Assembly: GCA_965198005.1 (NCBI GenBank)
Contig: CBDAOI010000002.1
Span: 672,001 to 736,000 of the forward strand
DNA from: Spirochaetia bacterium
GTDB lineage: Bacteria > Spirochaetota > Spirochaetia > SZUA-6 > Bin103
Length of the DNA stretch: 64,000 nt
Reading direction: 5' to 3'
Made by a program: the position numbers and the translations under genes. The notes beneath the pieces are model-generated. The model did no database searches and was not told where the DNA came from. It was given only the letters and a program-made list of their open reading frames with translations. Within the stretch, counting starts at the first letter, position 1, and each line of letters opens with the position of its first letter. Shown piece by piece: positions 1 through 64,000 of this stretch.

Positions 1-1689
1 GAAATCGGACAGCTCGGCGTACATCACATTGTCGTAGTAGGGCGGATCCATCACCACCAGGTCGATAGTGCCGTCAGCGATATGGTCCAGGCTGTCGCCC
101 GGCTTGCAAGTAATGGTGAGCGGCGGCCTCGGGCGCGTGTCTGCAGTGGCCTCGGCAAACAGCCCACCGGCATCGTCATTGGCATCGGGGCCGACCAGCG
201 CGACCAGTTCGCCGATGCACTTGGCCGTCTGCTCCAGCGCCCAGTCGTAGCCCAGGCCCACGATGAGGGGCGCCATCTCGGCGTGTGACCAGCAGAACGC
301 AAAATCGTGACGGTTGAAGGTGTTGGCAACGACCTGTCGGGTCGGCATCCACACCGACATACGGGAGTTGTAGTTCAGCAGCTTGTCCAGGGATAGCGCC
401 ACGTATCCGTACGCCGCCCGCCGCACATCGGTGAGCTTGCCAGCCGCTCGATCGGCTTCCAACATCTCGCGAAACACCTCGACGCCGGTGCCGTGGCAGA
501 GGAGTTGGCGCGGCGAGAACAGGTCTCGCCACAACGGCATCCCGTATTGAATGGGCCGCTGGTCATTGCTGACTTCGGGGAACTTCTCACTCGGCACGAT
601 GTCGAAGGCTTCCCACTCCGGCAGTTTCTCGGCCAGCCGCGCCCGAATCTCGGCGCTGTTGTCGTCCTCGGGCCGCGGCGCCCGATAGCGACGCACCCAC
701 TTCTCCCGCGTCTTGCCTGTCTTGGTCGTGGTCAGCACCCGCTCCTTGTAGACCACCGCGAAGAGTTGCTCCCCCATGCGCCCGGCCTGTGCCTGCGCCT
801 TGATCTCGTCGCCGTCGATCACCCGCCCGCAATCCGCATACGGGCATGTCCCGTCTCCGCGCGCCACCGTGCCCGCCGACTGCTCCTGCGCCGAAGTGAC
901 TACCTCGAACGAACAGACCCGGCCCTCCGTCCCCGGCCCGGCGGCGAGATGCGGGGTGAGCCGCACCCCGGTCCCATCTGAAGCCAGCCGCCAGTTCGGC
1001 GACAGCGGCGCCAGCCCGTCACAATACGGGCAGCTAACCGTCCGCGCCCACAGGTAGGTCATGTCCAGACGACTTGGAAGCTCCCTCTGGGGGTAGAAGG
1101 TGCAAAGTCGGTCTTCAATACGCCGACGCAGTTCCAATGCCAAGACCGTGAATTCGTCCTCAAGATTTCGGAAGAAGCTTGATGGCCAATCAATGGTAGC
1201 CCTCAGAATGAGAGCGGCCACCGGATTAAGATCGCTCGCCACGCTGTGCAGACCGATGCGCGCCGCTTCGAACGGGATACTTCCCCCACCTGCGGTCGGA
1301 TCGAGAACCGAGACGTTCTCCAGATTCCGGCCAAGCAAGCTGTTCAACCAATCGGAATCATTGTTCGTAGTGCAATAACCAAAAGCACGGTCGTAGCTGT
1401 AAGGATTGTCGATGCGGACTTCGTCTCTTCGCGCTCTATCGATTGCTAAGCGCGCCGCTACCGGATCCCCATGGATGCCGAGCACATGCAGGAACTTCTG
1501 TCGGTCAGCGTTTGCGGGCAACAGCGATGCAAGGATCGCCGCCCGTGAGGCCACCAACGGCCGGCGCGCCCACCACACGTGCAGCCGGTTCGGGGCGGGA
1601 AACGGAGTCATCGGGGTTCTTTCGCGGGTGCTTTCGATGCCAATCTGCGCAATCGGCAGCCAGCGCTCGATCAGGCGGGTGTCATCCAT
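1..1689 (-). CDS. DUF1156-family adenine-specific DNA methyltransferase (3' end runs off the window)
   Basis: Not in the ORF track because it is open at the edge. Manual translation from ATG 1689 (AAGGAG RBS upstream) gives [12 protein letters not shown]...[18 protein letters not shown], motif [17 protein letters not shown] and motif [22 protein letters not shown] at 60..1. Confidence 0.9.
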
Positions 1690-1752
1690 GAGTTCGTTTT
1701 CTCCTTTCGTCATCGCTTCACGTTCACCACGGCCGGCCGCCGCATGAGCCTG

Positions 1753-2835
1753 CTATGGCGCTGATGGGGCCGCCTGCTCCCGAAGATGGCACGCCGTGCC
1801 GAACAGCTCGACCTGCCATTGCGTACGCGAGGCAATCGGGCGTCGCAGTCGAACAACATCCGGCGCTGGCGTCCGTCGTAGTCTGATCCCGGATTCGCGG
1901 ATCGTGCGCTCCACCGCGCTGTCCCTGCGAGTCGGACGGACCGGATCGTTCTTCGCAGTAATGTAGGCGTTGGGGGTCCTGGCCAGGATTCGCCGCGCGT
2001 CGCGGTCGGTCGGCAGTGTACGGTTACCCCTTCGCCACGGCGCGAGAATAGCGAAGGGATCGTCATCCAGCATGCGTTGCCATACCTCCGGCGCGTCGCC
2101 GCTCTCCGAGCCGTGGTGGGACACCTTGAACGCGGATGCTGTTCCGGTCGGACGCGCATCGTTCTGAAGTATCTTCACCCAACCACGCCGTTCGAGGTCG
2201 GAGCCGAGCAACACTACAGTGTCCCCGACCTCAACCCATAGCACGACGGCGACTTCATTGGGTGAGAGACTGCGAATCCTCGTCTCGGCCTGGCCCGCAT
2301 TCGGCAACAAGCCCCCTAAGGCTCGCATGAAATGCACGAATGCGTCGTCGGTCGGTGAGAGCGAGTAGATATGGCATGAACCATTGGCGAAGACCCGGCG
2401 GTTGGCGATAGCAAATGCTGGCGCTGAATCCTCTAATCGGAGTCTGGAGAACACGTCATAGATCTCCCGGACCCCGGAACCGAATGCGGCAAAGTGGCGG
2501 TGTTCCAGGGCATGGACCGCGGCAAGGAACTCCTCGGCACAGAGGACGCTGGCGCAGCAGAAGGTCGCCGTGCTACATGCTCTCGCCATGTGTGCGATAC
2601 CGCAAATGTGATCATCATGCCAATGCGATGCCACGATAAGTTTCACCGCCTTGGCAGGATCGATACCAAGAGTCTCCAGGTAATCCAAGGCAGCCGGGGC
2701 GTCAGCGCGGCCGCATGAGTCGACCAGCACCCAGGCGCCCTCGCCAATGTGCATGACTATGCTCTCGCCGTACCCCGGACCAAGAAGGGTCAGTTCAAAT
2801 TCGTCGTCCCGTGGGGGGGTGCCCCCGTCCCTCAC
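1753..2835 (-). CDS. MBL-fold (ComEC/Rec2-like) metallo-hydrolase
   Basis: GPGYGES, LVDS, SHWHDDH (HxHxDH), SDLE and KVSHHGS motifs. The GTG at 2835 overlaps the upstream TGA (GTGA). Confidence 0.85.
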   Translation of the reverse strand: MRDGGTPPRDDEFELTLLGPGYGESIVMHIGEGAWVLVDSCGRADAPAALDYLETLGIDPAKAVKLIVASHWHDDHICGIAHMARACSTATFCCASVLCAEEFLAAVHALEHRHFAAFGSGVREIYDVFSRLRLEDSAPAFAIANRRVFANGSCHIYSLSPTDDAFVHFMRALGGLLPNAGQAETRIRSLSPNEVAVVLWVEVGDTVVLLGSDLERRGWVKILQNDARPTGTASAFKVSHHGSESGDAPEVWQRMLDDDPFAILAPWRRGNRTLPTDRDARRILARTPNAYITAKNDPVRPTRRDSAVERTIRESGIRLRRTPAPDVVRLRRPIASRTQWQVELFGTACHLREQAAPSAP

Positions 2836-3449
2836 AGTTTGAATGCCCGTCTGGTCTCGCGTGCCCACTCCCTGCCTTGCTGCAGGTCGCGTTCGGTAAT
2901 CCGGGGAAGATCGCGAAACACGATCTGGGAAACACGTTTCTTGGTGCCGGAACGAGAGCGCTCGTAGCCGATGACCCAACGGAAGATACCACCTACCCGC
3001 AACGCGGCCGCATCGTCATCGGCGATCTCAGTCAAGGGAATAATCGCTTCTTCCCCTTCGTCCGACGAGCCCGCCGTCAGGTCAACCAATGCCGCAACGA
3101 ATTCGTCTTCATTGATCTCAAGAACATGCCCTTCCCACTCCTGCAGAGCGTGAAATGTGGCCGCACTAACAAGGGGCGAGAGTTTCGGAGGTGCATTCAC
3201 GACCGGAATCGCACTTACCCCGGATTGCCCGCGATGAGGAGAACCCGCAAGCACTTCCCTTCCTGTTCCCGCGGCGACGACACCACCGCCTTCGTCGGCG
3301 CCGTTCGCCGACGCTGGAGTCAATGCCATGCGTACCGCCTCATCCACGCGGATGAACGGCGCTTCAACGGCGTGCGTGCCGGAACTGTCGTCCCTTGCGA
3401 AACTATGGAAACCGTACGTCCCCGTAGCCTGGCTGGTTTCTCCTATCAA
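2832..3449 (-). CDS. hypothetical protein (C-terminal beta-rich domain, LQEWEGHV...GGIFRWVIGY)
   Basis: 205-aa ORF coupled to both neighbours; no recognisable catalytic motif. Confidence 0.65.
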   Translation of the reverse strand: MIGETSQATGTYGFHSFARDDSSGTHAVEAPFIRVDEAVRMALTPASANGADEGGGVVAAGTGREVLAGSPHRGQSGVSAIPVVNAPPKLSPLVSAATFHALQEWEGHVLEINEDEFVAALVDLTAGSSDEGEEAIIPLTEIADDDAAALRVGGIFRWVIGYERSRSGTKKRVSQIVFRDLPRITERDLQQGREWARETRRAFKL

Positions 3450-3451
3450 TC

Positions 3452-4147
3452 CTAACTCTCTTTCGCTAAAGACAATATGTGATGTACTATGCCGTCGCTG
3501 CGCCTGATGGAAGCCTCGAAACTGTCCTCCAGGAACCGCATCAATTGCTCGCCGCCGCCGTCTTCGGCATCCCGAACTGCAAACTGATCATTTACCTGGA
3601 CGTAGACACCGAACCGGCCGCCGCCGATCCGGCTGGACGGCGCGACAGTTATATTGATCTCGCTGCCCGGTGGCCTTCCCTTCGGCTTTAGCTGCGACAT
3701 CTTGAGCGTCATCATCCCACCAGAGTCACCGTCCAATTCGAGATCCTCAATATAACGCCCCCACGGCCCCACCGGCGCCAACGCTCTGCCGATCCGATCA
3801 AACTGAGCGAAGTTGGCCACTGGGACGTGAACGTCGCGATTGATGCCCATCAGCCGGAGCGGCGTGTGGTAGAGATGTTCCTTGAACACGCGCAAGACAA
3901 GGTCGCGCACGCGGATGTGCGGCGCCTGAACGGTCTCCGCTACGAATTCATTGGTCGTCGCCCGGAGAGAGAGCCAGTCAAAAGAAAACTGGGTCACCTG
4001 CGGATGGGCGACCTGCAAGGTTGCCGTGTCGGCGGCGCTGTTCGGCAGCAGTTCGTGCAGGACGAACCAAGCCGGTGTGAAGATCGCCGGATTAAAGCTG
4101 CCGCGGAGCACGACAGACACGCCATCTATCTCTGGCTGAATCCTCAC
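3452..4147 (-). CDS. hypothetical protein, TIGR04255-like
   Basis: VVLRGSFNPAIFTPAWF and HTPLRLMGIN motifs recall this sporadically distributed family. GTG at 4147 lies directly after the upstream stop with an AAGGGG RBS. Confidence 0.6.
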   Translation of the reverse strand: MRIQPEIDGVSVVLRGSFNPAIFTPAWFVLHELLPNSAADTATLQVAHPQVTQFSFDWLSLRATTNEFVAETVQAPHIRVRDLVLRVFKEHLYHTPLRLMGINRDVHVPVANFAQFDRIGRALAPVGPWGRYIEDLELDGDSGGMMTLKMSQLKPKGRPPGSEINITVAPSSRIGGGRFGVYVQVNDQFAVRDAEDGGGEQLMRFLEDSFEASIRRSDGIVHHILSLAKES

Positions 4148-4148
4148 G

Positions 4149-4697
4149 CTATGCCCCTTTTTTTGTGGGCTCGGCTGCGCTTGCCGCGCGGGGCCGCGCG
4201 CGGAGTGACGAACTACTAGCCGCGCCATCGGTCAGCAGGATGCGCAGCGCCATCAGCACGCGACGCGGATGCCTGCGGTGTATTGCCATTCCTGCCCAGT
4301 AGGCTGCTTCCTCGTGTCGCATGGTCTCGATGCCCTCGACTACGGCACGCATGTTGGCGCGGTTTCTCATCGGCGCAAGGGCGCGGAACAGGAGGCCCAG
4401 GAGCAGCGCGACCTCTTCGGGCAACGGGTATCCGCTGTTGTCGTCGCCGGCATTCGGACCGAGCCTTACCCCTGACTGTGCCAGCAGGCGCAGCACACGG
4501 TGCTCGATCAGGTCCAGATTGGGACCGCGTAGCCGCGCGATGCCCCGCGCGACGGTCAGGTGCGGCGTCGCCGACGACGGTATCTGCCAGATCGCGTATT
4601 CCGTGTCCACCGGCCCGTAACGACGTACCCGCAGCTCATACTGGGGGGCCGACTCCAGTGCTCTAGCCGATGCGATGGGCACCGCATCCGCCATCAC
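4149..4697 (-). CDS. small helical partner of the DUF499 ATPase (DUF3780-like position)
   Basis: Overlaps the DUF499 stop; LLFRALAPMR...EEAAYWAGMA...RRVLMALRILL; occupies the usual slot between DUF499 and DUF1156. Confidence 0.65.
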   Translation of the reverse strand: MMADAVPIASARALESAPQYELRVRRYGPVDTEYAIWQIPSSATPHLTVARGIARLRGPNLDLIEHRVLRLLAQSGVRLGPNAGDDNSGYPLPEEVALLLGLLFRALAPMRNRANMRAVVEGIETMRHEEAAYWAGMAIHRRHPRRVLMALRILLTDGAASSSSLRARPRAASAAEPTKKGA

Positions 4698-7600
4698 GCG
4701 AGTGGCTCCGCGGTGGCCGATACGTACGCTGCCCCGCTCGCGAACCGCGACAGGCGGTCGGTAAGCTTCTCCGCGGCATCACCCGTCATCGGCAGCCCGT
4801 GTTCGAACGTTAGCGCGAACCCGACTTCCAGGTCTTGCGTCTGAGCGGCACGAAGTTGCGGTTCCAGAAACTCCTTTACCGGCTGCGCATCCGCTGCTGG
4901 TCCGTTGAACTCCAACGAGAACGAACCCCCGTCGCGGGTTTCGTAGCCCCCGGTGAAGCGGACCACCTTGCTCGCCCCGGACACCCCGCCGATCGCGCCG
5001 AGCAGCCGGAACGCATCGCCTGCCTCAAACATGCGGATCGACAGCAGCCGTACCTTCTCCATACGCTCGGCGCGCGCCTTCTCCCAGAGTTGCACCAACG
5101 CGTCCCGGAGCACCCCCTCGGCAGTAACCGCCGCCGGAACCCGAGGCGGCGATTCTCCTTCCGTAGCCTGGCCAGACGGTCCGGGATCACGCAAGCGCGA
5201 ATCCTCGCGCCCGCCCTTCTTGGTTTCCCCCCCGTAGTCGTCAGGTCTCGCGTCGGGTTCGGGACGCGGCCAGATGCCCCGATTCCGGGCGTACTCCATG
5301 GTCAGCACGACTGCCTGCTCGTCGATCATGATGCTGACCACCGGGTCGCCGGGACCGCACAGCAGCTCACCGCGCCGGTAGATGTAGTCGCCCTGCTCGA
5401 CGCCGCTCCGGATGCCCCGGATGAAAATGTCGTCGCCGCTCATGATCGGCAGCGCGGGGTCGCGGCGGAACTCCTCGCGTAGCGCCAGGGTTGTCATCTG
5501 GCCGCGTCTGAGCGGCGTGCGGTCACGTACGTAGGTCGGCGAATCGGGCTCATCTTCGGCAAGCCTCAGCTTGCGGAGTTCACGCAGTGCCCTTACCACC
5601 TGCTGCTGGCCGGCGCCGGGCTGATCGGAGGTGGCGGGCAGATCGATTGCCGAGTGATCCAGGTCCGCGCCGCTTGCGCCGATTCGATTGCGTGAGGGAT
5701 AGAAGATGTGCCGGTAACACTGCTGTATGGCGATCGCCAGCGTATGCTCGGAGCCAGCCTCCAACTCGCGGATCTTCTCCTGCTGATGCTCGGCCAAGTC
5801 CGCCAATCGATCCGCCCGCTTCAACGCCAACAGGGCCAACCGCCGGACCGCGGCGCGCCGCATCTCCTCTTTGCGTACGTCGTCCGCCACCACGAACACC
5901 AAGTTGTTGCGCAGCGCCCGGAGCTGTGCACCGTCCGCTCCGCGCCGCGTATGGATGCGCTCGACCAGCTCGGGAAGGCTGTCGACGGATGTCCCGATCG
6001 CCACGCCGTCATAGGAAAGCACGATCAGCCGCGGCCGCCCGTCGCCGACCTCGTCGGGCACGTCGAACGGCCCGCCCGGAAACGAAATGGTCTCGAAGGT
6101 CTTGCCCGCGAATATCCGCCGGATACGGTTGTTGAGCTCGGCACGCGCGTCGCCGGCGTCGACATGCTGCTCTTCACGGCGAATGATCTGGCGCAGATTT
6201 GCCTCGGCCAGGAACCGCATCGGGGCGCGCGGGCGGTCGTCGAGATAGGCGGAATCAGTAACGAACCGCTTGCGCGCCTGGTCGATGAAACTGATGTCGG
6301 TTGCCGGCCCGAGCACCGAATAGCGCAGACGTTCGGCTGACACACCCTTCAACGGATCGTTGAAGGCAAGCGTGTGCATGAAGATCGTGCGCGCCACGTA
6401 GGCGGCATAAGGCGGCATTCCGCCGTGGTGGGCCGCGTCGATCTCCTGTGCGAGCGCCCTCGCGCCCGACCCGCCGCCGGCCACGTCGTTAGCGATCGCC
6501 GGCAGGTACGCCGTCTGGCCCAAGCGTGTAACGATCTCCTGCCTAATCGGTTCATGGCCGGGATTGACGTGGTGGAGATGGATGGCGGTCGCGTCCGCCG
6601 GCTGCGCCTGCCATAGGTGGGCGATGGTGCGCGCCAACAGACGCAACATCCCCCGCACACGCTGGAAGTTGCCCAACGTTGCCGTCTTGCCGGTGAGGGT
6701 TTCCAGTACCTCGGGATGCAGCGGATAGCTCGCGCGGAAGGTCTCGGCGGTGTGCGGGTGAACGGCGTCGCGAACCAGTGCGTCGCCGTGTGCTGTCCAC
6801 AGTTCCTGGTAGGCGGCTACCACCGCAGGTACCGCGGTGCTGTCGACCCGCTCGAAGAGGCGGCGGCGCAGAACCTGGATGGTCTCGTCCTCCTCGGTCG
6901 GGTTGAGGAGCGTAGCCTTGCGCGCGGACACGCTCTCCGCTTCCGCCATCCGGTCCCCGATGAACTGATTCTCCTCGCTGTACGCATCAGTGGCCCGGCC
7001 ATCCTTGCCGATCGCCAGCGTGTACACCAGCGCCGCCGTGGGCTCACTCTCCACCGCCTTGAACAGCGAGGTCAGAAACGCCGACAACTGGTCACGGGCG
7101 TGGTCAACGCGCTGCACCTTGCGCAGGTAGACCGACAACTCATCGAGCAGAATCAGGGCCGGCCGGCCACCGAAAAGCTCCCGTAGCGTTTCGGCGCCGG
7201 GGGCGATACCGTCCTCATCGCTGTTGCGAACCCGTTCGTAGCCGGCCTTGCCGGCAAGTGCATAGGCGATTTCGCCCCAGGGCGTGCGGGCCAGGACGCC
7301 GTCGCCCATCGCGCGGCCATTGGCGGGATCCGCGTTCTCCCCGTCGAACGCGGCCACCCGTACCGAACCCGCCGGCAGCAGACTGGGATCGACGAACTCG
7401 CCGATGGAGCCCACGTCCCGAGCACCGCGCACGGTGTGGACCAAGGCGATCAGAGCGTGGGTCTTTCCGCCCCCGTAGGAGGTGTCGAGCCGGAAGATCG
7501 CCGCTGCCTCGCCGCCAACGCCGCTCAGCCGCCGGCATACGTTGGCGAGCAGGTTCTTCAGCCCGCGCGTAGGCCATGTCCGGGCGAAGAAGCGGGCTGG

Positions 7601-7732
7601 TTCGGCGTACTCCTCGCTTGCGTGTCCGCGAATGACCTGCGCCAAGTCCGCCGCGAAGTCCGCGTCCGCGACACTCCCGGAGAGGATGTCGGCCCGAGGG
7701 CGGCAGGTTTCGAATATCGTTGGGATTGTCAT
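4694..7732 (-). CDS. DUF499-family AAA+ ATPase (BrxC-like)
   Basis: 1012 aa; Walker A LDTSYGGGKTH, Walker B LILLDEL, RTPWGEIAYAL, SYPLHPE, FQRVRGMLRLL. Confidence 0.9.
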   Translation of the reverse strand: MTIPTIFETCRPRADILSGSVADADFAADLAQVIRGHASEEYAEPARFFARTWPTRGLKNLLANVCRRLSGVGGEAAAIFRLDTSYGGGKTHALIALVHTVRGARDVGSIGEFVDPSLLPAGSVRVAAFDGENADPANGRAMGDGVLARTPWGEIAYALAGKAGYERVRNSDEDGIAPGAETLRELFGGRPALILLDELSVYLRKVQRVDHARDQLSAFLTSLFKAVESEPTAALVYTLAIGKDGRATDAYSEENQFIGDRMAEAESVSARKATLLNPTEEDETIQVLRRRLFERVDSTAVPAVVAAYQELWTAHGDALVRDAVHPHTAETFRASYPLHPEVLETLTGKTATLGNFQRVRGMLRLLARTIAHLWQAQPADATAIHLHHVNPGHEPIRQEIVTRLGQTAYLPAIANDVAGGGSGARALAQEIDAAHHGGMPPYAAYVARTIFMHTLAFNDPLKGVSAERLRYSVLGPATDISFIDQARKRFVTDSAYLDDRPRAPMRFLAEANLRQIIRREEQHVDAGDARAELNNRIRRIFAGKTFETISFPGGPFDVPDEVGDGRPRLIVLSYDGVAIGTSVDSLPELVERIHTRRGADGAQLRALRNNLVFVVADDVRKEEMRRAAVRRLALLALKRADRLADLAEHQQEKIRELEAGSEHTLAIAIQQCYRHIFYPSRNRIGASGADLDHSAIDLPATSDQPGAGQQQVVRALRELRKLRLAEDEPDSPTYVRDRTPLRRGQMTTLALREEFRRDPALPIMSGDDIFIRGIRSGVEQGDYIYRRGELLCGPGDPVVSIMIDEQAVVLTMEYARNRGIWPRPEPDARPDDYGGETKKGGREDSRLRDPGPSGQATEGESPPRVPAAVTAEGVLRDALVQLWEKARAERMEKVRLLSIRMFEAGDAFRLLGAIGGVSGASKVVRFTGGYETRDGGSFSLEFNGPAADAQPVKEFLEPQLRAAQTQDLEVGFALTFEHGLPMTGDAAEKLTDRLSRFASGAAYVSATAEPLA

Positions 7733-7759
7733 ATATGCCTGTCGTCGGGTACCTGGGAG

Positions 7760-8455
7760 TGAGGTGGTCCCGGTTGGTTGGACAGCCCGGGGGGTAGGTT
7801 AAGGTGTATTCCGTTGGTTTTCAACCCACCCCTCCTTCTCAAGAACAGGTGGCGGTAACAGGGGGTGGGGGTCCGGGGGAGGGGGGGCTTGATCCTGTGG
7901 ACATTGTGGATAACTCCCCGCACCGGATCGCACACCCGCTCGCCCTCTGACCTCGGAACCCGCAATTGCCACCTGCTCCCCATGTCCGTTACGCCACCTC
8001 CCGTCCCGGCGCCGCGACGCCCCGGTAGGCCTCGGACGGCGTCCGGCCACCGAGTGCCGAGTGCGGTCGCACGTCGTTGTAGAACTCGATCCACTCGTCG
8101 ATCACCCGCTGCGCCACGAAGCCGTCCGCCAACTCGTGCAGGTACACCGCTTCGTACTTCAGGGACCGCCACAGCCGCTCGATGAACACATTGTCCAGGC
8201 AACGCCCGCGACCGTCCATCGAACAGCGCACGCCCGCCGCCTCCAGCAGCTCCGTGAACGCGATGCTGGTGAACTGGCTCCCCTGATCGGTGTTGAAGAT
8301 CTCCGGGTTGCCGTACATCTCCAGCGCTTCCTCCAGTGCTTCGACGCAGAACCGGGTGTCCAACGTGTTGGACAGCCGCCACGCCAGCACCCGCCGGCTG
8401 GCCCAGTCCATGATCGCCACCAAGTACAGGAACCCGCCCTGCACCGGGATGTACC
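7760..8455 (-). mobile_element. IS3-family remnant (integrase-core C-terminus plus right end)
   Basis: YIPVQGGFLYLVAIMDWASRRVLAW...NTDQGSQFTS...DNVFIERLWRSLKYE...RPHSALG. Terminus reads ...CTGTCCAACCAACCGGGACCACCTCA at 7760; the 5' half is missing. Confidence 0.85.
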
Positions 8456-8559
8456 TCCCGAATGTGTGGATTCCGGCGCCCGCGGCCAAAGGACCGAGGC
8501 GCCGTCAGGGACGGGGGCCGTCGACGGCTCGCAGCAGCTCACCGCCGAACGCGGGGACG

Positions 8560-8720
8560 GCGAGCCGCACGCCGCGTTCCTGGTACTACTGCCCCGCAAG
8601 CTGGGCACAGACCTTATCTATCTCAAGAGCGAGGACCACTACGTCGAAGTCCATACCAGCGTCGGCTCCACCCTCATCAAGATGCGCTTCGCGGACGCGG
8701 TCGCGGAGCTCGGCGAATAG
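8560..8720 (+). pseudogene. LytTR DNA-binding domain fragment
   Basis: DLIYLKSEDHYVEVHTSVGSTLIKMRFADAVAEL parallels DVVYVHVSGHYLEVVTTSGSVVVLMRLADAVAAL of the LytTR gene at 33847-34941; truncated. Confidence 0.7.
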
Positions 8721-8819
8721 AGGTGCCTGACACCACGGTCTGACGAGCGCATTCCGCACCGCGGGGGTGGGTGTCGGCGCAGGCTGTGTAGAGCATGGAG
8801 GCCGACACGACGTGCTCAT

Positions 8820-8980
8820 CAGTCGTACACATCGCCACATCGCTACGGTGGCCGACCGTCCACCACGATGATGAGTTCGTAGTCGCGAATCTCGTAGACG
8901 ATCCGGTAGACGCCCAGCCGCATCCGATAGAGATAGCGGCTGGTCACCTTCGTGCTCCCGGGCGGCCGCGGATTCTCTGC
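8820..8980 (-). pseudogene. RelE/StbE-type toxin remnant
   Basis: Manual translation AENPRPPGSTKVTSRYLYRMRLGVYRIVYEIRDYELIIVV, then a frameshift to TVGHRSDV; no start codon. Confidence 0.7.
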
Positions 8981-9295
8981 GGCTGGCGATGCTGCCGGGG
9001 CTGGCGCTCACCATCGTGGTCTACATCAGGATCTGCTGCCGTGGCTCGGAGCCGGGCTGCATCCGAACACGGGATTCGAGCCGCGCGTCATCAACCGTCC
9101 GGACGGCCGCGTCGGGCCTGGGGCAAAGCTGCGTGCGAACTGGCAAAGAAGGACTATCTCTCGTATGCTCGTAGTCAGGAGACGCGTGGTTACGCGCCGA
9201 GGCCACCCGTCCAGCCGCCGCCGCAGCCATCAGGGCAAACAACAACTTGGGGTGCACGCGGTCGTTGTACAGGGGCAAGGGTCGAATACGGGTGA

Positions 9296-9853
9296 ATGCA
9301 GTCGATGCTACTGCTCTCGGGTGATGGGAGGTGTGAAGTGACTTCAGACGGGACCAAGGACTTGATCTGGCAAGAGCTCTTCAGAGTATCGACCCTGGTT
9401 AGATACTACGCACGTGTGGGCTCTTTTCAGTCAAAGTGCCAGACTCTCGCGCAGTTAGTGCTCTTTATTTCGTCCGCGGGAGCATTTGCATCAGTCGTGG
9501 AACTGCTCCCCGACATGGTCGGCGTAGTCTGCAGCGTAGCCATCGCTACGGTTGCAGTTGCATCAATTACCTGGAACAATCCTAACAGGGTGGCAACGAT
9601 ATTGTCGGCTAGTAGCGGATGCCGAAAAGCAGAATCAAGGGCGACGTTGCTGTGGCAAGAGGCAGAACGTATTGACGATCCTACAGCTCTCAGGGAATGG
9701 CAAAGTTTGGAAGATGAGATAGAGGCCGCTACAGGTCCTGTTGAAAAAGCAGGCATCGGATATAGTAAGCGGCTGAACGAGCGATGTGCCGAAGAAGCGA
9801 AGCAAGTAATGGGATGGCAGCCCGCTTCAGGAACTGTCCCTGTTCTACAATAG
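9296..9853 (+). CDS. two-TM membrane protein, SLATT-like
   Basis: IW..L......RYY N-terminus, two hydrophobic helices (LVLFISSAGAFASVV; VGVVCSVAIATVAVASI), helical C-terminal region. AT-richer than the flanks; the start may be the GTG near 9338. Confidence 0.5.
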   Translation: MQSMLLLSGDGRCEVTSDGTKDLIWQELFRVSTLVRYYARVGSFQSKCQTLAQLVLFISSAGAFASVVELLPDMVGVVCSVAIATVAVASITWNNPNRVATILSASSGCRKAESRATLLWQEAERIDDPTALREWQSLEDEIEAATGPVEKAGIGYSKRLNERCAEEAKQVMGWQPASGTVPVLQ

Positions 9854-10093
9854 CCGACGCGACGCGTCGGATTCGCTCCATGGATTCCTTCCAGTGCAGC
9901 ACGGGCAACATCTCCCAGGCTTCCGCCGAGACTCCTGCTGATCGACTCGATGAGTTCCGCAGCCCGCTCTCCTCGATTCCCACATCTCTGATCGTGCAGT
10001 AGTCCGCTTCGGCCTGCTTGCCCGTCGCTTGTCTGCAAATCCTGTTAATGTCAATGTTGATTCGGGCCCCCGGGCAGCAGTAGTCAGGAACGA

Positions 10094-11317
10094 ATGACAC
10101 CCAAGGCACAGGCTGGAGGCGGCGACGGCAGCGGGTATCGGATGCTCGACGGCATCCCGGTCTGGGGCGAGCCGGACCCGGGAACGGTGGAGCAGATGCG
10201 GCGCTGCGCCGAGCCTGCCGAACACGCCGCCCTCATGGCCGACCACCACCTCGGCTACGCCGTGCCGATCGGCGGCGTAGTCGCCTACGCGGACCGGATC
10301 AGTCCGTCCGGAGTCGGTTACGACATCTCCTGCGGTTGCAAGGCGGTGCTGCTGGACGCCGACGCCGGGGAGGTCCGCCGCAACATCCGCCCGATCATGG
10401 ACGACCTGTGGCGCACCCTGTCGTTCGGCATCGGCCGCAAGAACCCGGAGCCGGTGGAACACGAGCTGTTCGACGACGACCCGGCGTGGGACCTCGCCGA
10501 GGCTGCCGCGCTGCGTGACTTGGCGCGCACGCAACTCGGCACGATCGGCTCGGGCAACCACTACGTCGACCTGTTCGCCGACCAGCGCAGCCGCGTCTGG
10601 GTGGGCGTCCACTTCGGCTCGCGCGGCCTCGGCCACAAGCTCGCGACTTACTTCGTCAAGGCCGGCGGCGGCCGCGACGGCATGCACGTCGATCCGGTGC
10701 TGCTGGACGCCGCAAGCGACCTGGGGCGAGAGTACCTCGCCTGCATGCAGCTCGCCGGGCGCTACGCCTACGCGGGCCGCGACTGGGTGTGCGCGCGGGT
10801 CGCCCGGCTGCTCGGCGCCCACATCCTCGACGAGGTGCACAACCACCACAACTTCGCCTGGCGCGAGCGCCACTTCGGGCAGGATCTCTGGGTGGTGCGC
10901 AAGGGCGCGACTCCCGCCTTCCCCGGCCAGCGCGGCTTCGTCGGCGGCAGCATGGGAGACATCTCGGTGATCATCGAAGGGCTTGGCGGCGCGGAATCGG
11001 AGTTGGCGCTGCACTCCACCATCCACGGCGCCGGCCGCGTCCTGTCGCGTCGCCAGGCGGCCGGCAAGGCGCGGTTCCGCGGCGGGCGGCGTGTCCAGCT
11101 CAGCGAGGGTCGGATCAGCCGCGCGATGATGCAGGAGTGGCTGGATCGGCGCGGCGTGGAGCTGCGCGGTGCCGGCACCGACGAATCACCGCACTGCTAC
11201 AAGCGGATCGAGCAGGTGCTGCGCTACCACGACGCCACCATCCGCGTGCTGCACGTGCTTCAGCCGATCGGCGTCGCGATGGCAGCGCCGGCCGAGATCG
11301 ACCCCTTTCGGGATTGA
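10094..11317 (+). CDS. rtcB: RtcB RNA-splicing/repair ligase
   Basis: VGYDISCG, LGTIGSGNHY, HFGSRGLG, HNHHNF, VRKGATPA, HGAGR, DESPHCYK. Confidence 0.95.
   Translation: MTPKAQAGGGDGSGYRMLDGIPVWGEPDPGTVEQMRRCAEPAEHAALMADHHLGYAVPIGGVVAYADRISPSGVGYDISCGCKAVLLDADAGEVRRNIRPIMDDLWRTLSFGIGRKNPEPVEHELFDDDPAWDLAEAAALRDLARTQLGTIGSGNHYVDLFADQRSRVWVGVHFGSRGLGHKLATYFVKAGGGRDGMHVDPVLLDAASDLGREYLACMQLAGRYAYAGRDWVCARVARLLGAHILDEVHNHHNFAWRERHFGQDLWVVRKGATPAFPGQRGFVGGSMGDISVIIEGLGGAESELALHSTIHGAGRVLSRRQAAGKARFRGGRRVQLSEGRISRAMMQEWLDRRGVELRGAGTDESPHCYKRIEQVLRYHDATIRVLHVLQPIGVAMAAPAEIDPFRD
11228..11297 (+). repeat. rtcB 3'-end direct repeat, copy 1 (~70 bp)
   Basis: cacgacgccaccatccgcgtgctgcacgtgcttcagccgatcggcgtcgcgatggcagcgccggccgaga. 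Confidence 0.9.
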
Positions 11318-11385
11318 TTCCCGCGGCTGCAACGGTCTAGACTGGCGGGCTATCCTGTGTTACACAGAAGTCGTGGATCTGCCCT

Positions 11386-11676
11386 ATGAAGAACATCACC
11401 GTATCGGTTGACGAAGCAACCCACCGGCTTGCTCGTGTCCGGGCGGCCGAGCTGGACACGTCAGTCTCGGCGCTGGTGCGAGACTATCTCAGAGGTCTGG
11501 CACGCGGGCGTCACGACGAGCCTGCGGAGAGATCGCGAGCCGCGGAGACGCCGCGCGAGCGCCGCCGCAGGCTCATCAACGAAGTGTTCGAGGACGTCCG
11601 CGTCACGCGCAGCGGCTTCAATTCGTCCGAGAACATGCCACGCGACGAGTTGTACGAACGACGTGCGCTTCGTTGA
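11386..11676 (+). CDS. ribbon-helix-helix antitoxin (VapB-like)
   Basis: MKNITVSVDEATHRLARVRAAELDTSVSALVRDYL RHH pattern; ends ...MPRDELYER and overlaps the PIN gene. Confidence 0.8.
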   Translation: MKNITVSVDEATHRLARVRAAELDTSVSALVRDYLRGLARGRHDEPAERSRAAETPRERRRRLINEVFEDVRVTRSGFNSSENMPRDELYERRALR

Positions 11677-12130
11677 TACCAACGTGCTGATCTACGCGGT
11701 CAGCCCGTCCCCACAAGAGGCGGACAAGCGCCGTAGAGCCCAAGAGTTGCTGGAACACGGCGATCTCACCCTGTCGGTACAGGTTCTGCAGGAGTTCTAT
11801 CATCAGGTGACGCGGCCCAACCGAACGGACCCGCTCACCGACGGCCAAGCGTTGGGCTTCATCGACTCCATCGACAGTTTTGCGGTGCAACCGGTGACGC
11901 TGGAGCTGTTTCGCGCCGCGGTGGCGATCAGCCGGCGCTTCAAACTGTCGTATTGGGACGGAGCGATTCTCGCCGCGGCGCGTGCCGCGGGATGCGACGC
12001 GGTCTATTCGGAAGACCTCAGCTCGGAGCAGGACTACGACGGCCTTCGGGTGATTGATCCGTTCCGGGAAGAACCCGACGCCGAAGGACTTCGGGCGCCT
12101 ACGAGCACGGACGCGACGCTACCACACTGA
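11663..12130 (+). CDS. PIN-domain toxin (VapC-like)
   Basis: GTG 11663: RFVDTNVLIY, SVQVLQEF, LSYWDGAILAAA, YSEDL, IDPF. Confidence 0.85.
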   Translation: MRFVDTNVLIYAVSPSPQEADKRRRAQELLEHGDLTLSVQVLQEFYHQVTRPNRTDPLTDGQALGFIDSIDSFAVQPVTLELFRAAVAISRRFKLSYWDGAILAAARAAGCDAVYSEDLSSEQDYDGLRVIDPFREEPDAEGLRAPTSTDATLPH

Positions 12131-12141
12131 GGGAATGCACG

Positions 12142-12211
12142 CACGACGCCACCATCCGCGTGCTGCATGTGCTTGAGCCGATCGGCGTGGCGATGGCAGC
12201 GCCGGACGAGA
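12142..12211 (+). repeat. rtcB 3'-end direct repeat, copy 2
   Basis: cacgacgccaccatccgcgtgctgcatgtgcttgagccgatcggcgtggcgatggcagcgccggacgaga; a few substitutions relative to copy 1. Confidence 0.9.
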
Positions 12212-12292
12212 ACTAGCGCCCCGAAACCGTCGCCCGCGGCGTCGCAGTAAGACAAATTCATGCTTGACGGCGGCAGCACTCCGGCTTTAGCT

Positions 12293-12324
12293 TAATAGTG
12301 TACTAAATAAGTAGTACACTATTA
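12293..12324. promoter_or_regulatory. YtrA/GntR-type operator palindrome
   Basis: Perfect 13-bp inverted repeat TAATAGTGTACTA-N6-TAGTACACTATTA, just downstream of TTGACG (12264) and upstream of an operon encoding a YtrA-type GntR. Confidence 0.8.
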
Positions 12325-12343
12325 CAGAGAGCACGGGAGGAGA

Positions 12344-13225
12344 GTGCTGATGGTTGACCTTCAGGGAATCACGTTCGGGTACGGCAGAGGCGAGCGGCTG
12401 TTCGATGGCCTCGGTCTGACGCTCACGCCCGGCAACGTATATGGGCTGCTCGGGCGCAACGGCGCCGGCAAGACGACGCTGCTGCGGCTGATGGCGGGGT
12501 TGCTGTTCCCCAAGGCGGGCAGCGCCCGCGTCGCCGGCGAAGAGGCCGGCCGCCGCACCCCGTCGTTTCTGCGCGAGCTGTACTTCGTACCGGAGGAGTT
12601 TTTCACGCCGGCGCTGTCGCCGCGCGCGCTGGTCAGGCTGTACGGAGTGTTCTATCCCCGCTTCGATCACGCGGGAATGGAGCGCTACCTGAGCGACCTG
12701 GAGGTCGATCCGGAGCGGAGCATGACCGCCATGTCCTATGGCCAGAAGAAGAAGGTACTGCTCGCCTTCGCCGTGGCCAGCCGGTGCCGGCTGCTGATCC
12801 TCGACGAGCCGACCAACGGGCTGGACATTCCCGCCAAGAGCCAGTTCCGCCGCCTGCTCGCCGGCGCCGCGGCCGGTGACCGGGTGATCGTCGTCTCCAC
12901 CCACCAGGTGCGGGACCTGGAGCATCTGATCGACCCGATCGTGATCCTCGAGCAGGGGGCGATCGTGTTTCAGCACTCGGTGGAGGAGATCTCGGCCGCT
13001 CTGGCGGTGCACGACGCTGCTGCCGCGGGGGCGCCGAGCGATGGCCTTTTCGCCATCTACGTCGAGCCTGGCACCGGTTTGGGCGGCACGCCGGCCGGTC
13101 GTGCTCTGGTGCCGGCCACCGGCAGGTCCCCGCTGTCGGAGGCGGCCGTCGACCTGGAACTGCTGTTCAATTCGGTGGTTGCCGATCACCGGCGCGTGGA
13201 GGCGGCGTTCGCCGGGAGGATATGA
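12344..13225 (+). CDS. ABC transporter ATP-binding protein (YtrB-like)
   Basis: GRNGAGKTT, MSYGQKKK, LILDEPTNGLD, STH. Confidence 0.9.
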   Translation: MLMVDLQGITFGYGRGERLFDGLGLTLTPGNVYGLLGRNGAGKTTLLRLMAGLLFPKAGSARVAGEEAGRRTPSFLRELYFVPEEFFTPALSPRALVRLYGVFYPRFDHAGMERYLSDLEVDPERSMTAMSYGQKKKVLLAFAVASRCRLLILDEPTNGLDIPAKSQFRRLLAGAAAGDRVIVVSTHQVRDLEHLIDPIVILEQGAIVFQHSVEEISAALAVHDAAAAGAPSDGLFAIYVEPGTGLGGTPAGRALVPATGRSPLSEAAVDLELLFNSVVADHRRVEAAFAGRI

Positions 13226-13995
13226 TGCACGTCAACAAGTTGTTTTCGCTGGCGCGGGCGTGGTATGCGTTGCGCGCCGATCTCCAGCAGCAGAGCCGGG
13301 CGGTCCTGGTCGGGGCGGGCGCGGCTACGGCCCTGATCCTGGCCGTCAACGTAACCTCGGCAGAAACCGCGTTCGGCTGGGACTTTCACGCGGTGTTCTT
13401 TCCGCTGGCGTTGGTCGTCGCTGGTTTCTGTTTTGCCAGTACGCTGTTCGCGGATCTGCACGACAAGCCGCGGGCGCACGCCTACCTGACGCTGCCGATC
13501 TCGACGCTGGAGCGCTGGGCGGTACGGTTGCTGGTCTCCACCCTCGGTTACGCCGCCGCGGCTCTGGTCGGCTACTTCCTGGTGACCCTGCTTGGAGCCG
13601 GCGTCAGCCAGCTCGTCTGGGGAAGGTCGCATGCCATCTTCGTGCCGGACGCCGACGCCTGGCGCACGATTCTGGCGTACCTGGTGACCAGCTCGCTGTT
13701 CCTGTTCGGCGCGGTGTACTTCCGCCGCTGGCACGCGTTCAAGGTGATCCTGGCCATTGCCGGGTTATGGTTTACGCTGGTGCTGCTCGCCGCCGGCCTG
13801 GCGTGGCTCCTGTTCCCGGGGCTTCCCGTGTTCTCGGCGTTGTCCGGTCACTTCGACGGGCGCACATTGGGATTGAACATCCCCCCGCGCCTCGAGGGGG
13901 CGATCGTCCTGGGCGCGAAGATCTTCTTCTGGGCGGTCATGGGTCCCCTGTTCTGGTTCCTGACCTATCGGCGCCTGAGTGAAGCGGAAGTGTGA
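13222..13995 (+). CDS. ABC-2-type membrane permease
   Basis: About 6 hydrophobic segments; YLTLPISTLER motif; coupled to the ATPase. Confidence 0.8.
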   Translation: MMHVNKLFSLARAWYALRADLQQQSRAVLVGAGAATALILAVNVTSAETAFGWDFHAVFFPLALVVAGFCFASTLFADLHDKPRAHAYLTLPISTLERWAVRLLVSTLGYAAAALVGYFLVTLLGAGVSQLVWGRSHAIFVPDADAWRTILAYLVTSSLFLFGAVYFRRWHAFKVILAIAGLWFTLVLLAAGLAWLLFPGLPVFSALSGHFDGRTLGLNIPPRLEGAIVLGAKIFFWAVMGPLFWFLTYRRLSEAEV

Positions 13996-14390
13996 CCGTG
14001 GAGTTCACCCAACCGCAAGCCATCTATCTGCAGATCGGCGACTACATCTGCGAGAACATCCTGCGCCGCCTCTGGCAGGGCGGAGATCGGATTCCGTCGA
14101 TCCGTGAGCTGGCGATGGACGTGCAGGTGAATCCCAACACCGTCACCCGTACCTACGCCTACCTCCAGGACCAGGGCATCATCTACAACCGGCGCGGCAT
14201 CGGCTACTTCGTGGCCGATCGCGCGTATCATCAAGCGCGCGAACTCAAACGCCGCAGCTTCGTGGACCGCGACCTGCCGCAACTGTTCAAGACCATGGAC
14301 CTGCTCGGCCTGGAGCTGGGCGATCTGGAACGCCACGACCTCGACCGGCGCCGCCCAGCGGCGCGAACTGAAGGAGCATTCATTCAATGA
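13992..14390 (+). CDS. GntR-family regulator, YtrA subfamily
   Basis: IYLQI...RIPSIRELA...VNPNTVTRTY...RRGIGYFV with a short C-terminus. Confidence 0.9.
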   Translation: MTVEFTQPQAIYLQIGDYICENILRRLWQGGDRIPSIRELAMDVQVNPNTVTRTYAYLQDQGIIYNRRGIGYFVADRAYHQARELKRRSFVDRDLPQLFKTMDLLGLELGDLERHDLDRRRPAARTEGAFIQ

Positions 14391-15094
14391 ACACCAATCG
14401 GAACACCAATCGAATACTGGCGACCCTGGGAGTCGTCCTCGTCCTGCTCACCGTAGGAGCCCTGGTGGCGATTCGCGTGTTCGCCGCGCCGGGCCGCGAG
14501 CACCGGGAGGGCGGACCTGCCGCCGATGCCGCCGAACGGCAGCTTGCGGTGGAGCGGTTCACCGGCGTAGAGCTCCACGGCGGGTGGAAGCTGCAGTTCA
14601 CGCGGGCCTCGGAGTACAGCGCGGTGCTGATGGGGGACCGGGAAACCGTCGATGCGGCCGAGGTCTCGACCGCCGGCGACCGGCTCAGCATCCACCTGAA
14701 CGGGAGAATCAGAGACGATCGGTCCGTGCGGATCATCATCACCGCGCCGACGATCTCGGCGCTGACCTTGGCCGGAGCCGTCGACGGCCGGATCGCCGGG
14801 CTCGAAGCAACGCAGCTCACGGTGGTCACCGCAGGAGCGTCCAAGCTGGTCTTCAAGGACAGCACCATTGGTGACTTGATGCTGGAGACCGCGGGCGCCG
14901 CCAACATCGACCTGGGCGCGTCTCTGGTAGAAAACGCAGTGCTCGACATGGCGGGAGCCAGCCAGCTCACGATCAATCTGAACGGCGGCTCGCTGACCGG
15001 GCGGGTGCGCGGTGTCGGCAACGTCAGCTACACGGGCGATGCGAGCACGGTGGATCTCGACACCGCCGCGCTGGTGAAGGTCGGCCGCAAGTAG
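14387..15094 (+). CDS. DUF2807 / GIN-domain membrane-anchored protein
   Basis: N-terminal TM helix followed by beta-solenoid repeats (AGAVDG, AGASKL, AGAANI, AGASQL, GVGNVSYTG). Confidence 0.75.
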   Translation: MNTNRNTNRILATLGVVLVLLTVGALVAIRVFAAPGREHREGGPAADAAERQLAVERFTGVELHGGWKLQFTRASEYSAVLMGDRETVDAAEVSTAGDRLSIHLNGRIRDDRSVRIIITAPTISALTLAGAVDGRIAGLEATQLTVVTAGASKLVFKDSTIGDLMLETAGAANIDLGASLVENAVLDMAGASQLTINLNGGSLTGRVRGVGNVSYTGDASTVDLDTAALVKVGRK

Positions 15095-15145
15095 CTCGCA
15101 CGGCGCGCAGGGCGGCGCGTCCGCAAACCGGCTTATCGGCACGCC

Positions 15146-15325
15146 GTGGATCCTTGGGAACACCACCCGTGGTTCCGGCTGCGGCTGCTGAAGTACAGCA
15201 TCCGGATCTGGGATTGGCCGGGAGTGCCGCGCTACGCGCACCTGTTGATCGACCAGACGCAGGCGGGCGGCAACGAAGACCTGCGGCGGATCGTGGTGTA
15301 CATTGCGACCACGACACCGGCACCG
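15146..15325 (+). pseudogene. collapsed remnant of an Rpn (PD-(D/E)XK putative transposase) gene
   Basis: W.RLRLLKY..RIWD / WPGVPRYAHLLIDQT / EDLRRIVVYIA blocks resemble separated segments of Rpn proteins, here juxtaposed. Confidence 0.45.
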
Positions 15326-17078
15326 CCAACGGGTACTCACCATCCGCGCGCTCCGTCACCTGATTCCACTCCTGGGCCGCTACGCGTTGCCGCTGGCGGC
15401 GGGCTTTGCGTTCATGCTGGCCCAGAACTGGGGGTTTGCGCGCATCCCGGTGTGGATCCAGCGCCTGCTGGACGAGATCGTGGGCGCCAACCGGCTGCCG
15501 GTGGTGCGCGCCGCCGCGCTGGCCGCGGTCGGGTTCACCGTGCTGGCCGGCGGCTGCATGTTCCTGATGCGCAAGCTGATCATCGGGGTCTCGCGGCGCA
15601 TCGAGTACGATCTCCGGGATGCGCTGTTCCGGCGCCTGATCAGCCTGCAGTATGACTTCTTCCAGCGCCGCCGCACCGGCGACCTGATCTCGCGCTGCAC
15701 CAACGACCTGACCGACGTCCGCATGCTGCTCGGCCCGGCAATGATGTACATCCCGGACGCCCTGTCGCGGCTGGCGCTGTTCCTGCCGCTGCTGCTGGAG
15801 CTGCACCTGCTGATGACCATGGCGCTGCTGCTGGTGGCGGCCCTGCTGGTGGCGGTCAACCTGGTGGTGGTCCCCCGCTTCCGGCCGCTGTTCCGCACGG
15901 TGCAGGAGCAGGTGGCGGCGATCAGCGACCACGCGTGGCAGACCGTCACCGGCATCACCACGGTCAAGCTGTACGCCGCCGAGGCACAACAGACGGCGCA
16001 GTTCGCGCGGCTCAACCGCCGCTACGTGCGCGCCAACATGCGGGTGCTGCGAATTCGCGGGCTGCTGTGGCCGCTGATGGGACTGGTGTTCGGGCTGCTG
16101 CAACTGGTGACGCTGTGGCTGGGCGGGTCGGCGGTGATCCGCGGCGAGCTGAGCATCGGCGAGCTGCTGCAGTTCTCGACCATGGTGGCGTTGCTCGCGT
16201 TCCCGATCATGTCGCTGGGCTGGGTCACCTCGCTGCTGCAGCAGGGGGTGAGCGCGATGGAACGCATCGAGACCATCCTGACCGCCCGTCCGGAGGAACG
16301 CACGGGGGCGGCGCTGCCGGCCGGCGGTGTGCGCTTCGCGCTGGAAGGAGTGCGCTACCGCTACCCGGAGGCGGCGCAGGAAGCGCTGCACGGGATCGAC
16401 CTGCGGCTCGAACCGGGCGAGACGGTGGCGATCACCGGGCCGGTGGGGAGCGGCAAGAGCACGCTGCTGGCGCTGCTGACCGCGATCGTGCAGCCCGGCG
16501 CCGGGCGCGTCACGGTGGCGGGGCGGCCACTGGCCGACTTCGATCCGCTGGCGCTGCGCCGGCGGGTGGCGGTGGTGCCGCAGGAGACGTTCCTGTTCTC
16601 GATGACCGTGGCCGAGAACATCGCGATGGGAGCGGAGGACGCGGTGTCCCGGGAGCAGATTGCAGCGGCCGCGGACGCCGCCGCCCTGAGCGCGGACCTC
16701 GCCACCTTCCCGGACGGCTACGACCAACTCGTCGGCGAGCGCGGCATCACCCTCTCCGGCGGCCAGAAGCAACGCCTGGCCCTGGCCCGCGCGCTGGTCA
16801 GGGAGAGCGACCTGCTGATCCTCGACGACGCGCTCTCCAGCGTCGATTCGGCCACCGAAACCGAGATCCTGGCCGCGTTGCGGGGGCAGGCCGGGAGCCC
16901 GGCGCGCACCGTGCTGCTGGTGTCGCAGCGCACCTCGGCGCTACGGCTGGCCGACCGCATTCTGGTGCTGGACGGAGGCCGCATCGTGGAGCAGGGCAGC
17001 CACGACGAGCTGCTGCGCGCCGGCGGCCGCTACGCGCGGCAGGCGGAGCTGCAGCGGCTGGAGCAGTACCTGGCATGA
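15303..17078 (+). CDS. heterodimeric ABC exporter subunit A (TM+NBD, degenerate site)
   Basis: GPVGSGKST, LSGGQKQR, Walker B LILDDA (D instead of E), switch SQR instead of H. Exact start uncertain. Confidence 0.9.
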   Translation: MRPRHRHRQRVLTIRALRHLIPLLGRYALPLAAGFAFMLAQNWGFARIPVWIQRLLDEIVGANRLPVVRAAALAAVGFTVLAGGCMFLMRKLIIGVSRRIEYDLRDALFRRLISLQYDFFQRRRTGDLISRCTNDLTDVRMLLGPAMMYIPDALSRLALFLPLLLELHLLMTMALLLVAALLVAVNLVVVPRFRPLFRTVQEQVAAISDHAWQTVTGITTVKLYAAEAQQTAQFARLNRRYVRANMRVLRIRGLLWPLMGLVFGLLQLVTLWLGGSAVIRGELSIGELLQFSTMVALLAFPIMSLGWVTSLLQQGVSAMERIETILTARPEERTGAALPAGGVRFALEGVRYRYPEAAQEALHGIDLRLEPGETVAITGPVGSGKSTLLALLTAIVQPGAGRVTVAGRPLADFDPLALRRRVAVVPQETFLFSMTVAENIAMGAEDAVSREQIAAAADAAALSADLATFPDGYDQLVGERGITLSGGQKQRLALARALVRESDLLILDDALSSVDSATETEILAALRGQAGSPARTVLLVSQRTSALRLADRILVLDGGRIVEQGSHDELLRAGGRYARQAELQRLEQYLA

Positions 17079-18868
17079 CCGAGGGGCCCCGCGACCTGCG
17101 GCTGCTGGCACGGCTGCTGCGCTACGTGCGCGCGCATCCGCTGCCGCTGGCGGCCGCGGCGCTGCTGGTGCTGGTCACCGACTTGCTGCAGGTGCTGGTG
17201 CCGTACCTGCTCAAGGTGGGCATCGACCGCGACCTGGCGGCCGGCGACCCGGCCGGCCTGGCGCGCACCTCGCTGCTGCTGGCCGCGACCCTGACCGGAC
17301 AGCTCGGCGGCCAGGTGGCGTTCGCCTACACCGTGGAGTACCTGGGCCAGCGCCTGCTCTACGACCTGCGCATGCACCTGTTCCGCAAGGTGCTCGGCCT
17401 GGGCCACGACTACTTCGACCGCACCGCGGTCGGCGCCACCCTCACCAACGTCACCAGCGACGTCGAGGCGATCCGCCAGTTCATCTCCCAGGGGCTGGTC
17501 TCCCTGCTCGGCGACTCGTTCCAGGTGCTGGTGATTCTCGGCGCCATGCTGTTGATCAACTCGCGGCTGGCGCTGGCGGCGTTCCTCACCCTGCCGTTCT
17601 TCGGCGTGGTCACCTGGCTGTTCCGCAACGCCATCCGCCACGACTACGGCGCGGTGCGCGAGGCCAACGCCGAAATCAACACCACCCTGGTCGAGGCGAT
17701 TACCGGCATGCGCGAGGTGACCCTGCTCAACTACCAGCGGCGGATCCTGGCCACCTTCACCGCCCACAACCGCCGCTACCTGGAAGCGTTCCTGCGGGTG
17801 GTCAACTCCTACTCCTATTACTTCCCCGCCCTGGAGCTGCTCGCCACGCTCAGCCTGATCATCATCCTCGGCTACGCCCACCGCGCGCTGGGGACCGCGG
17901 TGCAGCCGGGCGAGATCTTCGCCTTCTTCGCCTACATCATGATGCTGTACCGGCCGTTGCGGCAGTTGGCCGAACGGTTCAACACGTTTCAGGCCACCCT
18001 GGCCGCGGCCAGCCGCATTTTCCGCCTGCTCGACCGCGCCGAGTCGATCACCGAGCCTGAACGTCCGCGGCTGCCGGCGGGGGCCGGGCGCGGCGACGGC
18101 CGCGGAACGCCGGCGGCGGCGGTGGCGTTGCATGACGTGCGGTTCGGCTACGACGCGGCCCACCCGGTGCTGGAGGGCCTGTCGTTCGCGGTCGAGCCGG
18201 GCGAACGGGTGGCGCTGGTAGGCAGCACCGGAGCCGGCAAGAGCACCGTGATCAACCTCGTCAACCGGCTGTATGACGTGCAGCACGGGCGGGTGCTGGT
18301 GGACGGCACCGACGTGCGCCGCCTGCCCCTGGCCTACCTGCGCCGGCGGATCGCCACCGTGCCGCAGGACCTGTTCCTGTTCAGCGGCTCGATCGCCGAC
18401 AACATCTCGCTGGGCGCGCCCCGCGTGACCCGCGCCCAGGTGGAGGCGGCGGCCGACGCGGTGGGCGCGACCCGGTTCATCCGCGCCCTGCCGCGCGGCT
18501 TCGACCACGACGTGCTGGAGGAGGGCAAGTCGCTCTCCTCGGGCCAGAAACAGTTGCTCGCCTTCGCCCGCGCCTTCCTGCTCGACCCCGGCGTGGTGAT
18601 CATGGACGAAGCCACCGCCAGCGTCGACGCCGAATCGGAACGGGTCATCGAGACCGCGCTCGACACCCTGCTGCACGGCCGCACCGCGATCATCATCGCC
18701 CACCGCCTGTCCACGATCCGCTCGGCGCAACGCATCCTGGTGCTCCACCACGGCCGCCTGGTGGAGGCCGGCACCCACGCCCACCTCCTGGCCCACGACG
18801 GCGTCTACGCCCGCCTCTACCGCGTGCAGCTCCTGTCCCTGGCGCCGGACGCCACCGCCGCCGGGTAG
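17075..18868 (+). CDS. heterodimeric ABC exporter subunit B (TM+NBD)
   Basis: ATG 17075 overlaps the upstream TGA; GSTGAGKST, LSSGQKQL, IMDEAT, IAHRLST. Confidence 0.9.
   Translation: MTEGPRDLRLLARLLRYVRAHPLPLAAAALLVLVTDLLQVLVPYLLKVGIDRDLAAGDPAGLARTSLLLAATLTGQLGGQVAFAYTVEYLGQRLLYDLRMHLFRKVLGLGHDYFDRTAVGATLTNVTSDVEAIRQFISQGLVSLLGDSFQVLVILGAMLLINSRLALAAFLTLPFFGVVTWLFRNAIRHDYGAVREANAEINTTLVEAITGMREVTLLNYQRRILATFTAHNRRYLEAFLRVVNSYSYYFPALELLATLSLIIILGYAHRALGTAVQPGEIFAFFAYIMMLYRPLRQLAERFNTFQATLAAASRIFRLLDRAESITEPERPRLPAGAGRGDGRGTPAAAVALHDVRFGYDAAHPVLEGLSFAVEPGERVALVGSTGAGKSTVINLVNRLYDVQHGRVLVDGTDVRRLPLAYLRRRIATVPQDLFLFSGSIADNISLGAPRVTRAQVEAAADAVGATRFIRALPRGFDHDVLEEGKSLSSGQKQLLAFARAFLLDPGVVIMDEATASVDAESERVIETALDTLLHGRTAIIIAHRLSTIRSAQRILVLHHGRLVEAGTHAHLLAHDGVYARLYRVQLLSLAPDATAAG
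18404..18812 (+). repeat. island-flanking direct repeat, left copy (inside the exporter 3' end)
   Basis: atctcgctg...cacgacggcgtctacgccc recurs near-identically at 25985-26413. Confidence 0.92.
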
Positions 18869-18908
18869 TCTCCCGGCGGCGTGCGGCGAGCCGCAACGGA
18901 CGGTGAAG

Positions 18909-19961
18909 TTACTTATAGGTCGAGCAGGCTGGACACGTGACAGCCTCCCCCGGATTACTTGCCGCGCGATGATAGTCTATGGCATCAAGACAACCGCTAT
19001 TGATCAAACCACTGACCTGATTCTCGAATGCTGCTCGATCAACAGCGTACATACCACCCCGTGCGCCTTCAAAACTGCAATTCCAGGCCGCAAGTGCTTG
19101 TCCATAGAGCAGAGCCGCGTGCACGCCGCGGGCACCGACCCGGCGTAGCCCCCTCTGCCCGCCGACAGACGTCTTAGCAATCAATCCTGCTGTGCACCAG
19201 TCGCCCGAGCCACAGGGATCGGCGACCCGTGGCACCCGAAAAGGCTTCTGATGCATCCACTTGGACACCCGGGCTCCCCGCCCCAGCCGATGGCGATACT
19301 TCAGACCTCGTTCTCCAAGCGTATGCACCTCAAGCAGTGGCCCAGACGCACTGTCGATCGAGCCCCAGATGTCAACCGGACGTCCGTGCGCATACTTCAC
19401 GACGTGGGCGAGTGAAATCGCCTCTGCCACTAACCTTCCATCTGCCCGTCCGGATGGTTCAAACACTACCACAGCCCCGTGAGACGACGCCTCGGCAGCC
19501 AGAGCAAGGATCGCACGCGACGGCCGATCAAAAAAAAACACTGACGCATCTGAGACTTCCGGCTTGACTCTCTCTGCCGAAGAAACCGTGATAGGCTTAA
19601 AACTCGGCAGCCTCTTACCGCACTGCGGGCACGACCAAGAAAAACGATGCCGTGGACGGCTGTCTCCCTCAAGTACTATTTCATGAACTACCATGGGCGT
19701 GTCACTGGTCGGAGCGCAGCTAGTCCAATCCAGGTGAACTCCCCAGCGCCCCATATCCCTACGAATCCGCTCCGAACCAGCGTCGCCCCTCATCCGCGCG
19801 ACCGGGTAAGCATCCCATCCAAGCCACGACAGAATGCACAATACATTCCCACAAGTTCCACCCGTCCAACAGCCAATGGGTACATCCGGCTGCCAACTAA
19901 TGACCACATCAAGGGCTATTAACCCTGTCCCATAAACTTTCGGGTGAGTAACTGAATTCAT
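18909..19961 (-). CDS. PfkB/ribokinase-family kinase with CxxC motifs
   Basis: GTGLIALD, GGTCGNV, signature DPCGSGDWCTAG; WSCPQCG insert and C-terminal CPAC. ATG 19961 overlaps the upstream TGA. Confidence 0.85.
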   Translation of the reverse strand: MNSVTHPKVYGTGLIALDVVISWQPDVPIGCWTGGTCGNVLCILSWLGWDAYPVARMRGDAGSERIRRDMGRWGVHLDWTSCAPTSDTPMVVHEIVLEGDSRPRHRFSWSCPQCGKRLPSFKPITVSSAERVKPEVSDASVFFFDRPSRAILALAAEASSHGAVVVFEPSGRADGRLVAEAISLAHVVKYAHGRPVDIWGSIDSASGPLLEVHTLGERGLKYRHRLGRGARVSKWMHQKPFRVPRVADPCGSGDWCTAGLIAKTSVGGQRGLRRVGARGVHAALLYGQALAAWNCSFEGARGGMYAVDRAAFENQVSGLINSGCLDAIDYHRAASNPGEAVTCPACSTYK

Positions 19962-21049
19962 ATTGTCGGGCGGCCCTCCGGATACACTTCGCCCTCCAAC
20001 CATAAATGTACGATACTTGGCTGAACAACTGTGTCCAGTACACTTTCCATCATGTCGTAGCCAATTGACTCAAGATAAGCCACGGGCAAGTCGCGCTCCA
20101 ACGCCGCCAGAAGAGCGCCAAGTGCCATCACTTTGCTGCCATGCGGGGAGAGAACGAGCATCGAACCTCCGGTCTCCGAGAATACCGCGTTCCGAAGGTC
20201 ATCTAGTCTAAGAAGAGTCCGATAGAGGTCCAACGGATCTCCCTCGTCGGCGTACACGATGTTGCGCGCATCGACCGACCATGTGTTCTCGAAGTCGGCC
20301 AGATATTCCTCCGCCAGCCTGTCGCCGAAACGAGGGTCTGTGGCTGGAAACGGAAGTATGGGGCACGTATCGTGAGGGTCAACGAAATCGTAGAGGCGCG
20401 TGAGTGCTCCCCGCATCCCAAAAGCCAGCTGTGGGAGCCACAACCGTGCCGCACCGCTGGCTTCAGAGAGAGTCGAGCGCCCCTTGAAACCATGAACGTA
20501 GGCCGGTACGTCGCCGGGGACTGGGCGTATCTTGTCATCAAGGAGTGGATCGTGAACAACGACTACATGTAGATTGGTCTGTCGTCCGTGCCGACCGATA
20601 AGCTCGACGAAGTAGCGAATTATGGGGAATATGGTGCCTGCGGACAACGCACTAATATCGACTACAATATCAGTTACACCATTCAGACTCTGTTGACGAA
20701 GGACGTTTATTATGTTCCGTCCTCCGACCACGGCACCGTCCTGCCCAAAGATGTCGATCGATGCGACTTGGGAGTCGGGGAGCACATTGAGAATGACGCT
20801 GGTGTTCTCGTTCGCCCGGTTGGATTGCCCCCGCGGCGGATTGGGGCGGTCCTCTCGGATCAACAGTGCACGTACATTGATCGTCTCATTGGCGAGCCGT
20901 TCAGCGACAATACATGATCGAGGATCGAACCCCGCGCCTGCGACAAGAAAGGCTAGGCGGTGGGGCTGGGCAAAGTAACGCGCGAGGAACCGATCGACGT
21001 CGTCCCCACTGTGGGCGACACAGGGATCCCAGTGGGATCGGTAGTCCAC
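19958..21049 (-). CDS. hypothetical alpha/beta Rossmann-like protein (possibly CARF-like)
   Basis: 363 aa; FLVAGAGFDPRS, IVVDISALS, LSPHGSKVMALGALLAA; operon-coupled. Confidence 0.7.
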   Translation of the reverse strand: MDYRSHWDPCVAHSGDDVDRFLARYFAQPHRLAFLVAGAGFDPRSCIVAERLANETINVRALLIREDRPNPPRGQSNRANENTSVILNVLPDSQVASIDIFGQDGAVVGGRNIINVLRQQSLNGVTDIVVDISALSAGTIFPIIRYFVELIGRHGRQTNLHVVVVHDPLLDDKIRPVPGDVPAYVHGFKGRSTLSEASGAARLWLPQLAFGMRGALTRLYDFVDPHDTCPILPFPATDPRFGDRLAEEYLADFENTWSVDARNIVYADEGDPLDLYRTLLRLDDLRNAVFSETGGSMLVLSPHGSKVMALGALLAALERDLPVAYLESIGYDMMESVLDTVVQPSIVHLWLEGEVYPEGRPTI

Positions 21050-21050
21050 T

Positions 21051-22952
21051 TCAGTCCTCGTCCATCAGGTTGATCAGATCATGGCTACGTCGCTCAAGGA
21101 AGCCGCCGCGCTTTAGCGTCAGTCCATGGTGAAGACGTAGTACACCGCCCAGCTCGATGAGGCACCATAGCCGTTTTTTTGTGCTGTGATTTGGGACCAT
21201 CACGAATGCGTTATAGGCGATACCAAACTGAAGCACCTGTGCTAGGTGTGGAAGATCTTGAGGAATGGTGTTGAACTCATCTTGTGGGATACCGAAGGCA
21301 GTAGCACCGCCGCGGAGTGACGCATTACCCTCTAGGCTTTTCGCGACGCATTCGGCGGCCATGCCGTCGGCTATCCGGCGGACAAATCGACATTGGGGGA
21401 AGCTCCACTCATCCACCATCTGTGTCGCACGTTCCCGGAGTAGCTTGTGTTGTAGACCGCTTGGGAGCGTGGCGTTCTTTCCGCGGATGAGCTGAGTCTC
21501 TGCCTGTGAGACGAGACGAGCGCAGAGCTGCAAGAACTGCTCAGCATTCTCCGAACTCGCGTCGCTCAAGGTGTCGATACCGAAAAAATACGGAAGTTCG
21601 TACTTATGCAACAAGTGGATGCGTGCTCCGTCGGCGACGCCAGAATCGACCTTCAGAGGTCGACTAAGCTCCAACATCTCTTCGTCGTCCACGAACAGAC
21701 TAGGTTGCACGCGATTAGCGTGACGCTCAAAAAGCACCGAAAGAATACCTAGCCTGAGGGCTTCGGAGCTCTCCCCGGTATTCGCGAGGTAATCGTCAAT
21801 CATTTTCTCAAAGCTGACACGACGCTCGTGTGGAACTCGGCGCTGACGCTGCAGGACATCGACTTCTTTTGTTAGTTGCTGGCGCTTACCGGTGGGGAGC
21901 TCCGCCGCCATGGTCGGCAGCAGATCACCGAGGCTGTTGAGACGACGGCGGTTGAACACCTCCATCTGACTCAGGTATCGCCCAGCCATATCTTTGGCCA
22001 TCGTACGAAACGCTCGCCGCTGTTTCGTACGATTTTCACCGCCCTGCATCCAGATGACCGTCATTTCTCGTGAGCGCTTGAGTGCGGACTCCTCGGAATC
22101 AGTAGTCTGACCCAGAAGCACGTCCCTTGGCGTAAGCGCATCGAGCCGCGTTAGTACCCATCTTGAGACCTTGAGGTCGCGCTGTGAAAGCCAACGCCAA
22201 AGCGCTAAGAGCTGACTGGGATGTAGACTATGTGCGTCGTCAAAGATGATTAGCGGACGGAGGTCCAGGGTATCCTGACGATATTTGATCCGGAATGCCT
22301 CAATGACGTCGAACGGTCGGTAAGCGGCGCTTGCCTCACGGTCGATACTCTCAACACCCGGCGGCAGGAGAGCAGCCGATATGCGATAGATTGCGCGCTC
22401 GACGATTCGGGCGCGCTCGCGCAAACCCGGTCCCTCTGTGCCCCCAATCTCGGTGAGTGCCGCGTCGGCATCGGAGCGCGGAATAATCTCGACTTGGTCA
22501 AGCGGCACTCCCGCCGCTTCGACGTTCCGAAGCCAAGCGAGTACGGAACGCGCCTGGAGAAGTTCGATCATCAGTCCTGTCTTGAGTTCATCAGTGTAAT
22601 CGAACTCCCAAAAATCCCGGTATTCAGCCTGGAGTGGGAGGCGAGCACCGATAAGAGTTGGCCGCTCCTCCTTAATCGCTCCGCAGTTCGTGAGTGTGTC
22701 AATTAACGGCCTATAGTTGGTCATCCCCCGATTACCTAACAATGTGCTCAGCGCTGTAAACTCGAAGAGTCGCGCCAACGTCGTCTTCCCGCTACCCGGG
22801 GTGCCGACAATCACTGCTAGTCGATCGTAGAGTCTCTCTTCTTTGGCCGGCTTCTGGAAAAACCTCGCGACTGGTTCTGGAGTGACCAAGGCGAGAAATG
22901 CCTCATCGTCCCGGAGGTATTCAGTCGCTCTTTTTTCAAACGGATTTGCCAT
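21051..22952 (-). CDS. P-loop NTPase (ORC/CDC6- or STAND-like)
   Basis: MANPF N-terminus, Walker A IVGTPGSGKTT, Walker B LIIFDDAH, long helical C-terminus; AGGGG RBS. Confidence 0.8.
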   Translation of the reverse strand: MANPFEKRATEYLRDDEAFLALVTPEPVARFFQKPAKEERLYDRLAVIVGTPGSGKTTLARLFEFTALSTLLGNRGMTNYRPLIDTLTNCGAIKEERPTLIGARLPLQAEYRDFWEFDYTDELKTGLMIELLQARSVLAWLRNVEAAGVPLDQVEIIPRSDADAALTEIGGTEGPGLRERARIVERAIYRISAALLPPGVESIDREASAAYRPFDVIEAFRIKYRQDTLDLRPLIIFDDAHSLHPSQLLALWRWLSQRDLKVSRWVLTRLDALTPRDVLLGQTTDSEESALKRSREMTVIWMQGGENRTKQRRAFRTMAKDMAGRYLSQMEVFNRRRLNSLGDLLPTMAAELPTGKRQQLTKEVDVLQRQRRVPHERRVSFEKMIDDYLANTGESSEALRLGILSVLFERHANRVQPSLFVDDEEMLELSRPLKVDSGVADGARIHLLHKYELPYFFGIDTLSDASSENAEQFLQLCARLVSQAETQLIRGKNATLPSGLQHKLLRERATQMVDEWSFPQCRFVRRIADGMAAECVAKSLEGNASLRGGATAFGIPQDEFNTIPQDLPHLAQVLQFGIAYNAFVMVPNHSTKKRLWCLIELGGVLRLHHGLTLKRGGFLERRSHDLINLMDED

Positions 22953-22964
22953 ATAACATGTCCC

Positions 22965-23929
22965 CTAAAGGTGTCGCTGGCGACGACGAAAGAGCGGGCG
23001 CATTCCTGGTGCTTGAATGTTGCCTCGAACCCCACCATCGCTCTCGGCCCAAAGCAGAGCAATCGCGTTGTTAGGCGTGTTGTGTGCGAGCACAAGAGGG
23101 AGCGCGCAGCCACCATAGCCAAGGCCTAGATGACTCACGCCGCCGATTTCGGTATGTTTCGTCTGGATTATCGGGTCGTAGTAGATCTGCGTGAGTCTTA
23201 TGAAGTCGTCATGCACGCCGGAACCAGCTCGAATCGGAAGTTCAGGCGGAAGCACCATGCCGAAGGAAGTCCGGGGAGTCTTCCTCCAGCTATCGGGGAA
23301 CGCGTCGCTCGCCTCTTTGAGACGCTCGCTGATTGCTCCTGCGGCTTCCGACGATGCTACATAGTGGTGCACGCAAAGCACCCAGTTATCCTCGAATAGC
23401 TGATCATCCGGAAGCGTGGCATTGGCGATTTCCACTTCACCTGAGTGACTTGAACGAATTGTTCGTTGGTAAGTAAGCCCGCATTCGCGTGGCGAATCGT
23501 GTCTATACGTGCTCCGTCGCTCAATCCCATGAATAGCGTCTGGCGGCGCAATCGCTCGGTGGCCGCGTGGGCGGCCGAGTCGGCGAGCACTCGATAAGGC
23601 TGAATGCCGTATTCGGCTGCGACAAGGCGTACTATATGTTCTCGGACAATGCGCGGATAGAACTGCTCCACGAGCCGCTGCATCTCTATCTGGCCGATGT
23701 AGACGAGGGAGCGACGCACGAAGGTGTAAGCGGTATCCCGCTCGTGTGCCTCGAACTGCTGGAGCCACGTGACCAAATTCTCAATAAAGCGCATACCAGC
23801 CTGGAAGGCTTGGTAGCCATCGTATTTTAGACGCGCCATCAGCTTCAGCCAAGCGAACTCTTGACGGGCTTGATAATCAGTCCAATTCATGATCTGGCCG
23901 AGGACTTTCAGACCAAGGTCCTGATTCAT
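22965..23929 (-). pseudogene. phosphoribosyltransferase-like (PRTase-CE-type) protein split by an internal deletion/frameshift near 23435
   Basis: N-part MNQDLGL...GLSDGARID...NEQFVQVTQV (ATG 23929 overlaps the upstream TGA) changes frame to C-part ...GYGGCALPLVLAHNTPNNAIALLW...RPLFRRRQRH. No DD-x-G PRPP loop in either part. Confidence 0.65.
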
Positions 23930-25869
23930 TCGAGTGATCCAGCCCCAAACCTCAGCCGGCCGTCTTGTACTTCTAGTGCCGAGAGATACTCGAACGTGAC
24001 GACCGGACCGCGCTGACCTGGCTGCCCCAGATGCCAACAGGTTGCGGGGTCGGTGCTGATTTCATCAACTCCGAGTGCAAACGGTTCGCTGAGCAACTCA
24101 TGGTCGTTGCCCGGCCAACGGCCGCGATCGCCGATCACGAGGATAGGCTCGTCGCCAACCGTCTCGCGTAGCCGTCTAACGACGTTCATCTTGGACACGC
24201 CGGGCGCAACGATATCCACCGAATGGCTGGAGCGGGTGACGGCGACTCCCTGGATGCCGGTTGTCCGGATCACTTGATGGGCGAGATCCCAAAGTCGACA
24301 CTCGCGCATGATCCTTGTGGCCTCAAGCGTGATTTGTAAGGGGCGCTCTTCCTGGCAGACGAATTCAGCAAGCTCTGGCTGATGGCGCAATGCGTGTGCA
24401 AGTGGCCGAAGGCAATCGTGGGCTCTCTCGGTTCCATCCGGCGAGTCGTTGTTATCGAGCGACGCGACTTCAGCGCCGTTGTAGTATCCAACGAGAATGA
24501 GAGGCCAGAGCGGGCGAGCAAGGCGCTCCTGAAGGTCGCGTCGGACCGATGCGCCGCGGCCAGTTGCGATCCCAATATACGCACCGGCGCTGGCTAGGCG
24601 AGCGAGTTCGGAGGCCATTTCCGGATCCACGGGTTCGGAGCGACGCCGGGTATCGACCACCGTTCCATCGTAGTCGAGAACGACTCCGGCGAATCGAGCG
24701 TCCCGCAAACGGGCAAGGAACGCGGTGAGCGCATCGTGCCAGCGGCCGATCTCCGTTAGCGTGGCTACGTTACTTTGATCGACGTTTGCTTTCCGCGCGA
24801 TCGCTGCGGACACACGTGGCGTAAGACGCGACGACCCGGTAGCGCACTTGGAGCGTGGGAGACTCAAGTTATAGAGTCTACGTCCGAACTCGGGGACGCC
24901 GGGACGTCCGGGGTCGATCCCCCGGATGCATCCAACCCATCCCGTGATCCTCAACGCTGCGAGCAGCGATGCAAGTGCTACTGCACTCGGCCCACCCTGG
25001 AAAACGATCCGTGCTTGGGGGACGCCGATGGGAATCAGGTCAAGCGTCCGCTCGGCGAGCACGCGATCCGCACTTGTGACGAAGGCGAGCACAGCGCTCG
25101 TGCCGCTGCGCTTGGCGAGCCAATGATGTCGTCCGTGGGCGAAGTTCCGGTAGTCGGCAAGCTGAACGTGGCCCAGCGCGGCCTCCGTAAACTTCGACTC
25201 GAGATCGATCGCTCCAATCCGCGTTGCAGGGCCATGAAGGACGAGTGTGGTGGGCCGCGTCCAGAGCGGAGCTGTGGTCGCTTCCCACGCTTCCAGGTCA
25301 GCGGTGGCATCCCGAAGCAGCGGCTTCAGTTGGTCCACCGTGTCCCGCCAACCCTTATGTGAACCGAACTCGGCAGCGTAGGCTCGGGTCAGAAGCGAGG
25401 TGAAGCCGAATAGCGAATTGGTGGCGAGGAAGCCGTCCTTGCCGGCGGGTGGTGGGTAGAGGAGCAGGTCGACGAATGCGTGCTGTCGGCAGAGGTTGAC
25501 CAAAGGACTGACCTCACGCCCGCATAGGACGGCGATCTGGCGCGGCTCACGTAGGATCAACGTCTCTGCCGCCGCCATGATGTCGTTGTTGCTCCCTCTA
25601 GCGCTTAGCAGCCATGTGGCGATGGTCGCATCGAGTGGCTCGTCAGTTGCGTCGAGCGGCGTGGCCACCGTGGATAGGAGGCCCGTGTAGCGCTGATGCA
25701 GACCGGCTAGCGCATGGGCACCGGTGAGTGATCCCCCGGAACCGATTACTCGAAGCGGCGAACGACCGGCGACACGAACGGCTTGTTGCATAGGCCGGAG
25801 GTCGGCTTCCTCTGCCCAAGCGAACGTCTCGGCCAGCATCGCCATCTCTCCCGTATATGGCCGTGCCAT
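23926..25869 (-). CDS. SIS (sugar isomerase, GlmS-like) plus HAD-IIB phosphatase fusion
   Basis: IGSGGS, LSARGSN, DGFLATNS, ESKFTEA...RNFAHGRH (tandem SIS); VVLDYDGTV, IATGRG, YNGA, VSK, IGD...GND (HAD motifs I-IV). Confidence 0.8.
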   Translation of the reverse strand: MARPYTGEMAMLAETFAWAEEADLRPMQQAVRVAGRSPLRVIGSGGSLTGAHALAGLHQRYTGLLSTVATPLDATDEPLDATIATWLLSARGSNNDIMAAAETLILREPRQIAVLCGREVSPLVNLCRQHAFVDLLLYPPPAGKDGFLATNSLFGFTSLLTRAYAAEFGSHKGWRDTVDQLKPLLRDATADLEAWEATTAPLWTRPTTLVLHGPATRIGAIDLESKFTEAALGHVQLADYRNFAHGRHHWLAKRSGTSAVLAFVTSADRVLAERTLDLIPIGVPQARIVFQGGPSAVALASLLAALRITGWVGCIRGIDPGRPGVPEFGRRLYNLSLPRSKCATGSSRLTPRVSAAIARKANVDQSNVATLTEIGRWHDALTAFLARLRDARFAGVVLDYDGTVVDTRRRSEPVDPEMASELARLASAGAYIGIATGRGASVRRDLQERLARPLWPLILVGYYNGAEVASLDNNDSPDGTERAHDCLRPLAHALRHQPELAEFVCQEERPLQITLEATRIMRECRLWDLAHQVIRTTGIQGVAVTRSSHSVDIVAPGVSKMNVVRRLRETVGDEPILVIGDRGRWPGNDHELLSEPFALGVDEISTDPATCWHLGQPGQRGPVVTFEYLSALEVQDGRLRFGAGSLE

Positions 25870-25984
25870 GGTCGCCTAACTGCCCTCCCAGGCTGTCCTC
25901 GTCCAGTGACGCACAAGATGGACACAGGATGGTGGAGTCTCGTCGCTCTTGCAAGGACAGGGAAACCGGACCTGCCTGGAGCAA

Positions 25985-26413
25985 ATCTCGCTGCGCGCGC
26001 CGGGCGTGACCCGCGCCCAGGTGGAGGCGGCGGCCGACGCGGTGGGCGCGACCCGGTTCATCCGCGCCCTGCCGCGCGGCTTCGACCACGACGTGCTGGA
26101 GGAGGGCAAGTCGCTCTCCTCGGGCCAGAAACAGTTGCTGGCCTTCGCCCGCGCCTTCCTGCTCGACCCCGGCGTGGTGATCATGGACGAGGCCACCGCC
26201 AGCGTCGACGCCGAATCGGAGCGGGTCATCGAGACCGCGCTCGACACTCTGCTGCACGGCCGCACCGCGATCATCATCGCCCACCGCCTGTCCACGATCC
26301 GCTCGGCGCAACGCGTCCCGGTGCTCCACCACGGCCGCCTGACCCCACGGCCGCTACGGTGCTGGAGGCCGGCACCCACGCCCACCTCCTGGCCCACGAC
26401 GGCGTCTACGCCC
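25985..26413 (+). repeat. island-flanking direct repeat, right copy (ABC NBD gene fragment)
   Basis: Encodes ...LEEGKSLSSGQKQLLAFARAFLLDPGVVIMDEATAS... identical to subunit B, with a ~20-bp insertion near 26342 causing a frameshift. Confidence 0.92.
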
Positions 26414-26641
26414 AGATTGATGATCGGCTGCGAAAGAAGGCGGAGAATGGCTGGACGTTGTCTCGATTGTGGGTGATGGGACATCTCGGCGGCGTCCCGG
26501 ATGTCTGAACCGCTACGTATCGCGGCAGTCACGTTGCGGCCCGAGGGTTCGGCTGCGTTCGGCTCCGCGTCGACAGGTAGGACGGGCGCAGGATGGGGTG
26601 GGGTCTATAAACGTTCCACGGCCGCTGGGGCCGGTGTCAGC

Positions 26642-28831
26642 TCACGTCCGATCGTGGGGTGGTTCTACGCGCACGTCGGGCAGCCATGCCAGCCACGACG
26701 GCAGGTACCAGTTCCCGCGGCCCAGGATCTCCATGGTGGCCGGCACCAGGATCGAGCGCACCAGCGTCGCATCGAGCAGCACCGCGACGGCGAGCCCGAA
26801 TCCCACTTGCTGGTTGATGATGGTCTTCCCTGACGCGAAGGCGCCGAACACTGCGACCATGATCAGAGCAGCCCCCGTGATCAACCCGGCGGTGGAGCGC
26901 AGCCCATACGCTACCGCGTCCGCATTGTTCCCGGTCTGATCGTAGCGCTCGCGGATCCGGCTCAGCAGGAAAACATGGTAGTCCATGGAAAGACCGAAGA
27001 CGATGGCGAACAGGAACAGCGGGATCCACACGTCGATCACTGCGGCGTGTTGAAATCCCAGAAGGTCCGTCGCCATCCCCTTCTGAAATACCAGCACCAT
27101 CAGGCCGTAGGCGGTCCCAATGGACAGCAGGTTCATGAACACCGCCTTTATCGGGACCACGATTGACCGAAAGACAAGCAGCAATACCGCGAAACCGAGA
27201 CCGAGCACGAACGCGAATACGATCGGCGTGTACCTTTCCACTACGGCAAAAAGATCCGCGGTAACCGCGGTTTCCCCGCCAACGAATACTTCCGCCGAGA
27301 CGCCCTCGAATGCCGCCGGAATGTATTGCTCGCGCAGCACTGAAACCGCCTCGACGGTAGTGTGACTTCGCGGCTCTCCGGGAAGCGGGAGGGTCATCAA
27401 GGCCAGATCCCCGGAAGGGCCGTGTACGATGACCGGAGGTATGGGAAACCTGGCATCCTCGGTCAACGAGCTCGCCAGGCGTGCGATCGCCGCCTGCACC
27501 TGCGGACTGCCGAGGTCTCCCTCGATGACAATCTCGGCAGGATTGACCAGACCGAAAGAGAACTTCTCCTCCAGAACGAAGAAGGCTTCCTTGGTTCGAG
27601 CCCCGTCGGGGAACGTGTCCAACCCATTGATCCCCGTCTCTATTTGAAAGTAGAACAGCGTGCAGGCGACCATCGGACCGCCGATCGCGAGGATGCTGAC
27701 GATCGGGAACTTCGTTACGAGTCGCGTGGTTTTGCCCCAGAAACCGTCGGCCGCACCGTAGCCGCCAGCGTCGCTTCGTCTTCGGACGAAAGGGATCCTC
27801 AAGCGATCGATAGCCGGTCCCAGCAAGGCAAGCGCAGCAGGCAGCAGTGTCAGGGTGGCCCCGAGTGCGACCATGACGACCACAATGGCGCCGATGCCAA
27901 GCGACCGGAAGAACGTCGCCGGCACGATCAACATCCCGCACAGAGAGACGACCGTGGTGACACCGCTGAACAGCACCGTCCGACCCGCCGTTTCGCCAGC
28001 TCGGATCACCGCCTCGAGCTTGCCCAGGCCGCGGCTCAGCTCCTCTCGGAATCGCGATACCATGAGGAGCGAATAGTCGATCCCTACCGCCATACCGATC
28101 ATGCTCACCATCATCGTCACGAAGAACACCAACTGAAATGCCTGACCGATCAGCGCGACCATTCCCAACGCGACGATGATCGCCACGATTGCAAGCCCGA
28201 TCGGTAGCAGCGCGGCCACGATACTGCCGAAGAGCACGAGCAGAATGATCAGCGCCACGGGAAGGCCGAACCGCTCGCCCTGCTCCAGGTCATGTCTGCT
28301 CAGCTCGTTGGTCTCGAAGGCGATGCTGGCAGCTCCACCCATCAGCACGCGGAAATCATCTTCCTCGTCCGCCTTGGCGACGAGGTCCACGACCCTCGCG
28401 ACGTTCGCCGTAGCCTCATCGAAGTCGCCGGCCATGACCACCTGCACTATGGTGGTCTTGCGGTCGCGTGACACGAGAGTTTCGTCATTCGTCTGATAGT
28501 AATTCCGACCAGCGGCCACAACGCCACTTCCGAGCGAGAGGATCTCGGCGGAGATGGACTCGACCTTCTGTCGAAGCTCCGGGGCATCGACCGTGAGCGT
28601 GTCCGACTGTATCACGACCAGTTCGAGCATCGGTTTGCGCCCTCGAAGCTTTTCCTCCAGGAGTCGGGAAGCCACCGCGGACTCGGCATTCCCGGATAGC
28701 GTCAATTCCGTGGTGGTGGCGCCTGTAAGCATGGTCCGGATGAGAATCGCCGCAATCGCCACGAGCGCTATCCAAACGCCTATTGTGGCCCACGGCCGGC
28801 GCACACTGACTCGAGCCAAGAAAGCGGGCAT
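26642..28831 (-). CDS. MMPL-family (RND) lipid/terpenoid transporter
   Basis: Two TM blocks with GMAVGIDYSLLMVSRFREE and FGLSMDYHVFLLSRIRE, LDATLVR...VPA...NWYLP. Start 28831 or 28897. Confidence 0.92.
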   Translation of the reverse strand: MPAFLARVSVRRPWATIGVWIALVAIAAILIRTMLTGATTTELTLSGNAESAVASRLLEEKLRGRKPMLELVVIQSDTLTVDAPELRQKVESISAEILSLGSGVVAAGRNYYQTNDETLVSRDRKTTIVQVVMAGDFDEATANVARVVDLVAKADEEDDFRVLMGGAASIAFETNELSRHDLEQGERFGLPVALIILLVLFGSIVAALLPIGLAIVAIIVALGMVALIGQAFQLVFFVTMMVSMIGMAVGIDYSLLMVSRFREELSRGLGKLEAVIRAGETAGRTVLFSGVTTVVSLCGMLIVPATFFRSLGIGAIVVVMVALGATLTLLPAALALLGPAIDRLRIPFVRRRSDAGGYGAADGFWGKTTRLVTKFPIVSILAIGGPMVACTLFYFQIETGINGLDTFPDGARTKEAFFVLEEKFSFGLVNPAEIVIEGDLGSPQVQAAIARLASSLTEDARFPIPPVIVHGPSGDLALMTLPLPGEPRSHTTVEAVSVLREQYIPAAFEGVSAEVFVGGETAVTADLFAVVERYTPIVFAFVLGLGFAVLLLVFRSIVVPIKAVFMNLLSIGTAYGLMVLVFQKGMATDLLGFQHAAVIDVWIPLFLFAIVFGLSMDYHVFLLSRIRERYDQTGNNADAVAYGLRSTAGLITGAALIMVAVFGAFASGKTIINQQVGFGLAVAVLLDATLVRSILVPATMEILGRGNWYLPSWLAWLPDVRVEPPHDRT

Positions 28832-28865
28832 GGCTAAGCTCCTCCGGTGTGAAGTGTCTGATCGC

Positions 28866-30041
28866 CTACCACTTGCCGGACTCCTCTGCGTAAGCATGAT
28901 GCGGCATCGTGTAGTTGATCCCTTCCTGATCGAACGCCGAAACCTGGAGCAGTCCCATGAAGTCGGTCAGGTTGGTGTGTACTGCGAGCTTGGGAAACCA
29001 CTTGGCCATTACTCGGTGATAGCGAGTCTGCACGCGAAACCAAGGGAGAACTCCGAAGGTGAACGCCGGTGGATACCGAAGCTGGTCGGCAAGCGACTTG
29101 CCTATCAGCGAGCGAGAAATGAGGTACACGTACTTCGCCAGCCGTTTGCGGTCCCCCGGCTCCGTGTTGCCTACGAATATGGGGGCGGAGTTGACCAGAG
29201 AGTGGGATATGGCAATCGACTCCAGGTCGGCAGGGGGCTCGCACGCGATGCCGACTTCGAACAGCTTCAGGGCATCGGCTTCCCCTCTGAACAGCATGCT
29301 CTCGGGAATGCCCATCAGGAAACCGGCGTAACGCCAGACCTGCATGAAGCTGCTGCGTTCGCGGTCATCGAACACGCCGCCGAGCGACTTCAAGTGCTTG
29401 AGCAGGCGCGCCGAAAACGCAGTTAATGCGAAGCCCAGGTGCGCCGCGCTGATCGGCACACCCCAGGCTTCGGTATCCCAGTCGACGGCGTCCCGCAGCA
29501 GCATCCTGACCTGCGCGTGGATCAGACGAATGCGGACCGACAGCTTCCATCCATCGCCGAACCGTTCAAGTCCACCGGGAAGAAATATCTCCATCATGTG
29601 CCGGTTGTTCTGCTGCAGACGGCGGAGACCCTGGCTGCGCAATCGGCCGGTTATGAAGAACGACTTGCTGATGTTCGTGGTGAAGCCTTCGACCAGCGCG
29701 CCGCCGACCATTCCGGCCAGCACGAACCTCGAGTTTCGGTGAAACATGCGGATGCCGGGCATGAACTCCGCTTGATCCACCCAAGCAGGAGGAACCTCGA
29801 CCGCTTTGAAGAAATCTCTGACAATGGACGGAGCACCGCGGAGCGCGGGATCGTCCGGATCGTTCATCGCCGTACGCACGAGCCGTGCCGATTCTTCCGG
29901 CTGACGTGAGGCGAGGCTTGCCACCAACTCGTCCGCGGCGGGATCTCCGACGAGCGTGTGCGCGACGTAGTTCGATGCCATCTGAGCATCGATAGCGCAT
30001 GCGTTCTCGTAACCCGAGATGTAATCAGACGGCATGGCCAT
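28866..30041 (-). CDS. MpaB/Lcp-like (DUF2236) heme oxygenase
   Basis: GDPAAD, PPAWVD, RIRLIHAQVR (conserved His), WGVPIS, WRYAGFLMGIP. Confidence 0.85.
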   Translation of the reverse strand: MAMPSDYISGYENACAIDAQMASNYVAHTLVGDPAADELVASLASRQPEESARLVRTAMNDPDDPALRGAPSIVRDFFKAVEVPPAWVDQAEFMPGIRMFHRNSRFVLAGMVGGALVEGFTTNISKSFFITGRLRSQGLRRLQQNNRHMMEIFLPGGLERFGDGWKLSVRIRLIHAQVRMLLRDAVDWDTEAWGVPISAAHLGFALTAFSARLLKHLKSLGGVFDDRERSSFMQVWRYAGFLMGIPESMLFRGEADALKLFEVGIACEPPADLESIAISHSLVNSAPIFVGNTEPGDRKRLAKYVYLISRSLIGKSLADQLRYPPAFTFGVLPWFRVQTRYHRVMAKWFPKLAVHTNLTDFMGLLQVSAFDQEGINYTMPHHAYAEESGKW

Positions 30042-32262
30042 CGCTGGTCACCTCCTCGGCGCTAGTTTCGCCTGGACGCAGACAACACGCGTTCCGGCTT
30101 CCGGGGCGCCTGCGAATCTTTCGCGTGAGCGATCGGAAGAGCATCCTCAGTGCCGGGTCCGAGCCGGCCAGTGCGCTGCCGGCGATCATGGTCGCGCGCA
30201 CACTGCGGCGGGTGATCTTTACTTGGCTCGCCTCGGCAAAGTCCGGTTGGGCGTAGATGCGGCGGAGACTGAGCACGGCCATACCCAGCGCCCAGAGGCA
30301 GAATCGGCGGATGCCGGTCTCGCGGGCCGGAATGAGAAGGGTGAATCGCAACGCGTCCTCCAGATGCCGGGAGGCGACCGCCACCAGATCGAGCATCCCC
30401 GCGGCGAATCTGGGATCCGAGCGTCCGCTGGGCAACGATCGAAGTTCGAACCCGGTCGAGCGAAAGATGTCCTGCGGCAGCCAGCAAGACCCGACAAGAC
30501 GATCGGTCCACACGTCCTTGAGGATGTTGGTCATCTGCAATCCTTGGCCGAACGCGACCGACAGCCGGAACAGATCGTCTCGACGCTGGTTGATTTCGTC
30601 GGAGTAGTCACAGAACAGCTCGGTGAGGGTCTCTCCCACGACCCCGGCGACGTAATAGCAGTAGCGATCGAGGTGCGCCTGGTCGGCCAAGCCGCCGAGT
30701 GTCGCCATGTGCTGAAACTCCGCCATGCCGTGCGCCATGATGGACACGCAACGTTCCACGGCGTTGCGCTGAACCGGACGGAGCTGGTGCGTGATGCGGA
30801 CGATCCGGGGCGTATTGGCAACCAGATCCCGTTCGCTTGGCAGGGTTGCGGACGACAGCAGAGGATGAAGCTCGCGCGCGAACGACTCTGGCTCTTGGTG
30901 GCCGGTCACCACGCGGACCAGGCGGGACAGGAACTCCTGCTTCTGCGGCGCGGAAAGCTCCGGCTCGTCTTCGACCGTGTCCGCGATTCGACACAGGAGG
31001 TAGGTATTGCAGACGACCTGGCGTAGCTGCTCGGGTAGCTGGGGAATGGTCAGTGCGAAGGTCCGCGAGACACCCGGCAGGATTCCTGTCTGATAGGCGA
31101 TATCGTCGCTCGCCCGTTCTCGTAACGCTGCCGCTGCCGTTATTGCATTCCGCGTCGGCCGGTGGCAGGCGGGAAACGCCGAGTCGGCGTGCTTGAGTTC
31201 CGCCACTTGGTGCCGGAAGGACGCCGATTGGAGCACGGGCGCCTGCCGTAGTGCGGCCAACGAGGTTGCACCGCACAGCGTCATGGCGGTCCTCAGCTCA
31301 TGCTCGACCCGGTGGATCAGGGCCAGTGCGCCGTCGCTGCCGTCGGCCATGACGGCGCGGATGAAGGGAAGGGCCATGGCGCCGCAGGCCGCGCCCATCG
31401 CCACCGCCTTGGCCAGGTGCACCCCGTGACGCAGTCCGCCGGAAGCGATCACGCTGCCGGCCACGTCTCGGAGAAGCGCCAGCAGCACCCCGGTAGGCAG
31501 GCCCCACCCCGCAAACGTCTCGGCGCTCGCCTGGCGGCTCTCCGGCAGCCGCCGGCCCTCCACCGTTACCCAATTGGTGCCGTCGGCGCCGGCCAGATCT
31601 ACGTACTGTACGCCGCAGCCGAGCAGGGATCGCACCAGCCCCGGCCGAATCCCGAATCCGGTCTCCTTGACGATCACCGGCAGCCCGCACTCTCCGGTGA
31701 CGCGCTCGATGGCGCCCAACAGGCCACAGAAGTCACGGTCGCCGTCTGGCTGGAACAGCTCCTGACCGGCGTTGAGATGCACCACCAACGCCTGCACCTC
31801 CAGACGCTGCAGCACCCGGCGCACGGTGTGGACGTGCAGGTCGCGGAGTTGCACCGCCCCGAGGTTGGCCAGCACCGGCACGTCCGGCGCCAGCGGCTTG
31901 ACGTGGAAGTCCCCGAAGGTGGCCTCGTCCTGCAGCAGTGGGCGGATCGACCCCAGCCCTACGGCAACGCCCGCCCGCTGCGCGGCTGCGGCCAGCGCCC
32001 GGTTGGCGGATCGGCCGCGCCCGGACCCGCCGGTCATGCAGGAGATCATCAGCGGCAGGCGCAACGTTGCGTGCAGAAACGGTTGGGTCGTGTCCACCCG
32101 GGCGCTGTCCAACTCCGGCAGTGCCTGGTGCAGGAACTGCACCTGATCGAGGCTGGTGCCCATGGGTGCGGGATCGGGGTAGCGTTGATCGTCGAGACAG
32201 ATGTCGAGATGATGCTCCTTGCGGAGCGCAATCTCGGTGTCTCCGGAGCGTTGCGCAGTCAT
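30025..32262 (-). CDS. fusion: type-2 isopentenyl-diphosphate isomerase (Fni) plus squalene synthase (FdfT-type)
   Basis: IDI-2 motifs RKEHHL, MTGG, HLN..QE, KETGFG, SGGLR; then in frame VSRTFALTI, YLLCRIADTVED, YCYYVAGVVG, GLQMTNILKD, VKITR. ATG at 32262. Confidence 0.9.
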   Translation of the reverse strand: MTAQRSGDTEIALRKEHHLDICLDDQRYPDPAPMGTSLDQVQFLHQALPELDSARVDTTQPFLHATLRLPLMISCMTGGSGRGRSANRALAAAAQRAGVAVGLGSIRPLLQDEATFGDFHVKPLAPDVPVLANLGAVQLRDLHVHTVRRVLQRLEVQALVVHLNAGQELFQPDGDRDFCGLLGAIERVTGECGLPVIVKETGFGIRPGLVRSLLGCGVQYVDLAGADGTNWVTVEGRRLPESRQASAETFAGWGLPTGVLLALLRDVAGSVIASGGLRHGVHLAKAVAMGAACGAMALPFIRAVMADGSDGALALIHRVEHELRTAMTLCGATSLAALRQAPVLQSASFRHQVAELKHADSAFPACHRPTRNAITAAAALRERASDDIAYQTGILPGVSRTFALTIPQLPEQLRQVVCNTYLLCRIADTVEDEPELSAPQKQEFLSRLVRVVTGHQEPESFARELHPLLSSATLPSERDLVANTPRIVRITHQLRPVQRNAVERCVSIMAHGMAEFQHMATLGGLADQAHLDRYCYYVAGVVGETLTELFCDYSDEINQRRDDLFRLSVAFGQGLQMTNILKDVWTDRLVGSCWLPQDIFRSTGFELRSLPSGRSDPRFAAGMLDLVAVASRHLEDALRFTLLIPARETGIRRFCLWALGMAVLSLRRIYAQPDFAEASQVKITRRSVRATMIAGSALAGSDPALRMLFRSLTRKIRRRPGSRNACCLRPGETSAEEVTSDGHAV

Positions 32263-32266
32263 TCCC

Positions 32267-33544
32267 TCACCCGCCCCGGAGCCCATACACGCGGTACCCG
32301 TCGGCACGAACCTCCTGCAAGTAGAAGCTGCGCGCGGGGATCTCGGTCTCCAGCGGCCCCCCATGACCGGGCGCAGTACTGCGACGGCCGGCGACCCATG
32401 CGTCGTAGTCAGCCATCGATGCCTCTTGGCCGTGGTTCAGCAGGTGGTCCAGGGACCAGCCGCGAATAACCGCCGGAGCCTGCCGGCTCACGCGTCCGGA
32501 AAACGCCAGCGCCGTGTTGCCGGAACCGTAGGCTGCCATGGTGATCCGCTTGCCCACCACGGCGGATTGCAGTTCCCGGCAGCGTGCCGCCAGCAGCGCC
32601 GCCAAGCTCAGGAACATCGCTCCGGTGTACACGTTGCCCACCACCGCCGCCGGTTCGGTTCCGGCCTTGAAGTGACGCCGCGCCAGAAAAGCGCTGGTGG
32701 CGGCGGAGTCCGTGCCCAGATAGCGCTGCACCAGATCGGCCATGGTTTCCTCCGGCAGCGAACGAAACGGCACGTGCAACGCGAACAGATCGGTCTCCAC
32801 CAGCAACTCCGGCATGCTGCGCCCGGTGCGGGCGCACAGATCGAGCAGCGCCTCCTCGACCGTGGTCTGGTAGCACTCGATGGAGAAGCGGCCCTTTACC
32901 TGGGCCGTAAGCGATCCGAGGGGGCGAAAGAAGTCGTCTACGTCGTGCGAGGAATAGCCTACCTCTCCCAAGTCAATGGCAAGCAGGCGCGGCGCGGGTT
33001 CGGCCAGGATGGCCACCGCCGCCGCACCCTGCGTGATCTCCGCCTTGCTGCCCGGCGCGTAGCGCGCTTCGTCGGTGCAGATGATCAGACCGCGCTCCCC
33101 ACCGGCACGACTCGCGCCCAGCATGGCGCCCACGCTCAACAAGGCGATCGCACCGCCGGCGCAGGCGTGTTTGACGTCGAAGGTGGAGATCGCTTGGGAA
33201 ATCGGAAAGCCGGCACGCTGCAGCATTCCGTGGACGTAGGCGGCAATCGGCTTGGCTTGGTCGATGCCGGTCTCGGTGCCCACCACCAAGTAGCGCAACG
33301 AGGCGACGGCGGCGGCATCCAGCCGTACCAGGAGTTGAGCCGCCGCCTGCGCGGCCATGGTCGCAGTGTCCTCCCAGCAATGCGGGAAGCGGATCGACAC
33401 TTGGCCGGTTCGGCCCCGTGCGCGCTCCAGCGCAATCGCCCGCTGCGGGTCCTGCCGCCGGTGACGTGCAATGATCGTATTGAGCGGTATTTTTGGTCGC
33501 GGGATGTGAACGCCGATGTCGCCGATCCCGAGTGTCGCCTGCAT
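32267..33544 (-). CDS. mvaS: hydroxymethylglutaryl-CoA synthase
   Basis: EDTATMA, GTETGID, KHACAGG (catalytic Cys), EITQGA, DFFRP, HVPF, GNVYTG, YGSG. Confidence 0.85.
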   Translation of the reverse strand: MQATLGIGDIGVHIPRPKIPLNTIIARHRRQDPQRAIALERARGRTGQVSIRFPHCWEDTATMAAQAAAQLLVRLDAAAVASLRYLVVGTETGIDQAKPIAAYVHGMLQRAGFPISQAISTFDVKHACAGGAIALLSVGAMLGASRAGGERGLIICTDEARYAPGSKAEITQGAAAVAILAEPAPRLLAIDLGEVGYSSHDVDDFFRPLGSLTAQVKGRFSIECYQTTVEEALLDLCARTGRSMPELLVETDLFALHVPFRSLPEETMADLVQRYLGTDSAATSAFLARRHFKAGTEPAAVVGNVYTGAMFLSLAALLAARCRELQSAVVGKRITMAAYGSGNTALAFSGRVSRQAPAVIRGWSLDHLLNHGQEASMADYDAWVAGRRSTAPGHGGPLETEIPARSFYLQEVRADGYRVYGLRGG

Positions 33545-33668
33545 CAATGAAACCCGCCGCCCGTTAGTCCCATGCCATTCAAATCTCCCTCCAAACAGAG
33601 TGAAAAACAAAACACTGTTTGTCAACAAAAATGCGTAGCCTCGGGACACATTTTTGGGTCCATACAGG

Positions 33669-33696
33669 TCGGGAATTCGGGTGTACGTTTCAGGAA
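33669..33696. promoter_or_regulatory. putative LytTR binding repeat upstream of the terpenoid operon
   Basis: TCGGGAA (33669) and TCAGGAA (33690), 21 bp apart; more copies nearby. Confidence 0.5.
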
Positions 33697-33846
33697 GTTA
33701 CTCTAGCTCATATTCCCGTTCTTCAGGTTCCTGAATTGATGTTTTGTTCCTGGTATTGTCTGTTAACTTCGGGAAACCGGGACGACCACAAACCGGCGGC
33801 GCGAATTCGCTCGACGGATCTGAAAAGCGATTGGAGAACCCGCGAA

Positions 33847-34941
33847 TTACTCTACCGGCGAGCTACTCGAGCGAGCCTCGCCTTTCTGCGCTGCGGAATT
33901 CGACGATTTTTCAATGAAGTCACGAACGGCGGGAAGAAATGGGTGGCTTACCGGTATTTCGTAACCGTCGGTAAGGCACAGCAGCATCCGGTGATCGCGT
34001 CTCACCAGATGCCGGATGTGCCGAGACGCCACCCAGTAGGATCGATGAATCCGCATCCCGCAATCGCCGAGTGCGGCGACCGCGTCCGCCAGCCGCATCA
34101 AGACGACGACCGAACCGGACGTCGTGACCACTTCAAGGTAGTGCCCGGACACGTGTACGTATACGACATCCTGCCCCACCGGTTCCGGCAGGCTCTCCAG
34201 GAGCCGCTGCGCTTCAACCGGGCGGATGTGAAGCGCGGCGTGTCGCGGCTGCTTGCCCTCGACTGCGTCGTCGCTGTCGCGATGCGCATCAGCATCCGGT
34301 TGCTGCGCGTCCGCTGAACCACTCGAATCGTCAACGGTTGCCCGCTCGCCCTTGTCGGCGAGTCCCTCCGCGGGTCCAGGGAGAGGAATCTCGTCACCGT
34401 TGGTGTCCTGACGATCAGCGGAGGAGCCTGCAGATACATCGTCCGGAGCAGGTTGAGCGGGGGTCGTGCTGTCCTTGAGAGCAAGCAGGTCGCGACGGCC
34501 GAGACGCAGCAGGAGCACGTAGAATATCAGCGCCGCGGTCCAGAGCAAATTCATGGCGTTTGCGACGTAGAGCTCCAGCATTCCGTCACCGGGCGCGCGG
34601 CCCTCGTGCAGCAAAGCATACCCAGCGTACATGATCGCGGTGCAGAGTACAGCCACAATCGGAGCGGCAACTGCAAGTACCGCCATGCTCTGGAACTTTG
34701 AGCGGAACCTCGACAGATAGAGCAACAGGGCACCACAAGAGTAGCAAATGAGCAGGTCCGAGCAGCCGACGAAAACCGAGAATCCCAGGCGCTGGAGCGC
34801 GCTCATCGTGTGCGTCAGGTCCATAGGGTCCCACAACGTGAACAACGCCGTGAGTACTACGATGATGGAGAGAGCAAGCGGGAGCATGCTCAGTTTCAAT
34901 AGCTCTTGATACGCGTAGCGCATCTCCACATGGCGGTTCAT
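33847..34941 (-). CDS. membrane-anchored LytTR-family transcriptional regulator
   Basis: Four N-terminal hydrophobic helices, a low-complexity linker, and C-terminal LytTR (HYLEVVT...MRIHRSYWV...EIPVS). Confidence 0.85.
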   Translation of the reverse strand: MNRHVEMRYAYQELLKLSMLPLALSIIVVLTALFTLWDPMDLTHTMSALQRLGFSVFVGCSDLLICYSCGALLLYLSRFRSKFQSMAVLAVAAPIVAVLCTAIMYAGYALLHEGRAPGDGMLELYVANAMNLLWTAALIFYVLLLRLGRRDLLALKDSTTPAQPAPDDVSAGSSADRQDTNGDEIPLPGPAEGLADKGERATVDDSSGSADAQQPDADAHRDSDDAVEGKQPRHAALHIRPVEAQRLLESLPEPVGQDVVYVHVSGHYLEVVTTSGSVVVLMRLADAVAALGDCGMRIHRSYWVASRHIRHLVRRDHRMLLCLTDGYEIPVSHPFLPAVRDFIEKSSNSAAQKGEARSSSSPVE

Positions 34942-34954
34942 ACATCACTCCCAT

Positions 34955-35045
34955 TCGGGGACTCTACCGAGCAAATCAGGAATACAGGAATAGCGGGCGA
35001 CATGACTCGACTAATTCGGGAATCCGGGTCCCGAGGAATCGGGAA
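34955..35045. promoter_or_regulatory. putative LytTR autoregulatory repeats
   Basis: TCGGGGA (34955) and TCAGGAA (34976), 21 bp apart; TCGGGAA at 35016 and 35039. Confidence 0.5.
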
Positions 35046-35369
35046 TTGCTTGGATACCACTCATCATTCTCATTATTGACGATGCGACACGGATCGTCAA
35101 TAGCGCGCACTGCTCTTGCTTCATTGCTTCACCCGAAATCTACACGAACGGAACTTGCGTACCACCTCTGTCTCTGTCGATAACCTGCCGGACCACGATC
35201 AATCACCGGCAGGCACGGTAGAATGCAGCATGAGTCGGCACATTCACTCCGTGACACCCAAGACGACGCGATTCGATGCACGGGCATCCTCCAATGCCCG
35301 GCACTTTCGGGGCAGTGACCGGTTCGGATTCGACGCGCCCGATTGCCTGGGCCGGCGCAGCGGATCCTG

Positions 35370-35645
35370 CTAACGGTTGACGCGAGGCCGGTCGATTACC
35401 CGCGCAAGCTGCAGCACGGCCGGTTCCATGGCGCCCTCCGGCACGGCGGCGTAGCCCAGGTGCAGCCCCGGCCGCGCCCCCGGTCCCAGCCAGTACGGGG
35501 ACAGAGGCCGCAGCGCGAGGCCGGCGCGCCGGCCGGCTTCGGCGACGGCGCAGTCGTCCACGCCATCGGCCAGCCACGCCGCCACCTGCATCCCCGAGTC
35601 GGTCGGCGCGAGCTCCAGCAGCCCCGCCAGATGCCTGCCCTCTCG
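35370..35645 (-). pseudogene. C-terminal fragment of a MocR/GabR (PLP aminotransferase-domain) regulator
   Basis: SGMQVAAWL...DD...AGLALRPLSPYW...GLHLGYAA; the N-terminal part is absent. Confidence 0.65.
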
Positions 35646-36213
35646 GTCAAGTGGTAGGTAGTCATCGATGCTCTGGTCGTCGCTGGCGTTACGCGACTCG
35701 CGCCATACTCCGAGTAGCCCAGTCGAGGGAGATGCCGAAGCTACCGTCAGCGCAACCATGGGCTCATCGCCACTTGCGCCGAGAGCAGCGACTTCTGGCG
35801 GCACGCTACGGCCCGGCGCGGCGGTCAGGCGACGGCGGCCGCCGTTCACCCAGATGGTGGTCGAGGGCTGCCCGGAGCACGTTTGTGAGTCGGCGCTGGT
35901 GCGCATGGACGCCGGCTCCCGACTCCCGACAGCCAGACGCTCAAAGGGCCTGGAGGCGGGGGCGCCGACTACGTGCTAACAGGCCGAGAAATCGGAGCAC
36001 GCGCGGACCCGCCGTGGGCTTCCTAGATCGCACGTATCGCACGTCATCACACAGGAGGCAGAGCATGTCGTCAGCGGCCGTGCCTGGGAGAGCCGGACAG
36101 CCACTGGAGTTGACGAGGGATGCGGTACGTAGTATTGTACGTAGGATACGGCGACTATACGGTTAATACGTATATTGTACAGTGCGTATATCTAGCAGAT
36201 CAGAGGGCAACGA

Positions 36214-36712
36214 ATGAGCGAACGATTTGAGATGCGTCTCGAAACGGAGATGCTTGAGCTTATCGATGGGTGGCGCGGCAGCCAAGGAGACTTACCGTCA
36301 CGGGCAGAAGCCGTGCGGCGGCTTGTCAACGCCGGATTGGGTAAGGGTACGGAGTTCACCATCAGTGATGGAGACAGACTCATTATTTCGCTGTTGAGCG
36401 ACCTTATGAAGCATGCACAAGTCGATACCGACTTGGACATGGAGCTAATCCAGGAGTTGATCAGTAGCGGCCAATTGTGGGCGTTGAACGAAGTATACCC
36501 TGGGCTATTTGCCGCGAACCGGTACACGGATTCGCGTTCGTGCGCATCAGCGCCAGCCCTTCGGTGATTTCGCAGGTCGCGATCTCGACGCGCATGTGCC
36601 GATGCTCGACACCTATCGGCGAATGGTCCCGATATTCCGTCCCATGGTAGCGCCGCTGGTGTACCTGACCGCAGACCAGATTATCGAGCTGTTGCGGGCT
36701 ATGGTACGGTAG
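36214..36712 (+). pseudogene. RHH plus YfbU-like protein, internally deleted and frameshifted
   Basis: RFEMRL...IDGWR...LPSRAEAVRRLV (RHH), ...GQLWAL...YPGLF, then another frame DLDAHVPMLDTYRRM...LTADQIIELL. Confidence 0.55.
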
Positions 36713-36736
36713 CAGCCGGTATCAGGAGAAACACGC

Positions 36737-38334
36737 ATGAGGCGCAGGAAGCCGCCCAGGCGCTCGGATAACTACCGTCACCCGGAGGCGGAAGCGCTGC
36801 TGCGGCCGGATATCGGCATACAGCCGCAGTTTCGCAAGAAGAAACCGTCCACCACTTATCGTTACGACTCTTCGCTGTCGCCGTCGCTCGAATGGGATGG
36901 GCAGAATCCGGCACGGGAGCCAGGCGAGGCGAAGATTGCTGCACTGGAGGGGCACATCGCGGGCCTGTCAGAGATTCTCGACCCTGCCGGGACCGAGCCG
37001 TTGTCGGAGGAGGATCGCAGCTCGGCACGGCGCGAGCTTGCCAACGCACGGCAGCAGCTCGCCGAACTGCGGGCGCTGTGCAAACCGTTCCTCAACTGGG
37101 CCGGCAAGGCCGAGCGGCTGTCCTTCGAGGTTCCCACGCTGCCGCTGTTTGTGCACGAGCGGTTGTCCACCGCCGCCATCCTGGAGACGCTGAAGGGGCA
37201 TCGGCGCGACGACCGGCCGACGCAGTTCGAGTTGTTCGGCGAGAGCGATCTGCCGATTCACGACCGGTTGCTCAAAGCCTACGAGCATCGCAATGGGTGG
37301 GTGAATCGGCTGATCCTCGGTGATTCGCTGGTGGTGATGAACTCGTTGCTCGGATTCGAGGGGCTTGGCGGACAGGTGCAGACGATCTACATGGACCCGC
37401 CCTACGCGTTCGGTGAAGTTTCCGGCTCCGGCCGATTGGGGCGATGACGAGACTAACCAGGATGCGTCACATGATGACGGCTACGACGATCACGTCGAGC
37501 GCATGATCGAAGTGCTGAGACGCTCACCCGTGCTGCGTCTCGGCGCTGGACGCACGGTCACCCTCTCCGGAGTGCGCGGCCCCGCGCGCACTATCAGCCT
37601 CTCGGCGGAGGCGAAGATCGAAGGCGACGGCGAACAGATTGCCGCCATCGTCTTCGGTCCCGAGAACGGCGCCGTGTCGCAGAATCTCGTGTTCGAAGCT
37701 GCGAAAGAGGCGAACGTCAAGGGATACCGGCCACCTGTATGTGTTCGGCTTTGCCATTCAACCGGATGCAAGGAGCCTCATCGAACTCAGCGATCGTGCG
37801 CTCGGTCATTCCAGCCACCTACGTGCAAGCGAGCCCCGATCTCACGATGGGCGACCTGCAAGGAGCCTCATCGAGCTCAGCGATCGCGCGCTCAAGAACA
37901 TGCGATCTCACGATGGGCGATCGAACATGCGCTCAAGCCAGATCTTCTCGGTCTGCGGACTGCCCGAGGTACGGATCGAGCGAGCCGACGATCATGCGTA
38001 CCGCGTCCATCTGTCCGGGCTCGACGTATTCGATCCCGCCACCATGGAGACCGATCATCGCGACGGCGCCGACGTGCCGGCCTGGTTCCTGGACACCGAT
38101 TACAATGGCCTCTGCTTCCACGTGTGTCAGGCGTTTTTCCCGCGAACGTCGGCCTGGGAGGGACTCAGGAATTCGCTCCGGGGCGACTTCAAGCCGAGCG
38201 TCTGGCAACATCTCTCCGGGACGATCAGCGAGCCGTTTGCCGCGGGCACGCACGAGCAGGTCGCCGTGAAAGTGGTCGACGACCGGGGCAACGAACTGCT
38301 GGTAGTGAAGCACCTTGCGGAAGCCGACATATGA
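36737..38334 (+). pseudogene. mod: type III R-M methyltransferase (mod), large internal deletion and frameshifts
   Basis: YRYDSSLSP, PFLNWAGKAE, NRLILGDSL, IYMDPPY, then stop. C-terminal blocks FGPENG, PDLTMGDL, SSQIFSV, PAWFLDTDY, AVKVVDDRGNE lie in shifting frames; no motif I (FxGxG) seen. Confidence 0.85.
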
Positions 38335-39983
38335 TTCGGTCGGTTCGCATTCGCGGCTTCAAGCGATTCCGGGAGGTGGAGTTCCGCCTGCCCGGACACG
38401 TCGTGCTCGCTGGCCCCAACAATACCGGCAAGACCACCCTCTTGCAGGCGATCGCGTCGTGGGCACTCGCGCTGCGACGCTGGCGTGAGCTAAACGACTT
38501 CAATCGCCGAAACGCATACCGGAAGGTGCCCATCGCCCGGCAGGCGTTTGCAGCGGTGCCGCTGGGCAGCTTCGACCTGTTGTGGACCGACCGTCGTTAC
38601 CGTGGGCAGATCGAGATCGAGTTGCGCCACGACGCGGGGTGGGCAGTGACGATGGAGTTCATCGCCGACAGCACCGAGCAGATCTACGTACGACCGGCCT
38701 GGAATTCCTCGGGCAACCTGCGAGAGATCGACCTGCAAGCGGTATTCGTGCCGCCGATGACCGGGCTTGGTACGGATGAACCGCTGTTGCAGTGGCCCAA
38801 GATCGAGCAACTTCTCGGCCTTGGACGTCCGGGGGAGGTGCTGCGCAACCTGCTCGCCGACGCAAACCGCGACCAGATGGCGTGGGAGGCTCTGCAGACA
38901 ACCATCGGCAAGCTGTTCGGGTATCGGCTGCTGCCTCCCGACACCAGCGCCGCACATATCCGGGCAGAGTACCAGACGACCGAGCAGGAGATGCCGCTCG
39001 ACGTGGCGAGCGCGGGCAGCGGCTTCCAACAGGTGTTGATGCTGCTGGCGTTTCTCCATACCCGGCAGGGCGCGGTCTTGCTGCTCGACGAACCGGATGC
39101 GCACCTGCACATGATCCTGCAAGATGCCATCTACCATGAGCTGAGAAGCACCGCCGCACGTAACCGTTCGCAGCTCATCGTCGCCACTCATTCCGAAGTA
39201 GTCATCAACTCGGTCGAGCCGCGTGAGCTTGTCGTCACGTTGAGCCAGCCGCGGTTGGTTGCCGACAACGACGTGCGTAGTCGCCTCATTTCTTCGTTGC
39301 GCGTGCTGAGCAACGCAGACGTTACACAGGCTCTGGACGTACGCGGGATCCTGTACGTCGAGGACTACACCGATATCAACATCCTGCGCGCGTGGGCGGA
39401 GACGCTGCAACACCGGGCGTTGGGGCTGCTGACGACGGAAGTGATGTGGAAGCCGATCGCGTTTCACACGCAGCAGGGGCGTCCGGGCCGGGGGATCACC
39501 GCACGGGAGCACTTCGCCGCGCTGCAACTGGTGCGCGCCGACCTGCCCGGACTGGAGCTGCTCGACGGCGACGCACACCAGGAGATTGAGGCCACTCCCA
39601 TCACCGGGAGCGGACTACAGCGTCTGCGCTGGCGGCGCTACGAGATCGAGAGCTACTTGCTTCATCCGGAAGCACTTGCGCGATTCGTTGCGGAACAGGT
39701 CGGGACGAGCGTCGCACGGCAGCACATCGATGACATGCTCACGTGGTGGCGAAGAGAACTACCGCCCGCGGTGGCGGAGGAACCACTCGCCGACCATCCG
39801 TTCCTGAATCGCACCAAGGCGCGCACCGAACTCCTGCCACCGCTGCTGGAAGCCGCCGAGATCTTCGGATTGCCGTACACCCGCTACCATGAAATCGCCG
39901 CGCTGATGCTCCCCGAAGAGGTCCACCCCGAAGTGAGCGAGAAGCTCGACGCGATCTGCCGAGCGTTCGGAGTGCAGCCGTGA
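38331..39983 (+). CDS. ABC-type ATPase with C-terminal TOPRIM-like domain (OLD/GajA-like)
   Basis: IRGFKRF, GPNNTGKTT, AGSGFQQ, LLDEPDAHLH, ATHS; YVEDYTD, LLDGD, RYEIESYL. ATGA and GTGA overlaps with both neighbours. Confidence 0.8.
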   Translation: MIRSVRIRGFKRFREVEFRLPGHVVLAGPNNTGKTTLLQAIASWALALRRWRELNDFNRRNAYRKVPIARQAFAAVPLGSFDLLWTDRRYRGQIEIELRHDAGWAVTMEFIADSTEQIYVRPAWNSSGNLREIDLQAVFVPPMTGLGTDEPLLQWPKIEQLLGLGRPGEVLRNLLADANRDQMAWEALQTTIGKLFGYRLLPPDTSAAHIRAEYQTTEQEMPLDVASAGSGFQQVLMLLAFLHTRQGAVLLLDEPDAHLHMILQDAIYHELRSTAARNRSQLIVATHSEVVINSVEPRELVVTLSQPRLVADNDVRSRLISSLRVLSNADVTQALDVRGILYVEDYTDINILRAWAETLQHRALGLLTTEVMWKPIAFHTQQGRPGRGITAREHFAALQLVRADLPGLELLDGDAHQEIEATPITGSGLQRLRWRRYEIESYLLHPEALARFVAEQVGTSVARQHIDDMLTWWRRELPPAVAEEPLADHPFLNRTKARTELLPPLLEAAEIFGLPYTRYHEIAALMLPEEVHPEVSEKLDAICRAFGVQP

Positions 39984-42900
39984 ACGTGCACGAAGTTCCG
40001 GAGCCGATCCTCAACTCGCCATTCGTGGAACCGAGGGAGTACTGGCGGATCACGGAGCACGAGCCACCTCAGCGGGTGCCCGGCCGCCGTCCGGCCATGT
40101 ACTTCTACCGTCCGCCCGGGCACGAGTCGTCCTCTGAGCAGCAGGGAATCGGAACGGCCATCGGACTCAAGCTGGTCAACCGGATCCGTACCCAGCTTGC
40201 CGAATGGCGGCCGCTGGCGCTGCGCGGCGAGGGCGGCGTGACCCGTACCACCATGGAGTTGCTGCGCTACTGGCGGCGCGAAGGGCGCAAACACCGCCTG
40301 TTCTTCGCCCAGCTTGAAGCCGCCGAAACCGTGATCTTCCTGACCGAGGCACGCCCGGACCTCCTGCAGGGGATCGAGGTCCCGCTCGACGAACCGGGTT
40401 CGGAGGCGCAGGCGAAGGGTCTCCGTGCCTTCCGGCGCTACGCCTGCAAGATGGCAACCGGTACCGGCAAGACCACCGTCATGGGCATGCTTGCCGCGTG
40501 GAGCATCCTCAACAAGGTCGTTGCCCGTGGGGATCGCCGCTATTCGGATACCGTGTTGGTCGTGTGTCCGAACGTTACGATTCGCAATCGGCTGGAAGAA
40601 CTCAAGCCGCAGGGCGGCGAGGCCAGCTTGTACCGCACACGCGATCTGGTACCGCCGCATCTCATGTCTTCCCTGGCGCAGGGCAGCGTGCTGGTGATGA
40701 ACTGGCACGTGTTCGAGCCGAAGAGTGCGCACGCCGACGGCCAGTCCGCCCGGGTGATCCGCGCCGGCCAGGAGATTCGGACGCGCGAGACGATCCGCAT
40801 TGGCGCAAGATCGGCCACCATGCGCGGGTCGCGCTATCTGACGCTGGATGATCTGAAACGGCAGGTGGAACTTGGAATGATTACGGTCCTTGGCGAACAA
40901 CACGAGCGGCAAGGGGCCCTCAAGTCGGTCACCGTAGAGTCGGTTCGATACGTGGAGAGCGATAGCAAACTGGTTGAACGTGTGCTCGCACGCGAAGTGG
41001 GAGGCAAGGGGAACATCCTCCTGATGAATGACGAAGCGCATCACGCCTACCGGATTCGGCACGCGGAGCCGGACGAGGGCGAGGAGGATCTGTTCGGTGA
41101 TTCCGAACAGAGCGAGGAGTTCTTTCGCGAATCGACGGTCTGGGTCGACGGTCTGGATCGCATCCACAAACTGCGCGGCATCAACCTTTGCATCGACCTG
41201 TCCGCGACCCCCTACTACCTTGGGCGGGTTGGACAGGATGCGAACCGGCCGTTCCCCTGGGTGGTGAGTGATTTCGGACTGGTGGACGCTATCGAGTCAG
41301 GGCTGGTGAAGATACCGCAGCTCGCGGTGCGTGACACCAGCGGCGCCGCAATCCCCGGCTACTTCAATATCTGGCGGTGGATTCTGCCCCGGCTCACCCC
41401 CGCCGAACGCGGCGGCCGTCGGGGCAGCGCGAAGCCGGAAGCGATCCTCAAGCATGCGCACGTTCCGATCGCGATGCTCGGCGGGCTGTGGGAGCTGCTT
41501 CGCCGCGAGTGGGGACGTCGCCACGAGTCGGACCGACCGCCGGTGTTCATCATCGTGTGCAAGAACACCGCGCTCGCCAAGGTCATCCATCGCTGGCTGG
41601 GCCATGACGAGGCGCCGGTCGGGATTCCGCCGGCACGTCTTGATGGACTGCGCAACACCGATGGAGACAACTATACGATTCGCGTGGACTCCAAGGTCGT
41701 GCAGGAGTCGGACGGCGGCGAGGCCCGGTCCGACGCGGACCGTTGGATGCGCTTGACGCTCGATACCATCGGCAAGACGGCATGGCCACAAGACGCTCAG
41801 GCGCGCCCCCTCTATCCCGAGGGCTTCGAGGCCCTTGCCGACAAGCTTGGCAAGCCCCTGCATCCACCGGGCCGCGACGTGCGTTGCATCGTCAGCGTCG
41901 GCATGCTCACCGAAGGGTGGGACTGCAACACGGTCACCCATATCATCGGTCTGCGGCCGTTCATGTCGCAATTGCTGTGCGAGCAGGTGGTGGGCAGGGG
42001 GTTGCGCCGGTTGAGCTATGCAGTCGAGCAAGACGGCAGACTCGGCGAGGAGGTGGCCAAGATCTTCGGCGTGCCGTTCGAGGTCATCCCACTGAAGACC
42101 AACCCTCCCGGCGTGCCGAAGCCACCGCCGCAGACATGGCGCATCCGCGCCCTGCCGGAGCGCGCCGATCTCGAGATCCGGTTCCCTCGGGTCGAGGGCT
42201 ACACGGCTCGAATCCGCAATCGAATCCGCGTCGACTGGGACAGCATCGCGCCGCTGACACTCGATCCTCTCCACATTCCGCCCGAGGTCGAGATGAAGGC
42301 AGGCCTGCCGAGCAACACGGGGCGACCGTCCTTGATCGGCCCTGGGCGGCTCGAGCAGGTCGATCTCAACCCGTACCGTAGAGGTCGGCGCCGGCAGCGG
42401 CTGGTCTTCGAAATGGCACGCGATCTCACCCGCAGCTATCGTGAGTCGCCCGACTGTGCAGCCCCGGCCCACGTGCTGTTCCCTCAACTGGTGACCGCGG
42501 TGCAGCGCTACCTCGACCAGAAAGTGCGTCCTATCGCACCGGCGAAAGAGGTCGATGCGTTCCTCTCACCCTGGTATGGGTGGCTCCTGGAACGGCTCCT
42601 GGAGGCGATCCATCCGGAGGCAGACGGCAACGACAAGTCCGAGTCACCGCGCTACGAAACCAACCGCGGACCTGGATCCACGGAAGAGGTGGACTTCGAG
42701 ACCCGACGCGAGCCCTACCCGGTGACCAAGAGTCACGTCAACGCCGTGGTGCCCGACACCGCCAAGTGGGAGCAATCGGCGGCCTACCAGATAGATCGCA
42801 ACAACCATGTGAGGTCATTCGTCAAGAATGCGGGCCTCGGGTTTGCCATCCCCTATCTGCACAACGGCGAACATCACGAATATATTCCCGACTTCATTAT

Positions 42901-43108
42901 CCAACTGAACGGCACCGACCCGCGCTACCTTATCCTGGAGACGAAAGGATACGATCCCTTGCGCGACGTGAAGGAACAAGCGGCCCAGCGCTGGATTCGA
43001 GCAGTGAATGACACAGGCAGCTTCGGCCACTGGGCATACACGATGGTCACCGATGTATACAGGGTTAGCGAAACGGTGTCACGAGCGGCCGCAATGGGAG
43101 CCACATAG
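39980..43108 (+). CDS. res: type III restriction endonuclease Res subunit
   Basis: KMATGTGKT, NDEAHH, LSATP, MLTEGWD, QVVGRGLR, and PD-(D/E)XK YIPDF...LETKG; intact 1042 aa. Confidence 0.9.
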   Translation: MNVHEVPEPILNSPFVEPREYWRITEHEPPQRVPGRRPAMYFYRPPGHESSSEQQGIGTAIGLKLVNRIRTQLAEWRPLALRGEGGVTRTTMELLRYWRREGRKHRLFFAQLEAAETVIFLTEARPDLLQGIEVPLDEPGSEAQAKGLRAFRRYACKMATGTGKTTVMGMLAAWSILNKVVARGDRRYSDTVLVVCPNVTIRNRLEELKPQGGEASLYRTRDLVPPHLMSSLAQGSVLVMNWHVFEPKSAHADGQSARVIRAGQEIRTRETIRIGARSATMRGSRYLTLDDLKRQVELGMITVLGEQHERQGALKSVTVESVRYVESDSKLVERVLAREVGGKGNILLMNDEAHHAYRIRHAEPDEGEEDLFGDSEQSEEFFRESTVWVDGLDRIHKLRGINLCIDLSATPYYLGRVGQDANRPFPWVVSDFGLVDAIESGLVKIPQLAVRDTSGAAIPGYFNIWRWILPRLTPAERGGRRGSAKPEAILKHAHVPIAMLGGLWELLRREWGRRHESDRPPVFIIVCKNTALAKVIHRWLGHDEAPVGIPPARLDGLRNTDGDNYTIRVDSKVVQESDGGEARSDADRWMRLTLDTIGKTAWPQDAQARPLYPEGFEALADKLGKPLHPPGRDVRCIVSVGMLTEGWDCNTVTHIIGLRPFMSQLLCEQVVGRGLRRLSYAVEQDGRLGEEVAKIFGVPFEVIPLKTNPPGVPKPPPQTWRIRALPERADLEIRFPRVEGYTARIRNRIRVDWDSIAPLTLDPLHIPPEVEMKAGLPSNTGRPSLIGPGRLEQVDLNPYRRGRRRQRLVFEMARDLTRSYRESPDCAAPAHVLFPQLVTAVQRYLDQKVRPIAPAKEVDAFLSPWYGWLLERLLEAIHPEADGNDKSESPRYETNRGPGSTEEVDFETRREPYPVTKSHVNAVVPDTAKWEQSAAYQIDRNNHVRSFVKNAGLGFAIPYLHNGEHHEYIPDFIIQLNGTDPRYLILETKGYDPLRDVKEQAAQRWIRAVNDTGSFGHWAYTMVTDVYRVSETVSRAAAMGAT

Positions 43109-43282
43109 TGAAGATCACCATCGTCGCCCCACGGCGCCAGTGATTGGTGCAAGTCCCAGGGTAAGAATGTATCCGGATCACTTGCCGTAATCTATAGCAA
43201 GGATTCCGCTGGTCACGGACAACCGTGCTGTATTAAACTGTCCAACGAGGATCCCCTACATATCTTCGATAGCAGCAATCTG

Positions 43283-43670
43283 GAGATCATTCAGATGTTT
43301 CCCGACGACGAGACCGCTGAGCGCTGGTTCGTCGAAGGCCGCTGGCCCGCCGGCGTCCGCTGCGCTCACTGCAAGCGGGACAACGTGGCTCGGAACGGCA
43401 ACCAACCTCAAGGGCACGTCCAGCATGCACCTCCACCGAGACCTTGGGGTGACTCAGAAATCAGCCTGGCACCTGGCCCACCGTATCCGCACCACCTGGG
43501 CGCGCGGCTCCGGGTTGTTCGACGGCCCGGTCGAGCTGGACGAGGCTTATGTCGGGGGCAAGGAAAAGAACAAGCACGCCGATAAGAAGTTCCGGGCTGG
43601 GCGCGGCACTGTCGCATGCCTAACCGCACGATGGTGCGACACTCGGTCGGAGAGTACGTCAACGAGCCCA
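43283..43670 (+). mobile_element. IS1595-family transposase remnant
   Basis: MFPDDETAERWF...RWP..VRCAHC; SSMHLHRDLGVTQKSAWHLAHRIR; VELDEAYVGGK; VRHSVGEYV, joined by deletions. Confidence 0.85.
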
Positions 43671-43811
43671 GACCCACGGAATGCTGCGCGTCGAATATAA
43701 CACGGCGCGACCACGGCCGATAACCTGTATGTGCGGCATGGCGGCGCGGCGGCTAATGCGTTACTCTTGGACCAATTAGGGGTGCGCGGGCGCGCGCCCC
43801 AAAAGCGGTTG

Positions 43812-43841
43812 ACAATCATGCGCGGCGCCGCGCATGATTGT
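43812..43841. promoter_or_regulatory. perfect 30-bp palindrome overlapping a TTGACA promoter
   Basis: ACAATCATGCGCGGC/GCCGCGCATGATTGT; TTGACA at 43809; AGGAGG RBS before 43876. Confidence 0.6.
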
Positions 43842-43875
43842 GCCAGCGGGGCGGATTCCCCGGTAGGAGGGGGCT

Positions 43876-44124
43876 ATGATTGACTCTGAACGGGACAAGC
43901 TGCTACAGCGGCTGGACGAGCGGACCGAGCGGCTGGACAAGCGGCTGGGCAACGTCGAAGCGGGGCAAGCGGAGCTGCTGCGCGACCTTAAGTACCTTAA
44001 GGGGGCGGTCGATCAGATCGACAACAACCTGCTCCACTTGCGGCGCAGGCTGGGGGACGATGGCTTACTGTCACCCGAGCGAGCCGACGACGACACCGAG
44101 CCGATGGCGGCGGCGGCCCGATGA
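43876..44124 (+). CDS. small coiled-coil hypothetical protein
   Basis: Strong RBS; heptad pattern LLQRLDERTERLDKRLGNVEAGQAELL. Confidence 0.6.
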   Translation: MIDSERDKLLQRLDERTERLDKRLGNVEAGQAELLRDLKYLKGAVDQIDNNLLHLRRRLGDDGLLSPERADDDTEPMAAAAR

Positions 44125-44343
44125 GCGACGTCGACGGCGATGTCCAGTAGTGGCGGCAGCCATCTTCGCGGTTTTCCGGGCACTACCTCGGCGCCGGTGG
44201 CGCGCATCGTTTGCCGCAATGCCGACGTTCCGGCACTGCGCGTGAAGTGACCGATTCCATGCCCCACAACGGGCACCAACGCGCGTGCGGCGCGGAGTCC
44301 GATACGTCGACCGAGCCGTTACTATTGAAACTGTTAGGGCGGG

Positions 44344-44600
44344 CTAACGCTCGTCACTTGGCTCGTAGATCTTGAGCTTGAACTGCCAGCCTTCGAGGCT
44401 GGTGAGCAGGCGACCGAACTCTTCCCAGGTCACGGCCTTGCCGTCTATCGCGAGCAGCGGCACTTCACCGTCCATGTTCTCGTCCCACTCGATCCTGCCG
44501 TGCACCATCAGTTCGTCGCAGATGTGACGCCAACCCTGCTTGTCGACGACGATATGCTCTCGGGCGAGCGCTCGCCTGATCTTCCCTCCTCGCTTCGATA
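44344..44600 (-). pseudogene. C-terminal fragment of a conserved hypothetical protein
   Basis: GRIEWDE...PLLAIDGKAVTWEEFGRLLTSLEGWQFKLKI; no start codon, abuts the gltD stop. Confidence 0.45.
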
Positions 44601-44615
44601 CTTGCAGTTGCGGGG

Positions 44616-46076
<1,461 letters not shown>

Positions 46077-46093
46077 GTTCGCTCGCGGCGCGG

Positions 46094-50788
<4,695 letters not shown>

Positions 50789-50953
50789 GTAATACTCGGC
50801 GCCTACTCGGCGCTGCCCACCTCGCCCGGCACCGCGGCGAGCATGGCCAGCTACGTTGCCGGATCGTGGTTCAGGTCATGGACGATACAGATCCTGGAAG
50901 ATACATATCGCAGATCGCCTACGATAAGCGAAACCGGGGGCGTGCGTCAATCC

Positions 50954-51750
50954 TCATTCGTAGCGAATCCGCGGGTCCAGCGACGCGTACAGCAGATCGG
51001 TCAGCAGGTTGACGAACACCACCACCGTGGCGAAGAACAGGTTCACCGCCGACACCACCGGGTAGTCGCGGTCGTTGAGCGCATCCAGCATCAGCCGCCC
51101 CAGCCCCGGCAGGTTGAAGATGTTCTCGATGATCACCGCGCCGCCCACCAGGATCGGGAGCTGCATGCCCACCAGCGTCACCACCGGGATGATGGCGTTC
51201 TTGACCGCGTGGCGCAGGATCACCGACCGCTCCAGCAGCCCCTTGGCCCAGGCGGTCCTGATGTAGTCCTGGCGCAGCACCTCCAGCATCATGGTGCGCG
51301 TCATGCGCATGGTGCTGGCCGCCAGGTAGGTGCCGAGGATCATCACCATCGTTCCCAGCCAGAAGTTGGGCGTCGCCAGCCCCATGATGGCCACCGACCG
51401 TCCCACGTAGTCGGCGGCGGTGTACTGGCGCACCGCCGAGTAGATGCCCACCGGCAGCGCGATGACCAGGCCGATGAGGATGGCCAGCAGCCCGAGCTCG
51501 GCGGTGACCGGCAGTCGTCCCAGCATGCGCTGCTTGATCCGCCAACCGCCCAGCAGCGACTCGCCCAGGGTGCCGCGCAGGAGGATGCCGCCGATCCACC
51601 GGCCGTACTGCACGTGGACGGGCACGTCCAAGCCCAGCATATGCTCCAGCGCCTCACGGTCCATCTTGCCGGCCATCCCGTCAACCCTCAGCGCCATAAC
51701 GCCTATTACATCGCCGGGGAGGAAGCGGACGGAGAGAAAGACTATGATCG
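50954..51750 (-). pseudogene. peptide ABC permease (DppB-like), 5'-truncated and internally deleted
   Basis: Paralog of 59556-60512 that lacks the N-terminus and the YPAIW...PSL segment (reads MVMI-LGT). Confidence 0.8.
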
Positions 51751-51778
51751 ACTCTCGCACGTCGGCTCGCGCGGTGTA

Positions 51779-51822
51779 GGGAGCTGGGAGGAGCGCTTGC
51801 GGGCGACAGCCTCCCAGCTCCC
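51779..51822. terminator. intergenic hairpin after the solute-binding gene
   Basis: GGGAGCTGGGAGG...CCTCCCAGCTCCC; a related hairpin lies at 59505-59532. Confidence 0.6.
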
Positions 51823-51855
51823 TTTTCCCTGAGCTAAGCCACAAGGGTTGAAACC

Positions 51856-53706
51856 CTAATAACCCATTGCTTCCTTCAGCCCTTGGTCAATCCAGAGGCG
51901 GGCGAGGACGTCACGCTCGCCAAATTCGTGCAGCCTCATTTCACCGCTAAAACCTTTGACCCACGGCTGGTTCGGCATAAAGAGTGGAGACATAGGACCC
52001 CATATCTGATTGTGCTGCCTTATAATGAGCAGATCCCACTCTTTGAATGCCCTCAGCTGCTCCTCATGGGTGGTAGCGGCGTAAAAGGCATCGTAGGCGG
52101 CGGTCAGCTCGGGGGTCTCGACTCCGCCCACGTTGTCGCGCCATAACTGCAGCGTCTGGCGATAATTGGCTACCCAAACGTCAGGGTCATTATACATGCC
52201 CCCGTCGCCATCGCTCATGTCCCAACGAAGTAGGTCTTCTTGGGGGACATCCTCGGTACGCTCGCCCACACCCCTGCGCTCGAACGCCCAACCTTGCGTG
52301 TCATATATCTCAATCTTTACCTCAACGCCAAGCGCCTCCCAGTAGCCGACTGCTATTTCTCGATAGCCCAAATCATAGACGTCGCGGTGGTCGAGCTCGA
52401 CCTTGAATCGAACGCCGTCCGCGCCGCGCTGATATCCAGCCTCATCGAGCAGCTTCTCGGCACCTTCCGGGTCATAAGTAAAGTATTGCTTGAGATCTTC
52501 GGGATAGTCTTCAAACGTGGTGCCATACGGCTTGCTGGCAATCCCCCCCATAGGTTCCCACCTTGCAAGCCCGCCATAGTAGGTATCGTTAATCGTCTCG
52601 AGGTCCAGTGCCATCTGCATGGCGTGGCGCACCCTGATGTCGTCAAAGGGTGGCTTGCGAATGTTCACACTAAAGGTGGCGTCGGACCGCAGGAAATTGC
52701 TGCTCACCTGGATATCGGGGTTGGTACGCTGGAGGCTCCTTACCACGTCGAGGTTCCTTATGTGAGTGCCCTGGCTATTGATTATGTCAACCTTGCCCGT
52801 GCGTAGTGCCGAGATACGTGTTGCTTCTTCTTCTATATGCAGGGCCCTCATCTCGTCAATATAGGGGAGGCGGTTCTCCGGGTATTTTTCGTCGTAGCGC
52901 CAGTAGTCAGGATTCTTTTCCCAGCTGATAGAGACGCCCTCAACATAGTCAGTCAGTATAAGGGGCCCGGTGCCGACCACGTTCTTCCAATCCTCATAGT
53001 TGCCGTATTTCTCGATTACCTCGGGGGGTAATATCCACTGCATAGCGTCGATGAGGATAGTCCTTAGCGCAATGAGGGATGGCTCCGTCATCTTCATGAC
53101 AACCGTATATTTGTCGGTGGCCTCGATCGATTCCCACGGCAGGTCGAACGCCTTGGAAGCGATCTGGGGACGTTCGGTAAAGTCGCCCTGAGCGTTATTG
53201 CGTTGCCAGTTATATGCGACATCATCGGCTGTGAGTTCCCGCCCGTTTACTAAGCGACTGGCCTCGCTGTCCGGATCAAGGGCGTAGTGTACTCCCGAGC
53301 GGATGTGGAAGATGTACGTCAGTGGGTCAGGCGTTTCCCAGCTTTCCGCCAGGCTCCCAGTTATGGCAAAATCAGGGGCGTAAGAGTCTCTAAAGTCATA
53401 TACCTCCCTATCTGTTCCCCAGTCCCCCCAGGCGAGACGCTCATTAACCGAGGCGATGTGGTAGCCCGCATTGACCCAGCTTTTCAGCGGGTCAGTAGTC
53501 TCCGCATCAAATACATAGGGATAGGTTATTGTGCCGCCATACACTGGCGCGGTTACCGCCTTTCCGGTGGTGGGGTCCATCACCATTTCCTTCTCCATCG
53601 CCGCGGCCGGCTCCTCTTCCCCGGCCGGGCTCGCCCAGAGGCCGGTTGCGGTCAGGACGAGACCGAACAGTACCGCCAGGCACGTTCGAAACATTACGTA
53701 ATGCAT
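51856..53706 (-). CDS. ABC solute-binding protein family 5 (peptide/nickel)
   Basis: ATG 53706 with GGAG RBS; signal peptide, LAESWE, VGTGP, PFDDIRVRHAM, YDPEGAEKLLDEAGY. Confidence 0.92.
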   Translation of the reverse strand: MHYVMFRTCLAVLFGLVLTATGLWASPAGEEEPAAAMEKEMVMDPTTGKAVTAPVYGGTITYPYVFDAETTDPLKSWVNAGYHIASVNERLAWGDWGTDREVYDFRDSYAPDFAITGSLAESWETPDPLTYIFHIRSGVHYALDPDSEASRLVNGRELTADDVAYNWQRNNAQGDFTERPQIASKAFDLPWESIEATDKYTVVMKMTEPSLIALRTILIDAMQWILPPEVIEKYGNYEDWKNVVGTGPLILTDYVEGVSISWEKNPDYWRYDEKYPENRLPYIDEMRALHIEEEATRISALRTGKVDIINSQGTHIRNLDVVRSLQRTNPDIQVSSNFLRSDATFSVNIRKPPFDDIRVRHAMQMALDLETINDTYYGGLARWEPMGGIASKPYGTTFEDYPEDLKQYFTYDPEGAEKLLDEAGYQRGADGVRFKVELDHRDVYDLGYREIAVGYWEALGVEVKIEIYDTQGWAFERRGVGERTEDVPQEDLLRWDMSDGDGGMYNDPDVWVANYRQTLQLWRDNVGGVETPELTAAYDAFYAATTHEEQLRAFKEWDLLIIRQHNQIWGPMSPLFMPNQPWVKGFSGEMRLHEFGERDVLARLWIDQGLKEAMGY

Positions 53707-54400
53707 TCGATAACTCCTATCGTTTGAGAGTACGAAGTTCACTGCCGGTCCCTCGCCTACTCTCGACGTATGCCTGCAATCGCAGGCGGTCAGAAAGCGA
53801 GGGCGACACCCTGGCGCGTCCCGGCGCGGCGGCTCGCCGCTTGGGCTCGATGCGCCATACCTGGCTGTCGTAGTCGTGTCTTGGTCGTGTCTTAGTCGTA
53901 TCCGGTCTTGGGCTGCATCCCTTCCTCCTTTTTGTCGATTTGGACGCACCGACCGCGCGACCGCGCGGCGGGCGCCGCGACCTGGGTCATTTGGCGCCAC
54001 GTGCAGCGCCGCTACCCGGGTACCCGGGTGGGCGGCGCAGCGGTGCCGAAGGCGCAGGTAGGGCCCAGTGAATGCCGCTGCGGGATCAGTCCGAGCGGTT
54101 AGTGATTCTTGATCGTCAGGTGTATGACAGAGTCCCGCGCCCGCCCGTGGGGGGGGGGACCATAAGCGCTAACTTGTTGTGGGCGCTACAGGGACCGTCC
54201 ATGGCTCTACGGTGCGACTGGCAGTAGCACGGACTGTAGCCGGACCCGTGACTCGGGTCAACCAGCCAGATCGAAGTAAGCTGACAACTGAGACAGCCGG
54301 CGCCGTGGCGGCTCCCCGCATCAGGTGATTGACGGCACGTGGCAACGAGCGTTATATTAGCATGCAATAAGCATCGAAAACCAATCCTGAGAGGCGTGCA

Positions 54401-54523
54401 GTGGACATCACAAAGGATATTCGACCGCTCACCGAGTTCAAGCGGGATACGGCGCGCTTCGACGGACGCGGTGTTCCTGCGTCGGCCTTTTTCGAGGAGT
54501 TTGCCACCCACACCGCCGAGTAG
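54401..54523 (+). CDS. Phd/YefM-type antitoxin, shortened to 40 aa (probable internal deletion)
   Basis: Manual translation MDITKDIRPLTEFKRDTARF-DGRGVPASAFFEEFATHTAE*; overlaps the toxin start. Confidence 0.6.
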   Translation: MDITKDIRPLTEFKRDTARFDGRGVPASAFFEEFATHTAE

Positions 54524-54834
54524 TGGTGAAGCGCTTCAGCGTCATCATCACCCCGTTCGCTGCCGCCAACATTCGTGAGGCGCACGAGTGGTTGTCGGCG
54601 AGGAACCCTGCCTACGCGAAGCGGTGGCTCACGGCGATTCGAGACCGGATCCAGGGCCTCGACACGCTGCCGGAAGCCCACCCCGTGGCTCCGGAAAGCG
54701 CTGCCTTCGACGATGAGATTCGCCAAGTGCTGGTAGGGCGGGGTACGCCCTGGAAGGTGTTCTTCACGGTCCGGGGACTAACGGTCCACGTGCTTCACGT
54801 CCGGCACGGTGCTCGCGACGCTTGGCGTCCCTGA
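54523..54834 (+). CDS. RelE/ParE-family toxin
   Basis: FSVIITPFA...IQGLDTLPE..PVAPES...IRQ...KVFFTV....VHVLHVRHGAR. Confidence 0.85.
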   Translation: MVKRFSVIITPFAAANIREAHEWLSARNPAYAKRWLTAIRDRIQGLDTLPEAHPVAPESAAFDDEIRQVLVGRGTPWKVFFTVRGLTVHVLHVRHGARDAWRP

Positions 54835-54958
54835 GAGTCGGTCTCCGTGCGGTGGGTGCGGTGCTGTCGTCAGGCACGTCATGCATCGAGACCCGCCGAG
54901 ACGACGGTCCAGTTGGGACTGGTTGCCATGTCCCATGGCTGCTATCATGATAATCGCC

Positions 54959-56167
54959 ATGACGGAAGGCAACTTTCGCAGCCGCGACAACTGGGTCAGG
55001 CGCCGGCTCGACGTGGAGGGGCTGCTCGCGCGCCGGTCGGTGTTCCTGTTCGGACCGCGGCAGACCGGCAAGACGACCTACGTCCGCCGGCAACTCGGGG
55101 ACGCGGTAGCGCTGACGTTCACTTTGCTCGACCGCGGGCTGCTCACCGCGGTGCTGGCCGATCCGACGCGCGTCAGACGCGAGGTGGAGGCGCGCGGCCT
55201 GCGCGACACCGTGGTCTGCATCGACGAAATCCAGAAGTGCCCGGCGCTGATCGACGAGGTGCAACTGATGATCGAGACGCGCGGCATACGGTTCCTGCTT
55301 ACCGGATCGAGCGCGCGCGCCCTGCGGCGCAAGGGGGTCAATCTGCTCGGCGGACGTGGCAGCGACCGGGTGATACACCCATTCTCGTGGTGCGAGCTGC
55401 GGGCGGGAGGACGATTCTCGCTGGACCGCGCCATCAATCACGGTCTGCTGCCGCCGCACTACCTGTCCGACGACCCGGACGAGGAGTTGGCCTCCTACGT
55501 GGACCGCTACCTGACGGAGGAGGTCGCCGCCGAGGGGCTGACGCGCAACCTGCCCGGCTTCGCCCGCTTTCTGCAGACCGCAGCCGCCACCAATGCCCAG
55601 CTTCTCAACTACTCCAACATTGCCCGCGACGCGCAACTCCCGCGCCAGACCGTGGTCCAGTGGTACAAGGTTCTGGCCGACACGCTGATCGCGGTCGAGC
55701 TCCTGCCATTCACGCGCACCGTCAAGCGCAAGGCAATCGAGACCGCGAAACTCTACTTCTTCGACACCGGCGTCGTGCGCGCGTTGCGGCGGCTGCCGCC
55801 GGTCCACGAGGCGTCAGCAGACTTCGGCGAGTTCTTCGAGCACTACGTGCTGCACGAGCTGCGCACCTGGATCGACTACCGCCGCCCCCGCACGCCGCTC
55901 GCCTTCTGGCGTTCCCGCTCCGGTTACGAAGTCGACTTCATCCTGGACGGGCGGGTGGCAATCGAGGCCAAGGCTGCCCGCAGGATCCACGCCAAGCACC
56001 TGCGCGGGCTGCACGCACTGGCGGAGGAGGGGCTGATCGAGCGCTGCATCGTGGTCTGCCGCGAGGAGCGGCCGCGCATCGAGCCCGGTCCCGCGCGCCA
56101 AGTCGAGATCTGGCCGCTGGAGTTCTTTCTGGCCATGCTCTGGCAGGATGAGCTGGCAAGTGTGTAG
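54959..56167 (+). CDS. AAA_14 ATPase with DUF4143 / PD-(D/E)XK C-terminus
   Basis: GPRQTGKT, IDEIQK, LTGSS, KLYFFDTG, EVDF...IEAK. Confidence 0.88.
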   Translation: MTEGNFRSRDNWVRRRLDVEGLLARRSVFLFGPRQTGKTTYVRRQLGDAVALTFTLLDRGLLTAVLADPTRVRREVEARGLRDTVVCIDEIQKCPALIDEVQLMIETRGIRFLLTGSSARALRRKGVNLLGGRGSDRVIHPFSWCELRAGGRFSLDRAINHGLLPPHYLSDDPDEELASYVDRYLTEEVAAEGLTRNLPGFARFLQTAAATNAQLLNYSNIARDAQLPRQTVVQWYKVLADTLIAVELLPFTRTVKRKAIETAKLYFFDTGVVRALRRLPPVHEASADFGEFFEHYVLHELRTWIDYRRPRTPLAFWRSRSGYEVDFILDGRVAIEAKAARRIHAKHLRGLHALAEEGLIERCIVVCREERPRIEPGPARQVEIWPLEFFLAMLWQDELASV

Positions 56168-56501
56168 GCTTGCGCCACGGCTTGCGCCAATCTTGCGCCA
56201 CGGCTTGCTGTGGTGCCCTGGGGACCGCGCTCTGTGGATGCGCGCGGAGGTGATTCGCCCGATCGAGCGGGAATTCGCCATGGTCGACGATCTCGAGGCC
56301 GCTCTGCGTGCGGTGCCCGCCCGATCAGATTTCACGGTCGCAGTCGTTGAGCACCTGCATCGCCTCGTCTCCCATCGCCAGGGCGTAGATCCCGCGCCGG
56401 CTGCGGCATCCGGCCCCGCGGCGGCTGCTTGACTGCGCGGATATTGTGCGCCACGCTGCTCCTGCACGAAGGACTGGCGCTACCTGGAGGAAGGTGGAAC
56501 G

Positions 56502-57077
56502 ATGAATGCGACGCGGATCGCAGGGCTGGCCGCCACGCTGATCTGTCTGGTTGTCGTCGCGGCGAATGCTCAAGGAGGAGGCGCGCCGCGTTGGGTGCAC
56601 GACTGGGGCACCATCGCGGCCGTAGTTGCTGCCGGGGTTGCGGTCTTTGGATTGCAACTGAGTGCACGCAAGGAAGCGCGGGAGGCGCGTAGGGAGGACC
56701 GCGAGGAAGCGCGGGAGGCGCGTAGGGAGGACCGCGAGGAAGCGCGACGAGCGCATGACCGGATCGGCAGCAACCTCAATAGGCTGGACGCCAAGATCGA
56801 AAAGCAGGACGCCAAGATCGAAAAGCTGGACACCAAGGTTGACGACCTGCGCACCGACGTGACCGCCAGGATTGACGACCTGCGCACCGACGTGACCGCC
56901 AGGATTGATGGCTTGCGCACGGACATGACCGCCAAGGTTGATGGCTTGACCCGACAAGTGGCTGGCGTCGACAAGCGCTTGGCTGTCGTAGAGATCAGGT
57001 TGGAGCACGTAGAAGATACGTTGGGGAAGATGGACGGACAGACTGAACGGCAGGAAGACCCGGCAGTTGCAGGATGA
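56502..57077 (+). CDS. membrane-anchored coiled-coil protein with tandem repeats
   Basis: Signal/TM segments, then repeats EAREARREDRE x2, DAKIEK x2 and DDLRTDVTARI x3. Confidence 0.7.
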   Translation: MNATRIAGLAATLICLVVVAANAQGGGAPRWVHDWGTIAAVVAAGVAVFGLQLSARKEAREARREDREEAREARREDREEARRAHDRIGSNLNRLDAKIEKQDAKIEKLDTKVDDLRTDVTARIDDLRTDVTARIDGLRTDMTAKVDGLTRQVAGVDKRLAVVEIRLEHVEDTLGKMDGQTERQEDPAVAG

Positions 57078-57693
57078 AGCGCCACGACGACAGTCAGCGC
57101 AGTGGCCGGTTGGCGGTGACGCAGCGCGATGAGCGCGTTGGGTCGCGCTTGACACGGATTTGGGCGGCCGCGTACACTCGTCCGCGAATGGGCACTGACA
57201 GCATCCAGCCCGACTACCGACTACCGACTACCGCTAGCCGCGCAGCAGCCGACCTCGCGGCGCCGGTGCTGACCGCGGCACCATTGATGCGTGTGGCGCA
57301 CAGCCGCCACGCATCTGTGCGTCCAACGGCTGACCGCGTCGGCCGCAAACTTCACCGGTCCACACCAGCCGGCGTTGCCGGCTCCTCTATACAGACAACC
57401 GACGCATCTGTGCCCGACCAGAGTTGTCGACGACAGATGCGCGCTAGCCGCGGCACCGGCTGGTCCGATGGCCGAGCCACCGTCCTGTCAAGGCACCCAA
57501 TAGCTCAAGAAAGGGGGTGCAAAATGACACTCAAAGAGCCGTAGGCGCGCGCGGGGTGAGCCCGGGTGAACCCGGTGAGTCACACGCCGCGCGCTTTCCG
57601 TGTATTTGACTCAAACTGGCCGTCCGCGTTGCGGGCCCGAGAGTAGCCAGGGAGCGGCAAGTCGCTCCGCAATACTCTCAAAAAGACAAATCT

Positions 57694-59499
57694 ATGGAGA
57701 ATACCATGAACTATATGGCAAGCATTACGAGGATCTTCGCGGTTGCGTTGGTCCTCGTCCTGACCGCAACCGGCGTCTGGGCCGCCGGCGCAGAAGAGGC
57801 ACCGGCAGCCGCTGCCGACAAGAAGTATGTGACCGACCCCTCCACCGGCAAGGTGGTGAGCGCGCCGGAGTATGGCGGGACATTCGCCCATGCCGTAAGG
57901 AACGAGCCTTCGAGTATTGCCGACACCTGGTTCCAGCCCGCGGCGGCGGTTGTCGTCGCTGCTGTTGCAGAGAGGCTGGGCGTTCCGGACTGGGCAGTAG
58001 ACAGGGACGAATATGCCCACACATCAGAGATCACGCTGGCAACTCCCCTAAGAGGGGAGCTGGCTGAAAGCTGGGAGATTTCCCCGGACGGCCTCACCTA
58101 CACCTTCCATATCCGCAAGGGGGTTCGCTGGCATAACAAGCCACCGATGAACGGTCGGGAGCTGACTGCCGATGATATCGTGTATAACTTTCATCGGGTG
58201 ATGGGTATGGGCAGCGGCTTCACCGAACCTTCCCCCACTGGCTTTACCAGGAATCTGCCATTCGAATCGATAGCGGCCACCGACAACTCGACGGTTGTTA
58301 TGAAGCTCGAGGAGCCAAGCCTCGACGCGCTGAACTTTATCACCACCGATTTTACCGGCAGCATATTACCCCCCGAGGTAATCGAGCAATTCGGCGACGT
58401 CAAGGATTGGAGGAACCTGGTCGGCACTGGACCCTATATGCTGACTGACTGGGTCGAGGGCAGCTCGATAACCTATGAAAAGAATCCTGACTACTGGGGC
58501 TTCGACGAAAAATACCCGGAAAACCGATTGCCCTATACTGACATGATAAGGACCCTGGTCATGCCTGAAGAGTCGACATTTGTGGCGGCGTTACGCACGC
58601 GTCGGCTTGATTTCACGGGTGTCCTCAGCGGATCTTCAATAACGTCACTCGACAAGGCAGAGAGCCTCCGGCGCACCAACCCTGAAATCGTGCAGTGGCC
58701 CCATCTCAATCGGTCGGACAATTCTCATGTGTTTGATGTGGCCCAGCCGCCTTTTGACGACCTGAGGGTGCGCACGGCGATGCAGATGGCACTGGACCTG
58801 GATACAATCAACAATACGTACTTCAAGGGTTTAGCAGTCTCGACACCTTACGGATTGTTAAGGGTCCCTGGGTATCACATCCCATTTGCAGAGTGGCCCG
58901 AAGAGGTCAAGAAGGGCTACATGTATGACCCGGAAGGTGCCGAGAAGCTCCTTGATGAGGCTGGATACCCGCGCGGTTCGGACGGAATCAGGTTTAAAAC
59001 GACCGTCAATCACTACGTATCGTTCGACCTCAACTATCAACAAATAACCGCTGAGTACTGGCGTGAAATCGGCGTTGATGTAGAGTTTGACGTAGCGGAC
59101 GGTCCTACGCTTGCCGCTCGTAGAAAGGACCATACTTTTGAAGGTATGATCACTTTGATTGCGGCTCTCACCTGGTCGCCGACCGCAGCGCTACGCTTCT
59201 GGTACTCGGAAGGAGGATGGACCGAAGACAACATCAATGACCCGGATTATGACGCCATGTACGACGCCGCCGCAGCCGCTGCCACCCCCGAGGAGCTGCA
59301 GAAGCTGGCTATAGAGCTGGATATGTACGAGATCGAGAGGCACTGGCATTTATGGGGTCCTATGGTCCCTCAGTTTATCGCGCACCAGCCGTGGGTCATG
59401 GGTTATAACGGTGAAGTCGATCTGGGGAGGATCAGTCAGCGCGTGATCTACGCCCGCCTCTGGATTGATAGTGAGCTGAAGGAAGAGATGGGTCATTAG
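57694..59499 (+). CDS. ABC solute-binding protein family 5 (peptide/nickel)
   Basis: Paralog of 51856-53706 with the same motifs (LAESWE, LVGTGP, PFDDLRVR, RLWIDSELKEEMGH). Confidence 0.92.
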   Translation: MENTMNYMASITRIFAVALVLVLTATGVWAAGAEEAPAAAADKKYVTDPSTGKVVSAPEYGGTFAHAVRNEPSSIADTWFQPAAAVVVAAVAERLGVPDWAVDRDEYAHTSEITLATPLRGELAESWEISPDGLTYTFHIRKGVRWHNKPPMNGRELTADDIVYNFHRVMGMGSGFTEPSPTGFTRNLPFESIAATDNSTVVMKLEEPSLDALNFITTDFTGSILPPEVIEQFGDVKDWRNLVGTGPYMLTDWVEGSSITYEKNPDYWGFDEKYPENRLPYTDMIRTLVMPEESTFVAALRTRRLDFTGVLSGSSITSLDKAESLRRTNPEIVQWPHLNRSDNSHVFDVAQPPFDDLRVRTAMQMALDLDTINNTYFKGLAVSTPYGLLRVPGYHIPFAEWPEEVKKGYMYDPEGAEKLLDEAGYPRGSDGIRFKTTVNHYVSFDLNYQQITAEYWREIGVDVEFDVADGPTLAARRKDHTFEGMITLIAALTWSPTAALRFWYSEGGWTEDNINDPDYDAMYDAAAAAATPEELQKLAIELDMYEIERHWHLWGPMVPQFIAHQPWVMGYNGEVDLGRISQRVIYARLWIDSELKEEMGH

Positions 59500-59504
59500 T
59501 AGCT

Positions 59505-59532
59505 GAGCCGGGAGGCTCAAGCCTCCCGGCTC
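59505..59532. terminator. intergenic hairpin
   Basis: GAGCCGGGAGGCT-CA-AGCCTCCCGGCTC. Confidence 0.6.
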
Positions 59533-59555
59533 CCATCACCAAAACGAGGGATTTC

Positions 59556-60512
59556 CTGAGAGCCTATATCATCAGGCGAATATTGCTGATGATCCCCACC
59601 CTGTTCCTATTGACCATCGTGGTCTTTCTCTCGGTGCGCTTCATCCCCGGCGATGTCATCGACGTCATGGTGGGCCGCATGGACCAGTCCGCTACAAATA
59701 TAGACCGGGAAGCGCTCGAGCATCTGCTCGGATTGGACGTGCCGGTCTGGGTGCAATATGGAAGGTGGTTGGGAGGTGTTTTCCTGCACGGCAGCCTTGG
59801 TGAATCACTGATGGGCCGTGGGGCGGTAGAGGAGCGGATAGTCGCAAGGCTGCCGGTCACCCTCGAGCTGGGTGTCCTCGCAATCCTCATCGGCCTGGTG
59901 ATCGCGATGCCCGTTGGCATTTACTCCGCCGTTCGCCAGGATACCGCCGCCGACTTCCTGGGGCGGTCGGTCGCCATCATCGGCCTGGCCACGCCGAACT
60001 TCTGGCTGGCACTTATGGTCATCATCTACCCGGCCATCTGGTTCGGCTGGGCGCCACCGACGGAGCTGGTTTCCTTCACCGAAGACCCGCTGGGGAATCT
60101 GGCGGTGTTCATTATTCCCAGCCTGATTCTGGGGACCGCCTCGGCGGCCGCCACCATGCGGATGACGCGCACCATGATGCTCGAGGTGCTGAGGCAGGAC
60201 TATATCCGCACCGCCTGGTCCAAGGGGCTCAAGGAACGGGCCGTGGTGATCCGACACGCCGTCAAGAATGCCCTCATCCCGGTGGTGTCCCTGATCGGCC
60301 TGCAGTTGCCGATCCTGGTGGGTGGCGCCGTGATCATGGAGAACATCTTCAACCTGCCGGGGCTCGGGCGTCTCATGCTGATCGCCCTCAACGAGAGAGA
60401 CTACCCGATGGTCTCCGGAATAAACCTGTTTTTCGCCACGGCGGTTGCGGTATTCAATCTCATTACTGACCTGATCTATGCTTTCTTGGACCCCAGGGTC
60501 CGGTATGAATAA
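59556..60512 (+). CDS. peptide ABC permease (DppB-like), probable CTG start
   Basis: CTG-RAYIIRRILLMIPTL in frame behind GAGGG; DYIRTAWSKGL, RDYP, LDPRVR. Confidence 0.9.
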   Translation: MRAYIIRRILLMIPTLFLLTIVVFLSVRFIPGDVIDVMVGRMDQSATNIDREALEHLLGLDVPVWVQYGRWLGGVFLHGSLGESLMGRGAVEERIVARLPVTLELGVLAILIGLVIAMPVGIYSAVRQDTAADFLGRSVAIIGLATPNFWLALMVIIYPAIWFGWAPPTELVSFTEDPLGNLAVFIIPSLILGTASAAATMRMTRTMMLEVLRQDYIRTAWSKGLKERAVVIRHAVKNALIPVVSLIGLQLPILVGGAVIMENIFNLPGLGRLMLIALNERDYPMVSGINLFFATAVAVFNLITDLIYAFLDPRVRYE

Positions 60513-60527
60513 AGGAAAATAACGAGT

Positions 60528-61505
60528 ATGAGTGACGCCGTAGGGATACCGTCAGCAGTAAGTGAGCCAAAAAGACGTAGCGGGCTGGCTGACTTCTTCA
60601 CCAGGATGGTCAAGGAGAAGCCAACGGGTACTGTCGGCGGGATTATCATATTGCTCTTGTTTTTTGTCGGGATCTTTGCCGATGTTCTGGCCCCTTATCC
60701 ATTTTCTGAAATACACCTGGCGGACAGGCTGCAGGGCTCATCAGCCCGGTATCTGCTCGGTACCGACCAGCTAGGGCGAGACCTCTTGACCCGCCTTATC
60801 TTCGGGGCTCGTATTTCGTTAACAGTGGGTCTGGCAGCGACCACTGTCAATGTCCTGGTGGCTGTCCTGATAGGTGGCATTTCGGGATTCTTTGGCGGAA
60901 AATTGGACCTAGCTGTGCAGAGATTTGTAGACGCCTGGATGTCTTTCCCGGGATTGCTCCTGTTGTTAACCATAATGTCCCTGGTGGGGCAGGGTCTGCC
61001 GCAGATAATAGTGGTACTGGGGATAACCGGAGGAATCGGCGGCTCAAGAGTAGTCCGAGGCGCTGTTATTGGTGTAAAAGAGAATGTGTATTTTCAGACG
61101 GCGGAGGTGATTGGCTGTACAAAACGGAGAACACTTATCAGACATGTCCTGCCCAATATCATGCCTGTCGTAATCATCCTATTCAGCATCAACATCGGGG
61201 GGGTGATTATCAGTGAGGCGTCCTTAAGCTTCCTCGGATTCGGACTACCAGCGGACGTTCCTAGCTGGGGAGGCATGCTTAGCCGGGAAGGGCGCGAGTT
61301 CATGGAGATGGCGCCACGGTTGGCTCTCTGGCCTGGCCTGGCCCTGACTATTACCGTTTACAGTCTGAACATGTTCGGTGACGCTATGAGGGACCTGCTG
61401 GATCCGAGGTTGCGTGGCGCAAGCGGAGTCAGGGGTGGTGTGGGTCGGCTCGGTGCTGATCCGTCAAAGAGAGCCATCAAGAAACAAGTAGCCGACGCAC
61501 GCTAG
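60528..61505 (+). CDS. peptide ABC permease (DppC-like)
   Basis: LGTDQLGRD, RHVLPN, EASLSFLGFG, PSWGGML, GDAMRDLLDPR. Confidence 0.92.
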   Translation: MSDAVGIPSAVSEPKRRSGLADFFTRMVKEKPTGTVGGIIILLLFFVGIFADVLAPYPFSEIHLADRLQGSSARYLLGTDQLGRDLLTRLIFGARISLTVGLAATTVNVLVAVLIGGISGFFGGKLDLAVQRFVDAWMSFPGLLLLLTIMSLVGQGLPQIIVVLGITGGIGGSRVVRGAVIGVKENVYFQTAEVIGCTKRRTLIRHVLPNIMPVVIILFSINIGGVIISEASLSFLGFGLPADVPSWGGMLSREGREFMEMAPRLALWPGLALTITVYSLNMFGDAMRDLLDPRLRGASGVRGGVGRLGADPSKRAIKKQVADAR

Positions 61506-61604
61506 GGCAGGAGACCACGCGCTGGCAATCTTCAGCTTCGCCACCGCCCCGCCGACCCGTGGGTGCGCGCAAACGAGGTTCGCGCGGCGGACCGGGAGCC
61601 CGCT

Positions 61605-61680
61605 AGCTCCTAAGAAACAACAGTTTCTTACATGACCACGCCGGGCCCCGCCCGGTGGGAAGCTCCTAAGAAACAACAGT
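61605..61680 (+). repeat. 20-bp direct repeat at the IS110 end
   Basis: AGCTCCTAAGAAACAACAGT at 61605 and 61661. Confidence 0.75.
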
Positions 61681-61692
61681 CAGGCACGACAG

Positions 61693-61930
61693 TCAGGCAG
61701 CCTCCGGGACAAGCACATAACCGAGGGCCCGAGCTTGGTTGCGGACGCGGCGTTCGAGGCGTCGCAGGTCTTGGCGTTCCTGGGCGGCGAGGATGCTGTC
61801 GTCGTACGCAACGCGATGGGTAACGAGATGGTAGATGATGCGCGCCAGTTTGTGGGCAGTCGCCGTGATCGCCTCGGGAGTACCCAGGCGCGCGCGCATC
61901 CGGCGGAAGTACTGGCCGAGGGACGAGGGG
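61693..61930 (-). mobile_element. IS110-family transposase C-terminal remnant
   Basis: SSLGQYFRRMRARLGTPEAITATAHKLARIIYHLV...ARALGYVLVP. Confidence 0.8.
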
Positions 61931-61934
61931 CTGC

Positions 61935-62190
61935 GGTACAAGTGGGAAAACGCGGCACCGTGGTAATTCCTGCGAAGCTGCGCCGCGAATACGGGATCGA
62001 GGAAGGGGCGTTCGTGATCACCGAGCCGCGCGAAGGTGGCGTGCTGATCCGTCCCGCGGTAGCCCTGCCGGTCGAGAACTACTCCGACGAGCGCAAGGCG
62101 GAGTTCCTGCTGACGAACGCCGTGGACGAGCAGGACTACGCCTGGGCGCGGGAGCAGGTGCGCAAGCTCGGTCTCGATCCGGACCACGTG
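61935..62190 (+). pseudogene. AbrB/MazE/SpoVT-family antitoxin, clipped at both ends
   Basis: VQVGKRGTVVIPAKLRREYGIEEG...GVLIRP...ERKAEFLLTNA. Confidence 0.75.
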
Positions 62191-63106
62191 GAAACCGGCA
62201 GTGATAGTGACCCCCCCTCGGCGTTTTTAGGGACCCCGGGGTCGGCATTCAAAGGGACCCCAGGTCGGCACTGAAAGGACCCCCCTCCTCGGCATCGAAA
62301 AGGACCCCCCTCATGATGCACGGTTGGTGCGTGCACACAACGAACTACGTGAGGAGGGTCAGAATGGCCAGGAGGACATCGACGATGGAACTACAGGATA
62401 TCGTCCGACGACTGAGAATGGGGCAGTCGATCAAGGCGATCAAGCGTGAGACCGGCAAGCACCGGCGCGTGATCCGCAGGCTGCTGCTGCTCGCCGAGCA
62501 GGAGGGGTGGCTGGATGAGCAGCATGAGGTGCCGTCCGAGCAGCAACTGCAGGAGGTGTACCACGAACAGCGGAGCGGCGAGGAAGGCCGCCGGCATCCG
62601 CTCGACTCGCACCGTGAGCAGATCGAGGGGTGGCGCGAGGAAGGCTACAGCTTCCTGGTGATCCACAAGTTGCTCGAAAAGCGGGGGGTGGAATACTCGG
62701 AGACCACGGTGCGCCGCTACATCCATCGCCACTTTCCGAAGGCGGTGCGACCGGTGATGCGGCGCGAGACGACCGCTGGCGAGGTGATGGAGGTGGACTT
62801 CGGATACCTGGGGCTCACCTGGCACACGACCACGCGCTCGCGGCGGCGCACCTGGGTGTTCTCGGGCCGGCTACGGCACTCCCGCCGCGCCTACCGTGAA
62901 GTGGTCTTCGATCAGAAGCAGCAGACCTTCTTCGCTTGCCACATCCACGCCTTCGAGTGGTTCGGCGGCGTGTCCGAGAAGGCGACCCCGGACAATCTGA
63001 AGGCGGCCATCATCGTCGCTTCCTTCGAGGACCCGGTGGTGAACCGCGCCTATCGCGAGTTGGCGCTGCACTACGGGTTCCTGATTTCGCCCTGTCTGCC
63101 TTACCT
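62189..63106 (+). mobile_element. istA: IS21-family element (left-end repeats plus truncated istA from ATG 62364)
   Basis: Five CGGC-N7-8-GACCCC repeats at 62196-62310; IstA SIKAIKRETG, EVDFG, HSRRAY, DNLKAAI, HYGF...PC.P, then interrupted. Confidence 0.88.
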
Positions 63107-63266
63107 CATGAGCCAGCCCAGCGGGCCAGCAATTCTCGGTGAACAAAAATTGAGAGGGTCGGCGTAGGGGGCAATGGCGGGCGGGACGGCACGGGACGGC
63201 ACGTAAGTGGTCGTATAGGTCATGAGTATGTAATAACTCGATCCCAGGGTGGTCATGCTGTCTCCT

Positions 63267-64000
63267 ATGGCAAGAGGTCGCCGCAGAGGTCCATTATTAC
63301 TTCGTTTTCGTGCGCTCCTGGTCTCCTTGAACCTGCACGCCGCCAAGGTCGTCGATACCCGCCAAGCCAGCAAGGTCCGGTACTCCCTACAGGATTGCTA
63401 CGTGTGTGGTTTCGCCTTGTTCTACCTCCAAGACCCTTCCGTGCTGGAGTTCCAACGCCGCTTCCAGGACGAACTGCGCACCAACAACCTCAACTCTACG
63501 TTTGGCGTCGCTCAGATCCCTGCCGACTCCCAGTTCCGCGATCTGCTCGACAGCCATGACTATGAACCGCTGCTCGACTGCTTCGGCGACTGGATAGGGC
63601 GCATGCAGGACGCCAAATGGCTGCAGCACTACCAGTTCCTCGACGGTCGCTATCTCATCACCATGGACGGCTCCCAGTACTTCAGCTCGTACCAGGTGAA
63701 CTGTGAGTGCTGTCTGACCGCCACCAACAACGGCACCGTACGCTACCACCACGACATCCTGCAGACCGCCATCGTCCACCCCGACAAGCGGCAGGTGCTG
63801 CCGTTGGCTCCCGGGTTCATTCACAACGCCGATGACTCTGGCGCCAAGAATGCCAAACGCCGCAAGCAGGACTGTGAAATAAAAGCCGGCTACCGTGCCT
63901 TGCAGCGCATCCGTAACGACCATCCCCGGCTGGCTGCGGTGATCGTCGCCGATAGTCTGTACTCCAAGCAACCGTTCATCGAACAGGTGCGCGCCGCCCG
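63267..64000 (+). mobile_element. DDE transposase (ISNCY/IS4-like), runs off the window
   Basis: Manual translation: DTRQASKVRYSLQD...QDPSVLEFQR...QIPADSQFRDLLD...ITMDGSQYFSS...CECCL...KQDCEIKAG...ADSLYS. Confidence 0.8.

What the first reader, a model, noticed from the sequence alone, without database searches (positions are those of the whole stretch)
18909..25869. Candidate undescribed five-gene conflict system: SIS-HAD, PRTase-like, NTPase, Rossmann-like, PfkB kinase
Seen: an AT-richer island on the strand opposite its flanks; five genes joined by two ATGA overlaps, a 1-bp gap and a 12-bp gap. It combines sugar-phosphate isomerase, phosphatase, phosphoribosyltransferase-like and sugar/nucleoside kinase domains with a large P-loop NTPase, yet has no transporter or regulator as a catabolic operon would. 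Inference: a defence or signalling system that makes, senses or depletes a nucleotide/sugar-phosphate, with the NTPase as sensor and the kinase/phosphatase pair setting a threshold. I know no characterised system with this composition.
Basis: partly seen in the sequence, partly recalled or inferred. Interest (0 to 1): 0.85.

Follow-up and report, generated by a model that had tools for sequence, protein, structure and literature searches.

The report
Broken mobile PRTase-ATPase-CARF gene cassette
This is a horizontally acquired copy of a widespread but experimentally untested five-gene mobile cassette (a CRISPR-type small-molecule sensor, an ATPase, a PRPP-using enzyme and three sugar-phosphate enzymes), and in this genome the likely killing enzyme has lost its active site, so the copy is probably inactive.

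Summary
The five minus-strand genes, their junctions (two ATGA overlaps, 12-bp and 1-bp gaps) and the low GC (0.58 against 0.71) are real. Gene 2 is not intact. A roughly 175-nt out-of-frame deletion removes the PRPP-binding loop of a PRTase-CE protein. Contigs from two separate studies carry the same deletion.

The genes encode:
- a double-SIS + HAD-IIB fusion;
- PRTase-CE, a homologue of retron type III-A effectors;
- an ORC/CDC6-like ATPase;
- a fructokinase-like PfkB kinase.

The same five genes recur in 33 related loci from several phyla. They lie on plasmids, beside integrases, transposases, conjugation genes, AbiE and SIR2, and never with a transporter inside the cassette. The cassette was not found in 800 sampled genomes of two phyla.

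A structure model supports ATPase-CARF binding (0.81 against 0.00 in controls). Most likely this is a CRISPR-independent, CARF/ATPase-controlled, PRPP-consuming abortive-infection-type system with an accessory sugar-phosphate module, and it is dead in this genome. No experimental description was found. The parts are catalogued, and this scan has met the cassette before on other DNA.

The parts
23926..25869 (-). G1: fusion of a double-SIS phosphosugar isomerase/deaminase-like domain (about residues 1-340) and a HAD-IIB phosphatase domain (about residues 390-610), 647 aa, intact.
   Evidence: HAD domain: Pfam Trehalose_PPase 1.5e-9 and Hydrolase_3 9e-8 on residues 396-601; NCBIfam HAD-IIB. Model: AF2 pLDDT 93.4, pTM 0.91. 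SIS domain by Foldseek against PDB: Lmo0035 2aml 2.6e-14 (TMt 0.73), NagB-II 7kqa and 8fdb (TMt 0.75-0.77), GlmS isomerase domain 1moq, AgaS 3c3j. Invariant across 58 sequences: S44 G45 G46, D96, E224, E229, H245, D399, D401, T403, K560, D581, D589.
22965..23929 (-). G2: PRTase-CE gene, broken. The N part 23929-23438 is in one frame (it reads on to a stop at 23357). The C part 23435-22965 is in another frame. About 59 codons, including the PRPP loop, are missing.
   Evidence: Three-frame translation and alignment to eight intact homologues of 369-382 aa. Pfam PF24390 matches only positions 214-253 in the window, but matches 3-253 of 253 in the intact L003 and L004 genes. PADLOC PRTase_III-A gives 4.6e-12 to 2.5e-20 on intact homologues.
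23433..23440 (-). Deletion junction inside G2.
   Evidence: Contigs of run X1 (22414-23860, 1 difference, no gap) and of run X6 from another study (22881-23504, 7 differences, no gap) run straight across it.
21051..22952 (-). G3: ORC/CDC6-like P-loop ATPase, 633 aa, intact. Walker A is at residues 50-58 and Walker B at 236-241.
   Evidence: Pfam PF24389 3.8e-10 (N-terminal part only) and AAA_22. PF24389 is precomputed for the homologues listed. The Atlas places it in ORC-CDC6-like clusters at 0.99. Invariant G50, P52-T58, D238, D239 in 33 sequences.
19958..21049 (-). G4: CARF6-family protein, 363 aa, GTG start, intact. No fused effector domain.
   Evidence: PADLOC PDLC01916 (CARF6) 2.8e-126 over 2-344 of 345. 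AF2 model pLDDT 69, pTM 0.78. In the VIA-align wide search, 20 of the top 22 rows are CRISPR-ancillary or cyclic-oligoadenylate-binding CARF proteins by their entry titles; the best is Can2 8q3y with Z 11.3, rmsd 2.7, 131 aligned.
18909..19961 (-). G5: PfkB-family sugar kinase, 350 aa, with a CxxC insert and a C-terminal CPAC. Intact.
   Evidence: A profile of 10 sequences searched against PDB sequences: fructokinase 5ey7 3.7e-19 over 6-302, aminoimidazole-riboside kinase-type 1tyy, and ketohexokinases. Invariant D248, G251, G253, D254. Pfam PfkB scores only 21.3 bits, below the cut-off of 25.8.
18404..18812 (+). Left copy of the direct repeat. It lies within the intact 3' part of the ABC-exporter gene (17075-18868).
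   Evidence: The gene is 88-90% identical in nucleotides to orthologues in three genomes of the same genus, up to window position 18846-18894.
25985..26413 (+). Right copy of the direct repeat. It is an orphan 429-bp fragment of the same ABC gene with a 20-bp insertion.
   Evidence: 399 of 429 aligned positions are identical to the left copy. It is only about 85% identical to the orthologues of the relatives.

Best explanation
The window holds a horizontally acquired and now effector-dead copy of a widespread mobile five-gene cassette.

Shown:
- The cassette is conserved as a unit.
- Its core is the triad PRTase-CE, ORC/CDC6-like ATPase and CARF6 protein.
- A double-SIS/HAD-IIB fusion and a PfkB kinase form an accessory module, sometimes joined by a NADAR N-glycosidase-family gene.
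- In this genome a roughly 175-nt deletion removed the PRPP loop of the PRTase and broke its frame.

Inferred for intact copies:
- The CARF protein, a small-molecule sensor, sits on the ATPase domain of the ORC/CDC6-like protein. Together they act as the switch that detects an invader or its by-product.
- The switch releases the PRTase-CE effector. The effector consumes PRPP or transfers phosphoribose to a target, stopping nucleotide supply and growth in the manner of abortive infection.
- The three sugar-phosphate enzymes have intact catalytic residues and resemble enzymes of amino- and ketosamine-sugar phosphates. They either make or remove the small molecule read by CARF, or they clear the phosphoribosyl product so that the cell can recover.

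In this organism the system cannot fire, because the only PRTase-CE gene in the genome lacks its active site.
For: Conservation:
- All five gene regions are present in 18 of 33 related loci (in one of these, L031, G2 is frameshifted). Another 14 loci are cut by contig ends and show only consecutive members in the same order. One locus (L002) was truncated by transposases.
- Among the 18, the order is G1-G2-G3-G4-G5 in 16 and G2-G3-G4-G1-G5 in 2.
- The families are large. There are 1415 CARF6 relatives and 1405 ATPase relatives at E<=0.001, each among 8000 scored candidates. The SIS-HAD fusion has 982 50%-identity clusters at E<=1e-30.

Mobility:
- The CARF protein matches 19 plasmid records, 9 of them typed conjugative.
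- Neighbours include Tn7-like genes, IS elements, integrases, SIR2 and T4SS genes. AbiEi/AbiEii lie directly upstream in 3 of 24 metagenome loci. DISARM-like genes, HEPN, ArdC and TrbI also occur.
- No match was found in 400 other genomes of the window's own phylum, nor in 400 of a second phylum.
- The island is absent from the corresponding site in three genomes of the same genus.

Core triad:
- A bare PRTase-CE / ORC-CDC6-like / CARF6-like triad lies next to the five-gene cassette on a Sinorhizobium plasmid.

Effector:
- Intact G2 homologues match PF24390 end to end and match the PADLOC retron III-A PRTase models.
- In Retron-Eco11 the PRPP motif is needed for defence, and PRPP falls by about 50% on activation (PMC12746101, passages read).
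- G2 carries the G-x14-PNN motif that the same paper describes.
- G2 is the gene most often damaged. Not counting the window, it is damaged in 4 of 26 loci, against 4 of 95 for the other four genes together. Fisher p = 0.064, or 0.022 with the window included.

Switch:
- Complex prediction of G3 with G4 scored 0.81 (runs 0.82, 0.77, 0.81), with the best of 3 controls at 0.00.
- That mark was reached by 58 of 80 solved complexes and 2 of 110 mismatched pairs. These counts hold only roughly here because my own alignments were used.
- The runs agree in at least 67% of their contacts, and the partner's pLDDT is at least 85. The interface lies on ATPase residues 108-142, 181-196 and 242-245, next to Walker B.
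- The model supports binding; it does not show it.

CRISPR independence:
- Cas10 scores over the family cut-off in only 1 of 4 cassette-bearing genomes, and there it lies more than 230 kb away.

Deletion:
- The break is described. Contigs from two studies bridge it. The genome holds no second PRTase-CE gene.
Against: - No experiment exists on any copy. The trigger, the CARF ligand and the PRTase acceptor are all unknown.
- No nucleotide cyclase or other signal synthase is in the cassette, so what CARF binds is open.
- The role given to the SIS-HAD and PfkB enzymes is inference from fold and family only. Two opposite roles (making the signal, or clearing a product) fit equally well.
- The excess of lesions in G2 is not significant without the window (p = 0.064). 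Some lesions in metagenome contigs may be assembly errors; L035 carries two.
- Many flanking genes are not defence genes.
- The G4 model is only of middling confidence in its second half (pLDDT 50-70), and Foldseek alone did not single out CARF.
- The complex score is a model's own confidence.
- The other four genes of the window copy keep every family-invariant residue. Either the deletion is recent or these genes still serve some purpose without the PRTase.
Confidence: 0.6

Rival explanations
1. The cassette is a mobile-element addiction, exclusion or anti-plasmid module rather than an anti-phage defence. It would use the same parts, but it would serve the plasmid or integrative element that carries it.
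For: The CARF protein matches 19 plasmid records, 9 of them conjugative. In the Sulfitobacter plasmid the cassette sits between the coupling-protein gene and virB11. TrbI, T4CP, ArdC and MPTase-PolyVal genes lie in the flanks of metagenome loci. None of 50,697 phage records holds the CARF protein.
Against: It is also found in chromosomes next to AbiE, SIR2 and DISARM-like genes, where known anti-phage systems gather. Homologous PRTase effectors act against phages in retrons. The two roles do not exclude each other.
Confidence: 0.2
2. One reading: the SIS-HAD and PfkB enzymes synthesise and degrade the messenger itself, a sugar or ribosyl phosphate. They thereby set a threshold that the CARF/ATPase pair reads, and the PRTase is part of messenger synthesis rather than the effector.
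For: No cyclase is present, yet a CARF sensor is. All three sugar enzymes keep their catalytic residues across deep divergence. The kinase gives a weak hit to a ribose-1-phosphate kinase model (NF053626, 4.3e-5).
Against: A bare PRTase / ATPase / CARF triad exists without the sugar enzymes, so these enzymes are not needed for the core to exist. Under this version the system would have no effector. The retron homologue acts as an effector. PRTase is the gene most often lost, as expected of a toxic part.
Confidence: 0.15
3. An ordinary metabolic or biosynthetic operon for salvage or synthesis of a nucleoside or amino-sugar phosphate, with no role in conflict.
For: Four of the five proteins have enzyme folds from sugar or nucleotide metabolism.
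Against: - There is no transporter or regulator inside the cassette, and none among the 25 Pfam families most often matched by 69 flanking ORFs of the metagenome loci.
- The distribution is sporadic: no match in 800 sampled genomes of two phyla.
- Identity of 60-70% is retained across phyla, which indicates transfer.
- The contexts are plasmids and integrases.
- A CARF sensor, an ORC-like ATPase and a retron-type effector have no place in a pathway operon.
Confidence: 0.05
4. The break in gene 2 is an assembly or sequencing error, and the gene is intact in the organism.
For: The genome is an assembly of four contigs at 90% completeness. Contigs cannot exclude a minority allele.
Against: Contigs of two runs from two different studies cross the junction without a gap. 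One of them carries 7 other differences, so it comes from another strain. The lesion is a loss of about 175 nt, not a homopolymer slip.
Confidence: 0.03

Closest known systems
Retron type III-A systems with a PRTase-like effector (for example Retron-Eco11; PMC12746101, passages read)
   Same: The effector family is the same. Intact G2 homologues match Pfam PRTase-CE end to end and match the PADLOC PRTase_III-A models. They carry the PRPP loop and the G-x14-PNN motif. The likely output is also the same: PRPP consumption leading to abortive infection.
   Different: There is no reverse transcriptase, ncRNA or msDNA. Control would come from an ORC/CDC6-like ATPase and a CARF protein instead, and three sugar-phosphate enzymes are added. 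In this window the PRPP loop is deleted.
CARF effectors of type III CRISPR-Cas cyclic-oligoadenylate signalling (Can2, Card1, Csm6, Csx1, Can1)
   Same: The fold is shared. The best VIA-align matches are Can2 (Z 11.3), Card1 (Z 10.6) and Csx1-Crn2 (Z 10.5), and 20 of the top 22 rows are of this kind. The sequence family is CARF6.
   Different: There is no fused nuclease or other effector domain, and no Cas10 or CRISPR nearby. Cas10 scores over the cut-off in only 1 of 4 cassette-bearing genomes. The ligand is unknown and need not be a cyclic oligoadenylate.
STAND/NLR-like and ORC/CDC6-like NTPase conflict systems with effector-NTPase-sensor logic. An Aravind-laboratory preprint, 10.64898/2026.10.19.760177 (one passage read), proposes dual regulation by an ORC-CDC6-like DNA sensor and a nucleotide sensor.
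   Same: The gene order effector-NTPase-sensor mirrors the domain order of such proteins. The ATPase is in Pfam ORC-CDC6-like. The predicted ATPase-CARF contact fits the idea of dual regulation.
   Different: The three functions are on separate polypeptides. The sensor is a CARF protein. DNA binding by this ATPase was not tested here.
Amino-sugar and Amadori-product enzyme sets: GlmS isomerase domain, NagB-II and AgaS (double SIS) paired with a PfkB kinase, as in FrlB/FrlD. The FrlB/FrlD pairing is recalled from memory and was not tested here.
   Same: The G1 N-terminal half has the double-SIS fold of NagB-II, GlmS and AgaS. G5 is a fructokinase/ketohexokinase-like PfkB kinase.
   Different: Here the SIS domain is fused to a HAD-IIB phosphatase. 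The genes sit in a mobile cassette with no permease. The substrate is unknown. Sequence identity to the solved enzymes is only 11-20%.
The same cassette and its methylase-bearing sister, as noted earlier in this scan (e1-5497111, e1-4128186, e1-1400902, e1-5497119; sister cassette e1-2073282, e1-1253668)
   Same: The earlier notes describe the same five families in the same order, and the same conclusion that the cassette is mobile and uncharacterised. The bare or methylase-linked triad shares the core.
   Different: This copy has a deleted PRTase active site, and it is bounded by a 409/429-bp duplication of an ABC-gene 3' part.

Membership tests
CARF superfamily, family CARF6 (G4) | Match to the family's sequence profile. 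| tested here: met
   PADLOC PDLC01916 E 2.8e-126, covering 2-344 of 345; PDLC01910 4.3e-93.
CARF superfamily, family CARF6 (G4) | CARF Rossmann-like fold. | tested here: met
   VIA-align wide search: Can2 Z 11.3 (rmsd 2.7, 131 aligned), Card1 Z 10.6. 20 of the top 22 rows are CARF-type by title. Foldseek alone was ambiguous. The model's second half is of middling confidence.
CARF superfamily, family CARF6 (G4) | Binding of a cyclic oligoadenylate or other nucleotide ligand. | not testable with these tools
   No ligand test was possible.
Type III CRISPR-Cas ancillary module | Linkage to Cas10 or a CRISPR locus. | tested here: not met
   No cas gene lies in the cassette. Csm1 scores over the cut-off in 0 of 4 cassette-bearing genomes and Cmr2 in 1 of 4, more than 230 kb away.
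PRTase-CE (Pfam PF24390) / retron III-A PRTase effectors (G2) | Full-length profile match. | tested here: inconclusive
   The window copy matches only profile positions 214-253 (31.8 bits, cut-off 27). The intact homologues L003 and L004 match 3-253 of 253 at 2.2e-14 and 2.7e-15. PADLOC PRTase_III-A reaches 2.5e-20.
PRTase-CE (Pfam PF24390) / retron III-A PRTase effectors (G2) | PRPP-binding loop (hydrophobic run, acidic pair, T/S-G-x-T/S). | tested here: not met
   The loop is deleted in the window and present in 8 of 8 intact homologues aligned.
PRTase-CE (Pfam PF24390) / retron III-A PRTase effectors (G2) | G-x14-PNN motif of retron-associated PRTases. | tested here: met
   The motif is present in the window's C part and in the homologues. 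It is as described in PMC12746101, except that the final P of PNNxP is not kept.
Retron | Reverse transcriptase and ncRNA next to the effector. | tested here: not met
   None of the five proteins is a reverse transcriptase. No ncRNA search was run.
ORC-CDC6-like AAA ATPase (Pfam PF24389) (G3) | Profile match and Walker A/B motifs. | tested here: met
   PF24389 at 39.6 bits (cut-off 27), but only profile positions 1-63 match in the window. A paralogue on L010 matches 30-566 of 571. Walker A and B residues are invariant in 33 sequences. The Atlas score is 0.99.
SIS phosphosugar isomerase, double-SIS GlmS/NagB-II/AgaS type (G1 N-terminal half) | Fold of two SIS subdomains. | tested here: met
   Foldseek E 2.6e-14 to 1e-11, probability 1.00, TMt 0.68-0.77. 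Pfam finds no SIS domain. The profile search against PDB sequences is only weak: 7kqa 9.5e-4, 3fkj 0.19.
HAD-IIB phosphatase (G1 C-terminal half) | Profile match and the four HAD motifs. | tested here: met
   Trehalose_PPase at 37.8 bits (cut-off 27) and Hydrolase_3 at 32.6 bits (cut-off 20.9). D399, D401, T403, K560, D581 and D589 are invariant in 58 sequences.
PfkB sugar kinase (G5) | Profile match and the DxxGxGD catalytic motif. | tested here: met
   The single sequence is below the Pfam cut-off (21.3 against 25.8 bits). A profile of 10 sequences gives fructokinase 5ey7 at 3.7e-19 over the full length. D248, G251, G253 and D254 are invariant.
Any named defence system in PADLOC-DB v2.0.0 | Component models of one named system covering the cassette. 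| tested here: not met
   Only the component models CARF6 and PRTase_III-A match. The weak P-loop hits (mad8, HEC-01A, PDC-S06) cover about 25 residues each. Newer PADLOC or DefenseFinder releases could not be run.

The most novel reading that the evidence does not exclude
Intact copies are a CRISPR-independent CARF immune pathway whose small molecule is not a cyclic oligoadenylate. Instead it would be a phosphoribosyl- or amino-sugar-phosphate compound made from PRPP by the PRTase and then edited or erased by the double-SIS/HAD, PfkB and (in some loci) NADAR enzymes. That would be a new chemistry of immune signalling, or a reversible phosphoribosylation, read by a CARF-ATPase complex.
Probability: 0.2. 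Interest if true: 0.85.

Novelty: new variant of a known kind. Interest (0 to 1): 0.55.

Why it matters
CARF sensors are known almost only as receivers of Cas10-made cyclic oligoadenylates. Here a large CARF family (at least 1400 relatives) travels without CRISPR. It is locked to an ORC-like ATPase, a retron-type PRPP-consuming effector and three sugar-phosphate enzymes.

If the cassette is an immune system, it would show three things:
- what a CRISPR-free CARF listens to;
- how an ORC-like ATPase is gated by it;
- what sugar-phosphate enzymes do in immunity.

The broken copy in this window cannot be tested itself. It does add a natural experiment: the PRTase is the part that genomes lose, as expected of the toxic component.

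Tried and rejected
- **Foldseek against PDB with the G4 model.** It gave only generic Rossmann matches (SUMO E1, methyltransferases) mixed with Csm6 and Can2 at TM 0.22-0.29, so it was not decisive. The VIA wide search was used instead.
- **Profile searches against PDB sequences.** G2 gave nothing and G3 only a 33-residue P-loop match. No solved relative can be named by sequence.
- **Promoter and terminator scan of 18700-26700.** No site was found upstream of G1 or after G5. This is uninformative for a high-GC organism.
- **Search for near-identical relatives to map the deletion at nucleotide level.** Microhomology at the breakpoints could therefore not be judged.
- **Link between the ResIII protein upstream of the cassette in L003 and the ResIII protein at window 39980-43108.** They share only helicase motifs, so no link is shown.
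- **Earlier notes by place and by sequence.** Nothing was found.
- **Papers that might already describe the neighbourhood.** The Makarova 2020 CARF census and Burroughs 2015 are not held, and supplements are closed. I recall, but could not check, that CARF6 was defined in the former.
- **The CoCoNuT preprint and a defence review.** These were opened for PRTase and PfkB mentions, which proved irrelevant.
- **RNA evidence.** One metatranscriptome library (X11) holds two short contigs identical to parts of G2 and G1. DNA carry-over cannot be excluded, so this is not counted as expression.
- **Run X2.** Its listed contigs do not bridge the junction, so it counts neither for nor against.

Full report
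**1. What is in the sequence**

Five reading frames lie head to tail on the minus strand between 18909 and 25869.
- G1 and G2 overlap in ATGA at 23929-23926.
- 12 bp separate the G2 stop from the G3 ATG.
- 1 bp separates the G3 TGA from the G4 GTG.
- G4 and G5 overlap in ATGA at 19961-19958.

GC is 0.582 in the block. It is 0.709 in the two ABC-exporter genes on the left and 0.637 in the genes on the right. The left flank is on the plus strand. The right flank holds MMPL, an MpaB/Lcp oxygenase, a squalene/phytoene synthase fusion and HMG-CoA synthase, all on the minus strand like the island. "Opposite its flanks" therefore holds on one side only.

**2. What the genes are**

- **G1 (647 aa).** The C-terminal half is a HAD-IIB phosphatase (Pfam Trehalose_PPase 1.5e-9 and Hydrolase_3 9e-8; NCBIfam HAD-IIB). 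Pfam finds nothing in residues 1-390. A confident model (pLDDT 93.4, pTM 0.91) shows that this half has the double-SIS fold of NagB-II, the GlmS isomerase domain, AgaS and Lmo0035 (Foldseek E 2.6e-14 to 1e-11, TMt 0.68-0.77). The residues invariant in 58 diverse sequences include the glycine/serine loop S44-G46, D96, E224, E229 and H245. They also include the HAD residues D399, D401, T403, K560, D581 and D589. Both halves therefore look catalytically competent.
- **G3 (633 aa).** This is an ORC/CDC6-like P-loop ATPase (PF24389, 39.6 bits). The homologues listed carry PF24389 as a precomputed domain. The Atlas score is 0.99, and the Walker A and B residues are invariant.
- **G4 (363 aa).** Its model (pLDDT 69, pTM 0.78) was compared with 48,161 representative chains. 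The best matches were Can2 (Z 11.3, rmsd 2.7, 131 aligned), Card1 (Z 10.6) and Csx1-Crn2 (Z 10.5). By their entry titles, 20 of the first 22 rows are CRISPR-ancillary or cyclic-oligoadenylate-binding proteins. Foldseek alone was not decisive.
- **G5 (350 aa).** This is a PfkB kinase. It falls below the Pfam cut-off as a single sequence. As a 10-sequence profile it is clear: fructokinase 5ey7 at 3.7e-19 over the full length, followed by ketohexokinases. The DxxGxGD motif is invariant.

**3. Gene 2 is broken**

Intact homologues of G2 have 369-382 aa. They match Pfam PRTase-CE from position 3 to 253 of 253 (2.2e-14 and 2.7e-15). They also match the PADLOC models of retron type III-A PRTase effectors (4.6e-12 to 2.5e-20).

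In the window, the first 164 codons align to these homologues in one frame and the last 156 codons in another. The roughly 59 codons between them are missing, and two stray bases lie at the junction at 23438/23435. The missing stretch holds the PRPP-binding loop, which is present in 8 of 8 intact homologues aligned.

The lesion is not an assembly artefact. A 1447-nt contig of run X1 (1 difference) and a 624-nt contig of run X6 (another study, 7 differences) both cross the junction without a gap. The genome (4.9 Mb, 90% complete) holds no other PRTase-CE gene. The other four genes keep every residue that is invariant in their families.

**4. How the block got here**

- The island is bounded by a direct repeat, 18404-18812 and 25985-26413. 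399 of 429 aligned positions are identical, and the right copy has a 20-bp insertion.
- The left copy is part of the intact ABC-exporter gene (17075-18868). The right copy is an orphan fragment.
- Three genomes of the same genus have the ABC gene at 88-90% nucleotide identity up to window position 18846-18894. In the flanks fetched, they have nothing of 18.9-35.3 kb. One of them resumes similarity at window 35389-35638.
- The right repeat copy resembles the left copy far more than it resembles the relatives' genes (about 85%). The duplication therefore arose in this lineage.
- This is the structure that a single crossover with a circular molecule carrying the cassette and a piece of the ABC gene would leave. 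That is inference: no recombinase gene lies in the 7.2 kb.

**5. The cassette elsewhere**

Size and conservation of the families:
- The CARF protein has 1415 relatives at E<=0.001 among 8000 scored candidates. The best 120 are 63-100% identical over 97-100% of its length.
- The ATPase has 1405 relatives.
- The SIS-HAD fusion has 982 clusters at 50% identity with E<=1e-30.

I examined 33 related loci: 3 from genomes, 6 of the 19 plasmid records that match and 24 metagenome contigs.
- 18 loci hold all five gene regions. The order is that of the window in 16, and PRTase-ATPase-CARF-SIS/HAD-kinase in 2.
- 14 loci are cut by contig ends and show only consecutive members in the same order.
- One locus (L002) has lost G1 and the start of G2 to two transposase genes.
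- Even copies whose CARF protein is only 25-31% identical to the window's keep all five genes.

Neighbours:
- Tn7-like tniB/tniQ genes, IS3 and an integrase (Shinella).
- SIR2 (Rathayibacter).
- Integrases (Paraburkholderia, Paenarthrobacter).
- A position between the coupling-protein gene and virB11 (Sulfitobacter).
- Among the metagenome loci, AbiEi/AbiEii directly upstream in 3 of 24. TrbI, a coupling protein, ArdC, integrases, a resolvase, a HEPN protein, a DNA methylase and DISARM-like DrmA/DrmD also occur.
- No transporter appears among the 25 Pfam families most often matched.
- A NADAR gene lies convergent just after the kinase gene in 4 of the 33 loci (L010, L011, L042, L049).

Distribution:
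- The CARF6 model found no match in 400 other genomes of the window's own phylum, nor in 400 genomes of the phylum of G402. These are samples, not proof of absence.
- No phage record holds the CARF protein.

It is not met.

**6. Core and accessory parts**

On the Sinorhizobium plasmid, a second set lies 1 kb from the five-gene cassette. It consists of PRTase-CE (315 aa), an ORC-CDC6-like ATPase (PF24389 positions 30-566 of 571) and a CARF6-like protein, with no sugar enzymes of its own. The triad is therefore the core, and SIS-HAD, PfkB and NADAR are accessory. Earlier notes of this scan describe a sister cassette in which a DNA methylase accompanies the same triad. I did not test that here.

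**7. How it most likely works**

*Shown*
- The gene set, its conservation and its mobility.
- The fold and family of each part.

*Supported by a model*
- The ATPase and the CARF protein bind each other. Complex prediction gave 0.81 (runs 0.82, 0.77, 0.81) against 0.00 for the best of three controls.
- That mark was reached by 58 of 80 solved complexes and 2 of 110 mismatched pairs. The counts hold only roughly, because my own alignments were used.
- The runs share at least 67% of their contacts, and the partner's pLDDT is at least 85.
- The contact lies on ATPase residues 108-142, 181-196 and 242-245, just after Walker B.

*Taken from a homologue*
- In Retron-Eco11 the PRTase-like effector needs its PRPP motif for defence, and PRPP falls by about half on activation (PMC12746101, passages read).

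*Inferred*
- The CARF-ATPase pair is the switch.
- The PRTase is the toxic output.
- The sugar enzymes resemble enzymes of amino-sugar and ketosamine phosphates. With the NADAR N-glycosidase-family gene, they either make or remove the CARF ligand, or they clear a phosphoribosyl product.
- The CARF ligand is unlikely to be a Cas10 product. Cas10 scores over the cut-off in only 1 of 4 cassette-bearing genomes, and far from the cassette.

*A hint that the PRTase is the costly part*
- Not counting the window, G2 is damaged in 4 of 26 loci: L002 truncated, L031 and L035 frameshifted, and L043 with an in-frame loss of about 52 conserved residues.
- The other genes are damaged in 1 of 23 (G1), 2 of 23 (G3), 1 of 27 (G4) and 0 of 22 (G5).
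- Fisher p is 0.064 without the window and 0.022 with it. This is a trend, not proof, and some metagenome lesions may be assembly errors.

**8. Comparison with what is known, and novelty**

- The cassette works most like a retron type III-A system in its output, and like CARF or STAND-type systems in its control. It fails the membership tests for a retron (no reverse transcriptase) and for a type III CRISPR module (no Cas10 linkage).
- No PADLOC v2.0.0 system covers it. Only the component models CARF6 and PRTase_III-A match.
- Seven full-text searches found no experimental or named description. "PRTase-CE" occurs in one paper, on retrons. "ORC-CDC6-like" occurs in two listed preprints on other systems.
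- The two papers most likely to list the neighbourhood, the 2020 CARF census and the 2015 nucleotide-centric systems survey, are not held, and supplements are closed. Prior computational mention therefore cannot be excluded. The consecutive Pfam accessions suggest that the families were catalogued together.
- This scan has already reported the same cassette on other DNA at least four times.
- I therefore rate it a new variant of a known kind: a nucleotide-sensor-controlled abortive-infection system. It is untested, and this particular copy is a defective member.

**9. Limits**

- No function was measured.
- The second half of the CARF model is of middling confidence.
- Lesion counts rest partly on metagenome contigs.
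- Only 6 of the 19 matching plasmid records were opened.
- The phylum surveys are samples.
- RNA-library contigs identical to parts of G1 and G2 do not prove transcription.

Noticed in passing
window 37365-43108 (+): Two overlapping large genes: an 872-aa protein with AAA_21/AAA_15 (OLD/AbiEii-type) ATPase signatures and a 1042-aa ResIII helicase-like protein. They may form a separate defence pair about 11 kb from the cassette.
   Followed up: partly
window 25985-26508 (+): An orphan 429-bp fragment of the ABC-exporter 3' part with a 20-bp insertion. It reads on into unrelated sequence, and is a pseudogene left by the insertion event.
   Followed up: yes
window 26642-34941 (-): MMPL, MpaB/Lcp oxygenase, an FMN_dh + squalene/phytoene synthase fusion, HMG-CoA synthase and a LytTR regulator, at GC 0.60-0.64. 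None of this was found next to the ABC gene in three genomes of the same genus, so it may be a second acquired block.
   Followed up: partly
L010 14996-19129 (Sinorhizobium meliloti plasmid pRRI128_5): A second, bare PRTase-CE / ORC-CDC6-like / CARF6-like triad lies next to the five-gene cassette. A NADAR gene and an HTH gene lie between the two.
   Followed up: partly
L027 253-2009, L029 2867-4454, L036 1984-3784: An AbiEi/AbiEii toxin-antitoxin pair lies directly upstream of the cassette in three metagenome contigs.
   Followed up: partly
window 18909-19961 (G5) and alignment A4: The kinase carries an inserted CxxC that is invariant in 10 of 10 sequences. 6 of the 10 also carry a C-terminal CPAC and a seventh has a CxxC there. 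Together these may form a zinc ribbon that is unusual for PfkB kinases.
   Followed up: no
L002 4929-6979: Mutator-family and DUF772 transposase genes replace G1 and the start of G2 in a Vicinamibacterales genome. G3 of the same copy is frameshifted near codon 31.
   Followed up: yes
L003 1943-4975: A 1011-aa ResIII helicase-like gene ends 20 nt before G1 on the same strand. It shares only helicase motifs with the window's ResIII protein.
   Followed up: partly

Follow-up and report, generated by a model that had tools for sequence, protein, structure and literature searches.

A spirochaete gene block combining an isomerase-squalene synthase fusion, an Lcp-fold haem oxygenase and an MMPL exporter: a candidate route to an exported oxidised squalene derivative

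The window, a 64,000-nucleotide stretch of a Spirochaetia genome, contains between positions 26642 and 34941 five co-directional open reading frames on the minus strand, which code for a membrane LytTR regulator, an HMG-CoA synthase (HMGS), a fusion of IDI-2 with squalene synthase (SQS), a haem oxygenase and an MMPL transporter (Table 1). Pfam domains and selection analysis bear out these five genes, which had been proposed from the letters of the DNA alone (hereafter, the original prediction), and the absence of cyclase, epoxidase and desaturase genes from the block was also borne out. Purifying selection acts on six of six coding units, with dN/dS values of 0.15-0.35, and the same block is found in a second spirochaete genus with 81% identity across 6.9 kb. 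The starts of hmgS, the fusion and the oxygenase gene were corrected on the basis of the sequence and of the homologue; the fusion now begins 4 bp past the hmgS stop and the oxygenase gene overlaps the end of the fusion by 17 bp. The most likely mmpL start lies behind a GGAGG site, 37 bp after the oxygenase stop without overlap, and the same start is used in the homologous locus L009.

Table 1. Genes, protein domains and candidate regulatory elements in and upstream of the block.
Feature	Position	Strand	Basis or remark
Candidate sigma-70-like promoter upstream of lytTR	35072..35102	-	10/12 consensus; match to consensus only
Three TTCCYGA boxes upstream of lytTR, candidate LytTR operator	34976..35045	-	two form a direct repeat 23 bp apart
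Membrane-anchored LytTR regulator, 4 TM and C-terminal LytTR domain	33847..34941	-	PF04397, hydropathy
TTCCYGA boxes upstream of hmgS, candidate operator of the biosynthetic operon	33669..33775	-	direct repeat 21 bp apart
HMG-CoA synthase	32267..33544	-	HMG_CoA_synt N/C (Pfam), TIGR01835
IDI-2::squalene synthase fusion, 745 aa	30025..32262	-	FMN_dh and SQS_PSY in one ORF
IDI-2 domain of the fusion	about 32223-31228	-	TIGR02151
SQS domain of the fusion	about 31077-30205	-	SQS_PSY
Cytoplasmic globin-fold haem oxygenase, Lcp/MpaB/TAO (DUF2236) family	28866..30041	-	PF09995
MMPL-family RND lipid exporter, 728 aa	26642..28828	-	PF03176, two stretches

Mevalonate is the isoprenoid route of this genome, which is 90.4% complete. 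The HMGS of the block matches TIGR01835 with an E value of 2e-77, under the cut-off of the model, and is the second copy of the genome, sharing 51% identity with the HMGS located beside a carotenoid cluster; it presumably boosts mevalonate flux. The IDI-2 part of the fusion passes TIGR02151 (IPP_isom_2; 320 bits versus a cut-off of 281) and is 79% identical to the stand-alone IDI-2 of the host; in 9/9 fusion clusters a single Gly of the glycine-rich loop is replaced by Asp. Both domains occur together in nine protein clusters with 69-100% identity, and a read-through artefact as the source of the fusion is thereby ruled out. When metagenomes were scanned with the fusion as query, 34 IDI-2 matches and one SQS match were obtained.

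Among NCBIfam models compared head to head, squal_synth was the best for the SQS domain. With the eukaryote-built TIGR01559 the domain reached 113 bits (cut-off 287), and the bacterial relatives scanned all score similarly. Squalene synthases lead the PDB matches, with E values from 1e-21 to 1e-15 (CrtM, 1e-6), and alignment to the human, trypanosome and fungal enzymes revealed the flap motif, two Asp-rich motifs and the YC..VAG.VG segment, conserved across 15 rows. Close relatives of the domain (50-56%) are fusions to squalene-hopene cyclase (SHC), DXS or IspH. In its motifs and best PDB matches the enzyme is like the single-step SQS of the FDFT1 type, which across loci is interchangeable with HpnCDE beside the oxygenase; it differs from both in being fused to a host-derived IDI-2 and in feeding no cyclase in its genome, where neither squalene cyclase (PF13243) nor epoxidase (PF08491) gave any match over the 90.4% covered. 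As SQS_PSY also includes dehydrosqualene synthases and a CrtI is present in the genome, the product might be dehydrosqualene for a C30 carotenoid completed by this host CrtI. We regard this as very improbable, given the SQS-type flap and second Asp-rich motif, the best matches, the relatives fused to SHC and the interchangeability with HpnCDE; the separate C40 carotenoid cluster, on contig C3, has its own CrtB, CrtI and lycopene cyclase.

The oxygenase matches MPAB_Lcp_cat (PF09995) with an E value of 1e-18 and 68 bits (cut-off 23). Its AF2 model (pLDDT 89) is closest in fold to LcpK30 (5o1l; Z 30.9, rmsd 3.3, 338 residues aligned), followed by t-anethole oxygenase (TAO, 8s1j; Z 19.7, 262 aligned). 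His175 corresponds to the proximal haem ligand His198 of Lcp and is invariant in 63/63 rows, Arg141 corresponds to Arg164 and is kept in at least 90%, and the equivalents of Lcp Arg195 and Arg202 are kept as well. The complete Lcp set of the R164/T168/H198 triad and the catalytic base Glu148 was not found: Thr168, nearly invariant in Lcps, is replaced by Asn145 and Glu148 by Ile124, both invariant across the oxygenase subfamily. A nearly invariant Glu118 might substitute for the base. Hydropathy indicated no TM segment; inspection of the N-terminus, together with hydropathy, likewise gave no sign of a Tat signal, with neither a twin-arginine leader nor a hydrophobic segment there.

The oxygenase and LcpK30 (5o1l/5o1m) therefore have in common the fold, the proximal His, the three Arg residues and, as proposed below, the isoprenoid class of substrate, but identity is only 16-18%, Lys167 is changed to Gln in addition to the two replacements above, and LcpK30 belongs to a rubber-catabolic context whereas the oxygenase subfamily sits in biosynthetic and export operons. 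Fungal MpaB'/PgMpaB, from mycophenolic acid biosynthesis, is likewise a PF09995 enzyme of a biosynthetic cluster; by published description, it cuts a trans-farnesyl chain at its terminal C=C and leaves an aldehyde, and squalene has two ends of this kind. PgMpaB takes various farnesylated aromatics, and its aldehyde products can be reduced to the alcohol. Unlike the block oxygenase, MpaB' is ER-bound and acts on a farnesylated phthalide, whereas our cluster has neither a PKS nor an aromatic prenyltransferase. TAO and Nro1 belong to the same superfamily but share 9-11% identity with the oxygenase and are catabolic, with non-terpenoid substrates, in contrast to the role proposed here. Atlas searches with the proteins of the block confirmed their families and gave nothing further.

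At an E value of 0.001, 2723 of 8000 scored candidates belong to the subfamily of the oxygenase; a quick tree of 80 rows was built after dropping matches shorter than 300 aa or with stops. We compared 75 loci, belonging to nine phyla with many sponge-dwelling types. Squalene genes lie within 8 kb of the oxygenase in 37 of them (21 with a single SQS and 16 with HpnC/D/E, HpnD and HpnE being above the NCBIfam cut-offs), and 38 have no squalene gene nearby. An RND/MMPL exporter is found near the oxygenase in 59 loci and in none of the other 16, and the oxygenase usually heads the exporter operon. Precursor genes accompany it in 23 loci (IspH in 18, DXS in 6, FPPS in 2, HMGS in 2 and IDI-2 in 1) and follow the host, with IspH/DXS elsewhere and HMGS/IDI-2 in this spirochaete. 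The tailoring candidates are a Mo-aldehyde oxidoreductase (9 loci), an SDR (4), a P450 (4) and a sulfotransferase that follows the oxygenase (7, including the cultured, free-living Thalassobaculum litoreum, whose homologous module in strain DSM 18839 is accompanied by hpnCDE in a genome that gave no cyclase match); no aldehyde-processing gene was found in our cluster. The cluster is no isolated case: it represents a module distributed across nine phyla, in a form adapted to this lineage. Within a set of 40 genomes related to this one, oxygenase and SQS were both confined to G018, and a plasmid collection held distant homologues only, with 31% identity or less among the matches listed.

Dependence of the oxygenase on the squalene route is evident at the genome level, as all 70 carrier genomes examined possess it. 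The 36 genomes searched among those without nearby squalene genes have either HpnE (22) or SQS (14) elsewhere, never both and never neither. In an even sample of Acidobacteriota, the route is present in 13/13 carriers versus 133/288 non-carriers (146/301 overall; Fisher p 6e-5, with carrier genomes that are related and not independent samples), and in 8 of the 12 non-centre carriers squalene genes lie no more than about 10 kb away. Squalene routes are frequent across this phylum as background, and two of its members have a close SQS homologue but no oxygenase. The exclusivity between SQS and HpnCDE among carriers (Fisher p 0.004) was set aside as a module-specific signal, since in this phylum SQS and HpnE are in general mutually exclusive, with one overlap. 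In 25 of the 34 genomes with adjacent squalene genes there is no cyclase-domain match, and one has a canonical SHC. The genes are thus conserved together and most genomes of this type lack a hopanoid cyclase, two points on which the original prediction depended; with the cyclase mostly missing, squalene needs another sink.

Since Lcp and Nro1 are degradative and half of the loci have no synthesis genes nearby, we considered a catabolic pair in which transporter and oxygenase take up and break down squalene or terpenoids from the host or the environment, as Lcp does with rubber. This seems improbable to us, because synthases and the flux-boosting precursor genes are co-located, every carrier has the biosynthetic route, and beta-oxidation genes do not recur in the loci. 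An unlikely reading, too, is that squalene or a later squalene lipid, e.g. a hopanoid, is exported, with the haem protein acting on some other prenyl substrate or trimming excess squalene. SHC is indeed present in 8/16 tested genomes without adjacent squalene genes, among them Chloroflexota with the oxygenase-MMPL pair closest to ours, squalene synthase transcripts derived from symbionts have been published for a sponge, and the range of aromatics accepted by PgMpaB would fit; but prenyltransferase or aromatic-core genes do not recur in the loci, this genome and most carriers of the adjacent type have no cyclase, and the oxygenase gene overlaps the synthase gene here and tends to lead the exporter operon. 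Comparative genomics lends good support to the original prediction that squalene is the substrate of the oxygenase and that the product is exported, and we hold the substrate assignment to be highly probable.

What the oxygenase does to squalene is less certain. The cleavage put forward in the original prediction is inferred from four characterised family members; weighing against it are the loss of the catalytic Glu of Lcp, the low identity to Lcp and the lack of an aldehyde-processing gene in the cluster, candidates for which are sporadic at other loci. Due to the change of Glu148 to Ile, oxidation of squalene without cleavage has to be considered, in which an epoxide, allylic alcohol, diol or hydroperoxide would be formed and the oxy-squalene exported. 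All the evidence that links the module to squalene fits this equally well, and the subfamily-wide replacements of Glu148 and Thr168, together with the hydroxyl-requiring sulfotransferase, speak in its favour. On the other hand, C=C cleavage has been reported for Lcp, MpaB and Nro1, an alcohol can also be obtained by reduction of an aldehyde, as for the PgMpaB products, and most carrier genomes have no partner resembling an oxidosqualene cyclase. We see uncut oxidation as a lesser possibility, and cleavage, if squalene is the substrate, as reasonably probable.

The transporter (MMPL Pfam E 1e-80; 12 hydrophobic segments by hydropathy) is 59-68% identical to MMPLs adjoining the oxygenase in Chloroflexota and scores far under the cut-offs of the HpnN and BstA models. 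As cargo for a dedicated lipid exporter, a large amphiphile would be more fitting than a volatile C8/C13 ketone. Squalene synthesis together with an RND/MMPL exporter is a feature shared with bacterial hopanoid and sterol clusters (HpnN, BstA, MmpL); the present block differs from these in having no cyclase or epoxidase and an Lcp-fold oxygenase in their place.

LytTR regulators recognise direct repeats that lie upstream of their targets with a spacing of about two helical turns, and pairs of TTCCYGA boxes arranged in this way are present at both promoter regions of the block. Upstream of hmgS there is one further box on each strand, and a 13-bp inverted repeat overlaps the candidate promoter of lytTR. 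Pairs spaced 19-24 bp occur three times in 4.9 Mb, two of them at the promoter regions of the cluster, from whose inspection the motif was defined. In relatives, boxes were found upstream of 6/11 paralogous lytTR loci, often 19-21 or 41-42 bp apart, and were absent from the other five; no box was found either at the second TM-LytTR locus in our genome. The lytTR-hmgS spacer was too diverged from that of the second genome for footprinting. The regulator itself (LytTR Pfam E 2e-14; four hydrophobic segments; dN/dS 0.35) belongs to a TM-LytTR family found in 8/14 genomes of the same family, with up to 14 matches per genome. These data suggest that LytTR probably controls the operon through the direct repeats. 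The further idea of the original prediction, autoinduction by a sensed product, found no support, because LytTR adjoins the oxygenase in only 2/75 loci and its paralogues are also expanded in relatives without the cluster.

Taken together, we propose that the block is an accessory operon which would make and then export an oxidised squalene derivative. The extra HMGS and the fused IDI-2 would raise flux through the host mevalonate pathway, host prenyl synthases would supply FPP, and the SQS domain would join two FPP into squalene. The haem oxygenase would then bind O2 and cleave a trisubstituted C=C; the isopropylidene bond at the chain end is the likeliest site, by analogy with MpaB' and its trans-farnesyl chain, and given cleavage we favour this position by a little. 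Such a cut would release acetone and a C27 aldehyde, and cuts at both ends a C24 dial, which housekeeping enzymes could oxidise to the acid or reduce to the alcohol before the MMPL carries the amphiphilic product over the inner membrane. TM-LytTR, acting on the TTCCYGA repeats, would switch the operon upon a membrane-side cue. As a whole, O2-dependent cleavage, probably terminal, to an exported C27 (or C24) apo-squalenoid stands at about even in our judgement.

A full-text search, with subscription journals mostly outside its reach, found no publication describing the module, though one may have escaped it, and none combining the oxygenase MpaB with squalene. A link to sponge isoprenoid acids of the trimethyltetradecanoic type was sought in the literature and not confirmed. 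The data point to a use of squalene that has not been described, in addition to hopanoids and sterols. A host-directed role of the product is possible; a homologous module is also present in the cultured, free-living T. litoreum. Tentatively, the module may represent a third bacterial fate of squalene, horizontally shared and common in sponge-symbiont lineages of nine phyla, which cleaves squalene and secretes seco-squalenoids (turbinaric-acid-type C27 aldehyde or acid, C24 bola-amphiphiles, alcohols, sulfates) whose target would be the animal host, e.g. its sterol pathway, or which would serve as symbiont surface lipids; the oxygenase would then be the first enzyme identified that cleaves squalene, and would do so by a form of the Lcp mechanism that needs no base.

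If true, this would tell what a large and so far unstudied subfamily of oxygenases acts on, explain the squalene genes in many cyclase-less marine and symbiont genomes, reveal a chemistry common to sponge-type symbionts and offer a regioselective squalene biocatalyst. Since T. litoreum is in culture, the question can be tested directly. The spirochaete version would be an example of a foreign module being adapted to another host, with booster genes of the host's own pathway, a newly formed IDI-2 fusion, a single-membrane exporter that Chloroflexota also have, and a regulator native to the host whose candidate operators can be recognised.

Five genes, all on the minus strand, fill positions 26642-34941 (Table). 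With their likely starts, the gaps among hmgS, the fusion, the oxygenase and mmpL are +4, -17 and +37 bp, and the co-directional arrangement of nearly touching or overlapping genes described in the original prediction was thus recovered. The entire block is also present, with differing flanks and 81% nucleotide identity, at locus L009 of G018, a Spirochaetia bacterium that shares the family but not the genus of the source genome (G000); dN/dS between the two blocks is 0.15-0.35. Since G018 was the sole bearer of the oxygenase, and likewise of the single-step squalene synthase (SQS), among 40 relatives, the block is accessory. It is flanked by a duplicated ABC-gene end on one side and by restriction-system remnants on the other.

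Table. Features of the cluster and of related regions (window positions unless a contig or locus is named)
Feature	Position	Strand	Remarks
LytTR regulator (lytTR)	34941 (likely start)	-	four hydrophobic segments
HMG-CoA synthase (hmgS)	33544 (likely start)	-	
IDI-2::squalene/phytoene-synthase fusion	32262 (likely start)	-	
PF09995 oxygenase	30041 (likely start)	-	
MMPL exporter (mmpL)	28828 (likely start)	-	
ABC-gene end and duplicate	18400-18812 and 25982-26413		93% identity
Low-GC block between the ABC-gene end and its duplicate	18909-25869	-	SIS/HAD protein, split PRTase-CE, ORC-CDC6-like ATPase, unknown protein, PfkB kinase; suggestive of a conflict or defence system
Repeats	50943-51342 and 60400-61450		very many diverged copies on all four contigs
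Second cluster copy	G000:C4:331700-334800 (L001 9700-12805)		
Carotenoid cluster	L003 10294-17037		CrtE, CrtY, CrtI, CrtB, methyltransferase, second oxidoreductase, Rieske/DUF5914, HMGS
Open frame of 1267 aa with a cyclase domain	G058:C1:101646-102620		possibly an epoxidase-cyclase fusion; genome has the module

The second copy on contig C4 follows what seems to be the 5' portion of a MocR-type regulator gene; IS110 and reverse-transcriptase genes come after it. Its fusion protein is 100% identical, lytTR and the 5' part of hmgS are deleted, with further hmgS deletions at microhomologies, and the oxygenase is truncated after 73 codons. The 33240/35055 joint of this copy was also present in sequencing runs from two studies.

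The best solved relatives of the SQS domain were squalene synthases (E 1e-21 to 1e-15), with CrtM behind (1e-6), and its flap and Asp-rich motifs align with those of squalene synthases. Related domains are fused to squalene-hopene cyclase (SHC), DXS or Nudix domains (50-56% identity) or to IspH (60-62%). The product is very probably squalene, and a C30 carotenoid is scarcely probable at all; the source genome has a C40 carotenoid cluster on contig C3 with a CrtB of its own. The carotenoid cluster at locus L003 presumably resembles the actinobacterial isorenieratene cluster. In other bacteria, members of the SQS subfamily have as fusion partner a second SQS, IspH, SHC, DXS, a Nudix domain or FPP synthase (protein clusters P0272, P0287, P0308, P0320, P0334 and locus L049). 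The IDI-2::SQS fusion was found in nine protein clusters, and residue 226 in the glycine-rich loop of IDI-2 (window ~31585) is Asp in 9/9 of them and Gly in the host's stand-alone enzyme.

The source genome (4.9 Mb) encodes HMG-CoA reductase with three adjoining GHMP kinases, one stand-alone IDI-2 and three polyprenyl synthases; DXR was not found at 90.4% completeness, and this combination places the organism on the mevalonate pathway. Squalene cyclase, epoxidase and HpnE were searched for in the same 90.4% complete genome and none was found, which extends genome-wide the lack of cyclase and epoxidase first remarked for the cluster. The fused IDI-2 shares 79% identity with the stand-alone enzyme of the host, and the cluster HMGS 51% with a second host HMGS; for the SQS domain, identity to the free-standing SQS that adjoins the oxygenase in other phyla is 50-65%. 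In a quick tree, Chloroflexota sequences enclose the cluster oxygenase (SH-aLRT 95 and 98), and these oxygenases also adjoin an MMPL, 59-68% identical to that of the cluster. From these differing affinities, the cluster is a mosaic.

The AlphaFold model of the oxygenase (pLDDT 89) matched LcpK30 with Z 30.9 (rmsd 3.3, 338 aligned) and t-anethole oxygenase with Z 19.7, ordinary globins being far lower (8). By pairwise alignment and a 63-row alignment, His175 corresponds to the Lcp haem ligand His198, and Arg141, Arg172 and Arg179 to Arg164, Arg195 and Arg202. In contrast, Lys167 and Thr168 of Lcp are replaced by Gln and Asn, and its catalytic base Glu148 by an Ile invariant in the subfamily. 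R164, T168, H198 and E148 matter in Lcp according to passages in PMC5522427 and PMC6311187; because T168 and E148 are replaced, we regard the protein as a superfamily member and not as Lcp. In passages on other members, MpaB' and PgMpaB convert a farnesyl chain to an aldehyde by cutting its terminal double bond (10.1101/524025, PMC6900556), and Nro1 cleaves C=C bonds of nitrile rubber (PMC12724181). That the cluster enzyme oxidises squalene but leaves the chain intact is unlikely.

A scan of species-representative genomes yielded 75 loci of the oxygenase subfamily, mostly 37-61% identical, in nine phyla. Many carrier names belong to lineages that we take to be sponge symbionts. Fragments about 90% identical to hmgS, the fusion and mmpL were present in one sequencing run with the label sponge metagenome. 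Conservation, proposed earlier as a check, was borne out: squalene genes lay within 8 kb of the oxygenase in 37/75 loci, as SQS in 21 and as the three-enzyme route HpnC/D/E in 16, never both. An RND/MMPL exporter was as close in 59/75 (47 sterol-sensing RND, usually accompanied by a LolA-like protein and a DUF1302-like barrel, 8 MMPL and 5 AcrB). Export of squalene itself or of a downstream lipid, the haem protein having another role, is quite unlikely, and catabolism very unlikely. Precursor genes occurred within 8 kb at 23 loci (IspH 18, DXS 6, FPPS 2, HMGS 2, IDI-2 1). Since these are MEP enzymes at most loci and mevalonate enzymes in the spirochaetes, such booster genes appear to follow the host pathway, which was checked in the source genome only.

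The 37 loci with adjacent squalene genes represent 34 genomes; for the other 38, 36 genomes were searched, two loci sharing a genome or isolate already counted. HpnE was above the cut-off in 22 of these 36 and SQS was found in the other 14, so a squalene route is encoded in all 70 carrier genomes examined. In a control sample of 301 evenly drawn Acidobacteriota, it was present in 13/13 oxygenase carriers (12 close, one distant) versus 133/288 non-carriers (p 6e-5, kin not being independent). The total of 146/301 includes one count from genome G114, flagged unpublished, and the SQS profile included two of the Acidobacteriota sequences, first found with an outside query. Squalene genes lay within about 10 kb in 8/12 non-centre carriers. 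Among the 34 adjacent-type genomes, 25 gave no cyclase-domain match and one had a canonical SHC; of the others, four had weak matches, three had full-length but divergent ones, and one had a 186-bit match within a long frame. SHC was present in 8/16 tested genomes without adjacent squalene genes. In hosts lacking a hopanoid pathway, squalene genes tend to come as part of the module. In cultured Thalassobaculum litoreum DSM 18839, whose genome gave no cyclase match, hpnCDE and a sulfotransferase lie in one gene run with an oxygenase of 49% identity. Loci L011-L014 (Tepidiformaceae) carry two tandem oxygenase paralogues behind an MMPL, with SHC elsewhere in the genome.

TTCCYGA boxes form a direct repeat ahead of both lytTR (23 bp apart) and hmgS (21 bp apart), and only one other such pair occurs in the 4.9 Mb genome. 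After being derived from these regions and from the repeats at L009, the motif was tried on independent loci, where it was co-oriented within 250 bp upstream of 6/11 paralogous TM-LytTR genes in relatives, often in arrays (0.04 expected per locus; some loci are orthologous, p 0.001 if reduced to 3/7). LytTR proteins bind two-turn direct repeats, and the repeats are a candidate LytTR operator, as judged from sequence. The original prediction had the regulator possibly sensing the product by autoinduction, but LytTR flanks the oxygenase in only 2/75 loci and its family is expanded in the lineage in genomes lacking the cluster; this idea was not upheld, and the cluster LytTR is a recruited host regulator. 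In genus g1 (loci L153-L163), the 4-TM family reaches up to 14 matches per genome, many members having TTCCYG(A) arrays upstream and arylsulfotransferases among their neighbours.

There is about an even chance that the whole path runs as we propose: mevalonate flux would be boosted, squalene made from it and cleaved in an O2-dependent manner, probably terminally, to a C27 (or C24) apo-squalenoid, which the MMPL would export. Squalene epoxidase is inhibited by C27 squalene analogues, and we know of no bacterial squalene-cleaving enzyme identified so far. The structure of the C27 acid presumably corresponds to turbinaric acid. A passage in PMC9074775 describes turbinaric acid as a cytotoxic brown-alga constituent. 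Passages describing sponge-symbiont gene clusters for sterols and terpenes (PMC10070321, PMC7074536, PMC9426513) do not mention the module; no description was found in the literature searched, although journals and supplements beyond it may hold one. What is new is the genome-level dependence of the oxygenase on the squalene route, with its control, the mevalonate-adapted build with an IDI-2::SQS fusion, the candidate LytTR operator and, in T. litoreum, a cultured test organism. The locus is a terpenoid biosynthetic cluster assembled from known families, whose predicted reaction is probably new.
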